Shown in pieces: positions 1 to 64,000 of a DNA stretch of 64,000 nucleotides. Every line of letters begins with the position of its first letter. The stretch's first letter is position 1. Location of the stretch: positions 394,506,001-394,570,000 of the forward strand of contig OZ024740.1 in the NCBI GenBank assembly GCA_964016885.1, given 5' to 3'. The notes under the pieces were generated by a model, which made no database searches, was not told the origin of the DNA, and saw only the letters and a list, made by a program, of their open reading frames with translations. The position numbers and the translations under genes were made by a program. Source of the DNA: Eledone cirrhosa. Taxonomy: Eukaryota.

Positions 1-1822
1 GTGGTACAAAGGACCAGTTGCTTATTGATAAGATGGTAATGGGGAATTGCAGGAGGAGACACACTGATCTTGCCATGGGATGGATAGACTACAGAAAGGC
101 ATTTGACATGGTGCCTCATTCCTGGATCACCAAAAGCCTGGAGATCTTCAGGGTGGCGGATAACATCAGACAGTTGCTAGGCAGGAGTATGGGGTCCTGG
201 GAGACAGAGTTGACATCAACTGGAGTATCCTTGGGAAGCGTGAAGATCAAGAGAGGTATCTTCCAGGAAGATAGCCTGTCCCCTCTGTTGTTTGTCCTTG
301 CCCTGATGCCCTTGACCATTATGCTGCGAAAAGTGAGAGCAGGATACAAGTTGGGAAGGGGAGAGCTTACCATCAATCACCTCTTCTTCATGGACGATCT
401 TAAGCTCTTCGGGAAAAGTGAGAAGGAGTTGGATGTGCTTGTTGACACTGTCCGTATTTTCAGCAGTGATATATGTATGCAGTTTGGTATTGGTAAATGT
501 GGAGTCATTGTGATGAAGAGGGTAGGTTGAGCAGAAGTAACGGGATCCAGATACCAACAGGTGAGATGATAAAGGAAATTGACTCTGAGGAAGGATACAA
601 GTATTTGGGCGTTCTGGAGGCTGATGGCATAAAGAACAAAAAAATGAAGGAATTGTTAAGAACTGAATACATTCGGAGAGTAAGGAGCGTATTGAAGTCA
701 CATCTGAACAGCAGAAATGCCATAAGCGCAGTAAATTCCCGAGCTGTGTCTATTATTAGGTACAGTGCGGGAATTCTGAGATGGAATGTTGCTGAACAGA
801 AAGAAATGGATAGGAAGACTAGGAAGCTATTGACTATCTACAACATGTTCCACAAGAGGAGTGATGTCGATAGACTCTACCTAAGGAGATCTGAGGGTGG
901 AAGAGGTCTTATCAGCATAGAGGACTGTGTTCAGATGGAGAAAAACAACCTATACAAATACGTGACCTATAGTAAGGAGCCAATGCTCAGAGCTGTACTG
1001 AAGGAGGGGACAGTAGGCCAGGGGATGTCCAGGGAGGAAATAACATCAAGGAGGAAGAGCAGCCTTAAGGGAAAACCCCTTCATAGTACCTTCTTTGAGA
1101 AAACTGAATTTAGAGATCCACAGACATGGAACTGGTTGAAAAGAGGAGACCTTAAAAAGGCTACAGAAGGAATGTTAATGGCTGCGCAAGAGCAGGCCCT
1201 CAAAACGAAGTGGTTGAAATACCATATTTACAAGGAGGCTAGCCCACAGTGCAGGATCTGTGGAGAGAGAGAGGAGACTGTGGCTCACATTGTATCCGAA
1301 TGTAAACACCTAGCCCAGACCCACTATAAGGGCTGGAGACATGATGTGATGGGCAGGGTGATCCACTGGCACCTGTGCAAAGTAAACAATTTACCACATT
1401 CTGAGAAATGGTATGAGCATAAGCCAGAGGCGGTGATAGAGAACGATCAGGTGAAGGTGCTGTGGGATTTTAGGATACAGACGGACAAGAAACTGGAACA
1501 CAATAGACCTGACCTGGTGGTTGTGGACAAAGAAAAAAGATCGTGCCTGATTGTGGATGTGGCTTGCCCATTCGACACGAGAGTGCAAGAGAAGGAGAGG
1601 GAGAAAATTAACCGATATCAGGACTTAAAGTGGGAGGTAAAAAGGATTTGGAACTGCCATGAAGTCAAAGTGATCCCGATTGTCATAGGCGCACTGGGGA
1701 CTATCTCCAAAAGTTTCCAGGGATGGTTAAAGAAAATCGGCCCCTTCACGCTTTTTGGAACGCTTCAAAAGGCATGTTTGCTGGGAACAGCAAGAACCCT
1801 CCGATACGTCCTGAATATCTGA
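1..1822 (+). pseudogene. RT-RLE ORF broken by a 1-nt deletion near 520 (GGG vs GGGG in the intact copy); QGD>QED in RT motif B'
   Basis: ORFs 18..530 and 497..1822 together equal the C-terminal half of 23984..27376. Confidence 0.9.
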
Positions 1823-1912
1823 GGCTGCAGGTAGTGGCTTGATATTCATTCCAACAAACTTTCCAGTTAACTAACATCAATGACTGAGACTCAAGGAGTA
1901 ATAACAATAATA

Positions 1913-1954
<42 letters not shown>
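1..1954 (+). mobile_element. R4/Dong/Rex6-type RLE non-LTR retrotransposon, family A, copy 1 (5' part outside window), with 3' UTR and (TAA)n tail
   Basis: RT motifs DYRKAFD and FMDDLKL, CCHC knuckle (CRIC..HIVSEC), RPD..D..K endonuclease; near-identical to 25551-27450; tail about 1899-1954. Confidence 0.93.
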
Positions 1955-2199
1955 GGTTTTCTTTATTAACCACAAGGGTTTACATAAAGTAGACATTAAG
2001 GACAGTACAGGACAATACAGGACGGTACAAATGGGCATTTCTGCGTGTAAAAAAAACGGAGGTTGAAATAAAATAACAAAGAAAAATTCCCCAATAGGGG
2101 GGAGACTTCCGAGGGACATTTGTGGAGAAAGCCCATTAAAAGACCACAGTGGCTCTGACCACCAGGGCAAGTGCCCTCTCCCAGTTTTCCACCTTTAAT

Positions 2200-4750
2200 T
2201 TACAGACACATACTCAGAGAAGGCCCATTCATTCGGGCCATACTTGCTTCTCTCACCCATCTTTCAACAAAATGCTGGGAAGAGAGCACTTCCCTCTCTA
2301 CCCTGATTTTCCTTTTCAAATGAAATTTGAAAAAGTTAATCAGGGCATCACCGAAGAGGTAAGTGCTCGTCTTCAGCCCATTCAAACGTGTCCACCATAC
2401 TATCTCTTTCGCCATGGCCACCAGACAGATAAAAACTGCCTGCCCTTCCCGGCTAAAGGAAGGGGGCGGGGCAATCCTCACGATGGACTCAGCTGATAGC
2501 TGGATCCGTCCTACACGTGACAGCAGGTGTTCGACATAAACCCACAAGTCAGCAATGCTCGGACACTGGACGAGTGCGTGCAGGACGGTTTCGTCGCCCT
2601 GCGCGCATCTCGGACATGCCCGGCTGACGGCACCTCCATGCCTGTAGAGTTTATCCCGAACTGGCAAAGCTCCTCGGTAGCACTGCCAGGCCAGGGATTT
2701 CTGGAAGTTGTCCATAGGCCCCGGCCCGAAAGTCCTTCCGAAGAGATTGGCTAGTTGATTTTCGTCGACGCCTAGAGTTTCTCCAAGTACGTCGTCGCTC
2801 TTCCCCTCCACTAATCCCCTATAGAACGCCAAGGTGGAGTTTCCACCGATCACATTGCCCGATTGGTCGAGGGCTGTGAGCGCCTGAAGACATTCCAGTC
2901 TCCAAGCGCTCCCACTCGGTCTTCGCTTGACCCAGGACTGCAGCTCCGTCAAGGAGACGAGCTGGGGAAAAACGCGTCTAGCAAACGGCGACCACACCTG
3001 ATCACCGTCGAGGAAGAGGTGGAGATGTCGTAGCCTGAGCGCGTGTCTGCGCATCATCAGCCACGGCATGCCCAGCCCTCCACGTAGCGGGTGTTGACAG
3101 CAGATGGACCGCCTGACCATCGGAGCGCGTCCCTTCCACAAGAAGCGAAAGAGCAAACGCCAAAATCTTGAACTCTGTGTTTAGCAGAGTTATGGGCCTA
3201 AAATTATCTATGTTATCCCCCTTGTTCGGATCCTTTCTCAGCAGCGCCACCGCTCCTCGGCTCACAGAGCTAGGAATTCTCCCGTTCTGTTGCCAATTGC
3301 AGTAGACGTCCGCCAAGAGGCCTCCGAACAAGTTTGGCATTTGTACGTAAAGTTCATAGGGCAGACCATCCAAACCAGGCGATTTACCCCTTGTGCAACT
3401 AGTCATTGCATCCCGTACTTCAGCGGTTGTTATCGGCTTTTCGCAACACTCCGCCTCAGTGGCCGAAAGCCGCGGCAGTCCGTCAAGGTAGACACTAAAG
3501 TCCATCCCTCGATCCGGCCCGCCACTGCCCCCGAACAGTTGAGCGAAGTGTCGCTGAAAAGCTTCACACATTTGCCCGGGATCGAGTAGCATGCGCCCGT
3601 CGTGGTCCACCAAAGACCGGATCGTGGCTTTGTTGCCACGACGCGCCTCCGCCACTCGGGCCCATTGAACGGCTTTCGTCCCCTCGTGTCTGAGAGCACG
3701 CACCCTAGCTCTGACAACGCAGCCTTCGTGCTTTGCATTGAAGAATTGGTCAAGGGCCAATTTCGCAGCAAGTACGTCGGTCGAGATGCCTTTGCTAAGC
3801 GCCTCGTCTAATTTTCTAACTAGTTCTCCCTCTGCTCTATTTTTCTCTATTGCTAAAGTCTTACTAAACCTAATGGACTCTATTCTAATTGCTCTTTTCA
3901 GAGCAAACCACCACTTGTTGTTGACGATGGCCCCCGTCAACGCCCGCTTAACTAGTTCGCTAATCCGGTCTCTGTAGGCCTTGCGCGCTGGTAAGGACGC
4001 GTTTAGCTTCCAGTAGCCGGGTCCTCATCTATGAAGCCTATCTAAGTCAAGCACACAGATCACGAATTTGTGGTCCGTGTAGCTGACTATCTTGAATTGT
4101 GGACAGCCTATGCTAGACCTATCTATTTCCCTACAAAATACTCTATCTAGATATGATCTGGATGACCCTATGCGATTTGTCCAAGTCCACATTGGTACAT
4201 TCGGGAAATCCATTCGGTACCTGTCAGACAGTTCAAAACGTCTGAGCAGGTTGGTGAGACTCTTGCACCCTCCTTCCCTATCCACTAATCCCACACAATC
4301 CCAGCGTGCATCTAAGATCCCGTTCCAGTCGCCCACTAACACTAAAGAGCGGGACGTTCCAAGAAAGGTCTCCAGACGCCGGAAGAAATCAGGCCGCCCT
4401 GCTCCTGTCGGGGCATAGACGGCCACTAACCTGAAAGCTTGCCCGTCTCCGCTGGTCACGTCCAGCACCACCAACTTACCTTCTGGGTCCAGGAAGATGG
4501 CCCGTATGGCAAGATCCAAACCTCTCCGAAAAAGCACAGCAACTCCTCCCCCCGATCCCGGACGGCTGGGAGATGCGTACACATCGTAGCCGCCGAAGAT
4601 CGGTGCGAAAGCCTGTGCCTCGGAGATTCTGGTCTCGCTGATGGCCACTACATCTATGTTTAGTGACCTGAGGTCGTTGAGCAGGTGGCCTTTCTTCCAT
4701 GACGACCCCAAGCCACGCGCATTTATGCTGCCTATTCTGAGTGAGGTCAT
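2200..4750 (-). pseudogene. Tx1 ORF2 (APE-RT) with CGA>TGA stop at 4025-4027 and RT core deleted
   Basis: Fragments 4025..4750, 3002..3940 and 2200..3156 match intact ORF 7291..10710. Confidence 0.92.
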
Positions 4751-4784
4751 GTTGAAAAGGAGTGGAAAAGATGGGAAAGATCAC

Positions 4785-6491
4785 TTACCTTACTTCTCGT
4801 AGGGGAAGGACGGTTTTTCCATCCTTTTCACTGCTTGTGGCCTCCTCAGGAAGGATGTCCTTATAAATCCTCCTGGAGAGTGCTTGTCGGAAGTCTCCGA
4901 TGTCTTTGGGGAATTTTTGTTTTAGTGTCATGTACGTTTTCTGTGTGATGCGAGTGATTTGTATGTGTGGAGGTGGTGTGAATTTTGGGGTTGTTGTGTA
5001 GTCTTTTTCTGTGATGCTGGTGTTGTGTTGGATGTAGTGTAATAATTGCTTGTTGTTCAAATTTAATGCTGTGTAGTGTGTATCGTTTTGGTTGTTTTGT
5101 TTTGTTTGCGTTTGTTGTGGGTTTGTTTCTGTTTCGCATTTTGGTGACTTTTGTGGTGTAGGTGATGGTGGTGTTGGAGTTAATGATGGTGATGGTGTTG
5201 GTGTTTGGGTTGATGGGGTTGGTGATGCTGGTGTGGATGGTGGCATATCTGTCCTAACTTTTTTGTTTCTTAGTTTACTTGTTTCCCTCTGTATTTTGTT
5301 TTTGGAGGGGGAAGGAAGAGAATTTTTTCTTTTTTGGTTTCTTTTTTTTTTTCCGGATATCGTTTCCCACTCCTCGTCGTCACAATCTGTCTCCAGTTGT
5401 GATAGGCCGGGGAGTGGAAAATCCTCCACAGCCGTTAGTTTTGGTTGTGGTGTGGTGGATGGTGTAGGCGCTGGTGCTAGTTCTGAAGCGTTGGGTGGTG
5501 GTGGTGTTGGTTTTGCTGGTGGTGGTAGTGGTGTTGGTTTTGCTACTGTTGCTGGGGTTGTTGCTGTTATAGTTGCTTCTGTTGTTGCTGCTACAGTTGT
5601 TGCTGCCATCTCTGCTACTGGTTGTGTTGATGGTTGTGTCACTGGGGTGGGTAGGAGAGGTGGCCTCAACCTTTTAGCCTGAGGGCAGAAAGCCCTTAGG
5701 TGGGTTCCTTCACCACAAACGACACACCTAGGTCTTCTGCCCTCGACAATTACCGTGAGGTGGCTGCCGTCAGTGAGGTCTATTACCTCTGGGATCTCCT
5801 CAATGCTTTTTTGGTCCGCTTGGATTAGGAGCTCCATCCCAGATCCGGACCAGTTTTCCTGCTTTTCTTTTGCTATTGCTATTATTTTCGTGTTGGCTTC
5901 GATGCCGGCGAGGACAGCCGCTATTAGCCAGGGAATTTCGATGGCCGGTGGAACGTGGGTCACCCTGATCTTTACGAGTCTCTGGCCACAATAGCTTGGG
6001 ACGAGTGTGAAGTCGTCACTTTTTAATGGGGCCATGGAGTGTTCTCTAGCCTCCTCTGGTGTTTCAAAGAACATATCCACGGTTCCATACTTTTGCCCAC
6101 GTCTGATGTGGGTTTTTCTTGCCCACACATGTCCCAAAGCTTTTTGGATTTGGGACTCGGATGCCCGTTCCACTCGGCACGATTTTACATTTATTGTTCT
6201 ATACGACACGGTGCATAGGCGCCGATGCTCCATTTTATTAGGTGGGGAGGTGAGGCTGACCCTGTACCCATCTTTCTTTACCATTTGTTTGGCATTTTCT
6301 AAATCCTCTTGAGTTACCGTGAATGCTTCGAATTGTTTTGCTACTATGGCGAAACTGAGGGTCGGTTTTATAATGTCATTGTTGTTGTTGTTGCTATCTT
6401 TATTTGTGTTAATATTAATTTTAGTTTCAGTTGTGGTGGTGGTGACGTCAGTCGTCTTTGGTGCGGAAAAGTCCATTTTGCTTGATTTCAT
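4785..6491 (-). CDS. Tx1 ORF1 (gag-like nucleic-acid-binding protein), 568 aa
   Basis: CX2CX4HX4C knuckle CVVCGEGTHLRAFC, Pro/Thr-rich linker, basic patch; lies upstream of ORF2. Confidence 0.85.
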   Translation of the reverse strand: MKSSKMDFSAPKTTDVTTTTTETKININTNKDSNNNNNDIIKPTLSFAIVAKQFEAFTVTQEDLENAKQMVKKDGYRVSLTSPPNKMEHRRLCTVSYRTINVKSCRVERASESQIQKALGHVWARKTHIRRGQKYGTVDMFFETPEEAREHSMAPLKSDDFTLVPSYCGQRLVKIRVTHVPPAIEIPWLIAAVLAGIEANTKIIAIAKEKQENWSGSGMELLIQADQKSIEEIPEVIDLTDGSHLTVIVEGRRPRCVVCGEGTHLRAFCPQAKRLRPPLLPTPVTQPSTQPVAEMAATTVAATTEATITATTPATVAKPTPLPPPAKPTPPPPNASELAPAPTPSTTPQPKLTAVEDFPLPGLSQLETDCDDEEWETISGKKKRNQKRKNSLPSPSKNKIQRETSKLRNKKVRTDMPPSTPASPTPSTQTPTPSPSLTPTPPSPTPQKSPKCETETNPQQTQTKQNNQNDTHYTALNLNNKQLLHYIQHNTSITEKDYTTTPKFTPPPHIQITRITQKTYMTLKQKFPKDIGDFRQALSRRIYKDILPEEATSSEKDGKTVLPLREVR

Positions 6492-6505
6492 TTCGACATC
6501 ACGAG

Positions 6506-6778
6506 TTAATTTATTTTTTTCTTCTTTTGTTTCTGTTGTCGTGGTGGTGGTGGGGTGGGGGTTGTCGCGGTGGTGGTGGTGGTGGAGGCTTTAACACCTG
6601 CAGTCATTGGTAATGGCGGGAAATGAATGTCTGCCTGAGACAAATTTAAAATATTGCTACTGCTTATATTTTTTTTTGTGTTGGCAAACGTAGTAACATT
6701 TACAATGGTGGTGTCGGTGTGAGGTGTTATTTTGTGAGGAAGGCTTTCAGCTGCTTCGTGCAGAGGGGAATTAGCCAT
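6506..6778 (-). other. 90-aa upstream ORF in the Tx1 5' region (also 12465..12737; diverged at 22503..22805)
   Basis: ATG-initiated and present in three copies; could instead be a split N-terminus of ORF1. Confidence 0.4.
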
Positions 6779-6986
6779 TTTTTTTCAAAGAAATTTTTGG
6801 ATAATAATAAAAGTTAAAATTTTGGGCACAAGGCCCCAATCCTTTTGGGTGTCCTTTTCGGAAAACAATGTATGTGTGCTTATAAACAGTTAACAATAAA
6901 ATTTTCCATAAATGGCAATTTTTAACAAACGGAAATAACAAACCTTTGCGGAGCTCACGATGATACGATTTACTACGTAGGTCGCC

Positions 6987-7046
<60 letters not shown>
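6987..7046. repeat. (AAT)n spacer between Tx1 copies 1 and 2
   Basis: Direct reading. Confidence 0.98.
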
Positions 7047-7047
<1 letters not shown>

Positions 7048-7290
7048 TTTTCTTTATTAACCACAAGGGTTCACATAAAGTAGACATTAAGGACAGTACA
7101 GGACAATACAGGACGGTACAAATGGGCATTTCTGCGTGTAAAAAAAACAGAGGTTGAAATAAAATAACAAAGAAAAATTCCCCAATAGGGGGGAGACTTC
7201 CAAGGGACATTTGTGGAGAAAGCCCATTAAAAGACCACAGTGGCCCTGACCACCAGGGCAAGTGCCCTCTCCCAGTTTTCCACCTTTAAT

Positions 7291-10200
7291 TTACAGACAC
7301 ATACTCAGAGAAGGCCCATTCATTCGGGCCATACTTGCTTCTCTCACCCATCTTTCAACAAAATGCTGGGAAGAGAGCACTTCCCTCTCTACCCTGATTT
7401 TCCTTTTCAAATGAAATTTGAAAAAGTTAATCAGGGCATCACCGAAGAGGTAAGTGCTCGTCTTCAGCCCTTTCAAACGTGTCCACCATACTATCTCTTT
7501 CGCCATGGCCACCAGACAGATAAAAACTGCCTGCCCTTCCAGGCTAAAGGAAGGGGGTGGGGCAATCCTCACGATGGACTCAGCTGATAGCTGGATCCGT
7601 CCTACACGTGACAGCAGGTGTTCGACATAAACCCACAAGTCAGCAATGCTCGGACACTGGACGAGTGCGTGCAGGACGGTTTCGTCGCCCTGCGCGCATC
7701 TCGGACATGCCCGGCTGACGGCACCTCCATGCCTGTAGAGTTTATCCCGAACTGGCAAAGCTCCTCGGTAGCACTGCCAGGCCAGGGATTTCTGGAAGTT
7801 GTCCATAGGCCCCGGCCCGAAAGTCCTTCCGAAGAGATTGGCTAGTTGATTTTCGTCGACGCCTAGAGTTTCTCCAAGTACGTCGTCGCTCTTCCCCTCC
7901 ACTAATCCCCTATAGAACGCCAAGGTGGAGTTTCCACCGATCACATTGCCCGATTGGTCGAGGGCTGTGAGCGCCTGAAGACATTCCAGTCTCCAAGCGC
8001 TCCCTCTCGGTCTTCGCTTGACCCAGGACTGCAGCTCCGCCAAGGAGACGAGCTGGGGAAAAACGTGTCTTGCAAACGGCGACCACACCTGATCACCGTC
8101 GAGGAAGAGGTGGAGATGTCGTAGCCTGAGCGCGTGTCTGCGCATCATCAGCCACGGCATGCCCAGCCCTCCACGTAGCGGGTGTTGACAGCAGATTGAC
8201 CGCCTGACCATCGGAGCGCGTCCCTTCCACAAGAAGCGAAAGAGCAAACGCTCCAGCGCAGTCAGGCGGGGCTTAGGACAAGGTACGACGGTCAGGCGGT
8301 AGTAGATGACGGATGCGATGTACGCATTCGCCACCTCCGCTCGACCTTTTAGGGATAGCTTCCTCTCGGCCCAATTCTGGGTGAGAGAAGCCACCCTGCT
8401 CGTCACCTCGTCCCAGTTTTTGTCCGTCTGGAGGTCTGGACCGAACCAGACCCCTAGCAATTTAACCGGTCCGTCCGTCCAGCGCCCGACGACGCTGTTG
8501 GACGGCATGGACCTGCCTCTCCAGGTGCCGAGCTGCAGGCCCACTGACTTTTCCTGGTTGATCATTGCTCCTGTCACCGCTTCGTATTCTCTTAGTGTAG
8601 TGCCGATCGCCTCGATGTGTTTGGCGTTCGACACCACTACGGTGACATCGTCCGCATATGCTGACACGGATCTTCCGCATCCTAGTTCGCGCGGGACCCC
8701 CCTCAACGTCTCCAGTTTGTGCAGTAATGGCTCGAGAGTCAATACGTACAATAGGGACGAGAGGGGACATCCTTGGCGGACCGAGCGCATGATGTTGAAC
8801 GGTTCCGAAAGGTGACCGTTCACTCTCACTACAGAGCAGATGTCGCTGTGCATGGCAGCGATCCAGCCTCTGAAGACGGGCCCAAAGCCAGCCGCCCTCA
8901 GGACTGCCGCTAGGTAACGATGGTCGACCCTATCGAAGGCTTTCGACTGATCTAAATTGATCGAAGACCCACCCGTACCAGGTTCCCTAGCTACCCTCTC
9001 TACGATGTATCGCATGAGGTGGAGGTTGTCGTGGATGGATCTGTCGGGAATGGCGCATGTCTGTGCCTCTCCCACCAGACCACCAACGACAAGCGCCAAC
9101 CTCTTTGCTAGCACCTTGGCCAAAATCTTGAACTCTGTGTTTAGCAGAGTTATGGGCCTAAAATTATCTATGTTATCCCCCTTGTTCGGATCCTTTCTCA
9201 GCAGCGCCACCGCTCCTCGGCTCACAGAGCTGGGAATTCTCCCGTTCTGTTGCCAGTTGCAGTAGACGTCCGCCAAGAGGCCTCCGAACAAGTTTGGCAT
9301 TTGTACGTAAAGTTCATAGGGCAGACCATCCAAACCAGGCGATTTGCCCCTTGTGCAACTAGTCATTGCATCCCGTACTTCAGCGGTTGTTATCGGCTTT
9401 TCGCAACACTCCGCCTCAGTGGCCGAAAGCCGCGGCAGTCCGTCGAGGTAGACACTAAAGTCCATCCCTCGATCCGGCCCGCCACTGCCCCCGAACAGTT
9501 GAGCGAAGTGTCGCTGAAAAGCTTCACACATTTGCCCGGGATCGAGTAGCATGCGCCCGTCGTGGTCCACCAAAGACCGGATCGTGGCTTTGTTGCCACG
9601 ACGCGCCTCCGCCACTCGGGCCCATTCAACGGCTTTCGTCCCCTCGTGTCTGAGAGCACGCACCCTAGCTCTGACAACGCAGCCTTCGTGCTTTGCATTG
9701 AAGAATTGGTCAAGGGCCAATTTCGCCGCAAGTACGTCGGTCGCGATGCCTTTGCTAAGCGCCTCATCTAATTTTCTAACTAATTCTCCCTCTGCTCTAT
9801 TTTTCTCTATTGCTAAAGTCTTACTAAACCTAATGGACTCTATTCTAATTGCTCTTTTCAGAGCAAACCACCACTTGTTGTTGACGATGGCCCCCGTCAA
9901 CGCCCGCTTAACTAGTTCGCTAATCCGGTCTCTGTAGGCCTTGCGCGCTGGTAAGGACGCGTTTAGCTTCCAGTAGCCGGGTCCTCGTCTATGAAGCCTA
10001 TCTAAGTCAAGCACACAGATCACGAATTTGTGGTCCGTGTAGCTGACTATCTTGAATTGTGGACAGCCTATGCTAGACCTATCTATTTCCCTACAAAATA
10101 CTCTATCTAGATATGATCTGGATGACCCTATGCGATTTGTCCAAGTCCACATTGGTACATTCGGGAAATCCATTCGGTACCTGTCAGACAGTTCAAAACG

Positions 10201-10710
10201 TCTGAGCAGGTTGGTGAGACTCTTGCACCCTCCTTCCCTATCCACTAATCCCACACAATCCCAGCGTGCATCTAAGATCCCGTTCCAGTCGCCCACTAAC
10301 ACTAAAGAGCGGGACGTTCCAAGAAAGGTCTCCAGACGCCGGAAGAAATCAGGCCGCCCTGCTCCTGTCGGGGCATAGACGGCCACTAACCTGAAAGCTT
10401 GCCCGTCTCCGCTGGTCACGTCCAGCACCACCAACTTACCTTCTGGGTCCAGGAAAATGGCCCGTATGGCAAGATCCAAACCTCTCCGAAAAAGCACAGC
10501 AACTCCTCCCCCCGATCCCGGACGGCTGGGAGATGCGTACACATCGTAGCCGCCGAAGATCGGTGCGAAAGCCTGTGCTTCGGAGATTCTGGTCTCGCTG
10601 ATGGCCACTACATCTATGTTTAGTGACCTGAGGTCGTTGAGCAGGTGGCCCTGCTTCCATGACGACCCCAAGCCACGCGCATTTATGCTGCCTATTCTGA
10701 GTGAGGTCAT
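7291..10710 (-). CDS. Tx1 ORF2: APE endonuclease + reverse transcriptase + C-terminal CCHC, 1139 aa, open
   Basis: SINARGL, GDWN, YLDR, TDH (APE); DQSKAFD, RQGCPLS, YADD (RT); CPRC..HALVQC. Confidence 0.95.
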   Translation of the reverse strand: MTSLRIGSINARGLGSSWKQGHLLNDLRSLNIDVVAISETRISEAQAFAPIFGGYDVYASPSRPGSGGGVAVLFRRGLDLAIRAIFLDPEGKLVVLDVTSGDGQAFRLVAVYAPTGAGRPDFFRRLETFLGTSRSLVLVGDWNGILDARWDCVGLVDREGGCKSLTNLLRRFELSDRYRMDFPNVPMWTWTNRIGSSRSYLDRVFCREIDRSSIGCPQFKIVSYTDHKFVICVLDLDRLHRRGPGYWKLNASLPARKAYRDRISELVKRALTGAIVNNKWWFALKRAIRIESIRFSKTLAIEKNRAEGELVRKLDEALSKGIATDVLAAKLALDQFFNAKHEGCVVRARVRALRHEGTKAVEWARVAEARRGNKATIRSLVDHDGRMLLDPGQMCEAFQRHFAQLFGGSGGPDRGMDFSVYLDGLPRLSATEAECCEKPITTAEVRDAMTSCTRGKSPGLDGLPYELYVQMPNLFGGLLADVYCNWQQNGRIPSSVSRGAVALLRKDPNKGDNIDNFRPITLLNTEFKILAKVLAKRLALVVGGLVGEAQTCAIPDRSIHDNLHLMRYIVERVAREPGTGGSSINLDQSKAFDRVDHRYLAAVLRAAGFGPVFRGWIAAMHSDICSVVRVNGHLSEPFNIMRSVRQGCPLSSLLYVLTLEPLLHKLETLRGVPRELGCGRSVSAYADDVTVVVSNAKHIEAIGTTLREYEAVTGAMINQEKSVGLQLGTWRGRSMPSNSVVGRWTDGPVKLLGVWFGPDLQTDKNWDEVTSRVASLTQNWAERKLSLKGRAEVANAYIASVIYYRLTVVPCPKPRLTALERLLFRFLWKGRAPMVRRSICCQHPLRGGLGMPWLMMRRHALRLRHLHLFLDGDQVWSPFARHVFPQLVSLAELQSWVKRRPRGSAWRLECLQALTALDQSGNVIGGNSTLAFYRGLVEGKSDDVLGETLGVDENQLANLFGRTFGPGPMDNFQKSLAWQCYRGALPVRDKLYRHGGAVSRACPRCAQGDETVLHALVQCPSIADLWVYVEHLLSRVGRIQLSAESIVRIAPPPSFSLEGQAVFICLVAMAKEIVWWTRLKGLKTSTYLFGDALINFFKFHLKRKIRVEREVLSSQHFVERWVREASMARMNGPSLSMCL

Positions 10711-10744
10711 GTTGAAAAGGAGTGGAAAAGATGGGAAAGACCAC

Positions 10745-12450
10745 TTACCTTACTTCTCGTAGGGGAAGGACGGCTTTTCCATCCTTTTCACTGCTTGTGG
10801 CCTCCTCAGGAAGGATGTCCTTATAAATCCTCCTGGAGAGTGCTTGTCGGAGGTCTCCGATGTCTTTGGGGAATTTTTGTTTTAGTGTCATGTACGTTTT
10901 CTGTGTGATGCGAGTGATTTGTATGTGTGGAGGTGGTGTGAATTTTGGGGTTGTTGTGTAGTCTTTTTCTGTGATGCTGGTGTTGTGTTGGATGTAGTGT
11001 AATAATTGCTTGTTGTTCAAATTTAATGCTGTGTAGTGTGTATCGTTTTGGTTGTTTTGTTTTGTTTGCGTTTGTTGTGGGTTTGTTTCTGTTTCGCTTT
11101 TTGGTGACTTTTGTGGTGTAGGTGATGGTGTTGCTGGGGATGATGATGGTGATGGTGTTGGTGTTTGGGTTGATGGGGTTGGTGATGCTGGTGTGGATGG
11201 TGGCATATCTGTCCTAACTTTTTTGTTTCTTAGTTTATTTGTTTCCCTCTGTATTTTGTTTTTGGAGGGGGAAGGAAGAGAATTTTTTCTTTTTTGGTTT
11301 CTTTTTTTTTTTCCGGATATCGTTTCCCACTCCTCGTCGTCACAATCTGTCTCCAGTTGTGATAGGCCGGGGAGTGGAAAATCCTCCACAGCCGTTAGTT
11401 TTGGTTGTGGTGTGGTGGATGGTGTAGGCGCTGGTGCTAGTTCTGAAGCGTTGGGTGGTGGTGGTGTTGGTTTTGCTGGTGGTGGTAGTGGTGTTGGTTT
11501 TGCTACTGTTGCTGGGGTTGTTGCTGTTATAGTTGCTTCTGTTGTTGCTGCTACAGTTGTTGCTGCCATCTCTGCTACTGGTGGTGTTGATGGTTTTGTC
11601 ACTGGGGTGGGTAGGAGAGGTGGCCTCAACCTTTTAGCCTGAGGGCAGAAAGCCCTTAGGTGGGTTCCTTCACCACAAACGACACACCTAGGTCTTCTGC
11701 CCTCGACAATTACCGTGAGGTGGCTGCCGTCAGTGAGGTCTATTACCTCTGGGATCTCCTCAATGCTTTTTTGGTCCGCTTGGATCAGGAGCTCCATCCC
11801 AGATCCGGACCAGTTTTCCTGCTTTTCTTTTGCTACTGCTATTATTTTCGTGTTGGCCTCGATGCCGGTGAGGACAGCCGCTATTAGCCAGGGAATTTCG
11901 ATGGCCGGTGGAACGTGGGTCACCCTGATCTTTACGAGTCTCTGGCCACAATAGCTTGGGACGAGTGTGAGGTCGTCACTTTTTAATGGGGCCATGGAGT
12001 GTTCTCTAGCCTCCTCTGGTGTTTCAAAGAACACATCCACGGTTCCATACTTTTGCCCACGTCTGATGTGGGTTTTTCTTGCCCACACATGTCCCAAAGC
12101 TTTTTGGATTTGGGACTCGGATGCCCGTTCCACTCGGCGCGATTTTACATTTATTGTTCTATACGACACGGTGCACAGGCGCCGATGCTCCATTTTATTA
12201 GGTGGGGGGTGAGGCTGACCCTGTACCCATCTTTCTTTACCATTTGTTTGGCATTTTCTAAATCTTCTTGGGTTACCGTGAACGCTTCGAATTGTTTTGC
12301 TACTATGGCGAAACTGAGGGTCGGTTTTATAATGTCATTGTTGTTGTTGTTGCTATCTTTATTTGTGTTAATATTAATTTTAGTTTCAGTTGTGGTGGTG
12401 GTGACGTCAGTCGTCTTTGGTGCGGAAAAGTCCATTTTGCTTGATTTCAT
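10745..12450 (-). pseudogene. Tx1 ORF1 with a 1-nt frameshift near 12205
   Basis: ORFs 12151..12450 and 10745..12193 together equal ORF 4785..6491. Confidence 0.85.
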
Positions 12451-12946
12451 TTCGACATCACGAGTTAATTTATTTTTTTCTTCTTTTGTTTCTGTTGTCG
12501 TGGTGGTGGTGGGGTGGGGGTTGTCGCGGTGGTGGTGGTGGTGGAGGCTTTAACACCTGCAGTCATTGGTAATGGCGGGAAATGAATGTCTGCCTGAGAC
12601 AAATTTAAAATATTGCTACTGCTTATATTTTTTTTTGTGTTGGCAAACGTAGTAACATTTACAATGGTGGTGTCGGTGTGAGGTGTTATTTTGTGAGGAA
12701 GGCTTTCAGCTGCTTCGTGCAGAGGGGAATTAGCCATTTTTTTTCAAAGAAATTTTTGGATAATAATAAAAGTTAAAATTTTGGGCACAAGGCCCCAATC
12801 TTTTTGGGTGTCCTTTTCGGAAAACAATGTATGTGTGCTTATAAACAGTTTACAATAAAATTTTCCATAAATGGCAATTTTTAAACAAACGGAAATAACA
12901 AACCTTTGCGGAGCTCACGATAATACGATTTCCTACGTAGGTCGCC

Positions 12947-12985
<39 letters not shown>
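12947..12985. repeat. (AAT)n spacer
   Basis: Direct reading. Confidence 0.98.
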
Positions 12986-12987
<2 letters not shown>

Positions 12988-13247
12988 TTTCTTTATTAAC
13001 CACAAGGGTTTACATAAAGTAGACATTAAGGACAGTGCAGGACAAAGCAGGACGGTACAAATGGGAATTTCTGCGTGTAAAAAAACAAAAACAGAGGATG
13101 TAACAAAAATAACAATGAAAATAACAATGAAAAATTCCCCAATAGGGGGGAGACTTCGGAGGGACATTTGTGGAGAAAGCCCAGTAAAAAGCCACAATGA
13201 CCCTGACCACCAAGGCAAGTGCCCTCTCCCAGTTTTCCACCTTTAGT

Positions 13248-16200
13248 TTACAGATATATACTCAGAGTCGGCCCATTCACTCGGGCCATTCTTGCTTCTC
13301 TCACCCATCTTTCAACAAAATGCTGGGAAGAGAGCACTTCCTTCTCTACTCTGATTTTCCTTTTCAAATGAAATTTGAAAAAGTCAATCAGAGCATCACC
13401 GAAGAGGTAAGTGCTCGTCTTCAGCCCTTTCAAACGTGTCCACCATACTATCTCTTTCGCCATGGCCACCAGACAGATAAAAACTGCCTGCCCTTCCCGG
13501 CTAAAGGAGGAGGGCGGGGCAATCCTCACGATAGACTCAGATGATAGCTGGATCCGTCCTAAACGCGACAGCAGGTGTTCGACATAAACCCACAAGTCAG
13601 CAATTTTCGGACACTGGACGAGTGCGTGCAGGACGGTTTCGTCGCCCTGCGCGCATCTCGGACATGCCCGGCTGACGGCACCTCCATGCCTGTAGAGTTT
13701 ATCCCGAACTGGCAAGGCTCCTCGGTAGCACTGCCAGGCCAGAGATTTCTGGAAGTTGTCCATAGGCCCTGGCCCGAAAGTTCTTCCGAAGAGATTGGCT
13801 AGTTGATTTTCGTCGACGCCTAGAGTTTCCCCAAGTACGTCGTCGCTCTTCCCCTCCACTAATCCTCTATAGAACGCCGAGGTGGAGTTTCCACCGATCA
13901 CATTGCCCGATTGGTCGAGGGCTGTGAGCGCCTGAAGACATTCCAGTCTCCAGGCGCTCCCTCTCGGTCTTCGCTTGACCCAGGACTGCAGCTCCGTCAA
14001 GGAAACGAGCTGGGGAAAAACGCGTCTAGCAAACGGCGACCACACCTGATCACCGTCGAGGAAGAGGTGGAGATGTCGTAGCCTGAGCGCGTGCCTGCGC
14101 ATCATCAGCCACGGCATGCCCAGCCCTCCACGTAGCGGGTGTTGACAACAGATGGACCGCCTGACCATCGGAGCACGTCCCTTCCACAAAAAGCGAAAGA
14201 GCAAACGCTCCAGCGCAGTCAGGCGAGGCTTAGGACAAGGTACGACGGTTAGGCGGTAGCAGATGACAGACGCGATGTACGCGTTAGCCACCTCCGCTCG
14301 ACCTTTCAGGGATAGCTTCCTCTCCGCCCATTTCTGGGTGAGAGAAGCCACCCTGCTCGTCACCTCGTCCCAGTTTTTGTCCGTCTGGAGGTCCGGACCG
14401 AACCAGACCCCTAGCAATTTAACCGGTCCGTCCGTCCAGCGCCCGACGACGCTGTTGGACGGCATGGACCTGCCTCTCCAGGTGCCGAGCTGCAGGCCCA
14501 CTGACTTTTCCTGGTTGATCATTGCTCCTGTCACCGCTTCGTATTCTCTTAGTGTAGTGCCGATCGCCTCGATGTGTTTGGCGTTCGACACCACTACGGT
14601 GACATCGTCCGCATATGCTGACACGGATCTTCCGCATCCTAGTTCGCGCGGGACTCCCCTCAACGTCTCCAGTTTGTGCAGTAATGGCTCGAGAGTCAAT
14701 ACGTACAAGAGGGACGAGAGGGGACATCCTTGGCGGACCGAGCGCATGATGTTGAACGGTTCCGACAGGTGACCGTTCACTCTCACTACAGAGCAGATGT
14801 CGCTGTGCATGGAAGCGATCCAGCCTCTGAAGACGGGCCCAAAGCCAGCCGCCCTCAGGACTGCCGCTAGGTAACGATGGTCGACCCTATCGAAAGCTTT
14901 CGACTGATCTAAATTGATCAAGGACCCACCCGTGCCAGGTTCCCTAGCTACCCTCTCTACGATGTATCGCATGAGGTGGAGGTTGTCGTGGATGGATCTG
15001 TCGGGAATGGCGCATGTTTGCGCCTCTCCCACCAGACCACCAACGACAAGCGCCAACCTCTTTGCTAGCACCTTGGCCAAAATCTTAAACTCTGTGTTTA
15101 GCAGAGTTATGGGCCGGAAATTGTCTATGTTATCCCCCTTGTTCGGATCCTTTCTCAGCAGTGCCACTGCTCCTCGGCTCACAGAACTGGGAATTCTCCC
15201 GTTCTGTTGCCAGTTGCAGTAGACGTCCGCCAAGAGGCCTCCGAACAAGTCTGGCATCTGTACGTAAAGTTCATAGGGCAGACCATCCAAACCAGGCGAT
15301 TTACCCCTTGTGCAGCCAGTCATTGCCTCCCGTACTTCAGCGGCTGTTATCGGCTTTTCGCAACACTTCGCCTCAGTGGCCGAGAGCCGCGGCAGTCCGT
15401 CGAGGTAGACACTAAAGTCCATCCCTCTACCCGGCCCCCCGCTGCCCCCGAACAGCTGAGCGAAGTGTCGCTGAAAAGCTTCACACATTTGCCCGGGATC
15501 GAGTAGCATGCGCCCGTCGTGGTCCACCAAAGACCGGATCGTGGCTTTGTTGCCACGACGCGCCTCCGCCACTCGGGCCCATTGAACGGCTTTCGTCCCC
15601 TCGTGTCTGAGAGCACGCACCCTAGCTCTGACAACGCAGCCTTCGTGCTTTGCATTGAAGAATTGGTCAAGGGCCAATTTCGCCGCAAGCACGTCGGTCG
15701 CAATGCCTTTGCTAAGCGCCTCGTCTAATTTTCTAACTAGTTCTCCCTCTGCTCTATTTTTCTCTATTGCTAAAGCCTTACTAAACCTAATCGATTCTAT
15801 TCTAATCGCTCTTTTCAGAGCAAACCACCACTTGTTGACGATGGCCCCCGTCAACGCCCGCTTAACTAGTTCGCTAATCCGGTCTCTGTAGGCCTTGCGC
15901 GCTGGTAAGGACGCGTTTAGCTTCCAGTAGCCGGGTCCTCGTCTATGAAGCCTATCTAAGTCAAGCACACAGGTCACGAATTTGTGGTCCGTGTAGCTGA
16001 CTATCTTGAATTGTGGACAGCCTATGCTAGACCTATCTATTTCCCTACAAAATACTCTATCTAGATATGATCTGGATGACCCTATGCGGTTTGTCCAAGT
16101 CCACATTGGCACATTCGGGAAATCCAATCGGTACCTGTCAGACAGTTCAAAACGCCTGAGCAGGTTGGTGAGGCTCTTGCACCCTCCACCCCTATCCGCT

Positions 16201-16664
16201 AATCCCACACAGTCCCAGCGTGCATCTAAGATCCCGTTCCAGTCGCCCACTAACACTAAAGAGCGGGACGTTCCAAGAAAGGTCTCCAGACGCCGGAAGA
16301 AATCAGGCCGCCCTGCTCCTGTCGGGGCATAGACGGCCACTAGCCTGAAAGCTTGCCCGTCTCCGCTGGTCACGTCCAGCACCACCAGCTTACCCTCTGG
16401 GTCCAGGAAGATGGCCCGTATGGCGAGATCCAAACCTCTCCGAAAAAGCACAGCAACTCCTCCACCCGATCCAGGACGGCTGGGAGATGCGTACACATCG
16501 TAGCCGCCGAAGATTGGTGCGAAGGCCCGTGCTTCGGAGATTCTGGTCTCGCTGATGGCCACTACATCTATGTTTAGTGACCTGAGGTCGTTGAGCAGGT
16601 GACCCTGCTTCCATGACGACCCCAAGCCACGCGCATTTATGCTGCCTATTCTGAGTGAGGTCAT
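13248..16664 (-). CDS. Tx1 ORF2 (APE-RT-CCHC), 1138 aa, open
   Basis: Same motifs as 7291..10710. Confidence 0.95.
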   Translation of the reverse strand: MTSLRIGSINARGLGSSWKQGHLLNDLRSLNIDVVAISETRISEARAFAPIFGGYDVYASPSRPGSGGGVAVLFRRGLDLAIRAIFLDPEGKLVVLDVTSGDGQAFRLVAVYAPTGAGRPDFFRRLETFLGTSRSLVLVGDWNGILDARWDCVGLADRGGGCKSLTNLLRRFELSDRYRLDFPNVPMWTWTNRIGSSRSYLDRVFCREIDRSSIGCPQFKIVSYTDHKFVTCVLDLDRLHRRGPGYWKLNASLPARKAYRDRISELVKRALTGAIVNKWWFALKRAIRIESIRFSKALAIEKNRAEGELVRKLDEALSKGIATDVLAAKLALDQFFNAKHEGCVVRARVRALRHEGTKAVQWARVAEARRGNKATIRSLVDHDGRMLLDPGQMCEAFQRHFAQLFGGSGGPGRGMDFSVYLDGLPRLSATEAKCCEKPITAAEVREAMTGCTRGKSPGLDGLPYELYVQMPDLFGGLLADVYCNWQQNGRIPSSVSRGAVALLRKDPNKGDNIDNFRPITLLNTEFKILAKVLAKRLALVVGGLVGEAQTCAIPDRSIHDNLHLMRYIVERVAREPGTGGSLINLDQSKAFDRVDHRYLAAVLRAAGFGPVFRGWIASMHSDICSVVRVNGHLSEPFNIMRSVRQGCPLSSLLYVLTLEPLLHKLETLRGVPRELGCGRSVSAYADDVTVVVSNAKHIEAIGTTLREYEAVTGAMINQEKSVGLQLGTWRGRSMPSNSVVGRWTDGPVKLLGVWFGPDLQTDKNWDEVTSRVASLTQKWAERKLSLKGRAEVANAYIASVICYRLTVVPCPKPRLTALERLLFRFLWKGRAPMVRRSICCQHPLRGGLGMPWLMMRRHALRLRHLHLFLDGDQVWSPFARRVFPQLVSLTELQSWVKRRPRGSAWRLECLQALTALDQSGNVIGGNSTSAFYRGLVEGKSDDVLGETLGVDENQLANLFGRTFGPGPMDNFQKSLAWQCYRGALPVRDKLYRHGGAVSRACPRCAQGDETVLHALVQCPKIADLWVYVEHLLSRLGRIQLSSESIVRIAPPSSFSREGQAVFICLVAMAKEIVWWTRLKGLKTSTYLFGDALIDFFKFHLKRKIRVEKEVLSSQHFVERWVREARMARVNGPTLSIYL

Positions 16665-16699
16665 GTTTAAAATAGAGTGGAAAAGATGGGAAAGACCAC

Positions 16700-18829
16700 T
16701 TACCGTACTTTTGGTAGAGGAGGGATGGTTTTTACATCCCTTTTCACTTGATCGTCTGGTGAAGGGACCGTTGAATCGTCCCTTCGGCTGGTCGTCGGCT
16801 CTTCTAAGAGAATGTCTGAATATACTCTTCGATTGATGGTTCCTCCTAGGTCCCTGAAATCACCAACTGCGTTGGGGAATTTCGTTTTAATGTTTGTGTA
16901 TTGTTTCTGTGCTATTTTTAGCAGTCTTATGTTAGTTGGCGTTTTGATTGGTGCTGGTATTATGTAGTCCTGTTGTGAAATGTCTGTGTGTTCAATTATG
17001 TAAGTCATTAGTTTCTTGTTGTGTGTGTTTATTGCCGTGCATTTGTTTTTCTGGGGGTGGGGTGTGGTTCTGCTATTTTCTTGTCGTTGTTGCTGGGTGT
17101 GTGTGTTTTGTTGTTGTGTTTGCGATGTTGGTGCTTGTGGTGGTGGTGTTGAAGGTGTTGTTGGCGGTGGGGTTGTCGCCGGTGGTGATGGTGGTGCTGG
17201 TGTGGGTGGTGATGGTGTTGGTGGTGTTGCTGCTGTGGGTCTCTTTGCAGTAGACTTTACCCTTTTCTCATTTCTTTCCTCCCTTTTCAAAGGCGACGAT
17301 GCGCTGCTTCTGCGTTTGTGCCTTCTTGCGACCTTTTGCCATCCCTCTCCCACCTCACACTCCATGTCTGATTCTGTAAGGTCGGGGAGGGGTACCAGCT
17401 CCACTCTTTCACTTGTTGTTGTTGGTGATGTTTGCACTGGAGTCTCTGTTGCAGCTGCATTTGGTATTGCTGTTGTTGTTGTTAATATTTCCACTGCTGC
17501 TGCTGTCTTTGATTTCCGTGGAGTGGGTATGGGTTCCACGGACCTATCGTTCCTGGTTGCCGCTTGTCCTGTTGCTGGTAGCCGTGGAGCCGGATTCGGA
17601 AGGAGGGGGGTTTTCTCCTTTCTCAGGGTCTTCTCGTTGCAGAAGGCCCTGAGGTGAGTCTTCGATCCACAGCGAAAGCATTTCGAGCGTTTGCCCTCAA
17701 CACTTATGGGCAGTTGAGTGCCGTTATCGAAGTCTATCACATCCGGGATAGCTTCGATGCACTCCTGGTTGGTTTGGATTAGCATCTCAATGGAGGAGCC
17801 GACCCAATCTTCTCTTACTTTTTTCTGTACTTGCAGTACAGTTGTTTTGTCCTCGATTCCGATTAGGACAGACGCGGCCAGCCAAGAAGGGGTCATTCCG
17901 GGGGGGACGTGGGTCAGTTTGACCCTCACAATTTTTTGCCCGCAGTAGGAGGGCACCAACACCATTTCCTCGCTCCTTAGGGTCACTACTGATTGGGCCT
18001 TTGCCTCCTGGGGTGTGGCAAAAAGTACGTCTACGGTGGCATATTTTTTGCCTCGGGTGATGTGCGTTTTCCGCTGCCACACAGACCCCAAGGCTTTTTG
18101 TATTTGGGCCTCTGTGGCTCTTTCCACCCTACGGGATTTTGTACTTACTGTACGGTACGTGACCGTACAGTGCTCTTGGGTTTTGAAAAATTTTTCCGCT
18201 GCCTTGCAGATTGCTCGGTGTCCGTTCTTTGTCACCATCTTCTTCGCTTCCTCTAATTCCTCATTTGTTATGAGGATTGTTTCCAAGTTTTTCGCAATAC
18301 CTGCAAATGAGATTGGTTTTTCTCTGCTGTTGTTGTTGTCGTCAGAGCTGCTGGTACTTTTGTTGTTGCTGCAGGTACTACGACTACTGCCTCCGCCGCT
18401 GTTGCTGTGGTTGTTGTTGGTGTTGCTGCTGCTAATGCTGTTGTTGTTTATGCTGCTGGTGATGCTGTTGCGGCTGCTACTGTTGTTTTCATTGTCACTG
18501 TTGCTGTTGTTATTACGGCTGCTACTGCTATTATTCCTGACGTCAGACGAATGAACTGGGTTTTCGTATTTCCCGCACACCTGTTTCGTCGCTGTCGTCG
18601 TCGTCGTGGAGAAACCTTGCACGCTTTGCACGAGACTTTTCTTTTCTTTCGTCGCTTGCGAAAGAGAAGGGAGGGAGAGAGACACATTTAAAGAAGGGAG
18701 GGAGAGAGACAATCTTCTCTCTGCTGTAGTGATGATTGAGGAAGAAGAAGACGGAATGAGTGGGAGTGACGTATGAAATTTCTTTTTCGTAGCCATGTTT
18801 TTTTGTTTAAAATGAAATTTTGGGTACAA
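16700..18829 (-). CDS. Tx1 ORF1 variant, up to 709 aa (start may be the MATKK ATG about 30 nt inside)
   Basis: Knuckle CFRCGSKTHLRAFC; Ser/Asn-rich N-terminus; core alignable to ORF 4785..6491. Confidence 0.85.
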   Translation of the reverse strand: MYPKFHFKQKNMATKKKFHTSLPLIPSSSSSIITTAERRLSLSLPSLNVSLSLPSLSQATKEKKSLVQSVQGFSTTTTTATKQVCGKYENPVHSSDVRNNSSSSRNNNSNSDNENNSSSRNSITSSINNNSISSSNTNNNHSNSGGGSSRSTCSNNKSTSSSDDNNNSREKPISFAGIAKNLETILITNEELEEAKKMVTKNGHRAICKAAEKFFKTQEHCTVTYRTVSTKSRRVERATEAQIQKALGSVWQRKTHITRGKKYATVDVLFATPQEAKAQSVVTLRSEEMVLVPSYCGQKIVRVKLTHVPPGMTPSWLAASVLIGIEDKTTVLQVQKKVREDWVGSSIEMLIQTNQECIEAIPDVIDFDNGTQLPISVEGKRSKCFRCGSKTHLRAFCNEKTLRKEKTPLLPNPAPRLPATGQAATRNDRSVEPIPTPRKSKTAAAVEILTTTTAIPNAAATETPVQTSPTTTSERVELVPLPDLTESDMECEVGEGWQKVARRHKRRSSASSPLKREERNEKRVKSTAKRPTAATPPTPSPPTPAPPSPPATTPPPTTPSTPPPQAPTSQTQQQNTHTQQQRQENSRTTPHPQKNKCTAINTHNKKLMTYIIEHTDISQQDYIIPAPIKTPTNIRLLKIAQKQYTNIKTKFPNAVGDFRDLGGTINRRVYSDILLEEPTTSRRDDSTVPSPDDQVKRDVKTIPPLPKVR

Positions 18830-19030
18830 AACCCCAATAACTGGTTATTTAACCCCGAAGGGCCAAATAACGGACAGAAAGACCCCTCTCACGAGGAGGA
18901 GGGTGTCTTTATCAACAATTTGGTTCAAGTTTTAAACAATTTACAATTGTTTTAACGGTTAAAAATTACTATACCTTACAGAGCCGAGCCTCCGTCAACC
19001 ATGGCATTCAATAATAATAATAATAATAAT

Positions 19031-21480
19031 GGGAAAATATAACAGTTGAACAGTTGGGCTTGGCTCTAAGAAAAACCAGCAAATGGAAATCCCCAGGAAA
19101 AGACAAAATACAAAACTTTTGGATAAATGCCTTCACAGAGTCTCATGAGCTGTTAGACAACTTTACAATGAAATAGTTAAGGAGCCAGAAAAGATACCAT
19201 CATGGCTAGTTAACGGCATTACATTCCTGCTTCCGAAGAATGATGAGACAAACAATCCCCAAAAATTACAGACCGATAACTTGCTTGACCACAATGTATA
19301 ACATTTTAACATCAGTCCTAACTGAATACACATATGACCACCTGATAACAAATGACCTATTTCCCATTGAGCAGAAAGGGTGTAAACGAGGCTCATATGG
19401 CTGTAAGGATCAGCTTCTGGTTAACAAAATGATACTGGAAGATTGTCATAATAGACACAAAAATCTATCGATTGTTTGGATAGATTATAAAAAAGCATTC
19501 GACAGTTTGCCACACAGCTGGATTGAAAAATGTTTAGAGATTTTCAAAATATCCCCCGTTGTCAGGAGGTTTTTGTCATTCAGTATGAAGACATGGAAAA
19601 CGACACTCCTTTTGAATAGTGAAACAAAATCACTGGAAGCTGGAGAAGTTAATGTTAATTGTGGAATTTTTCAGGGTGACTCTTTATCACCGCTTTTATT
19701 CTGCATCGCACTTATACCATTAAGTAAAATGCTCAATGAAACAAAACATGGATATAAAGTCTATGACAAAACCATTAATCACCTGTTCTACATGGATGAC
19801 CTGAAACTATTTGCAAAAAATGATGAACAATTGCAAGGGCTATTATCCACTGTGGAGCAGTTCAGTGATGACATTAAAATGGAGTTTGGACTAGATAAAT
19901 GCGCCAAAGCAACGTTCACCAGAGGAAAGCTGCTGAAGAGTTCAGACATTAATCTTGATCGGGGGAACGTGATAAGAGAACTTGATCAAGAAAAAACTTA
20001 CAAATATCTAGGTGTTTGTGAAGGAGACGGAATCAAGCACTCGACAATGAGGGAAAGGATAAGGAAGGAATGTTACCGCAGAGTAAGAGCAATCTTAAGA
20101 ACGGAATTGAATGCAAGGAATAGGATCGATGCCATAAACACGCTTGCCATACCAGTAGTAACCTACAGTTACAATGTCATCAACTGGTCAAGCACAGAGA
20201 TCCGTAGGCTCGATACAAAAATTCGAAAATTCTTAACCATGCACAGAATACATCACCCTAAGGCAGATATAGATAGAATATATCTCCCTAGGAAAGAAGG
20301 AGGACGTGGGTTAATCCAGTTAGACATTGCGTTGAAAACTGCAACAATTGGATTATCTACATATCTAAGGGAATCACATGATTGGATGATCAAACTCGTT
20401 TTGAAACACGAAAGCATCAAAAGATCATATTCCATTACAAAAGATGCACAAATATACAGTAATGGACTACAAATTTCAGAAGTCCCATTTACTGCTGAAA
20501 TGGAAAACACAGAAAAAGCAAAGCAGGTAAAAGTAACTGCAAAGAAAGAACTGCTACAGAAACTGGCTAAGAAATGGCAAGAAAAGCCTCTGTATGGAAA
20601 ATACCCAGAGCGAGCTAACAATCCTGATGTTGACAAAACTTTAACCCATCAGTGGTTGGCATCCTCTGGACTGAAATCGGAGACTGAAGGACTGATTATA
20701 TCAGCACAAGATCAGTGTCTGCCAACAAAAAATTACCAAGCCAACATAATAAAAAATGGATGCAGCCCATTATGCCGTGTATGCAAAAAACAACCAGAGA
20801 CCATTGACCATATAATTTCAATGTGCAGTCCTATAGCTCCAACCGAATACCTAAACAGGCATGACAGAGCTGCACAATACATACATTGGATAATGTGTAA
20901 GCATTTTGACCTGCCCCATCAAAAGAATTGGTGGGAGCATCAACCACCTCCCATACTTGAAAAAGATCACATCTCAATCTTGTGGAACTTTAGCATCCAA
21001 ACAGCGAAAAATAGATGCAAATAGACCTGATATAATATTGAAGGACTTTAAAAAGAGGGTATGCCTGCTAATTGATATGTCTGTTCCAATAGACAAGAAT
21101 GTATCTATAAAAACATTTGAAAAATTGAGCAAGTATAAGGACCTGGAGATAGAAATTGGAAAAATGTGGAAATTGAGAACTAAAACAATACCAGTGGTTG
21201 TAGGCGCTCTGGGAATGATACCTAAGGGGTCTAATGATTACTTATCGCAAATCCCAGGAAACCCGCGTATAGGAGAAATACAAAAGATAGTACTAATGGG
21301 AACTGCCCATATACTAAGGAAGATTCTGTCAATATAAGTACATCACAAGTCTAAACACTAAAGATGCATGTGTGAGTATGTATGTTCTTTCTTGAACATG
21401 GTGGACCTTGTTGTCTCTTGAGGTCACTGGTTGTGACTTGGTGATAACTCGTATGAACATAAAGCAAGATAAATGCAACT

Positions 21481-21568
<88 letters not shown>
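19031..21568 (+). mobile_element. R4/Dong-type element, family B, 5'-truncated and frameshifted, (TAA)n tail 21482-21568
   Basis: KWKSPG, YRPITCL, QGDSLSP, YMDDLK, CRVC..HIISMC, RPD..D; ORFs 19240..21024 and 20906..21337. Confidence 0.92.
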
Positions 21569-21569
<1 letters not shown>

Positions 21570-21738
21570 CCTTCACGCTTTTTGGAACGCTTCAAAAGGC
21601 ATGCTTGCTGGGAACAGCAAGAACCCTCCGATACGTCTTGAATATCTGAGGCTGCAGGTAGTGGCTTGATATTCATTCCAACGGACTTTCCAGTTAACCA
21701 ACATCAATGACTGAGATTCAAGGAATAACAACAATAAT

Positions 21739-21781
<43 letters not shown>

Positions 21782-21795
21782 GTAATAATAATAAT
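21569..21795 (+). mobile_element. Very short 3' stub of R4 family A with (TAA)n tail
   Basis: Matches 27295-27450. Confidence 0.9.
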
Positions 21796-21796
21796 A

Positions 21797-22489
21797 TGTG
21801 TTTTTCAGTCGGTGCTTCGTGGGAAGTCGTATGTATTATAACGGCTTTCTACTGAGAGATTAAAAAGAAAGACGGAGAGAGCGCAAGTGAGGAAAAATAG
21901 AGAGAGAAAGAGACGGACTGTGTGAATGAGTGAGTAACAAAAACAACACTATACTCTACAAGATATTTATGTATAGTATATAAGAATTTCTTTGTAGTTA
22001 TATATATTCAATATAGAACATTTTTATAGTAATTTACTAACATACACACATTTTTTTTTTTTTTGGAGAGAGTTATTTTTATTTTCTATATCTACATATC
22101 TTAAGCTAATTTAACTAAATTTAAATATCTCTTTTATTATTTTATTATTATTATTATTATTATTTTGTTTTTTCGTTAGTTCGCCACCGAACTGAATCAA
22201 CGCAAATACAACTTGAACTCGAATCAGCTGGATTGAATTTTTAATTTTGAACTTGAAAGAGAAAGAAATTTAAAAACATTAAAAAAAAATAAAAGAAAGG
22301 AAGAAAGAATTATTGGAAGAATTTTTTTCTTATTTACATTCATATCATCTGATTCACTCTCGGATCGAACCTGTGTCTACAACAACACTTGGAACTATAT
22401 TTATCTTAATTACTTGGATAACTTGCTGAGTACCTATTTTTTTCACTGATCACTTTAAAAGAATTCTCATGTAAAACATTCTACACACA
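21797..22489. other. Unclassified 693-bp segment with TGTGT...ACACA termini, possible solo LTR
   Basis: TG..CA ends and TATA-like GTATATAAG near 21976; no target-site duplication seen. Confidence 0.3.
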
Positions 22490-23021
22490 TTTTTAGTTTC
22501 AGTTATGGTGTTGGTGGCGTCTGTGGTGTTTGGTGTGGAAGAGTCCATTCTGGGTGAATCCATTTCGATGTCACGAGATAATTTATTTTTTCTTTTGTTT
22601 CTGTTGTCGCTGTGGTGGTGGTGAGTGTGGCGGCTTCAACTCCTGCAGTCATTGGTAATGGCGGGAAATGAATGTCTGCATGAGACAAATTTAAATTATT
22701 GCTACTGCTTATATTTTTAGTGTTGGCAAACGTAGTAATATATACAATGGTGGTGTCGGTGTGAGGTGTTAGTTTGTGAGGAAGGTGTGACTGTGAGTTG
22801 TCCATGATTTTTTTTCAAAGACATTTTTTGTTTGATAATTATAAAAGTTTAAATTTTGGGCTCAAGGCGTCAATCTTTTTTAGTGTCCTTTTCCGAAAGC
22901 AAATTTTGTGATCTTAAAAATAGTTAGCAACAAAAATTTTCCATAAATGGCAATTTTAAACAAACGAAAACAACAAACCTTTGCGGAGCTCACGATAATA
23001 CGATTTCCTACGTAGGTCGCC
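22490..23021 (-). mobile_element. Older 5' fragment of the Tx1 family (5' UTR, uORF, ORF1 start)
   Basis: Alignable to about 6418-6986 with the same 5' terminus against (AAT)n 23022-23066. Confidence 0.88.
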
Positions 23022-23066
<45 letters not shown>

Positions 23067-23780
23067 TTATTGTTATAAGGCTCAAATATTCAAATATTCA
23101 ACTTTGTATTGTACACTGTATATCCAAAAAAAAAAAAAAAAATGGCTATAAATGGAAGAAGAACCCCTCCCCTCCTCTCCTCTGGCTACACTATATAGGA
23201 CAGCTAAACTCACCAACACCAGAAACTAGATACACCACCCACCCCATCATCTGTGTACACTAAACACAACAGCCAGATAACGACACATTTTCACCTTCAC
23301 CGCCACCGCTCACTACGGCCATCATTACCACCACTATCCCATCACCGCCGCCACCACCCCTTGACTCCGCTACAGCACCATCACTACAGTAATACGGTCA
23401 CATCACCGCCACCACTGCCTCGGTATCGACATCACCACCACCACTGTCTCAGTATCGCTAACGCCGCCAGTCTCCCACTTCCCTGCTGGTTGCTACTTCC
23501 ACATTATAGAATTCCTACTACTAACAAAGAGGAAGGCATCAAAATATATAGATAGACCCAAAAGAAAAAAGAAAAAACAAACAACAAAACCAAAGCAGCA
23601 CAGCAACAACAGCAAAAAACGAGAAAAACAAACAGAGAAAAACAAAAACAAAAAAAAGAAACCCCAAAAACGTAAAGAAAATAAGAATGAAGAGAGAAGC
23701 AGGCGGACGGACAGAGAAGAGGGGGGAAAAAGTAAAACTTAAAAAACTAAAACTAAGTCAGACATTCGAACACTACATTA
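23067..23780 (-). other. Unclassified segment; on the - strand it ends AATAAA-(TTA)n like a LINE 3' UTR (alternatively a long R4 leader)
   Basis: tttatt at 23066-23071 abutting (AAT)n; right boundary uncertain. Confidence 0.3.
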
Positions 23781-23799
23781 CAATGAAACTTATGCTTAT

Positions 23800-26700
23800 T
23801 CATTTCTGGGGCCCTTTCTGCCTGTGTGTTTGTTTGTTTATGTGTGTTCGTATACAGCGTGGCGATAATGCCACAAGGGCCAAGTGGGATGGCGGATCCA
23901 CAGATGGCTATGTAAACATACATTCGCCAATCCTCGATAAGAGTGTTTAAATATCGAACATAAACAGTTCGAATAACGGTGAAATGGAGACTAGAACGTC
24001 ATGTGACAGACTCTCACCCAACAGGTGCCCCCTGGCTCAGCAGCAGGAACCTGACTGTCAACCAAATACTGCTGATGTTGGAGGAAGGAGAAGAAGGAAA
24101 GGGGCCAGAACCAACTGGACGAAAGAATTGAATAGAACTGTTATGCAATGCTACCTGAAAAGTAACCCCAAGGAGAGGGGCTACAGGAGACGGATGCATA
24201 ACATCTGGAACGAGATTGGTTTATTTAAATTAGATGAACAAAAATTGGCCGGGCAGGCTCGGGTAATAAGAACTAATGGGTGGATAAGCGAGCTGGAACT
24301 GAAGGAACTGAGCAGAGAGAATGGCTTGGAGATGGCGGGTGTAGTATGCCAGACAAGCGAGCCGGTGGGAAATGAAGGTGAGGAGGTCCTGAGAACGGAG
24401 GAACCACCCGAAGCAGACAATGATCTGAGTACTGAGATAAATAATACCTGGAACAGAGATACGGCCACTGAGGAGATGAATGCTGACGGGCTAGGACAAG
24501 ATTCGGTTGACATCCTAAATTTAGTGGTAGATGAATTGAACAATGATAGTGGGAGACCTATGAACCTAAGATTTGTAGACAGGAAAAAGTTAAAAGAAAC
24601 AACAGCTAAGGTAAACAAAGTCATCCCATACCTTGAGGCGAGGAGCCTTCACCAGTGCAACAATATCCTCAGAGCAACAGCAAATACGGTGAGGAAAATA
24701 CTTGGTATAAAAGCGAGAGGAAACAACAGACAAGAAAGAGCAGAGCCGTGGTGGAAGAAGCGACTGAGTGGGCAAATCGGGGAAATGAGAAATGACATAG
24801 GAAAGCTTGAGTCACTACTGAATGGGACACTAAAAAACATAGGCACTAAAAATAGACTGGAAATAAAATACAAAACTAGGAGTAAAAAGCTAAATATTAT
24901 CATAGAGGAATTGAAGCAACGCATTGTAGCAAAGAGTGCCAAAATCAGGCGATACGAGAACAGAGTCAGTCAGTATAAACAGAACCGCATGTTCGACAAC
25001 AACCAGAAGATGCTGTTTGGACAGCTTGAGGGCAAAGAAAGAGGCAACGACTTGATCCCTGGGGCGGAGCAAACTAAAACATTCTGGAGAGGAATATGGG
25101 AGCAGGATGTTAGACACAATGCCCAGGCAGGGTGGATTGAGACAGTACAGAGGGAGATCGGTGAGCAGGCACAGCAACAGACTGATTTGAGTATCACAGT
25201 TGAAACTCTTAAGGGGCAAGCCAAAAAACTAACCAACTGGAAATCACCAGGCCCAGATGGTGTGCAGGGGTATTGGATTAAACATCTAACATCCCTCCAC
25301 CCGAAGCTGACGGCCATGTTCAATGAATGCTTGGTGTCGGGTGAGGTGCCAGAGTGGTTGACAAAGGGTACCACAGTTCTGATAATGAAAGACCGAATCA
25401 AGGGTAATGATGCTACCAACTATAGACCTATCACATGTCTGCCCGTAATGTGGAAACTGTTGACGAGCATTGTGTCTGAGGAAATCTACCATCACCTCCA
25501 CACAAACAACTTGTTACCGGACGAACAGAAAGGATGCCGAAAGAAGTCACGTGGTACAAAGGACCAGTTGCTTATTGATAAGATGGTAATGGGGAATTGC
25601 AGGAGGAGACACACTGATCTTGCCATGGGATGGATAGACTACAGAAAGGCATTTGACATGGTGCCTCATTCCTGGATCACCAAAAGCCTGGAGATCTTCA
25701 GGGTGGCGGATAACATCAGACAGTTGCTAGGCAGGAGTATGGGGTCCTGGGAGACAGAGTTGACATCAACTGGAGTATCCTTGGGAAGCGTGAAGATCAA
25801 GAGAGGTATCTTCCAGGGAGATAGCCTGTCCCCTCTGTTGTTTGTCCTTGCCCTGATGCCCTTGACCATTATGCTGCGAAAAGTGAGAGCAGGATACAAG
25901 TTGGGAAGGGGAGAGCTTACCATCAATCACCTCCTCTTCATGGACGATCTTAAGCTCTTCGGGAAAAGTGAGAAGGAGTTGGATGTGCTTGTTGACACTG
26001 TCCGTATTTTCAGCAGTGATATATGTATGCAGTTTGGTATTGGTAAATGTGGAGTCATTGTGATGAAGAGGGGTAGGTTGAGCAGAAGTAACGGGATCCA
26101 GATACCAACAGGTGAGATGATAAAGGAAATTGACTCTGAGGAAGGATACAAGTATTTGGGCGTTCTGGAGGCTGATGGCATAAAGAACAAAAAAATGAAG
26201 GAATTGTTAAGAACTGAATACATTCGGAGAGTAAGGAGCGTATTGAAGTCACATCTGAACAGCAGAAATGCCATAAGCGCAGTAAATTCCCGAGCTGTGT
26301 CTATTATTAGGTACAGTGCGGGAATTCTGAGATGGAATGTTGCTGAACAGAAAGAAATGGATAGGAAGACTAGGAAGCTATTGACTATCTACAACATGTT
26401 CCACAAGAGGAGTGATGTCGATAGACTCTACCTAAGGAGATCTGAGGGTGGAAGAGGTCTTATCAGCATAGAGGACTGTGTTCAGATGGAGAAAAACAAC
26501 CTATACAAATACGTGACCTATAGTAAGGAGCCAATGCTCAGAGCTGTACTGAAGGAGGGGACAGTAGGCCAGGGGATGTCCAGGGAGGAAATAACATCAA
26601 GGAGGAAGAGCAGCCTTAAGGGAAAACCCCTTCATAGTACCTTCTTTGAGAAAACTGAATTTAGAGATCCACAGACATGGAACTGGTTGAGAAGAGGAGA

Positions 26701-27486
26701 CCTCAAAAAGGCTACAGAAGGAATGCTAATGGCTGCGCAGGAGCAGGCCCTCAAAACGAAGTGGTTGAAGCACCATATCTACAAGGAGGAGGCCAGCCCA
26801 CTGTGCAGGATCTGTGGAGAGAGAGAGGAGACTGTGGCTCACATTGTGTCCGAGTGTAAACACCTAGCCCAGACCCACTATAAGGGCTGGAGACACGATG
26901 TGATGGGCAGGGTGATCCACTGGCACCTGTGCAAAGTAAACAATCTACCACATTCTGAGAAATGGTATGAGCATAGGCCAGAGGCGGTGATGGAGAACAA
27001 TCAGGTGAAGGTGCTGTGGGATTTTAGGATACAGACGGACAAAAAACTGGAACACAATAGACCTGACCTGGTGGTTGTGGACAAAGAAAAAAGATCGTGC
27101 CTGATTGTGGATGTGGCCTGCCCGTTCGACACGAGAGTGCAAGAGAAGGAGAGGGAGAAAATTAACCGATACCAGGACCTAAAGTGGGAGGTGAAAAGGA
27201 TTTGGAACTGCCATGAAGTCAAAGTGATCCCGATTGTCATAGGCGCACTGGGGACTATCTCCAAACGTTTCCAGGGATGGTTAAAGAAAATCGGCCCCTT
27301 CACGCTTTTTGGAACGCTTCAAAAGGCATGCTTGCTTGGAACAGCAAGAACCCTCCGATACGTCCTGAATATCTGAGGCTGCAGGTAGTGGCTTGATATT
27401 CAATCCAACGGACTTTCCAGTTAACCAACATCAATGACTGAGATTCAAGGAATAACAATAACGATAATAATAATAATAATAATAAT
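23800..27486 (+). mobile_element. R4/Dong-type family A, apparently full-length copy (5' boundary approximate)
   Basis: Single long ORF, about 75-nt 3' UTR, (TAA)n tail. Confidence 0.9.
23984..27376 (+). CDS. R4-type ORF: N-terminal Myb-like region, RT, CCHC, restriction-like endonuclease, 1130 aa, open
   Basis: WTKELN..MQCY..SNPKERGY..RM..IW; PWWKKR; WKSPGPDG; QGDSLSP; FMDD; RPD..DVACP..K. Confidence 0.95.
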   Translation: METRTSCDRLSPNRCPLAQQQEPDCQPNTADVGGRRRRKGARTNWTKELNRTVMQCYLKSNPKERGYRRRMHNIWNEIGLFKLDEQKLAGQARVIRTNGWISELELKELSRENGLEMAGVVCQTSEPVGNEGEEVLRTEEPPEADNDLSTEINNTWNRDTATEEMNADGLGQDSVDILNLVVDELNNDSGRPMNLRFVDRKKLKETTAKVNKVIPYLEARSLHQCNNILRATANTVRKILGIKARGNNRQERAEPWWKKRLSGQIGEMRNDIGKLESLLNGTLKNIGTKNRLEIKYKTRSKKLNIIIEELKQRIVAKSAKIRRYENRVSQYKQNRMFDNNQKMLFGQLEGKERGNDLIPGAEQTKTFWRGIWEQDVRHNAQAGWIETVQREIGEQAQQQTDLSITVETLKGQAKKLTNWKSPGPDGVQGYWIKHLTSLHPKLTAMFNECLVSGEVPEWLTKGTTVLIMKDRIKGNDATNYRPITCLPVMWKLLTSIVSEEIYHHLHTNNLLPDEQKGCRKKSRGTKDQLLIDKMVMGNCRRRHTDLAMGWIDYRKAFDMVPHSWITKSLEIFRVADNIRQLLGRSMGSWETELTSTGVSLGSVKIKRGIFQGDSLSPLLFVLALMPLTIMLRKVRAGYKLGRGELTINHLLFMDDLKLFGKSEKELDVLVDTVRIFSSDICMQFGIGKCGVIVMKRGRLSRSNGIQIPTGEMIKEIDSEEGYKYLGVLEADGIKNKKMKELLRTEYIRRVRSVLKSHLNSRNAISAVNSRAVSIIRYSAGILRWNVAEQKEMDRKTRKLLTIYNMFHKRSDVDRLYLRRSEGGRGLISIEDCVQMEKNNLYKYVTYSKEPMLRAVLKEGTVGQGMSREEITSRRKSSLKGKPLHSTFFEKTEFRDPQTWNWLRRGDLKKATEGMLMAAQEQALKTKWLKHHIYKEEASPLCRICGEREETVAHIVSECKHLAQTHYKGWRHDVMGRVIHWHLCKVNNLPHSEKWYEHRPEAVMENNQVKVLWDFRIQTDKKLEHNRPDLVVVDKEKRSCLIVDVACPFDTRVQEKEREKINRYQDLKWEVKRIWNCHEVKVIPIVIGALGTISKRFQGWLKKIGPFTLFGTLQKACLLGTARTLRYVLNI

Positions 27487-27993
27487 GAGAAATGGTATGA
27501 GCATAGGCCAGAGGCGGTGATGGAGAACAGTCAGGTGAAGGTGCTGTGGGATTTTAGGATACAGACGGACAAAAAACTGGAACACAATAGACCTGACCTG
27601 GTGGTTGTGGACAAAGAAAAAAGATCGTGCCTGATTGTGGATGTGGCCTGCCCGTTCGACACGAGAGTGCAAGAGAAGGAGAGGGAGAAAATTAACCGAT
27701 ACCAGGACCTAAAGTGGGAGGTGAAAAGGATTTGGAACTGCCATGAAGTCAAAGTGATCCCGATTGTCATAGGCGCACTGGGGACTATCTCCAAAGGTTT
27801 CCAGGGATGGTTAAAGAAAATCGGCCCCTTCACGCTTTTTGGAACGCTTCAAAAGGCATGCTTGCTTGGAACAGCAAGAACCCTCCGATACGTCCTGAAT
27901 ATCTGAGGCTGCAGGTAGTGGCTTGATATTTAATCCAACGGACTTTCCAGTTAACCAACATCAATGACTGAGATTCAAGGAATAACAATAACA

Positions 27994-28033
<40 letters not shown>
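27487..28033 (+). mobile_element. 5'-truncated R4 family A copy inserted in the tail of the preceding copy
   Basis: Matches 26957-27450 and has its own (TAA)n tail. Confidence 0.93.
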
Positions 28034-28061
<28 letters not shown>

Positions 28062-28092
28062 AAGAAGAAGAAGAAGAAGAAGAAGAAGAAGA
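28034..28092. repeat. (GAA)n microsatellite
   Basis: Direct reading. Confidence 0.97.
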
Positions 28093-28149
28093 TAGCCATC
28101 ATTTTCAATGTTACAATAACATCAACAACAAAAAATAATTACGATAGGC

Positions 28150-29341
28150 AATAAAAACAGAGAATCTCTAAAGGAATACAACCGTAGCTGTTTCTGCCCT
28201 AGTATACCTGTAAGAGGTAGACCCTCCACCATCAACAACCCAAAACAACCCCCATATAAAGTGAAATGGGTGGACCAGAGGCGTACGGACCTCCGAAAAC
28301 CACGAACAGATGAGAAGAATGATCGTACATGCAGTGGGAGCGAGTATTAAAACTACCCTAAAAGGCCATGTGTTTAAGTTCAATAATAAAACATATGCCC
28401 AAGAGGAAGTGGCGACCATCGGCGTCAGAGTCGCTGGTGATGTGGCCAACAGAGTTAAAGAGCACTTTATCCACCGCCTGCAGTTCTCTGGTTATAACCA
28501 AAGAGACCGGATGAGGGTGTACAAGAGAGCCATAACTAAAATCAAAACCATTATGGAAATTGATATAAGTGGGAATTGCCCACTATACAGGAGCAAATCA
28601 TGGAATGCCGAAGAAAGTACTAAGAAAAAGATAGGGAAGGCCAACTCAGGGTATGACAGTACAAAATGCCAGAGTGTCATATTCATCGATGCTACCCCTA
28701 GAAGCGAACTAGCGTATCGCTTTAGAAGCGCTTCAGGAAAAAAATAAACCTTAGGATTAAAGTAGTAGAAAAACCAGGTGCTACAACATCCCGGATCAGT
28801 AGGACGTACCAATTTAGGAAAAAAAACCTGTACTGATAGAAACTGTATTATTTGTAAGATATGACCACAGATAAACTGTAGAACTAGAAATGTAGTTTAT
28901 AGGATAAGTGTACAGAGGGACGATGCAGAAACAAGACATACATTGGAGAGACAGCCCGTAGTATAGGAGAAAGAGATCAAAGGAACACTGGCGAGAACTT
29001 AAGGAGGAGAAAAATACTATACCAACATTCCAGACTAGATCAGGAGGACTCAATAGATAACATAGAAATAAAGATCCTATCCACACATAGACAAATTACA
29101 GAGGCAACTCACATAATAGAAGATAGCCTAAGCCTGAACAGAAAACACGACTGGAATTGTAACAGTCCACTAGTTAATGACTGAAGACAGAATAAATACA
29201 CAAACAAAATCGTGACACAAACAACATAACAGCAAACTATATAAACGCCCCTACACATAAAAACACGTAGACATGAAAAGCACAAAAACAAACAAACACA
29301 CACACACACACACACAGACACACACACACGAACACACACAT

Positions 29342-29395
<54 letters not shown>

Positions 29396-29653
29396 GCGCG
29401 CGCATTCACAGACACAAAACACACAAAAATGCACCACAAAACATAGACAAGATGGAGTAGAAGTTTATGATGAGGAAAAAGAAGCGGCACAAAACAGATG
29501 CTCATTGAAAAGGTCACAGAAGTTGTGTCGAAAGAACTTTGACAAACAAATGAATAAGGAACAATAAAGATAAAGTGAAAGTCAAATTATGTGGTGCGTG
29601 CGTTTCTTTCTATTGGCAATATTAGCTCACATGACCACCTCCCAAAATAACAT
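28150..29653 (+). mobile_element. Decayed, internally deleted PLE related to the 44-49.5 kb element
   Basis: ORF 28310..28747 aligns to ORF 46791..48383 with the RT catalytic region missing; IGETARS remnant; 3' end matches about 49400-49460; decayed hammerhead 29502-29543. Confidence 0.82.
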
Positions 29654-29670
29654 ATATATATATATACATA

Positions 29671-29712
<42 letters not shown>

Positions 29713-29826
29713 TAAGAGGAATTCCAACTTTGTCTGATTTACTCGTTTTATTTACAATCCTTTAAAATATATATAATGGTATTATAATGAAATAGTATGA
29801 TAGAATATTAAATTCTAAGTGTTAAT

Positions 29827-29865
29827 TGAACAAGTACTTTCATGCTTTCGCAATCTTCAGGTTCA
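29827..29865 (-). ncRNA. Minimal type I hammerhead ribozyme (inverted pLTR copy)
   Basis: Reverse complement of 32954-32992. Confidence 0.78.
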
Positions 29866-30056
29866 TGATATGTGGTGACAGTCGAGTTTGCAATTTTCAA
29901 CTGTAATGAGATGGGTAAATTTCCTACCTTTTATACATTTTATACAGAGAAAAGTGGCTCCAGAATGCAAAGCCCTGTAAACTGTATTACGACCAATCAG
30001 TGTGTAGTTTCACTGAATTACTACAGCTGATTGGTTTAAGCATCACGGCTGGTTGA

Positions 30057-30344
30057 AGAAACTGGACGAAAAAACGATCTAAACCTGAAAGCAAACCTAG
30101 GTCATTTTCCCAGATTGTTAAAAATAATGCTAACAGGAAGAAAAATAATATACAGAATACCAAAAATAGGACAAAATACATAACGAAACCAAATATAATA
30201 TCACGACCAAAAGTTCATCAAGCGAACACCAACAGGAATATAAATCCTGAACAGAGAAAAATTCATTTTTTAACGTCAGGACAACAAAAACCGGAAAAAG
30301 AAAAACTCCAGGAGGAAACATACCCAAAACAGCTGTACACGTAG
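30057..30344 (+). CDS. 3' part of an upstream ORF1 overlapping the RT frame (truncated by the inversion)
   Basis: 95 stop-free codons to TAG at 30342-30344; contains T-TTT-TTA at 30266-30272. Confidence 0.6.
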   Translation, partial: RNWTKKRSKPESKPRSFSQIVKNNANRKKNNIQNTKNRTKYITKPNIISRPKVHQANTNRNINPEQRKIHFLTSGQQKPEKEKLQEETYPKQLYT

Positions 30345-32578
30345 ATCCTAAAATAATTAATTTATCTAAAAGAGATCTTGACAATGATGAAATGCAAATT
30401 CTGTCAAAAGGACTGAAATTCACACCGACTCCAACAGTCAACCACCAAGAACTGAAGGAGGATACCCAAGAATTCTGTCGAAAATTACGTCTTGTAGAAT
30501 TCTTCGCTGATAAAAATAATGAGAGTGATGAATCACTAGTAAAGAATAAATCAAATTTCACTCCGCCAAAAGGAAGAAATATCTATCTCGACCAATACAT
30601 TGACATCCTGTCTAAATTTCCTCTTAGACATAATACTAATGTTAGGCCAAACATTAACAAATCAGAAATGTCTGCACTTAAACGTATACAAAATGATAAA
30701 ACAATAATAATTAAACAAGCAGATAAAGGGGGTGCAGTTGTTATAATGGATACTGAATACTACAAGGATTTGGTTGAGGAACAACTGAAAGACACAACAT
30801 TCTATCATGAAATACCGTCAAATATAGACCACAACATCATGAAGAAGATCAACAACCTGGCTTCAAAATACCACAACTCATTTACTGATAAGGAAAGAGA
30901 CTACATCACCAATTTTGAGCCGAAACCCAGCAACCTGTATGGCCTACCGAAAGTTCACAAGGCAAAAGAAATACAACTGGCAGTAAGAGAACAAAACAGT
31001 GAGTACATTAAATTATTACACCCAAAAGACTTAAAACTTAGACCTATTATAGCTGGTCCAACATGCCCCACTCACCGTCTAAGCAATTTTGTTGACATTA
31101 TTTTGAAACCACTATGTATTCACATACCCAGTTTCATCCGGGATGATATCGACTTCCTGTCCCATCTTCCCAAAACCACGGAAACGAATTCACTTCTACT
31201 CAGTTTTGATGTGGTAAGCCTTTACACCAACATTACACATGATTTAGGAATAAAGGCGGTTAAATACTGGGTGGAAAAACATAGAGAAGTGATTCCCATT
31301 AGATTCACAGCGCCATTTATATTAGACGCAGTTAAACTTATTCTGGAAAACAACACTTTCTTCTTCAATGGAAAGAATTACATCCAAATTAGAGGCACAG
31401 CGATGGGAACGAAGTTTGCTCCCGTTTACGCGAACTCTGTAATGGGATACTTAGAACAACAACTCTACCAAGAAATAGAGGAAAAATATAGTACTGACTT
31501 TAGAAAGTACATTGAAAAATCTTGGAAGAGATACCTTGACGACTGTTTCATCATCTGGACAGAATCTTTAGATACTCTGGATGAGTTCAATATCCTCCTG
31601 AATAACCTACACCCATCTCTCCAATTCACAAAAGAGATGAGTAGGACCAAATTACCATTCCTAGATATAATGATAATCAAAAACGACACCACCATTACCA
31701 CGGATATATATTATAAACACACAGACACCCATCAATATCTGAATTTTAAGTCGTGCCATCCACCTCATACAAAACGCAACATCCCATACTGCCTAGCCAG
31801 AAGAATTTGTACCATTGTAGAAGATACGAATACCAGGTACAAACGCCTAACAGAACTAAGAGAATTTTTGCTCAAACAAAAATACCCATCTCTACTTATA
31901 GAAAATGGCATACAGCGGGCTATAAAAATACCTATACAACAACTTAGAACAACCCAAAGAAGAAGAAACCAAGAACTGGTCATACCATTTATAATGACAC
32001 ACAACCCATGTCACCAGAATATCTTCAACACTGCCAAAGCAAACCTACCGATCATTGCTCAAAGTAATGAATTAAAAGGCTTAATCACAGATCGATCTTT
32101 GACTCTTAGTAAAAGACAGCCAAAAAATTTGAAGCAATTGCTAACAAAAGCAAAGTTTGACCTTAACAACAAAGACCAATCATTCACTGTATCTAAATGC
32201 AATGATAATCGATGCGGCACATGTCAATCCATACACGCCGGTCAATATATGAAAACAAAAACTGGAAAAATATTCACAAATGCAAATATGAACTGCAAAA
32301 GCAGAAATCTAATTTACTGCATTAAATGCCCGAATTGTGAAGAACTATATGTCGGTCAAACTGGAAATGCACTATCGGAACGTGCACGGGTACACCGTCA
32401 ACAAATCAGAGACCCAAATGTCCGTCAGATACCCCTAAGCGGCCACCTGGCAACATGTGGTCAGGGAATATTTATAATATTCCCATTCTACAAATTACAC
32501 AGCCCAAATGAAATCAAGAGAAAAATCAAAGAAAAGAATTTTATTGATAAATTCAAACCCAAGCTAAATGAACAATAA
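30266..32578 (+). CDS. PLE RT + Cys linker + GIY-YIG endonuclease (first ATG at 30392; frame open from 30251)
   Basis: KIINLS, ADKGG, FDVVSLY, GTAMGT, RYLDD, LPFLD, C..RC..C linker, LIY..CPNC..YVGQT..R..H. Confidence 0.93.
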   Translation, partial: FFNVRTTKTGKRKTPGGNIPKTAVHVDPKIINLSKRDLDNDEMQILSKGLKFTPTPTVNHQELKEDTQEFCRKLRLVEFFADKNNESDESLVKNKSNFTPPKGRNIYLDQYIDILSKFPLRHNTNVRPNINKSEMSALKRIQNDKTIIIKQADKGGAVVIMDTEYYKDLVEEQLKDTTFYHEIPSNIDHNIMKKINNLASKYHNSFTDKERDYITNFEPKPSNLYGLPKVHKAKEIQLAVREQNSEYIKLLHPKDLKLRPIIAGPTCPTHRLSNFVDIILKPLCIHIPSFIRDDIDFLSHLPKTTETNSLLLSFDVVSLYTNITHDLGIKAVKYWVEKHREVIPIRFTAPFILDAVKLILENNTFFFNGKNYIQIRGTAMGTKFAPVYANSVMGYLEQQLYQEIEEKYSTDFRKYIEKSWKRYLDDCFIIWTESLDTLDEFNILLNNLHPSLQFTKEMSRTKLPFLDIMIIKNDTTITTDIYYKHTDTHQYLNFKSCHPPHTKRNIPYCLARRICTIVEDTNTRYKRLTELREFLLKQKYPSLLIENGIQRAIKIPIQQLRTTQRRRNQELVIPFIMTHNPCHQNIFNTAKANLPIIAQSNELKGLITDRSLTLSKRQPKNLKQLLTKAKFDLNNKDQSFTVSKCNDNRCGTCQSIHAGQYMKTKTGKIFTNANMNCKSRNLIYCIKCPNCEELYVGQTGNALSERARVHRQQIRDPNVRQIPLSGHLATCGQGIFIIFPFYKLHSPNEIKRKIKEKNFIDKFKPKLNEQ

Positions 32579-32781
32579 TAACGCCTAGGGGTATTACTTC
32601 TACTACCACTATGACCACGACCACTAACAACAACAACAACAACAATAATAATAATAATAAAAGTGATGTTGATGGTGATGATTAATAGAAAATGCTATTT
32701 TCATCATTTCAAAAAAGCAAAACAATTGATACGTTGGATATGACTATTGGTCGTTAGCATGCTCAACCAGCCGTGATGCTT

Positions 32782-32892
32782 AAACCAATCAGCTGTAGTA
32801 ATTCAGTGAAACTACACACTGATTGGTCGTAATACAGTTTACAGGGCTTTGCATTCTGGAGCCACTTTTCTCTGTATAAAATGTATAAAAGG
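32782..32892 (+). promoter_or_regulatory. Putative pLTR promoter: two opposed CCAAT boxes and tandem TATAAAA
   Basis: AACCAATCAG..CTGATTGG then GTATAAAA twice, about 65 nt upstream of the hammerhead. Confidence 0.45.
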
Positions 32893-32953
32893 TAGGAAAT
32901 TTACCCATCTCATTACAGTTGAAAATTGCAAACTCGACTGTCACCACATATCA

Positions 32954-32992
32954 TGAACCTGAAGATTGCGAAAGCATGAAAGTACTTGTTCA
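32954..32992 (+). ncRNA. Minimal type I hammerhead ribozyme in pLTR
   Basis: TGAAC-CTGAAGA-T-TGC-GAAA-GCA-T-GAAA-GTAC-TT-GTTCA; palindromic stem III AGTACT. Confidence 0.78.
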
Positions 32993-33185
32993 ATTAACAC
33001 TTAGAATTTAATATTCTATCATACTATTTCATTATAATACCATTATATATATTTTAAAGGATTGTAAATAAAACGAGTAAATCAGACAAAGTTGGAATTC
33101 CTCTTATTAATATAATCTTCTATACACAATCATACACACCTGTGTATATTTACCTATCTATATCTATATATATATATATATATAC

Positions 33186-34063
<878 letters not shown>

Positions 34064-34560
34064 TGTCAGTGTGTTAGGAAAAGGAAGAGATGTGGTATCA
34101 CATATTCAACATCGCGTTATTCCATTATGTCATCCTGTTATGTCATCCATTATGTCATCGAAGATACAGAAAGATCGTTATTACAGGTTTATACCATACG
34201 TTCTCATCAGACGGGTAGTTCGAATGTAAAGAAAAATAAAGTGTGCTTATGTTGCTCTTTGCCGTGGCAGATGTATTTACATTTAGGCGCTCGGCAAGAA
34301 TATGTCATGAGGTCTCTTGTTTTTCTTAATATTGATACAACGTTAGATACCATACACATAATGCCTTGTGGCAATCGTGACGCCGAGTGCTTCCAGCTGA
34401 TCACAACATTTTTGGTCGATTGATTGGATCAGTCAATACACACACACTATATATATATATGTATATATATACCCCTATTATTTTTTATTAATTTTTTTTA
34501 ATTTCCTTCCCTAACCTTTTATAACTACTCTTTCTTGTATCTGTTCTCTCCCTATCCAAA

Positions 34561-34598
34561 TTTTCCTGAAGAAGGACTTCTGTCCGAAACATCGAAAA
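34561..34598 (+). ncRNA. Minimal type I hammerhead in a (TA)n-flanked island (about 34470-34686)
   Basis: TTTTC-CTGAAGA-A-GGAC-TTCT-GTCC-GAAA-CA-TC-GAAAA; stem III probably ACGT>ACAT. Confidence 0.72.
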
Positions 34599-34682
34599 CT
34601 CCTCCACTACCACCAAGCGTGAACTTATCTTTTACGTAACTGTGTATAAAATGCCTCCTGTGTTTTGTTTCTTTCATTTATC

Positions 34683-34766
<84 letters not shown>

Positions 34767-35072
34767 ACGGAATAGTAACTTTCACTTAATTGTTGCGAAA
34801 CAAATTAAATATTTGTCCGGGTATCACGGCTATTGCCAATATAGGTTTGTTTTTATTGATTTATTATTTTAAATCGAGACAGGCAAACCGTATTATTTTA
34901 ATTAGTATTTTTCAATCTAGCTAACTTGGTCATTTGCAATGCGAACACATGTATACTTGTATCAGTGTTTATCCCTTTCATATATTCATTTGTATTACAC
35001 GGCTCGGAAATATTCCTTTCTTTGAGCTATTTAATTTTAAAAGACTATTTTGAGTTTATAACTGTATATATA

Positions 35073-35157
<85 letters not shown>

Positions 35158-35164
<7 letters not shown>

Positions 35165-37629
35165 GTTAGGGTTTTTTTTACAAAATGAAAAATAACCGAG
35201 GTGTCCTACACGATTGAAAGTATAAAGAAAAAAAGATGAAATCGAAAATGCAACTGGAGTTTTTTTTAAATATATATATTTATTTGGTTGCTTTACCGGT
35301 TTCGCAGTTCTTCTGCTTTTCAAAAGTAGAGTTGAGATGGAAGGTCTGTGGTTTTTCTCACATCTGGTTGGTCTCTGAATGTTACTTGTTTTATAAGGAA
35401 AAAAGTGGCTCGAAACGCCAGGTTTTTAGAGAAGTAATTTGATTGGTTGGTCAATAATTATAATAAATTTCGCGCCAGTTCGCGTTAGAAAGTTCTTCAA
35501 ACAGGGGAGGGGGGGAGGGGGGGGAGGGTTGTTTTTTCATATATGAGTGTTTGAATTTCTTTTTACTTAAAAAAGGGGCTCATGAAAACTTTTTTTAATA
35601 AACGTAATTTGATTAGTTATAAATGAAATTATGGCTGTCATGTGAACAAGTTTTCATTAAATTTCCCGCCCTTATTTGGAAATCTATTCTGTAGCCTTTT
35701 TAGAGAATTTTATTACAAGCAAAAGATAATGGTCAAGAGAAATGGGATAGGAGAATTGTTCTGGTTCAGTGAATATGGTTAGTTCGCTGGGGTGTCAGAA
35801 TTCAGATTTTCTATTGAAATAAAGAAAGTAAACATATGTATGTTTATTTGTGTGCTTTTGTGTGTGTGTGTGTGTGTGTATTGGAAGATGATTCTATTAG
35901 TAGAAATGGGGGAGGGAGTTGTGTGTGTGTGTATATGGGTGTTTTGTGTGTGGGGGGGGAGTATGTTAAGATGGAGAGAATATATATATTTTGTGTGTGT
36001 GTATATATGTGTGTAGGAAAGTGATTCTATTAGTAGAAATGGGGGAGGGAGTTGTGTATGTGTGGGGTTGGGGGTTGTTATGTGTATGTATGGGTGTTAT
36101 GTGTGCGTGGGAGTATGGTTAGCATGTTAAGATGAATAGAATATATATGTATTGTGTGTGTGTGTGTAGGAAAATGACTCCTTTAGTAGGAATATTTTTG
36201 AATGAACATATTTTCCTTACTTATTCGTATTTGTTCTGTTGTATTGTCAGCGCAAACGTATGTTAAGATTTATTTAGTTCGGGTTTTTATTTTCTAAAGT
36301 AGCAGGTCTTATGTGTGTATGTGTCTGTTTGGATGATTAGCATGTTATGGTGTTGACATAATGTATATTAAACCATATTTAATGCTGGTCTATATTTTTG
36401 AATAAACATACTTTCCTTATTTATTCGTATTTGTTCTGTTGTATTGTTAGCGCAAAGGTAAAATGGGAAGACTTGGAATTTGGGTGTCTTATTACTTGCG
36501 CATATGTCTAGATATGCGCTTAGTGGTATCTGTCTCGTGTTTGGATCTCGTAATTGTTGGCGATAAACTGTCATTCTGTTTCTGAGTGTGAGTTTAGTTT
36601 GTCCTATATAATCTTCATTGCATCCTTTACATTTAATGGCATAAATTAGATTTTTTATGAGCAAGTGAAGTGATTTTTTACAGCAAAATTTAATCCTGAT
36701 TTAAATGTATACGTGTTGCTCTCAATGAGGTGAGTGCAGGTTCCACAATTAGAGCGACCACCTTTTTTGACAGTTGGTTGTGGGTTTGTGGTAGGTAATT
36801 TGGCATTGGTGAGTAATGTTTTCAGTGATGTCAGTTGTCTTTTGCTTTTGATTATTTTGTGTGTTTCAAGGGCTTTTTTCATTCTTGGGTCTTGTTTTAG
36901 TAGTGGGATGTTCTTGTGAATAGTGTTGTAAGCTTCCGCATTTATTTGGTTGTGTGTTGAGATATATGATAGCATATTGGACGTACCTTGAATTTGTTTC
37001 TGTTTTCGTAATTCATCAATCCCTAATGCTTTAGCTCTTTCTATTCCATTATTTATTAGTAATGGTGGGTACTCTCTTTCGAGTAGAATTTCCTTTAATT
37101 CTTGAAGTCTTTTATTTCGCGTTTCATAATTGGAGACAATTGTGCAAATTCTTCTTGCTAGGTTAAAAGGAATATTCGTCTTCGTGTGCTATGGATGGTT
37201 GGAGGTGAATAGCAGGTATTGTTTGGAATCTGTTGGTTTGTAGTGTATGTCAGTTTCAATATTTGGGTCTTTTTTTAGGATTAAGATGTCCAGAAATGGG
37301 AGTTGATCTTGGCTGTATTCCATTGTGAATTGGATGTGGTTATTGATGCCATTTATTAAGTTTTTGAAATCCTTCAGTTGGTCGAGTGTGTATTCTCTTC
37401 ATTTTAACATGCTAACCATACTCCCACACACACATAACAACCCCCACCCCCCACATACACAACTCCCTCCCCCATTTCTACTAATAGAATTACTTTCCTA
37501 CACACATATATACACACACACAAAATATATATATTCTCTCCATCATAACATACCCCCCACACACAAATAACACCCATATACACACACAAACAACTCCCTC
37601 CCCCATTTCTACTAATAGAATCATCTTCC

Positions 37630-37712
<83 letters not shown>

Positions 37713-38328
37713 GCACGCAAATAAACATACATATCTTTACTTTCTTTATTTCAATAGAAAATCTGAATTCTGACACCCCAGCGAACTAACCATATTCACT
37801 GAACCAGAACAATTCTCCCATCCCATTTCTCTTGACCATTATCTTTTGCTTGTCATAAAATTCTCTAAAAAGGCTACAGAATAGATTTCCAAATAAGAGC
37901 GCGAAATTTAATGAAAACTTGTTCATGTGACAACCATAATTTCATTTACAACCAATCAAATTACGTTTATTAAAAACAAGTCTTTGTGAGCCCCTTTTTT
38001 AAGTAAAATGAAATTGAAACACTAATATATGAAAAAACAACCTGAGTCCCCCCCCCCCCTTGTTTGAAGAACTTTCTAACGCGAACTTGCGCGAAATTTA
38101 TTATAATTATTGACCAATCAATCAAATTACTTCTCTAAAAACCTGGGGTTTCGAGCCACTTTTTTCCTTATGAAACAAGTAACATTCAAAGACCAACCAG
38201 ATGTGAGAAAAACCACAGACCCTCCATCTCAACTGAAAAGCAGAAGAACTGCGAAACCGGTAAAGTAACCAAATAAATATATATATTTAAAAAAAACTCC
38301 AGTTGCATTTTCGATTTCATCTTTTTTT

Positions 38329-38333
<5 letters not shown>
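35158..38333 (-). mobile_element. Older Neptune-type PLE, 5'-truncated, with about 920-bp inverted arms (35222-36143 vs 37391-38333)
   Basis: Remnant 36368-37390: LPFLD, YKPTD..YL..SNHP, IPFNLARRICTIV, LIY..CKGC..YIGQT, with stops and frameshifts. Confidence 0.88.
38233..38266 (+). ncRNA. Degenerate minimal hammerhead (mirror copy at 35290-35327, - strand)
   Basis: CTGAAaA-GCAG-AAGAA-CTGC-GAAA-CCGG-TA-AAGT; G8 changed to A in both arms. Confidence 0.55.
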
Positions 38334-38384
<51 letters not shown>

Positions 38385-38394
38385 ATATACACAC

Positions 38395-38471
<77 letters not shown>

Positions 38472-38476
<5 letters not shown>

Positions 38477-38920
38477 GGAAAAAATGAAACGAAATTTCAT
38501 TTCTCACTCTTAGTACGGCTGTTACTTAAATATAAGTATGCATACGTACATACATATATGTATACAGACGTACAGTAGTATGTATATATATATACATACA
38601 TGCACACATATATATATATCTACGTGTGGATTTACCGAACATTTATTATAATGCTCGGTGTGTTTGTAAACAAACATCCCGAATCAAGCCGTACAGTGTT
38701 TAGCAACCATCGTTGCCCTTTTGTTCAACACTGACAAAGGAACGATGTACTAGTTTCAAGCTTATTAGCTATCGTCAGCACCGTATACTTTCCTGCCAGA
38801 TGATTGTACGTCTGAAAGTATATACTTTCCTTATGCATATTAACGGCTGAGCAGCCTAATTTGAATATCGAGTGAGTTAATCGGCCGGGCGCACAGAAAA
38901 CGATAAACGGAAAAAATGAT
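38472..38920 (-). mobile_element. Solo pLTR-like non-coding element with 16-bp terminal direct repeat TAAACGGAAAAAATGA, in (TA)n
   Basis: Repeat at about 38472 and 38905; carries a hammerhead. Confidence 0.55.
38742..38784 (-). ncRNA. Minimal type I hammerhead ribozyme
   Basis: ACGGTG-CTGACGA-T-AGCT-AATA-AGCT-T-GAAA-CTAG-TA-CATCGT; palindromic stem III ACTAGT, GUA site. Confidence 0.8.
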
Positions 38921-38930
38921 ATATATATAT

Positions 38931-39541
38931 GGTGGTGGCTGCCAACTCGTTTTCGAGTACGGCCACTACTTTATATCCATGTAGGAGAACCCCTACCGAT
39001 GCGCTGAACAAGTGTGACTTTTTAGTCCAGCCAGCGACTTGAAAACTCTGGTACAAACACTACACTTGTGACAATTATTGACACATAGTGCTGGGCCCAT
39101 GGTACCATGTGATGACAAGTGCAGAGAGATCTCCAGATATAAAGAAATGCCTGTGCTGTGAAGCTTTTATGGTGAGCAAAGGCACTGCACAAAGCCAGTC
39201 CCACTTTCTTAACCAAGATGATATTTACCAAAAAGAAGAACAACTCAACATCATTGGATACCATCAGGTTTGCATGTGTTATATCAGAGTTTTCCTTCTC
39301 ATAGAATTCCGCCTTGACAAAGGCTAAGGGTTCATCTCTCCCAGTGATTTTGGATAGCCATTCACGCTTAAGAGCTCCTTTGCCCTTTGACAGGTTTTGT
39401 TTTTAGTCCTGCAGGATGTCCAAAGTCAGCCTTCTCACCAAGAAACGTTGGTGGGGTTGCCAGTTTAGTCGCCAACGACCCGACCATGAGACAGGTTGTA
39501 CTGGGATACATGTTACCAGTAGCACCAACTGGTGACCTGAC
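38931..39541 (-). mobile_element. 5' region fragment of an RTE-like LINE
   Basis: GAGAAGGAAAACTCTGA at 39284-39300 is a motif I recognise from RTE 5' UTRs; hairpin-rich leader. Confidence 0.5.
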
Positions 39542-40179
39542 ATATATATATATATATATATATACGGACAAGAGTTAGATATCAGAATATAAGCATGTAT
39601 GTGTATGTACGTGCATGGTCGTGCATGCAAATGCATACAGTAATGTCTGCTTCTTTTGAATGTGCATTTATCATAGAAACCTACTTGCATGTTGTCTTAT
39701 GTTACAACTTTAGAGAACAATCGCCTGCATTTTTTTCCTATTTATCCTTGCTTAGTCTCTTTATATATATATACTTTTTTTTTTTTTCGTCCTCGTATTT
39801 CTTTTTTTTGTTGTTATTTCTGTTCTTGATTTCGGATATATCTGTTCTCATTCTGGTGCAGTAGGTCAACTCCGAAGAGTTCCGATACATTATGTAGCAG
39901 TACATTTCTTACAACCTTCACCTCTACCCCACCACAATATCATCCATCAAATAGTCAAGACCTAGTTTTTCAACATGTTTCTCTTTTTCTTCTTCTTTCT
40001 GTCCTTCCGTACTCAACATTCTCTTCTTTGTTATAATTCCTGTCAATTTTTCTTCCTTCTTTGACTTTTTCACATTTTTTTGCCCTCATTTCTCCTCCTT
40101 TATAAACTCTACACTTCTCTTTCTTTCTCTTTTTGTTTCACTGACGCTCTAAATCTTCGTTTTTTTCCCACCACCTTCT

Positions 40180-41084
40180 CTCTTTATCCTTTTCCTTTTC
40201 TCTTTCTCTCTCTCTCTTTCTCTCTTTCTCTCTTTCTCTCTCTGTATTTTTTCAACTTCTATTTGTGCTTTCACTTCTCTTAACGCCATTATCTCTCTCT
40301 CTCTATCTATCTATCAATCTTTCTTACTATCTCCCCTCTCTCTCTTTCTCTCCCTCTCTCTAATTCTTACTCTCTCTTACTTACTCCCCTCTCTCTTTAT
40401 CTTTCTCTTACACTATCTTACTCTCTCTCTCTCTTTCTAACTCCCCTCCTCTCTCTATCTTTCTCTTAATCTCTCTCTTTCTTACTCTCTCTCTCTTTCT
40501 TATCACCCTCTCTCTGTCACCCTCTATCTTATCGTCTCCTATCTAATCTTTAGCTGTCATTCTCATCTCTATATCCCCCCTCCCCTTCCCAATTTCCAAT
40601 CTTAGACATTTTTGTTGCTGTCTTTTTTTTCTGTCTCTTCTCTGTTTATCTATTTACATTTCTTTCTCTTCCCCTTCTCTCTCTCTCTCACTCACAAACA
40701 CACACACACACATACATACACACACACATATACATACATACATTTATATATATATACATACATATATATATTCGCACAAATATACATACACGTACACATA
40801 TGAACAAACATACACACATACACACATATAAACATACACACATACACATATACGAACATACATACATACATACACTTATACATGCATACATACGTTCATA
40901 AATACATGCATAATACATTCATATTTACATACATTCATACATTCATACATGCATACATACATACATACATATTTACATACATTCATACATACATACATAC
41001 ATGCATACATATTTGCATACATACATACATATATATATGCATACGTACAGACATAAATAAGTGCATACATACATACACACATGC

Positions 41085-41130
<46 letters not shown>
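40180..41130. repeat. Degenerate (CT)n, (CA)n, (CATA)n and (TA)n tracts
   Basis: Direct reading. Confidence 0.92.
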
Positions 41131-41135
<5 letters not shown>

Positions 41136-41712
41136 TAAAAACAGACCAAGAGATAAAATGTCCTCATCAGTAGTCTGCTGATTATCGTTGGTATTTCGAC
41201 GCATTAAAGACTAGATACCTAAAATCAGTGCGAGCAATAACTCAATTTAGGTATCGGGACAGAGGGAAAACAGAGGGAAGGAAACAAACACATGGTAGTA
41301 TGCAACGCAAAGAGAGTAAAATAGAGACAAGTCAATGAGTCCTGTGGGCTTAAGTCCGACAAATCAAATTGACGAGGGGAAAATAGACACGTCCGAGCCG
41401 CGAGAAGATTGAGAGAGGAAAGAAATTCAAGCAGGTCAGACGGGAGGAAGTGAGAGAGGGGGAGAAGCAGAGAGGGAGTGAGTGAAAATGTGAGGCAGGG
41501 GCCAGCTGAGAGTGAGTGACCAGCAGCGGGAGTTGAGGAAGGCAAGAGGTGAAGGAGAGAGAAAAGGTGATAGCAGTAAAGTGACAGAAAAAATACGAAC
41601 CACAGCGAAGGGAAAAAATATGTGAATGAAGAATGGCGTGCTGCGTTGTTGCGAACATGAACATATGAATGAAAATAGACCAAGAGTAAAATGTCCTCAT
41701 CAGTAGTCTGCT
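41131..41712 (-). mobile_element. Non-coding element with 48-bp terminal direct repeats (534-bp period), flanked by (TA)n
   Basis: 41131-41179 repeated at 41665-41712. Confidence 0.75.
41157..41219 (-). ncRNA. Non-circularly permuted (pseudoknotted) hammerhead ribozyme candidate
   Basis: GGTAT-C|TAGTCT .. GTC-GAA-ATACC .. AGACTA-CTGATGA-G-GAC; stems III (5 bp) and I (6 bp) perfect, stem II 3 bp or more. Confidence 0.72.
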
Positions 41713-41832
41713 ATATATATATATGTATGTATATTCGTACAACTATACATACACGTACATATACGTACAAACATACACACATACATATACACATACATAC
41801 ATACGTTCATACATATGTACTTACATACATAA

Positions 41833-42290
41833 TGGAACCTGAAAATAAAAAGTGCCACCAAATTAAAGCACAACCGACCTGATGTTGTTGTTTGGGACCA
41901 CACGTTGAAAACGTGGTCTGTTGTAGAGATGAGCTGCCCACTTGATGTAAACGTTGTCAGAAAAATACAGGAGAAGGAGGACATCTACGGACCATTGATG
42001 AGGAGTTTACAAATCCAGTATCCAAGGTACACCTTTAGCTTCATACCCATTATTATTTGAGCTACGGGTTATATACCAACCCGCTTGGACCAATGTATAA
42101 CTGAACTTGGATTTGCGGACAAAGAGCGCAGCTCCCTAATTCATAGTCTACAAATGGCTGCGATGGTTGGCACCTTCAAAATTTGCAAAACATTCTTGCG
42201 ATTCAAGGGATGAAAATTTCTTTTGTTTTACAACCTTGCCACCAGGAAGGTGGCCGGTCAAAAATATACTCGAAATTAAGAGAAAGAGAG
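41833..42290 (+). mobile_element. 3' fragment of a third RLE (R4-like) family embedded in (CATA)n
   Basis: My translation: WNLKIK..KHNRPDVVVWD..VEMSCPLD..EKEDIY..IPIII*ATG..KICKTFLRF; stop 42211-42213; (CATA)n tail from 42291. Confidence 0.85.
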
Positions 42291-42680
42291 ACATACATAC
42301 ATACGAACATACATACATACAAACATACATACATACATACATACATACAAACATACATACATACATACATACATACATACATGCATACATACATACATAC
42401 ACACATACCAGCATACATACATACATACGCATATACATACATACACACATACACACATACATGCATACATACATACATACACACACACATACCTACCTAC
42501 ATACATACATACATACATACATACATACATACACACATACACACATACCTACATACATACATGCATACCTACATGCTTGCATATATACATACGTACATAC
42601 ATACGTATATACATACATACACACACACACACACATAAATACATACACACACACACACGCATACATACATATATACATAC
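42291..42680. repeat. (CATA)n tract
   Basis: Direct reading. Confidence 0.96.
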
Positions 42681-42961
42681 ATTACATCTTTAAGTATGTG
42701 TTTTTTTCCTATCCCAATCCTTACTCTTTCACTATGACTTTCATTCACTTTTTCTTCTCTCCACATTTCTCCTTTAGCAAAATAATTTTTTTTATTTTTC
42801 ATCACTCTTTCTATTGCATTATCTCTTATCTTTTTATAATGTTTTCATTTCTGAAATGTTTACTACCGCTACCCCGCCCCGGTCTCTCTTTTACCCTCTC
42901 TTTCCACGCCGCTCTCTCCTTCCACACTTTCTCTCTCAAACTCCTTGTCCGTCACACACAC

Positions 42962-43085
<124 letters not shown>

Positions 43086-43460
43086 ATAAAATGTGGAGAG
43101 GAAGCACGCGAGTTAGGATATATATATATATATATATATGAAAACAGGGAGAAAGAGACGATTATTAGGAAGAAAAATATATTTTTTTCCTTTTTTGTTT
43201 CTCTCTCTCTTTTTTCTGGGTTAGAAAATGATTAAAACGAAATGGTTTACTTTGTGTGAAGTGTTAAGGTATTAGTTGATTTATTTATTATTTAACAATG
43301 GCATTTATTTATCTATTTATATATTTAATATTTGTCTATTACAGGTTTCAGCATTTTTATGCATTATCAAATGATACTGAAATGTATTAGTGTGGTGTCA
43401 GACATGTTAAAGAGAAGGTGCAGAAAGAATAATCTTTTTTACAAACAAGGTTTATGATGT

Positions 43461-44028
<568 letters not shown>

Positions 44029-44366
44029 TGTTATACTTTGGGAGGGTCATGTTGCCAATAAGAAACGCACGCACCAGTTGCTTTCACTTCAATTTATTAT
44101 AATAAATTTATAGATTTAGGAATTTATAAATTTCCGGTTGGTTGGTTGGTTGGTTCCACAACCAGATGGTTGTTTATATATTGTCAAAGTTCTTTCGTCA
44201 CACATTCTGTGATCTCTTCAGTGACTGGGGATTATTTTCTTTGTTTTTGTGCCTCTCCTTTATTCTGTCCTACGCCATTTTGTTTCTGTGTGTGTGTTGT
44301 GTGCTCAGTCTGCGCATACGCCACATCCGGGTGTATGTGTGTGTTTATATTCGTTTATTTATTTGT

Positions 44367-45580
44367 TTATTTACATGTTACAGGTTGGTTGTTTGTTCTA
44401 TGTGCGTGTGTGTTTTCATTTTGTCCTTTATTGTAAGTTGTGATGTTGCTGTTCCACTCATATTTTCTATTTAATTTTGGTTGTATTTCTTTTATGTTTA
44501 TTGCCTCAGTGATTTGTCTAAACATTGCGTCTTTTCTGTGTGTAGATTCTATTTTTATTTCTATGTTCTCTAATTTACCCTTATGTTCTATTTTAGCATG
44601 TTGGTAGAGTACAGATGATTCTTTACTATCTTGAAGGTCTCGCCAGTGTTCATTTATCCGTTCCCCTACACTACGAGCTGTCTCACCTATGTACACTATG
44701 TTTTTGTCTCTACATTGTCCTTCAGTACATCTTATGCTATATACTACATTTCTAGTTTTACAGTTAATATGGGGGCTTAATTTACAGGTTATACATTTCT
44801 TATCTATACAGGGGGGTCTTTGAAAAGGGCATGTCTTGCTAATAAGTGTTTTTACGGAGGTACCTGGTCTTTCTACTATCTTAATATTGAGTTTATGTTT
44901 GTCTAGGGCCCTTCTAAATTTGTAAGATAATTCACCTCTAGGGGTTGTATCGATGAACATTACACTCTGGTATTTATTGCTATCATACCATGAGTTTATT
45001 CTATTAGCCTTATTCCTAGTTCTTTCTATTCTATTCCAAAATTTGCTCCTATACAAGGGGCAGGTCCCATTTGTGTCATTATTTACCATTTTTTCCCATT
45101 TGGTTCTGGCTCCTCTATACACTATTTTTTTATCTCTCTGATTGTAACCAGAGAACTGCATACGGTGGATGAAGTGTTGTATGTGTCTCTCTAGATCTTC
45201 GGGGTTGCACATGCGGGACACATTTCTCATCACCCGTACCAAATCCGCAATCAGTATGTTGATTTTGGTATGGTCCGAAACAGCTGAGTTTCGGTGGATC
45301 AGATATTTGGAAGTCATGGGTTTGGCATAATGGGAATGGAGGATTTGTTTTTTGTTATTAATGGTATCTAACCAGAGCTCTGTGTCTAGTACAGGTAATC
45401 GATGGTTGGGGTGTTTACTTGGGTAGTCTATAGTAACTCTAATACTCTGGTGGATGGAGTTAGCTATTTGCTGGATGCTTTCCATTGTGTTTTTCTCTAA
45501 TTCCTGACTGGTCTCTAGTGGGGGTGTTTTAACTACGATGTTTATATCATCAACGTAGCGGGAGTACATTATCAGGGTTA
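44367..45580 (-). CDS. Open C-terminal RT/GIY-YIG portion carried in the inverted arm
   Basis: 406-aa ORF matching the forward copy but without its lesions. Confidence 0.75.
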
Positions 45581-45585
45581 ATAAC

Positions 45586-48500
45586 ACCTCGAGAACTACA
45601 CTTCATAAAAGAATGTGCCTCGTCCCGAGTTTACACCAACACCATCAACACTGATGTAAGAAGATTACAACTCACCAAAAAGCAAGCAGATAGGCTAAAA
45701 CGAACACTAATTCTAAACATAAAAAAGAAGATCTATAGAGAATTAATTCATCAAGAAAAACATAAGCGTAACCTAATACAAGAAATAACTAAGATCACCA
45801 CACCAAGAGAAAAACTAATATTTATAAGCCTTATACGTCCTGAAGAACAGTACATTGCTCAAGAATGTGATAAGCACTTTAACAAGAAACTAAAGTGGCT
45901 TAAGCAGATAAAACTAAATCAGGATACTGTAGAGAATACCAATAGATATCCCGACAAAATTGACGGTATAAATATGGCCGGCATCTCATTAACAGATGAG
46001 TTCAACAACAACAAGACAAATATATACGGCAACACTGCAGTAGATCCTGATTAATTATCTGTATTACAACTACCACCGAAATATGCGACATTCAAGAAGG
46101 TAAATATGATTAGTTGTTTGTTAGAAATAGAAAAATTCATTTATTAAATTACGTTGGAGCCTCAAAAACAAAAACAAAAACAAAAGTAACAACATACGCA
46201 CACACTCACACATATACAACACACATCCCAACAACAACAGACACACAGACACAAACAATAATAACAACAACACACACATCAAGAATAATAACATACTCAG
46301 AAACAACAACAAAAGACACGCAGACACAAACAACAATAACAACACACACAACAATAATAACACACACGGAGACAACAACAACAACACACACACATTCAAT
46401 GCCTCTCACCACCACCACAATCTTAACAAACACACAGACACAGAAAACATGTAATAATAGTAGCACAAAAATAAGGGAAGGTAATAGGATTAAAAGGAGA
46501 AGGGAGACTATGGACAAAGAAAATAACCAAGACGAACACACAGACACACAAAATAGTGTAGATAATAACAATGAGCCAGTGGAAAGAGACAGGAGTAATA
46601 ATGAGAGACATAGAAAAACCATGAGGCTGTTGGTGGAAATAGAAATAGAAACAACACAACTAACAATAACAATAGCACTAGTACACATAAAGCAGCAGCC
46701 AGGAACTTTACTTTTTATAATCCCTCTGATAAGTCGTTCGACCTGCGACGAGTACACGCCACGACTTTACCATTTAACAAACGCACGCAATTGCCGTCGC
46801 AGGTCGATGAACAAACAGAAGCACAATTTAGTATAGCTAGATCCGAACTTAGAAATATTATAGAACAGTATAGCAAGAAGCATAATAGAATGGAGGCCCA
46901 GCAACTGGGAGAAAAGTCTGCAAATGGCTTGCGTAAGCTCATGCAGCGCTCGTGTAATGGAGAGATAGCATGCTTTCCATCAGACAAGTCTGGCAGAATG
47001 TCGGTTGACAGCCTGCCAAACTACATCCAGGCAATGCAACCCCACATCACCAACACAAGAGAAGTAACACCACATGAGCATGAGGATAGAGAAAAAGCCC
47101 TCAATGCCCATATGGTGATGTGGACGAATATAATGCAGCCCAACAAAAGGACTGCCAACAACTTCCAGGCATGGAACAATGACGTACCGGCGTTGTATGG
47201 GCTTCGAAAAGACCATAAAACGGGCAGTGACCCTGTCACGGGACCGCCAAAACGGCCAGTCTGTGGAGCTAACATTGCTAGTAACTACAGACTGTCCTAC
47301 TTCCTCTCCCTGATCATACGCCCCATTATTGAAATGTCCCCAGATGTACGTGACAGCACGGAGGACCTCCTCAGCAGAATCGGAGAGAGTAACCGATCTA
47401 GGGACCTAACAAACTGCATAATAGGTAGTATGGATGTTGTGTCCCTGTATCCATCTATTGACATGGAATTTGCTGTGGAGAAATGCGTAGAAATGATCAG
47501 TGAGAGCAATGTTGAGTTCCGTGGGATTGACACCAGTGAGCTGGGACTTCTACTTAAACTTACCTATAGTAATAATTACCTAGACACATATGACCTTAGC
47601 AACCTGTGCCCTACAAGACCAGCAAGAGGCAGACCACCTACCATTACCTCAATGGCCAAGAAAACCCACACAGATAGATGGAACGGGTGGACCAGAGCCA
47701 TACGGACCCCCGAAAACAACGATGAACTGAAGAAAATGATTGCACATGCGGTGGGGGCCAGCATAAAATTAACCCTTAAGGAACATATGTTCAAATTTAA
47801 TGGAAAAACATATGCCCAAGAGGAAGGAGCAGCCATTGGTGTTAGCATTGCAGGCGACATAGCTAACTTATTCATGGTATGGTGGGACAGTAGACTTAAA
47901 CTTAAACTTAAAGAACAATTAGAAGACCCCTTACCCCTGATAATGTACTCCAACTACGTTGATGATATAAACATCGTAGTTAAAACACCCCCACTAGAGA
48001 CCAGTCAGGAATTAGAGAAAAACACAATGGAAAGCATCCAGCAAATAGCTAACTCCATCCACCAGAGTATTAGAGTTACTATAGACTACCCAAGTAAACA
48101 CCCCAACCATCGATTACCTGTACTAGACACAGAGCTCTGGTTAGATACCATTAATAACAAAAAACAAATCCTCCATTCCCATTATGCCAAACCCATGACT
48201 TCCAAATATCTGATCCACCGAAACTCAGCTGTTTCGGACCATACCAAAATCAACATACTGATTGCGGATTTGGTACGGGTGATGAGAAATGTGTCCCGCA
48301 TGTGCAACCCCGAAGATCTAGAGAGACACATACAACACTTCATTCACCGTATGCAGTTCTCTGATTACAATCAGAGAGATTAAAAAAAAGTGTATAGAGG
48401 AGCCAGAACCAAATGGGAAAAAATGGTAAATAATGACACAAATGGGACCTGCCCTTTGTATAGGAGCAAATTCTGGAATAGAATAGAAAGAACTAGGAAT

Positions 48501-49124
48501 AAGGCTAATAGAATAAATTCATGGTATGATAGCAATAAATACCAGAGTGTAATGTTCATCGATACAACCCCTAGAGGTGAATTATCTTACAAATTTAGAA
48601 GGGCCCTAGACAAACATAAACTCAATATTAAGATAGTAGAAAGACCAGGTACCTCCGTAAAAACACTTATTAGCATTACATGCCCTTTTCAAAGACCCCA
48701 CTGTATAGATAAGAAATGTATAACCTGTAAATTAAGCCCCCATATTAACTGTAAAACTAGAAATGTAGTATATAGCATAAGATGTACTGAAGGACAATGT
48801 AGAGACAAAAATATAGTGTACATAGGTGAGACAGCTCGTAGTGTAGGGGAACGGATAAATGAACACTGGCGAGACCTTCAAGATAGTAAAGAATCATCTG
48901 TACTCTAACAACATGCTAAAATAGAACATAGAAATAAAAATAGAATCTACACACAGAAAAGACGCAATGTTTATACAAATCACAGAAGCAATAAACATAA
49001 AAGAATTACAACCAAAATTAAATAGAAAATATGAGTGGAACAGCAACATCACAACTTACAATTAAGGACAAAATGAAAACACACACGCACATAGAACAAA
49101 CAACCAACCTGTAACATGTAAATA
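45586..49124 (+). pseudogene. Forward PLE ORF with frameshift near 48383, stop near 48908 and a low-complexity CA-rich block near 46160-46450
   Basis: ORFs 46791..48383 and 48390..48908. Confidence 0.85.
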
Positions 49125-49266
49125 AACAAATAAATAAACGAATATAAACACACACAGACACCCGGATGTGGCGCATGCGCAGACTGAGCACACAACACAC
49201 ACACAGAAACAAAATGGCGTAGGACAGAACAAAGGAGAGGCGCAAAAACAAAGAAAATAATCCCCA

Positions 49267-49309
49267 GTCACTGAAGAGGTCACAGAATGTGTGACGAAAG
49301 AACTTTAAC
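49267..49309 (+). ncRNA. Minimal type I hammerhead (mirror copy at 44183-44225, - strand)
   Basis: GTCA-CTGAAGA-G-GTCACA-GAATG-TGTGAC-GAAA-GAAC-TT-T(G/A)AC. Confidence 0.75.
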
Positions 49310-49519
49310 AATATATAAACAACCAACTGGTTGTGGAACCAACCAACCAACCGGAAATTTATAAATTCCTAAATTTATAAATTTATTATAATAAATTGAA
49401 GTGAAAGCAACTGGTGCGTGTGTTTCTTGTTGGCAACATGACCCTCCCAAAGTATAACAATATCGGTTTCAACACACGTTTTCAGATAAAGAATCTTGCT
49501 AAACAAATTCAGAAACGAA

Positions 49520-49557
<38 letters not shown>

Positions 49558-49570
49558 GTATATACATGTA

Positions 49571-49694
<124 letters not shown>

Positions 49695-49849
49695 TTCGTT
49701 CGTGAGACAAGGCAATCAGACAAGGCAATTGTAATATATCATATCAAAATTACATTATTAAATCTTATTCTTATTTTGTTTCTTGCAAATTATTTTTTTC
49801 AAAATATCAATTCAAAACTTTATCATTTCATTTTTGAGTAAAGCGTTAT

Positions 49850-50441
49850 TTTCAAATTAGAAATTCAAAGTTCCAATACTCAAGTTATGGGCTTCCAAAA
49901 TGTTCACTATAAGGGGTTTAACCCTCATTAGGGTTTCTTAATATTATTGAAATTTGCTGAAATATTGTGAATAGGCATCACATCTTATCGTTTTCCTATG
50001 GTTTAACTTTCATATTAATCGAAGGGAAAACATTTTCAGCGGGGTTTTGTGCCCCCGGGGAACCCTAATAAGGAGTTTAACCCCCATTATGGTGTCTTAA
50101 TATTATTGATATTTTGTGAATAGGCATCATATATTGTTATTTACCTAAAACAATTTCAGCGGGGGTTTTCAGCGGGGCTTTGTGCTTCCAGGGAACCCTT
50201 TGATGAAAATGAAATATACTTATCCAAGTACACTGGGCAATGTAGTTTCAGAATATATATGGTTATGGGGTCTATCTCCAAAACCATAGGAGGAGTTCGG
50301 GAAATCTTGTTCTATTTATTGGACAAAATATTCACTGTAAGATATTTAACCCCATTAGGGTGTTTTAATATCTATCTCCAAAATCACAGGAGTGGTTCGT
50401 GAACAAACAAACATACAGGAATACAACTTTATATATATAGA
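49850..50441 (-). mobile_element. Non-autonomous Helitron-like fragment with internal repeats (5' end only)
   Basis: Starts TCTATATATATAAAG..(TGTT)n; no CTAG end found. Confidence 0.45.
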
Positions 50442-50497
50442 TATATATATGTATATATGTATATATATATATATACATACACACACACACGCACACG

Positions 50498-50572
<75 letters not shown>

Positions 50573-50718
50573 CAGTATATAGAGAAGAAAACACAAAAAG
50601 GAGTATGTTTTCAATTACGACGGGTATGGAAAAGCATAAAGTCTACGAAAAGATGGGAAAATGCATAATAATTAAAAAGGTAAATTAAAATGTACAGACC
50701 CACCTTTATAACTATAAA

Positions 50719-50822
50719 ACACCTGGACAAACTCAAAGAAGATAATGTTTCGCCATAAACAGTGTCGGTACCATAACTTCTCAGGGCTCGTCAGCAGGGG
50801 TAAAGACGATATGGTCGACACT
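50719..50822 (-). ncRNA. Full-size type I hammerhead ribozyme with loop-II pseudoknot, in a (TA)n-flanked island (about 50570-51019)
   Basis: CCTG-CTGACGA-GCC..GGC-GAAA-CA..TG-TC|CAGG; AGTGTCG/CGACACT and ACCATA/TATGGT pairings. Confidence 0.82.
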
Positions 50823-51016
50823 TCTAAAGAGATTTTAGACAACTCAAATAACACATACGGTGAGAGAAGAGACGGAAGCTGCGCGCCAGACAGTACATAG
50901 TGGCTTGAATGGATAAAAAAAACGCTGGAAATAACAGCCTATAACCATTCAACTTAAAAAGCTCAACTAACATGAAGAAATTATTTAGGAACCAGACAAA
51001 TTGAAATTGTCTAAGC

Positions 51017-51055
<39 letters not shown>

Positions 51056-51059
<4 letters not shown>

Positions 51060-51112
51060 GTGCCCCAGCATCGACCGCAGCCTGTCGGCTGGAACACGTA
51101 ATAGAGTAATAG
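51056..51112 (+). mobile_element. 3' end of a SINE resembling common Octopus SINEs
   Basis: GTGGTGCCCCAGCAT..CGCAG..CTG.AACA.GTAA motif, recognised from memory. Confidence 0.55.
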
Positions 51113-51364
51113 CATAATATATATGTGTGTGTGTATGTGTGTGTGTGTGAATGTGTGTGCATAATGACTACAACTCTTACATAACGAATATTGCATCATA
51201 TGTGCCTTAACAAACATAATCCTGCAGTGAATATTTTGCCATGTTAAACCTCATTCTAATGATGTACTTAATTATGGAAATCATCGCAGTTTCCTATTGA
51301 GCTTTGACTCTCTCCTCACAGCTGTTACATTTGTGTAACGTATTCTATAACTTGGAAGCAGATT

Positions 51365-51401
<37 letters not shown>

Positions 51402-51547
51402 AATTAAAATACTAGAGTGTGTTTGAGTTAAACACCCTCTTCATATTATAGAAATGACAGTAAAGGTATAGCTCAATGTAATTAAACAGAGCCGAAGAAT
51501 TAAGAAATAAACCAAAGAAGACTTCAATACATCAAAAGTCTTTATTA

Positions 51548-51585
51548 GCCAACAATGTTTCGTCCTATTAAGGACTCATCAGGGC
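51548..51585 (-). ncRNA. Minimal type I hammerhead with canonical core
   Basis: GCC-CTGATGA-GTCC-TTAATA-GGAC-GAAA-CATTG-TT-GGC. Confidence 0.85.
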
Positions 51586-51979
51586 AAGTAAAGCTATAAG
51601 AAGCACTATCGGCCAATACAAGCCAAAAACTCAGAAGAATATGGAGTATACATACATTAAAGCATAGGAAAATGATCAAGTAAAAATTATCAAGTAAAAA
51701 TTGCTAAGGAAGTGAATAACATTTTGAACCATATTACAAATATAGTACAATGCAAAAACTAAAGCTAAACACAAGTGGTGATATAAAGGGAGAATTACGG
51801 TGCTAAATATAATATAATATAATATAATATAATTGATAATGATAATAATAATAATATTAAAAGGCCCAATAAGCATACATATACATATACATATGTACAC
51901 ATATACATATACATATATATATCAATACACATATCCATCTATACAAACCCAAACTAACACCTATTAAGAGTTTAAATAT

Positions 51980-52142
51980 AAATAAAAATAAAAATAAAAA
52001 TAAAAATAAAAATAAAAATAAAAATAAAAATAAAAATAAAAATAAAAATAAAAATAAAAATAAAAATAAAAATAAAAATAAAAATAAAAATAAAAATAAA
52101 AATAAAAATAAAAATAAAAATAAAAATAAAAATAAAAATAAT
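51980..52142. repeat. (AAAAAT)n within the PLE 3' region
   Basis: Direct reading. Confidence 0.97.
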
Positions 52143-53385
52143 ACATATATTATTTACAGTATAAAATGATAAAGAAATGAGTAAAAGTAAACATCTAAAA
52201 TATAATATACTATATAAATATATAATTAATAATCTCCGGTCAATTTTCACAGAGAGTATAAATATTACAATAACACTATAATAACAATATTATAATATAT
52301 TGGTATATAACATAACAAATCATATAAAGTTACACACAGGGGGTGAGAAAAAAAATATCATACAGAACTAAATTGTGTTGAAAAGATTGTGCTGGAAAAA
52401 TATCTATACCGTTGTAAGAAAACAGACGTAGGTCAAGTTTTTATACAATTGGTATAAATAAGTATTATCTAAACATTACAAAAATTATAAAAATATAAAC
52501 ATATTACAGAATTTACAAAATTTAACATAAGGGTACATCAATATCAAATAATGAACATAGTATAATATACATAATTACATGGTTGGTAGACAGACATATG
52601 TGAATAAGTGAATAAGAACCAGACAGAAACTACGCACAGTAGTAAAAAAAATATAAATATAAATAAAATAAAATCAACCGGAAATCGAAAAACAAAAACA
52701 AAAATATTTACTTAGGTATCACAAGCAGTTAAGTAAAAAAAAAAATTAGGAAACAAACCCGGATAAATGACTAGAAAACCCTATTAAATTAATTAATATT
52801 GCAAGTATTTAAAATATATAATAAGTCAATACAAAATTAGCTATGGTTTAAGTAATCAAAATCTCCAAAGTTTAAGATATCTCAATAAGAACATCCAGAA
52901 TAGAATGAAATACTTTACTATCAGTTGAATAACGTTATCTAATAAACAGACTTTAAATAGAACTATGGTAGGCCAATGGGGACAGAAAAAAGAAATGTAT
53001 GAAGGATGCGAAGGAGCATAAAATCATAATCAATATACTGTATCATACAATAGAAAGGGGCATAAAAGGGAATTGAATATAATTATAGTATAATTGAAGG
53101 GGCGAATGACAAGTGTGTGGGGGGGGGGGTTAATTATTTAAATGAGAATCCAAATAAAATAAAATAAAATAATATAAAATAAAATAAAATAAAATATATA
53201 ATCAGATATAAACTCATAAGGTGTTAATAGTGAAAATATAATATTTAAGAAGAAAGATATGGTATGGTAGCCAAAAGACTATGAAAGCTAGATCGAAAAG
53301 CTGTTAAAAACCAATAATAATAATAATGATAATGATGGAGGTAAACAAAATGAACCTAAACAAAAAAGATAAGGGAATATAGCAG

Positions 53386-56076
53386 CTAATGGATACAATT
53401 TACACTACCAGAACTTTTAGGTTTATAATAAAAGTAAGAATTAGAAATGGCGTGGGGGCAAGAAGAGAATATCTCAGACTTTCTATTAAGTAAGAGTTCC
53501 CTAGAGAAAATTATAGAGTGGGTCTCAAGGATACAGAGATTACAGAATTTAATGTGTGTTGATAGGTTATTAGAGCGTGCTACTATTCGCCAATTAAGGC
53601 TATATGGTATATTAGCCCCCTTAAGATCCCAGATATGGTGTGCTAAAGAAGTAGAATTCTTAAACTTAACATGTTTAAGATTAGAGATATGAGAATTAAA
53701 CCTAGTCTTAAAAGTGTTAGATGTTGAGCCTATATATGTGCTATTAGAGGAATTAGTTTTAACTACACAAGCATAAACGATGTTCTTAGAGAGGCAGTTA
53801 CCGTTTAAAGGGCAGTTAACACTCACTCTACAGTTACACTTCCGGGTGCTATTAATCGGCTGAAGTAGTGATGCATCCCTCGTAGGGTTACTATGAGATA
53901 AGGTCTGCTCAGGTGGTAAGGCATTTATGGATCTATCCAGACTAGTAGTACGCAGAGAGGAATAGCCATCCCTAATTTTCCCATTGTTAGTGCTAGCTAA
54001 ATGAGAACTAATATTAGGGGTGGTAGAGAATGATAGTTTAATTACATTTTTATTAAAAATACCATGGTATTTATTAGTAGGAGGGAAATGTTTCTCTAAG
54101 ATAGAAAAGAAAGACCTAGGGATGTTAGTTAATACTTCCTGATTATATGGCGGGTTAAAATAAGTATTTAGTCTCCTTCTATTTCTATCCTTACCAACTC
54201 TACCGTTATCTAATATCCCATTATTATTAAGATCTGGGTTACTACGAGGACTAGTTAAAACCACATTATTAGAATCAGCCGAAACTCCATTGAGTTTCTT
54301 TCTATTTCTACCTTTAGTATATCTGCTGCTATCTGGAATCATATCAAAAGGATTAGGGCTAATAATAGGATCAGTAGAAACAACACTATTAGAATTAGAT
54401 TTAGCATAAGCATTACCACTGAGTGAGCGCTCAGAGCGCCCAACTTGATCCCTAGAACTATTAGATTCACTATTACGAATCCGGTGGCTTAACTTATGGA
54501 TGGGTTCGGATACACCTATGTGATTTCTACGATTCTTATGCTTTCTACTCCCATTCATGGCCATATTATGGGATATTATGTTATTATTATTATATGTAAG
54601 CGGAGACTTTCTAAGGTTACTATTATTATAATGTATTTTACCAGAGTAACCGGAGCTAGCTAGGGCGTTATTATAGTACTCTGCATGTGCATTAAATATT
54701 CCTATGTCCTTAGAGAGTGTGGAAATTCTATTAGATACACCATTAATTATAGAGCTTATCATAGATTTGGGGTGGTTAGAATTGGGACTAACATAAGAGA
54801 GTATTTCATTAGGCTTATGGAAGGGTTTAAAACTATTAGTGACCAAGTCCAAAGTCACATCTAAAAAGTTGACCGCTCTATCATTTCTATCTATCGTGAT
54901 CGAAAGGTTAAATCTTTTAAAAAACTTGTAAAGTTTCTTCTTATTATGCTCGATATTATTGGTGCTAGAGTTAATCACAAACAATGCGTCGTCACGATAA
55001 AGTCCGCCTTTAAGGTGCGGAAAGGTAACATACAGTTCATTTAGGAGGAACAGCCCAACAAGATCAGTTACCAGGGCCGAATCACTCGAACCCATTGTAA
55101 CGTCGAAATTGTTGGGCGTGTTTTTACGGGTCCAAAATGCATCCTCAAAATTGATGATAGTTCTACGGGCTGCTAGTATAATATCAATCTGTGATCGTGT
55201 AAGGCTGGACACTCTCATGGCCATCATTAAGGCTTTATTAAGGAGGATAGGTGAAATCGATGTGTAATAGGCATCAATATCAAACTGGATAAACCTACTA
55301 GATTCAAGTTTATTAATACCAGAGAACCAATCTATAACCTCCTTAGTGTTCCCCCATAGATTAAAATTAACCTTCTCCCTAACGGCTGGTACAATAAGGT
55401 CAGGGATTTTCTTACTAATTATGGCTATATCAGACTTAGAAGGACAGATGAGTCTAACAGAGGGATTACTAATGAAGTCTACCTTATGATCCTTAAGAGT
55501 GAATCTCGGTTCCCTAGGGTAATATGGCTGGGTATACTTATCAAGGCCAAGGTCCGAGACTATCTTAAGACCCTCATTATTGATATGATCCAAATTATCT
55601 TGTGTAGTCTTTTTATAATTTCTATGCAGCTCCTTATAAATAAAATTACGGTAAGCACTGTAATCCATAGAGTATAGATTCTTAGTCTTATCAGCCGGGA
55701 CAAGAATAGACTTATTCTCTCTAAAACCCTTAACAATATTTTTATGTCTAGACTGGAACCTGTCAAACTTATTATAATTTCCATGTCTATTATATGGCCT
55801 ATACTTAATATTTTTGACAAAGGAAAGTAAATCATTTTCAAAATTATCTAATAGAACATTATGTGGTGGGCTCTTATAAGTTTTGAAGCCAAAGTTATTG
55901 AAAGGAGTTCTATGCCTGGGGTCAGTCCTATTCCTATTAATATCAAAGTGGAAAGCACGCCATCTAATCCTTTTTACGAAGGAGTTAACACTAGCAATTA
56001 AGAGTTATTCATAATTATTTCTAGAGGGGATGGGAATATTTTTCAGAGATAAAGGCATGTAGATCGTTGTTAGCAT
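53386..56076 (-). pseudogene. PLE RT-GIY-YIG ORF, 896 codons, with a single premature TAA at 56007-56005
   Basis: Frame of ORF 53386..55668 continues upstream through ADKTKNLY, FENDL, FGFKT, KRIRWRA and SLKNIPIPS to ATG 56076. Confidence 0.85.
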
Positions 56077-56244
56077 ACTGTCAGATATATATAAAGGCCA
56101 AAATACCAGTATATAGGAGGAAGCTCAACCAATCAGGAGCCGTAACAAGAATTAAAATACTAGAGTGTGTTGGAGTTAAACACCCTCTTCATATTATAGA
56201 AATGACAGTAAAGGTATAGCTCAATGTAATTAAACAGAGCCGAA

Positions 56245-56327
<83 letters not shown>

Positions 56328-56410
56328 CAGTTGCGTTGATAATTTATTTTATGGCTAAGCCAAACAGCATACAACAATATATTTGTCCGACTTTTACAAA
56401 TTATAATTGA

Positions 56411-57123
56411 CTAGCTGACGTACCCAGCTTCGCCCGGGTAAACAGATGATGAGAGAAGACAGGTAAAAGAGAAAATGACTGTATTGGATGTTTGTCTGGT
56501 TACAGTATGAATTGCTTTTACTTTCTGTGGAACGCTGCACGCACGCACACACACATAAACATACGCGCACGTATATACACACGCACACATGGTAATAGTT
56601 ACAGCGTTCAATTTGCCTCTCTGTTTCTTACTCTCCGCTCTCACTCCCCCATTGGCATTATGCATATTAATTTAAGTTTGGCGCCGGGTGGACGGAGTCG
56701 TTTGAAACATATGAACCAATGATAATCGAGAAATATGACACACGGAATAATGACATTGTTGAAATTAATATATAGACTAGCTGACATACCCAGCTTCGCC
56801 CGGGTAAACAGATGATAAGAGAAGACGGGTAAAAGAGAAAATGACTGTATCGGTTACAGTATGAGGCGAGTCCGTGTTGTCTCTGTGATACAAAAAACAG
56901 TAAAAGAAATCTTCCAGTTATACCAGATTCTTCGTTGTACAGTTTGTGCATAGTATATGAACAATTCTAGGTGCTCCCACCTAGAATAATGACCTCTAGG
57001 AGATGGTTCATCTTCTGCCTGACTTTAAAATGTGTATCATTGCATAGACATGGTTGTTCCACGTTTCTCAAAAGGATGATGGAAGTTCCAATCTTTTATA
57101 TTATATGTAGATATAGATATAGA
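56411..57123 (-). mobile_element. Head-to-tail pair of non-autonomous Helitrons (57123-56777 and 56776-56411)
   Basis: Each is 5'-TC..hairpin CCCGG-GCGAAG-CTGGG..CTAG-3'; the pair sits between A and T. Confidence 0.8.
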
Positions 57124-57510
57124 TAATTAATATAAAAGATGTCCGTCAATGTAAAAAAGGTCCCTATTTACTTGAAATGGTTTATACAAATGCCAAATTA
57201 ATATGGATATGGATAACATGCTTATCTATAAGTGGTCAGCTATAATAATAAAACAACAAATTATATGACACAAAAATTTATTCAGTAGTTTCCAGGTCTT
57301 AGCCACTGAGTAATAGACAGTCAATATTGCCCAGAGTTCAACTCGGGGAGGTGGCCTGGTGTGAACTCTAAATGGTGGATCCTTCTACTTCGAAAATGGA
57401 ATCGTTTTTCAATATTGCTCTAGCACTGGCCGGCCATAGGATCCAACCTTTTTGCCAGACTTAGCATATGATGAGGTTTTATTACCACCGCAATCAGAAG
57501 CGATAAATTT

Positions 57511-57845
57511 GAAGGCAATTTCTACCAATACATGTTGGTTTTTATTGCTCATTATCGACAATAAATGACATTGAACAGAAATGATAACTCTGTCAAAGCT
57601 CACAATACTGATCAAAGGACACCAATGTCTGAATCATTTACGTCGAATATTCATAGCAGTGAAGGCAATTTCTACCAATACTTGTTGGTATTTATTGCGC
57701 AACATAGCAGTGAAAGCAATTTTTACCAATACTTGTTTGTTTTTATTGTTCATAAGGACATTAAATGACATTGAACATAAATGATAACTCTGTCAAAGCT
57801 CACAATACTGATCAAAGTACACCAATGTCCGAATCATTTACGTGG
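57511..57845. repeat. Imperfect direct repeats (about 200-bp and 50-bp periods) downstream of the Helitron ORF
   Basis: GAAGGCAATTTCTACCAATAC three times; GATAACTCTGTCAAAGCTCACAATACTGATCAA twice. Confidence 0.8.
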
Positions 57846-57875
57846 CTTATTGATAGCATTAAAGATATGCATACA

Positions 57876-60800
57876 TCAGCTCAAAGCTTCATTATAGACA
57901 ATATTCAGGGTTGTTCCTCTGTTAGTGGTATCAATTGCAAGTTTTATACCATCAGGATCGTACACTCGAGATGCAGCAACATACAGTTGCCCATGGCTGA
58001 ATGCTGGATCATTCAAGTAGACACCGACTCGCTTGAAAGTCTGTCCCTGTGCCTTGTTGACAGTCATGGAGGGGACCAAATTGACGGGAAACTGTCTCCT
58101 TTGCCAAATGAATGGCAGCAGATCTTCACTTGGTCTCAGCATGATCCTCGGAATGAGAACCGATTCCTCTCTGCCTGGGAGTTTAGCTTCTAAAACTCTT
58201 CCATTAATCAATCTCTCAACAATCAATCTGGTACCATTGCAAAGACCCATTTTATGATTGATATTTCTAAGCAATATAATCGGCATACCCTTTTTCAACC
58301 TCAAAATATATGGGGGAAATCCGGGTATTTGAAGATACTCAGTCGGAACATCCATATTGTTCGGCTGATTAGGCTCCATTGCATCCGCACTGACGGTCAA
58401 CCATTCCTCTCCAGGAAACATTCCGGCTACTTGTGAATTTATTTCATCGACCGTTGCATTCGTATGAGTTAGAATAATGCGTTCCGATATCCAGGAGATA
58501 TTCTGCCCAAAAGCATTCAAATTAGGGAACACCCAGTTAATCAATGCTTGGAGGTCCAGTGGCATGACCAAATGGTCTGGGATTCTTAGAGTCTGATTAT
58601 CACCAACGTGTGGCAATTCATCGTTTCCCAACTGCATCAACCATCGGCCGTATGTCTCAGCCTCTTCGTTTTGCCCGAACATACGAAGTCGCATATTATC
58701 GTGTAATCGCAAAACTCTGAAATGGCGCCACAACGGGGACTTTTTCAGACATGCATCGACAATTTGCGCTCTTTGAGCATTCCTAACAATTGGTAACACC
58801 TGTCTGAAATCGTCACCAAGAACGATAGTCTTACTACCGCAGATATCTCTCAAAGTTCTGTCCAATGTCTCCAGCAAATATCTGTGTGCCATTGGAGCCT
58901 CGTCCCAAATAATCAGAGACGTATTGCGTATAAGGCCCGCGAGTTCACTTTGTCCTGCAATGTTACAGACACTCAACTCATCCGAAGCCAATGGAGCCTT
59001 GAAGCATGAGTGGAAGGTCCTTCCACCACTCAGCAAAGTAGCAGCGATCCCACTGGTAGCCACAGGGAGAGCAATCTTCTTCTGAGCTCTGACTGTCGAT
59101 AACATAGTGTTGAAACAGAATGTCTTTCCGGTGCCTCCTGGAGAATCTATGAAAGCACAAAGTTGCTCATTAGTGGAAATCGAGTGGAGAACGCCATCGA
59201 CCAATTCTCTCTGAGATTGGGTCAACATTGGCATACGTTCATCCACAATACGTTGCTGTTCCAGTGGATCAAACTGGAATAGTTCTCTCCGATCGAGTGG
59301 CAACCGTCTCAGCTGCAATCTCATGTTCAATGCTAAGACACGTTGCCGCATTTCTTCATCAGGAATTGGCAAATTGAAATCTCTTAAACATTTCAAATGA
59401 ACTTCAAGCAGTTGCTCAATATTGAGCAAAACAATAGCCTTCATCAAATTTTCATCATCGACCTGAAGATGATGCCTAAAATCATCAGCCATAATTCCTC
59501 AATGGCGTTCAAATAACTCTCTTAGATCGGCAGTATTGCAGAATCCTAGAATCGTGACAAACAACTGCCTTATTTGAGCTGGCATCTGTGTTGTTCTTGC
59601 AGCTTTCATGGCGTTATTCCATTCAGCGTCATCCTGAAGGAGTCCCAGATGTTGACACACAGCCTGGTATGTTTCATATTCCACGCCATTGATTGTTTTC
59701 AAATCAGTGAAGCTCTGTTTACCTCTCGAAAAATCATTATGCAACAGAATTCGGAGATAAAATACATCACCAGATGCTGGATGGACATTACAAACCCGTC
59801 CAATAGTCATGAATCTCAACTTTTGTTTTCTATCATTCCATTTCCTTCCCTTCTTATCCCACGTATAGTGCGAAGGGAAATCTCAGTAGAGGTGCCTTTG
59901 ATCCTGGTTCAAAGCATGTTCCCTATTATGCTTGAACCACTTAGTCAATTCCGTCTTAGGAGGTGGTGCGTTAGCAATTCTTTGGACACCGCTTCTAGTG
60001 TCCTGAAAACAGACCATTTGCATATTCTCTAAGTAAACCGTCAGTTTCTGAACGCTGGGTTTGCGTTCATTGAGATGAAAATCGAACAATCTCCAGGAAG
60101 CTTCGTTAGATCCAATCGAGTGAACATCCTGGAACCTGCCAACTTCATCTCCTTGGTTCGCTTCCTCATTCCTGACATTGATCATTGCCCGATCATGACC
60201 TTTGTAAACATATTTGAATAGATATTTGCAAGCTTTCACTGAACTACAAATTTCCACATTAATATGACAACGATATTTCATAATCAAATATGGATTGTAT
60301 GGCACAACCCATTGATTTGTAACCAGTCAACCGTTTACATTTTCGACCAAACTGCCATCTTCAGGCGACCGTCTTCTGTATGAGGGATGAGCATCCCCAT
60401 CGTTCCAGGAAGTGTTTGTGACAAAAAATTTCGGAAATTGCTTACTGCATTGGCCATTTTTCATGCAAGGCGCTTTCCGATTTGCCACTCCGCATTGGCT
60501 GTTCACCATTGACTTTGCCACCAAGTTGCGTAGTACCTCATTCTCTGGCAGTTCAGCACATACAACGCTGTCGACATCTTCAGCACATCTCAATTTGCAA
60601 TCTCTATGTAAAATGATCAGCAAATGTGCATGTGGCAATCCTCGTTTTGGGAATTCAATTACGTATGTAAAAGCAACTATACCTCCAAAGATTCCCTCTT
60701 TTTCCACATCATCCATTATCTTTTTCAGATATCCTTTGCCACAATATCAGGACGGTCCTTTGGCTGTTGTCCTGGAAAAAGTGCATCCTTAATATCAGTC

Positions 60801-61530
60801 CATTCAGGATTGCTTGTAACCGTTATAAACAAATCTGGCTTTCCAAACTTTCTGACAATAGCCATTGCATCCTGATAGCGAATGTTCATATATCTCGGGC
60901 CGCCGATGAACGACGATGGCAAAATGATGCGTCGACCAATTTGCTTGTAATTGGCATCATCATCGAATCCTATATATTATTATACAATTCAGCTCTGATA
61001 TGTTGCTGATGTGTAGCTATATAATTTAGCCTTTGATTTTCGATCTTTGCGAATGCCATACAACAGTATTCCTGGAACAATCTGCTGGCTTGAAATAGTG
61101 CATTTCTCTGTTGATTCCTCTCGTTCAAGTGGAACGCGTAAAAGTCGCGAATCGAATTATTGTGTCTATTGCCACCTCCCTGTTGATGCTGATTCTCATG
61201 ATCATCCATTTTCACCTTTTGGAAATAAAAGAACATAATGCAATGGATCATATGCCCTATTTGACTCATTGATAGTCTTGAGACCACCATCTCTGCGATT
61301 GAGGAAGATATCTCTCGATCCAGGCTTATCGGCACGAAATCTTTCAGGGGCATTATATCGCCGTTCGTGTTGATTCCTTGGCACTGCGTCAGCCTTAATA
61401 ACCAATTCTTGCTGCTGAACATTTTGCAGTTCAGCCACCAACATGAAATCCATAACATAAGGATTACACTGTCTAAGCCATGATTGCAAATCACGGACTA
61501 AATCACTTAACCATTGCCGTTAAAGTTCAG
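57876..61530 (-). pseudogene. Helitron RepHel transposase (HUH Rep + Pif1 helicase), multiply disrupted
   Basis: YDPLHYVLLFP, PSSFIGGPRYM, GKPDLFIT, RGLPHAH, YLFKYVYK, GGTGKT, IIWDEAPM, QGQT, HGQLYVA. Confidence 0.95.
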
Positions 61531-61613
61531 TTATATTTCCCGGCAACTTCATCCAACCGATCCTGATAAGCGAGAAGTGTAATTAACATTTAGTAAATCT
61601 ACGAAATATTGGA

Positions 61614-61822
61614 GAAGAAGAAGAAGAAGAAGAAGAAGAAGAAGAAGAAGAAGAAGAAGAAGAAGAAGAAGAAGAAGAAGAAGAAGAAGAAGAAGAAGAA
61701 GAAGAAGAAGAAGAAGAAGAAGAAGAAGAAGAAGAAGAAGAAGAAGCAGAAGAAGAAGAAGAAGAAGAAGAAGAAGAAGAAGAAGAAGAAGAAGAAGAAG
61801 AAGAAGAAGGAGGAGGAGGAGG
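61614..61822. repeat. (GAA)n microsatellite
   Basis: Direct reading. Confidence 0.98.
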
Positions 61823-62138
61823 TAGATCGAACAAGGAAAACTCAGTGATACAAGGGTCTTCACAACAGAGAATATTGTAATAAAGGAATTATTATATTCA
61901 ATACATTTTATAGCTTCGGATCGATCATAAATTGCTTAAGGAAGTTCTGTGGAAACATGCCACATCTATATAAACATATATAATATATGCATATATATAT
62001 AACAAAGAAAGTGTGGTAAGGAACCAGGTGGACCATAACGCACCAGAGTACTCGATACTTAGGGTAGTAGAGTGGGTAATAGGAAAAGAGTCAGGACCCC
62101 GACGGCTGAGCTCCGGCTGTTTCGACAGGTCCTGACAC

Positions 62139-62185
<47 letters not shown>

Positions 62186-62269
62186 GCCAGTAGCATTCTC
62201 GACTATTACTGACAAAATCTGTGACCTGGTCTGAGAGAAAAAATATTTTTCCTTAACACTTCTGATGCA

Positions 62270-62410
62270 TTTCCACAGATCTTCCTTCAAAAACATACTC
62301 ATCGACCAGAGCCTATAGTAGTAGAAGTCACTTGCCTAATCTGCCATGAAGTAAAAGGGTATTGAACTTCAATCCACGTAGTTGTAAACAAAACCTTTTA
62401 TCACACAGCT
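62270..62410 (-). mobile_element. Decayed tRNA-derived SINE head
   Basis: GCTGTGTGATAA (A-box-like), GTTCAA (B-box-like), GGCAAGTG.CTTCTACTA body; resembles Octopus SINEs from memory. Confidence 0.5.
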
Positions 62411-62634
62411 TTGTATAAGTCTATTGTGATAAAATAGAATGTTGCATTACATATAAAGTATCCACGAGTTTAGAGCCAGATTAAAGGTGTGAAGCGTAAA
62501 CCCGAAATGGTTGGTTGCCAACCACTAACTGTTATTTTATATAAAAATAGACACGGAAATTTTGACTTACCGACTATCGTAACCATGTTCAAATGTTGAC
62601 ATTTGCAATTTTATTTATGAACTAGGAACACGTT

Positions 62635-62691
<57 letters not shown>

Positions 62692-62695
<4 letters not shown>

Positions 62696-64000
62696 TCGAA
62701 AACTGGTTCCTCAAATATGAAGAAGACTTTAAAAGGACGCACCAAACAGGTAACCCCTTTATAAAGCATTTGAACATAACAAGAACTACAACAGACACAT
62801 TTACACCACCAAACCCAACACACACTAACCACAGGCACATCCCCCACCAACACAAACCAAATACGGCCAACTACACCAAAAGAAACACACCCAACCACCA
62901 CAACACAGGTTTCCGTAGAAATGCCCCCTACATAAACCAACGACGAAATAACATAGATCCAACTCACAACACACACACCACATTCCTCAGAAGAAATCCA
63001 CCCAGACCACTTGAAATCACAACAGAACTTACCCACAACCACACCAGACATCACCCTCAATCCAACAAAAGACAACCCCCCAGCCTCAACACTCTGTACC
63101 ACAGAAATAACGCACCCAGACCACATGAACCAACAACAGAACTCTTGCTCATCAACAACCACAACACATACCACCCCCACCATCACATTCACCCTCATGA
63201 AACAACAAGCTACAGACCCACACGCAACAGACCAACAAAATATAATCACACACAAAACTACATTCCTTTTTTAGGGAAAAGCCTGAAATACCAGGATACT
63301 CGATGGCCCCCCCTCAGGAGAAACCAAAAATAATCAACCTCTCAAAGACACCTCTAACCAACACACAAATCAACATTTTAAGTAAGGGCCTGAAATTTAC
63401 ACCTACACCACGTAAACCAAACTTCCCCGAAATGAAGGATGACATCATGGAATACTGCCGAAAGCTGCGACTAACGGAATTCTTCCACAACGACACCAAC
63501 ACTGAAGACGAATCACTGGTTAGAAATAAAAGCAATTTCTGCCCACAAAAGGGAAGAAATAAAGCACTGGACACGTACTGCGAACACATCACCAACTTTC
63601 CCTATGAAAAAATTACAAATAAACACACGAAATCAAACCTATCTACACACGAATGGGAAGAATTATTCACACTTAGAAACAACCCTGAGATAACTATCAA
63701 AGAAGCCGATAAAGGCAGTACTGTTGTCATTATGAATACGGACTACTATAGGACCCTCGCACTTAACATTTTAGAAAACAACACATACTATGAAAAAACA
63801 GAAAACTACAAACACACCAAAACAATGGGGAACCTTTTGACCTTACTGAATAAATACCGCAACAGCTTAACCACAAAAGAGTTTAACTATATAAGCCACT
63901 TCAAATGCAATACAAGCTCTTTTTACGGCTTACCGAAAATTAAAAAATGTAAACCCATAAACGATGCATGTGACACCTCAACCAACAATTACATTGAACT
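62692..64000 (+). mobile_element. Neptune-type PLE, 5'-truncated at (TA)n, running off the window end
   Basis: Upstream ORF open from about 62695 to 63333; RT frame KIINLS..LSKGLKFTPTP..CRKLRL..ADKG..YGLPK. Confidence 0.9.

Follow-up and report, generated by a model that had tools for sequence, protein, structure and literature searches.

The Penelope-like retrotransposon at the end of the window (the whole 64,000-nt stretch of Eledone cirrhosa DNA analysed here, part of a 3.0-Gb genome) combines two overlapping reading frames, ORF1 and ORF2, with a slippery heptamer that lies in ORF1 register and is conserved at the DNA level. Programmed −1 ribosomal frameshifting is very probably the best explanation of this two-ORF layout. 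With the −1 slip and the low slip rate that we infer from sequence, most ribosomes would translate ORF1 alone, and a minority would slip by −1 at U_UUU_UUA to produce a fusion of ORF1, reverse transcriptase (RT) and endonuclease of about 1170 residues. Endonuclease-bearing (EN+) Penelope-like elements (PLEs) are the sister group of telomerase RT. If our reading is true, the single-ORF picture of these elements needs correcting, and the annotated RT proteins of the two-ORF group would be devoid of their real N-terminus. A further outcome is an ORF1 family of at least 817 clusters, as yet uncharacterised.

A two-ORF Penelope-like element

Judged by its sequence features, the focal element is an EN+ PLE of a widespread two-ORF group, and its family (heptamer at 63267) is a young Penelope-like family. 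Pfam RVT_1 was found in both PLE families of the window and Pfam GIY-YIG in the second one, which has its heptamer at 30266. In the focal family a GIY-YIG motif with CxxC was read directly, which provides the two cysteines between GIY and YIG that are expected of an EN+ PLE. In one locus (L034), sequence 5′ of ORF1 is repeated 3′ of ORF2 (positions 2074 and 6851), as in a pseudo-LTR or partial tandem. Both window families contain a CX2-5CxxC Zn-finger-like linker between RT and endonuclease, a feature that defines Neptune elements (PMC3846280) and is common to Neptune and Nematis (PMC8557442). The label Neptune rests on this linker, and our RT tree comprised relatives without named Neptune or Nematis references.

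Full copies of the focal family contain an ATG-started ORF1 of 421 aa that overlaps RT-GIY-YIG in the −1 frame, and ORF2 of intact copies extends over 768 codons from the heptamer through RT, Cys linker and GIY-YIG. Instead of the single ORF that is canonical for EN+ PLEs, two overlapping ORFs were present in every intact copy examined. The copy in the window follows a (TA)n tract and starts at about 62697, and homology to other copies sets in at base 8 of a query that began at 62690; the upstream ORF is therefore a 5′-truncated ORF1 (Table 1). Truncated copies of this kind are numerous in the family. The window copy is dead: its endonuclease lacks 1 nt at a point about 1.3 kb beyond the end of the window. 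Its ORF1 and RT frames overlap by 88 nt, and the RT frame reads SHTKLHSFF-REKPEIPG...KPKIINLS. An earlier note on this DNA had located the closing TAA, the hairpin and ATG 63303 as in Table 1, and CCT TTT TTA GGG at 63265-63276; all of these coordinates are correct.

Table 1. Features of the two Penelope-like families in the window.
Feature	Position	Strand	Remark
Focal family
(TA)n microsatellite	62640..62696	.	5′ junction of truncated copy; likely insertion target
ORF1, 3′ half	62697..63333	+	5′-truncated in window copy
TAA closing the RT frame	63243..63245	+	7 codons before heptamer
ORF2	63246..64000	+	RT in window; Cys linker and GIY-YIG beyond window
Slippery heptamer U UUU UUA	63267..63273	+	ORF1 register; predicted −1 frameshift site
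Hairpin CCTG-AAATAC-CAGG	63282..63295	+	4 bp; not conserved; probably not stimulator
Asp-Thr-Arg-Trp codons	63295..63306	+	ORF1 frame
Internal ATG	63303-63305	+	RT frame; created by overlapping ORF1-frame TGG
TGG	63304-63306	+	codon 11 past heptamer (ORF1 stop position in sister lineages)
C7 run	63307..63313	+	length unstable in many genomic copies
ORF1 stop TAA	63331..63333	+	19 codons past heptamer, within KIINLS codons
Second family
Slippery heptamer	30266..30272	+	same heptamer as in focal family
ORF2 (RT + GIY-YIG)	30251..32578	+	no Met before IINLS motif

Conservation of the heptamer within the genome

All of the 30 best copies of the focal family have the heptamer in register at a constant spacer length; 13 of these 30 keep a 402-codon ORF1 from ATG to heptamer, and in 27 of them ORF2 remains open to the end of the locus. 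A pattern search for the junction gave 181 matches, and the first 100 listed comprise 94 exact sites, 5 substitutions, 1 deletion and no insertion. Some genomic copies have ORF1 and RT fused in frame through indels. Four runs of a single study provided contigs that span the stretch, and those of X1 and X3 bridge the heptamer without a gap; this material is possibly the assembly's own sample and is not independent. The C run past the Trp codon (63307-63313) varies in length among copies (L071-L130, L178, L179). In a non-random sample of 51 distinct junctions, 30 have at least 9 C, and among these 14 are out of RT register and 23 have no TGG. This variation may reflect RT slippage or sequencing error.

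The same layout, U6A in ORF1 register followed by RT in the −1 frame, was found in seven families of this genome, with spacers of 54-81 nt that are all multiples of 3. We collected these families by pattern searches (479 and 443 matches versus 4 and 7 for controls) and with an ORF1 protein query; families from heptamer patterns possess the site by construction, and the protein query is independent of the heptamer. Two of the seven surfaced via the protein query, one of them already present in the heptamer pattern search. The earlier note had proposed to survey the frame offset of heptamers upstream of IINLS, and across these families the offsets are not random. Shuffling the 88-nt overlap 100,000 times produced an in-register U6A in 0.03% of cases and any canonical heptamer in 10%. 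Given this latter frequency, the evidential weight rests on conservation. As in a programmed −1 signal, an X XXY YYZ heptamer lies in 0-frame register within the overlap, the downstream ORF is in the −1 frame, and the heptamer is conserved against flanks that cannot be aligned.

The second PLE family of the window is 48% identical to the focal family in RT-EN. A homologous ORF1 of 449 aa is present in 11/30 loci of this family and the same heptamer site in 30/30. The likeness that the earlier note had seen between the two families holds for heptamer and register, and fails for the distance from heptamer to KIINLS, which is 78 nt in the 30266 family versus 54 nt in the focal family. An inverted terminal copy flanks the 30266 family (29710-30055 and 32760-33110). 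By eye, positions 32959-32989 resemble a hammerhead core, without an Rfam match; Rfam searches of four loci gave no hammerhead match, only microsatellite-driven matches below gathering scores.

ORF1 and its homologues

A profile search with ORF1 returned 817 clusters at E 0.001, with named members from Pinctada and Mytilus. Among the best 150 of these 817 clusters, 76 of 330-520 aa were counted, 72 shorter ones were left out and two were longer; none of the 150 reaches the length of the fusion. The search for longer fused forms gave one Mytilus gene model alone, which is weak evidence. The database protein P0073 joins ORF1 to RT. Phe-Leu occurs within the last 60 aa of 66 of the 76 full-length homologues, compared to 6 and 10 for the two preceding control windows, and is missing from the other 10. 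The residue that precedes Phe in these 66 proteins is H, S, N, P, R, Y, D, L or G, and in no case K, Q, E, M or W (0/66; background 21.6%; p 1e-7). This bias implies that the preceding codon ends in U, and hence that U_UUU_UUA is present at the DNA level.

AlphaFold models the first 240 residues of ORF1 as long helices (pLDDT 91), and the C-terminal half is of low complexity and rich in T, N, P, H and R. The profile and structure search of ORF1 suggested by the earlier note gave the 817 clusters described above, and neither Pfam (no family above cut-off) nor Foldseek against PDB and viral models (nothing at E 0.001) returned a match. An esterase match was also sought and not found, and viral contigs contained no relative of ORF1. 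The best VIA-align score (Z 8.9, rmsd 6.4, 124 aligned) came from helical bundles of a generic kind, syntaxin Habc among them, which we rejected because it is within the background for helical proteins. We infer that ORF1 may have a Gag/ORF1p-like role in RNA packaging.

Relatives in metagenome DNA

Scanning metagenomes with the RT N-terminus yielded 80 loci, from which we dropped 10 that had insufficient sequence upstream and 18 that were near-duplicates or broken; one dropped duplicate carried the heptamer. In a quick RT tree of the 52 retained rows, 21 rows form a supported single-ORF group, and one of these 21 has an in-register heptamer, with a stop immediately after it. Outside this group an in-register heptamer is present in 24/31 rows (Fisher p 1e-7, calculated for rows that are not independent). 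These 24 sites comprise 21 U6A or U6G, one U_UUA_AAC, one C_CCU_UUU and one doubtful case, and five of the 7/31 related rows without a heptamer are sister to rows having one. Of 20 metagenome loci with an upstream ORF1 domain, 14 have RT in the −1 frame relative to this domain, 3 are mixed, and the other 3 have both in one frame, with stops between the ORF1 domain and RT. None of the 21 rows of the single-ORF group has an ORF1 domain match. In many members of this sister group (L203-L223, L227, L235, L238) the RT frame stays open upstream for 110-340 codons. The claim of the earlier note that the −1 architecture is conserved, and not the product of a chance indel, is thus upheld in family copies, in the seven families, in ORF1 homologues and in metagenome DNA.

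Alternative explanations of the layout

The codons at 63295-63306 bear on the question of where translation of RT begins. All differences over this segment among five copies of four families are synonymous in the ORF1 frame (Asp-Thr-Arg-Trp), and the RT frame retains 0-3 of its 4 residues. Synonymy in the ORF1 frame only identifies the internal ATG as a shadow of a selected TGG. It also indicates selection on ORF1-frame codons beyond the heptamer, which would be expected where most ribosomes stay in frame. The ATG that the earlier note had offered as an independent start is present in frame, and this role largely falls away with its explanation as a shadow of the conserved TGG. Separate production of RT from ATG 63303, whether through leaky scanning, through reinitiation or on a subgenomic RNA, would agree with three related families in which the ATG is in frame upstream of KIINLS (first RT-frame Met = codon 10) and with the killifish Neptune, whose ORF1 and ORF2 are called non-overlapping (PMC12602865). 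It is nevertheless very improbable: the first RT-frame Met of four other families is at codon 40, 57, 121 or 153, behind conserved RT motifs, Met precedes IINLS in 2/26 loci only, a sister family has GTG and retains the overlapping ORF1-frame TGG, and ATG 63303 itself is preceded by 17 AUGs and has a pyrimidine at −3. This route also leaves the heptamer unexplained. Production of RT solely from the internal ATG, by which the earlier note would have let its reading fall, is not borne out by these 26 loci, and we dropped the ATG as a general start.

A 3′ splice acceptor at TTTTTTAG, through which splicing would join RT to part of ORF1 or the 5′ UTR, is very unlikely too. Although AG follows the T run in 17/26 loci, including the focal site, 9/26 loci have no AG there, some of them with U_UUA_AAC or C_CCU_UUU, and the replacement of U_UUU_UUA by other slippery heptamers in some relatives argues against a splice site. 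Conserved introns are known in PLEs (PMC8557442, Fig. 1 legend), and in the 30266 family an in-phase AG follows 6 nt later; yet the next codon cannot begin with G in 21/66 proteins, a strong in-phase donor is absent from ORF1 in 3/4 families tested with none shared, and splicing does not require a fixed ORF1 register. The variants U_UUA_AAC and C_CCU_UUU, which are ribosomal slippery sites and not homopolymers, also speak against slippage of RNA polymerase on the T run, which would add one U to generate a minority of fused mRNAs. This we consider extremely unlikely, even though the conserved element is a homopolymer run in most loci and an extra T appears in one low-depth contig of run X4: the T run is only six long, its register is fixed, and an extra T is found in 0/100 listed copies, though these copies are made from RNA. 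Passive spread of a single-ORF element after a chance indel had broken it has a practically negligible probability. The description of canonical EN+ PLEs as single-ORF (PMC8557442) and the dead copy in the window would fit such an event, but the same offset and site recur in other hosts and between families with 48% RT-EN identity, and the ORF1 homologues are stand-alone proteins (0 of the best 150 at fusion length).

What could stimulate the predicted shift

If the layout is explained by programmed −1 frameshifting, a hairpin is probably not what stimulates it. Folds downstream of the heptamer have z values of +0.9 to +1.2 versus shuffles in the focal family and a mean z of −0.3 to −0.4 over 26 loci (ViennaRNA, which models no pseudoknots). 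A z below −2 was reached by 1/26 loci at 45 nt and 3/26 at 70 nt, and no stable stem-loop was found 5-9 nt downstream of the heptamer. The CCTG/CAGG hairpin of the earlier note does exist as a 4-bp inverted repeat; as a stimulator it was dropped, being neither conserved nor stable and folding no better than shuffles.

In 20/66 proteins exactly 10 codons separate Phe-Leu from the ORF1 stop; none has a shorter distance, and the remaining 46/66 have longer tails. In 11/26 DNA rows the stop is likewise exactly 10 codons past the heptamer. After collapsing by hand, 8/22 lineages have this spacing (p 2e-4 against 0.08). The 10-codon tails share no peptide and are poor in Gly (0.45 versus 2.0 per 10 residues in longer tails). 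Their members fall mostly into one clade that includes the focal family (19/26 rows; 8 changes on the quick tree), which suggests long retention and not many origins, and they are not independent. We ruled out that the stop at +11 is a mere shadow of the IINLS codons, which are located at codons 14-29 in those loci.

Previous work on E. coli reporters has shown that −1 slipping of the trailing ribosome increases when the one ahead is stalled at a stop, with a peak at a 9-codon spacer (PMC6815119). The minimal collision gap in yeast is 10 codons, and human disomes accumulate at stops (bioRxiv 2023.02.01.526718). Drug-induced queuing occurs at bacterial stops (PMC7544508), and SARS-CoV-2 also depends on where the 0-frame stop lies, with a different proposed route (PMC8168617). 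A ribosome terminating at an ORF1 stop 10 codons ahead would hold the ribosome behind it at the slippery site, and we tentatively propose such a stalled ribosome as a plausible stimulator in many relatives. Two intact-looking relatives (L191, L197) have the ORF1 stop 3 and 4 codons past the heptamer, which does not fit the collision spacing.

The ORF1 stop of the focal family is 19 codons past the heptamer, not 10. Codon 11 is Trp in this family, in three other families of the genome and in P0001, P0003 and P0014, and these lineages nest among those with a stop at codon 11, with one stop lineage within the group (weak support). The geometry given by the stop would be retained if ribosomes paused at UGG or on the Asp-Thr-Arg-Trp peptide; that a UGG pause within Asp-Thr-Arg-Trp replaces the stop in the focal family is an unlikely proposal. 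Alternatively, the heptamer of this family might act alone, without a stimulator. The broader picture would be that of a large animal Neptune clade with a structure-free signal, in which an HIV-type heptamer is driven by a collision one footprint ahead, at a stop in most members and at a Trp codon in the focal subclade, and in which ribosome load adjusts how much RT is made; as a whole we regard it as somewhat unlikely. A second conserved ORF1-tail peptide ending in Trp, Asp-His-Asn-Trp, is kept in another subgroup 4-6 codons before the stop (L186, L187, L196, P0024, P0062, P0066, P0078, P0099).

Relation to known systems

The HIV site is followed by a stem-loop. The focal element differs from HIV-1 gag-pol in that it is not an LTR element and has no stable stem-loop past the site. 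It resembles HIV-1 gag-pol and LTR sites in the identical heptamer, U_UUU_UUA being the HIV shift site, in the upstream structural-type ORF and in the enzyme as a predicted minor fusion (PMC5009743, an excerpt of which does not mention 'Penelope'). As in the E. coli collision reporters, the slippery site of many relatives is placed one ribosome-length upstream of the 0-frame stop, and no RNA structure would be needed (PMC6815119). Those reporters are engineered, bacterial and spaced by 9 codons, whereas the present arrangement is natural, eukaryotic, spaced by 10 codons and deduced from conservation, with UGG in place of the stop in the focal family. In the literature covered, collision stimulation of −1 slips was demonstrated only in engineered bacterial reporters (PMC6815119). 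The fixed 10-codon stop spacing and the UGG swap in the focal family would represent natural constructs for asking if collisions act as programmed stimulators of frameshifting in animals.

Canonical EN+ PLEs have been described as single-ORF elements (PMC8557442). In contrast to the Neptune clade as presented in this paper, the elements described here have a separate conserved ORF1 of 400-450 aa that overlaps RT in the −1 frame. The killifish Neptune is reported to have two non-overlapping ORFs, with no frameshift in the text searched (PMC12602865), and some fish and mollusc Neptunes contain esterases (PMC5408684). Unlike the latter, the focal ORF1 has neither a Pfam family nor an esterase match. 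EN− Athena elements were reportedly described by Arkhipova in 2017 as PLEs with a frameshift-separated ORF1 and a pseudoknot. The Fig. 1 legend of PMC8557442 refers to an ORF1 set apart by a frameshift with a pseudoknot; it does not name the clade and may already cover Neptune. The PLEs of this legend are like the focal element in that a coiled-coil-like ORF1 is joined to PLE RT by a frameshift; the focal element is different in having an endonuclease and no detectable conserved downstream structure. Our literature search found no description of the present signal, though a prior description is possible.

Other elements in the window

A third, broken RT element of a different type occupies 45400-49050, with a weak RVT_1 match, Cys motifs, a GIY-YIG-like end and no IINLS junction. 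On the minus strand, two adjoining LINE-type elements (7291-12334 and 13248-18844) each combine a long ORF1 with an APE-RT ORF2. Also on the minus strand, an 872-codon ORF without a Pfam match adjoins a Pif1 helicase ORF (53386-56004 and 57876-59498), and the pair is possibly a Helitron remnant.
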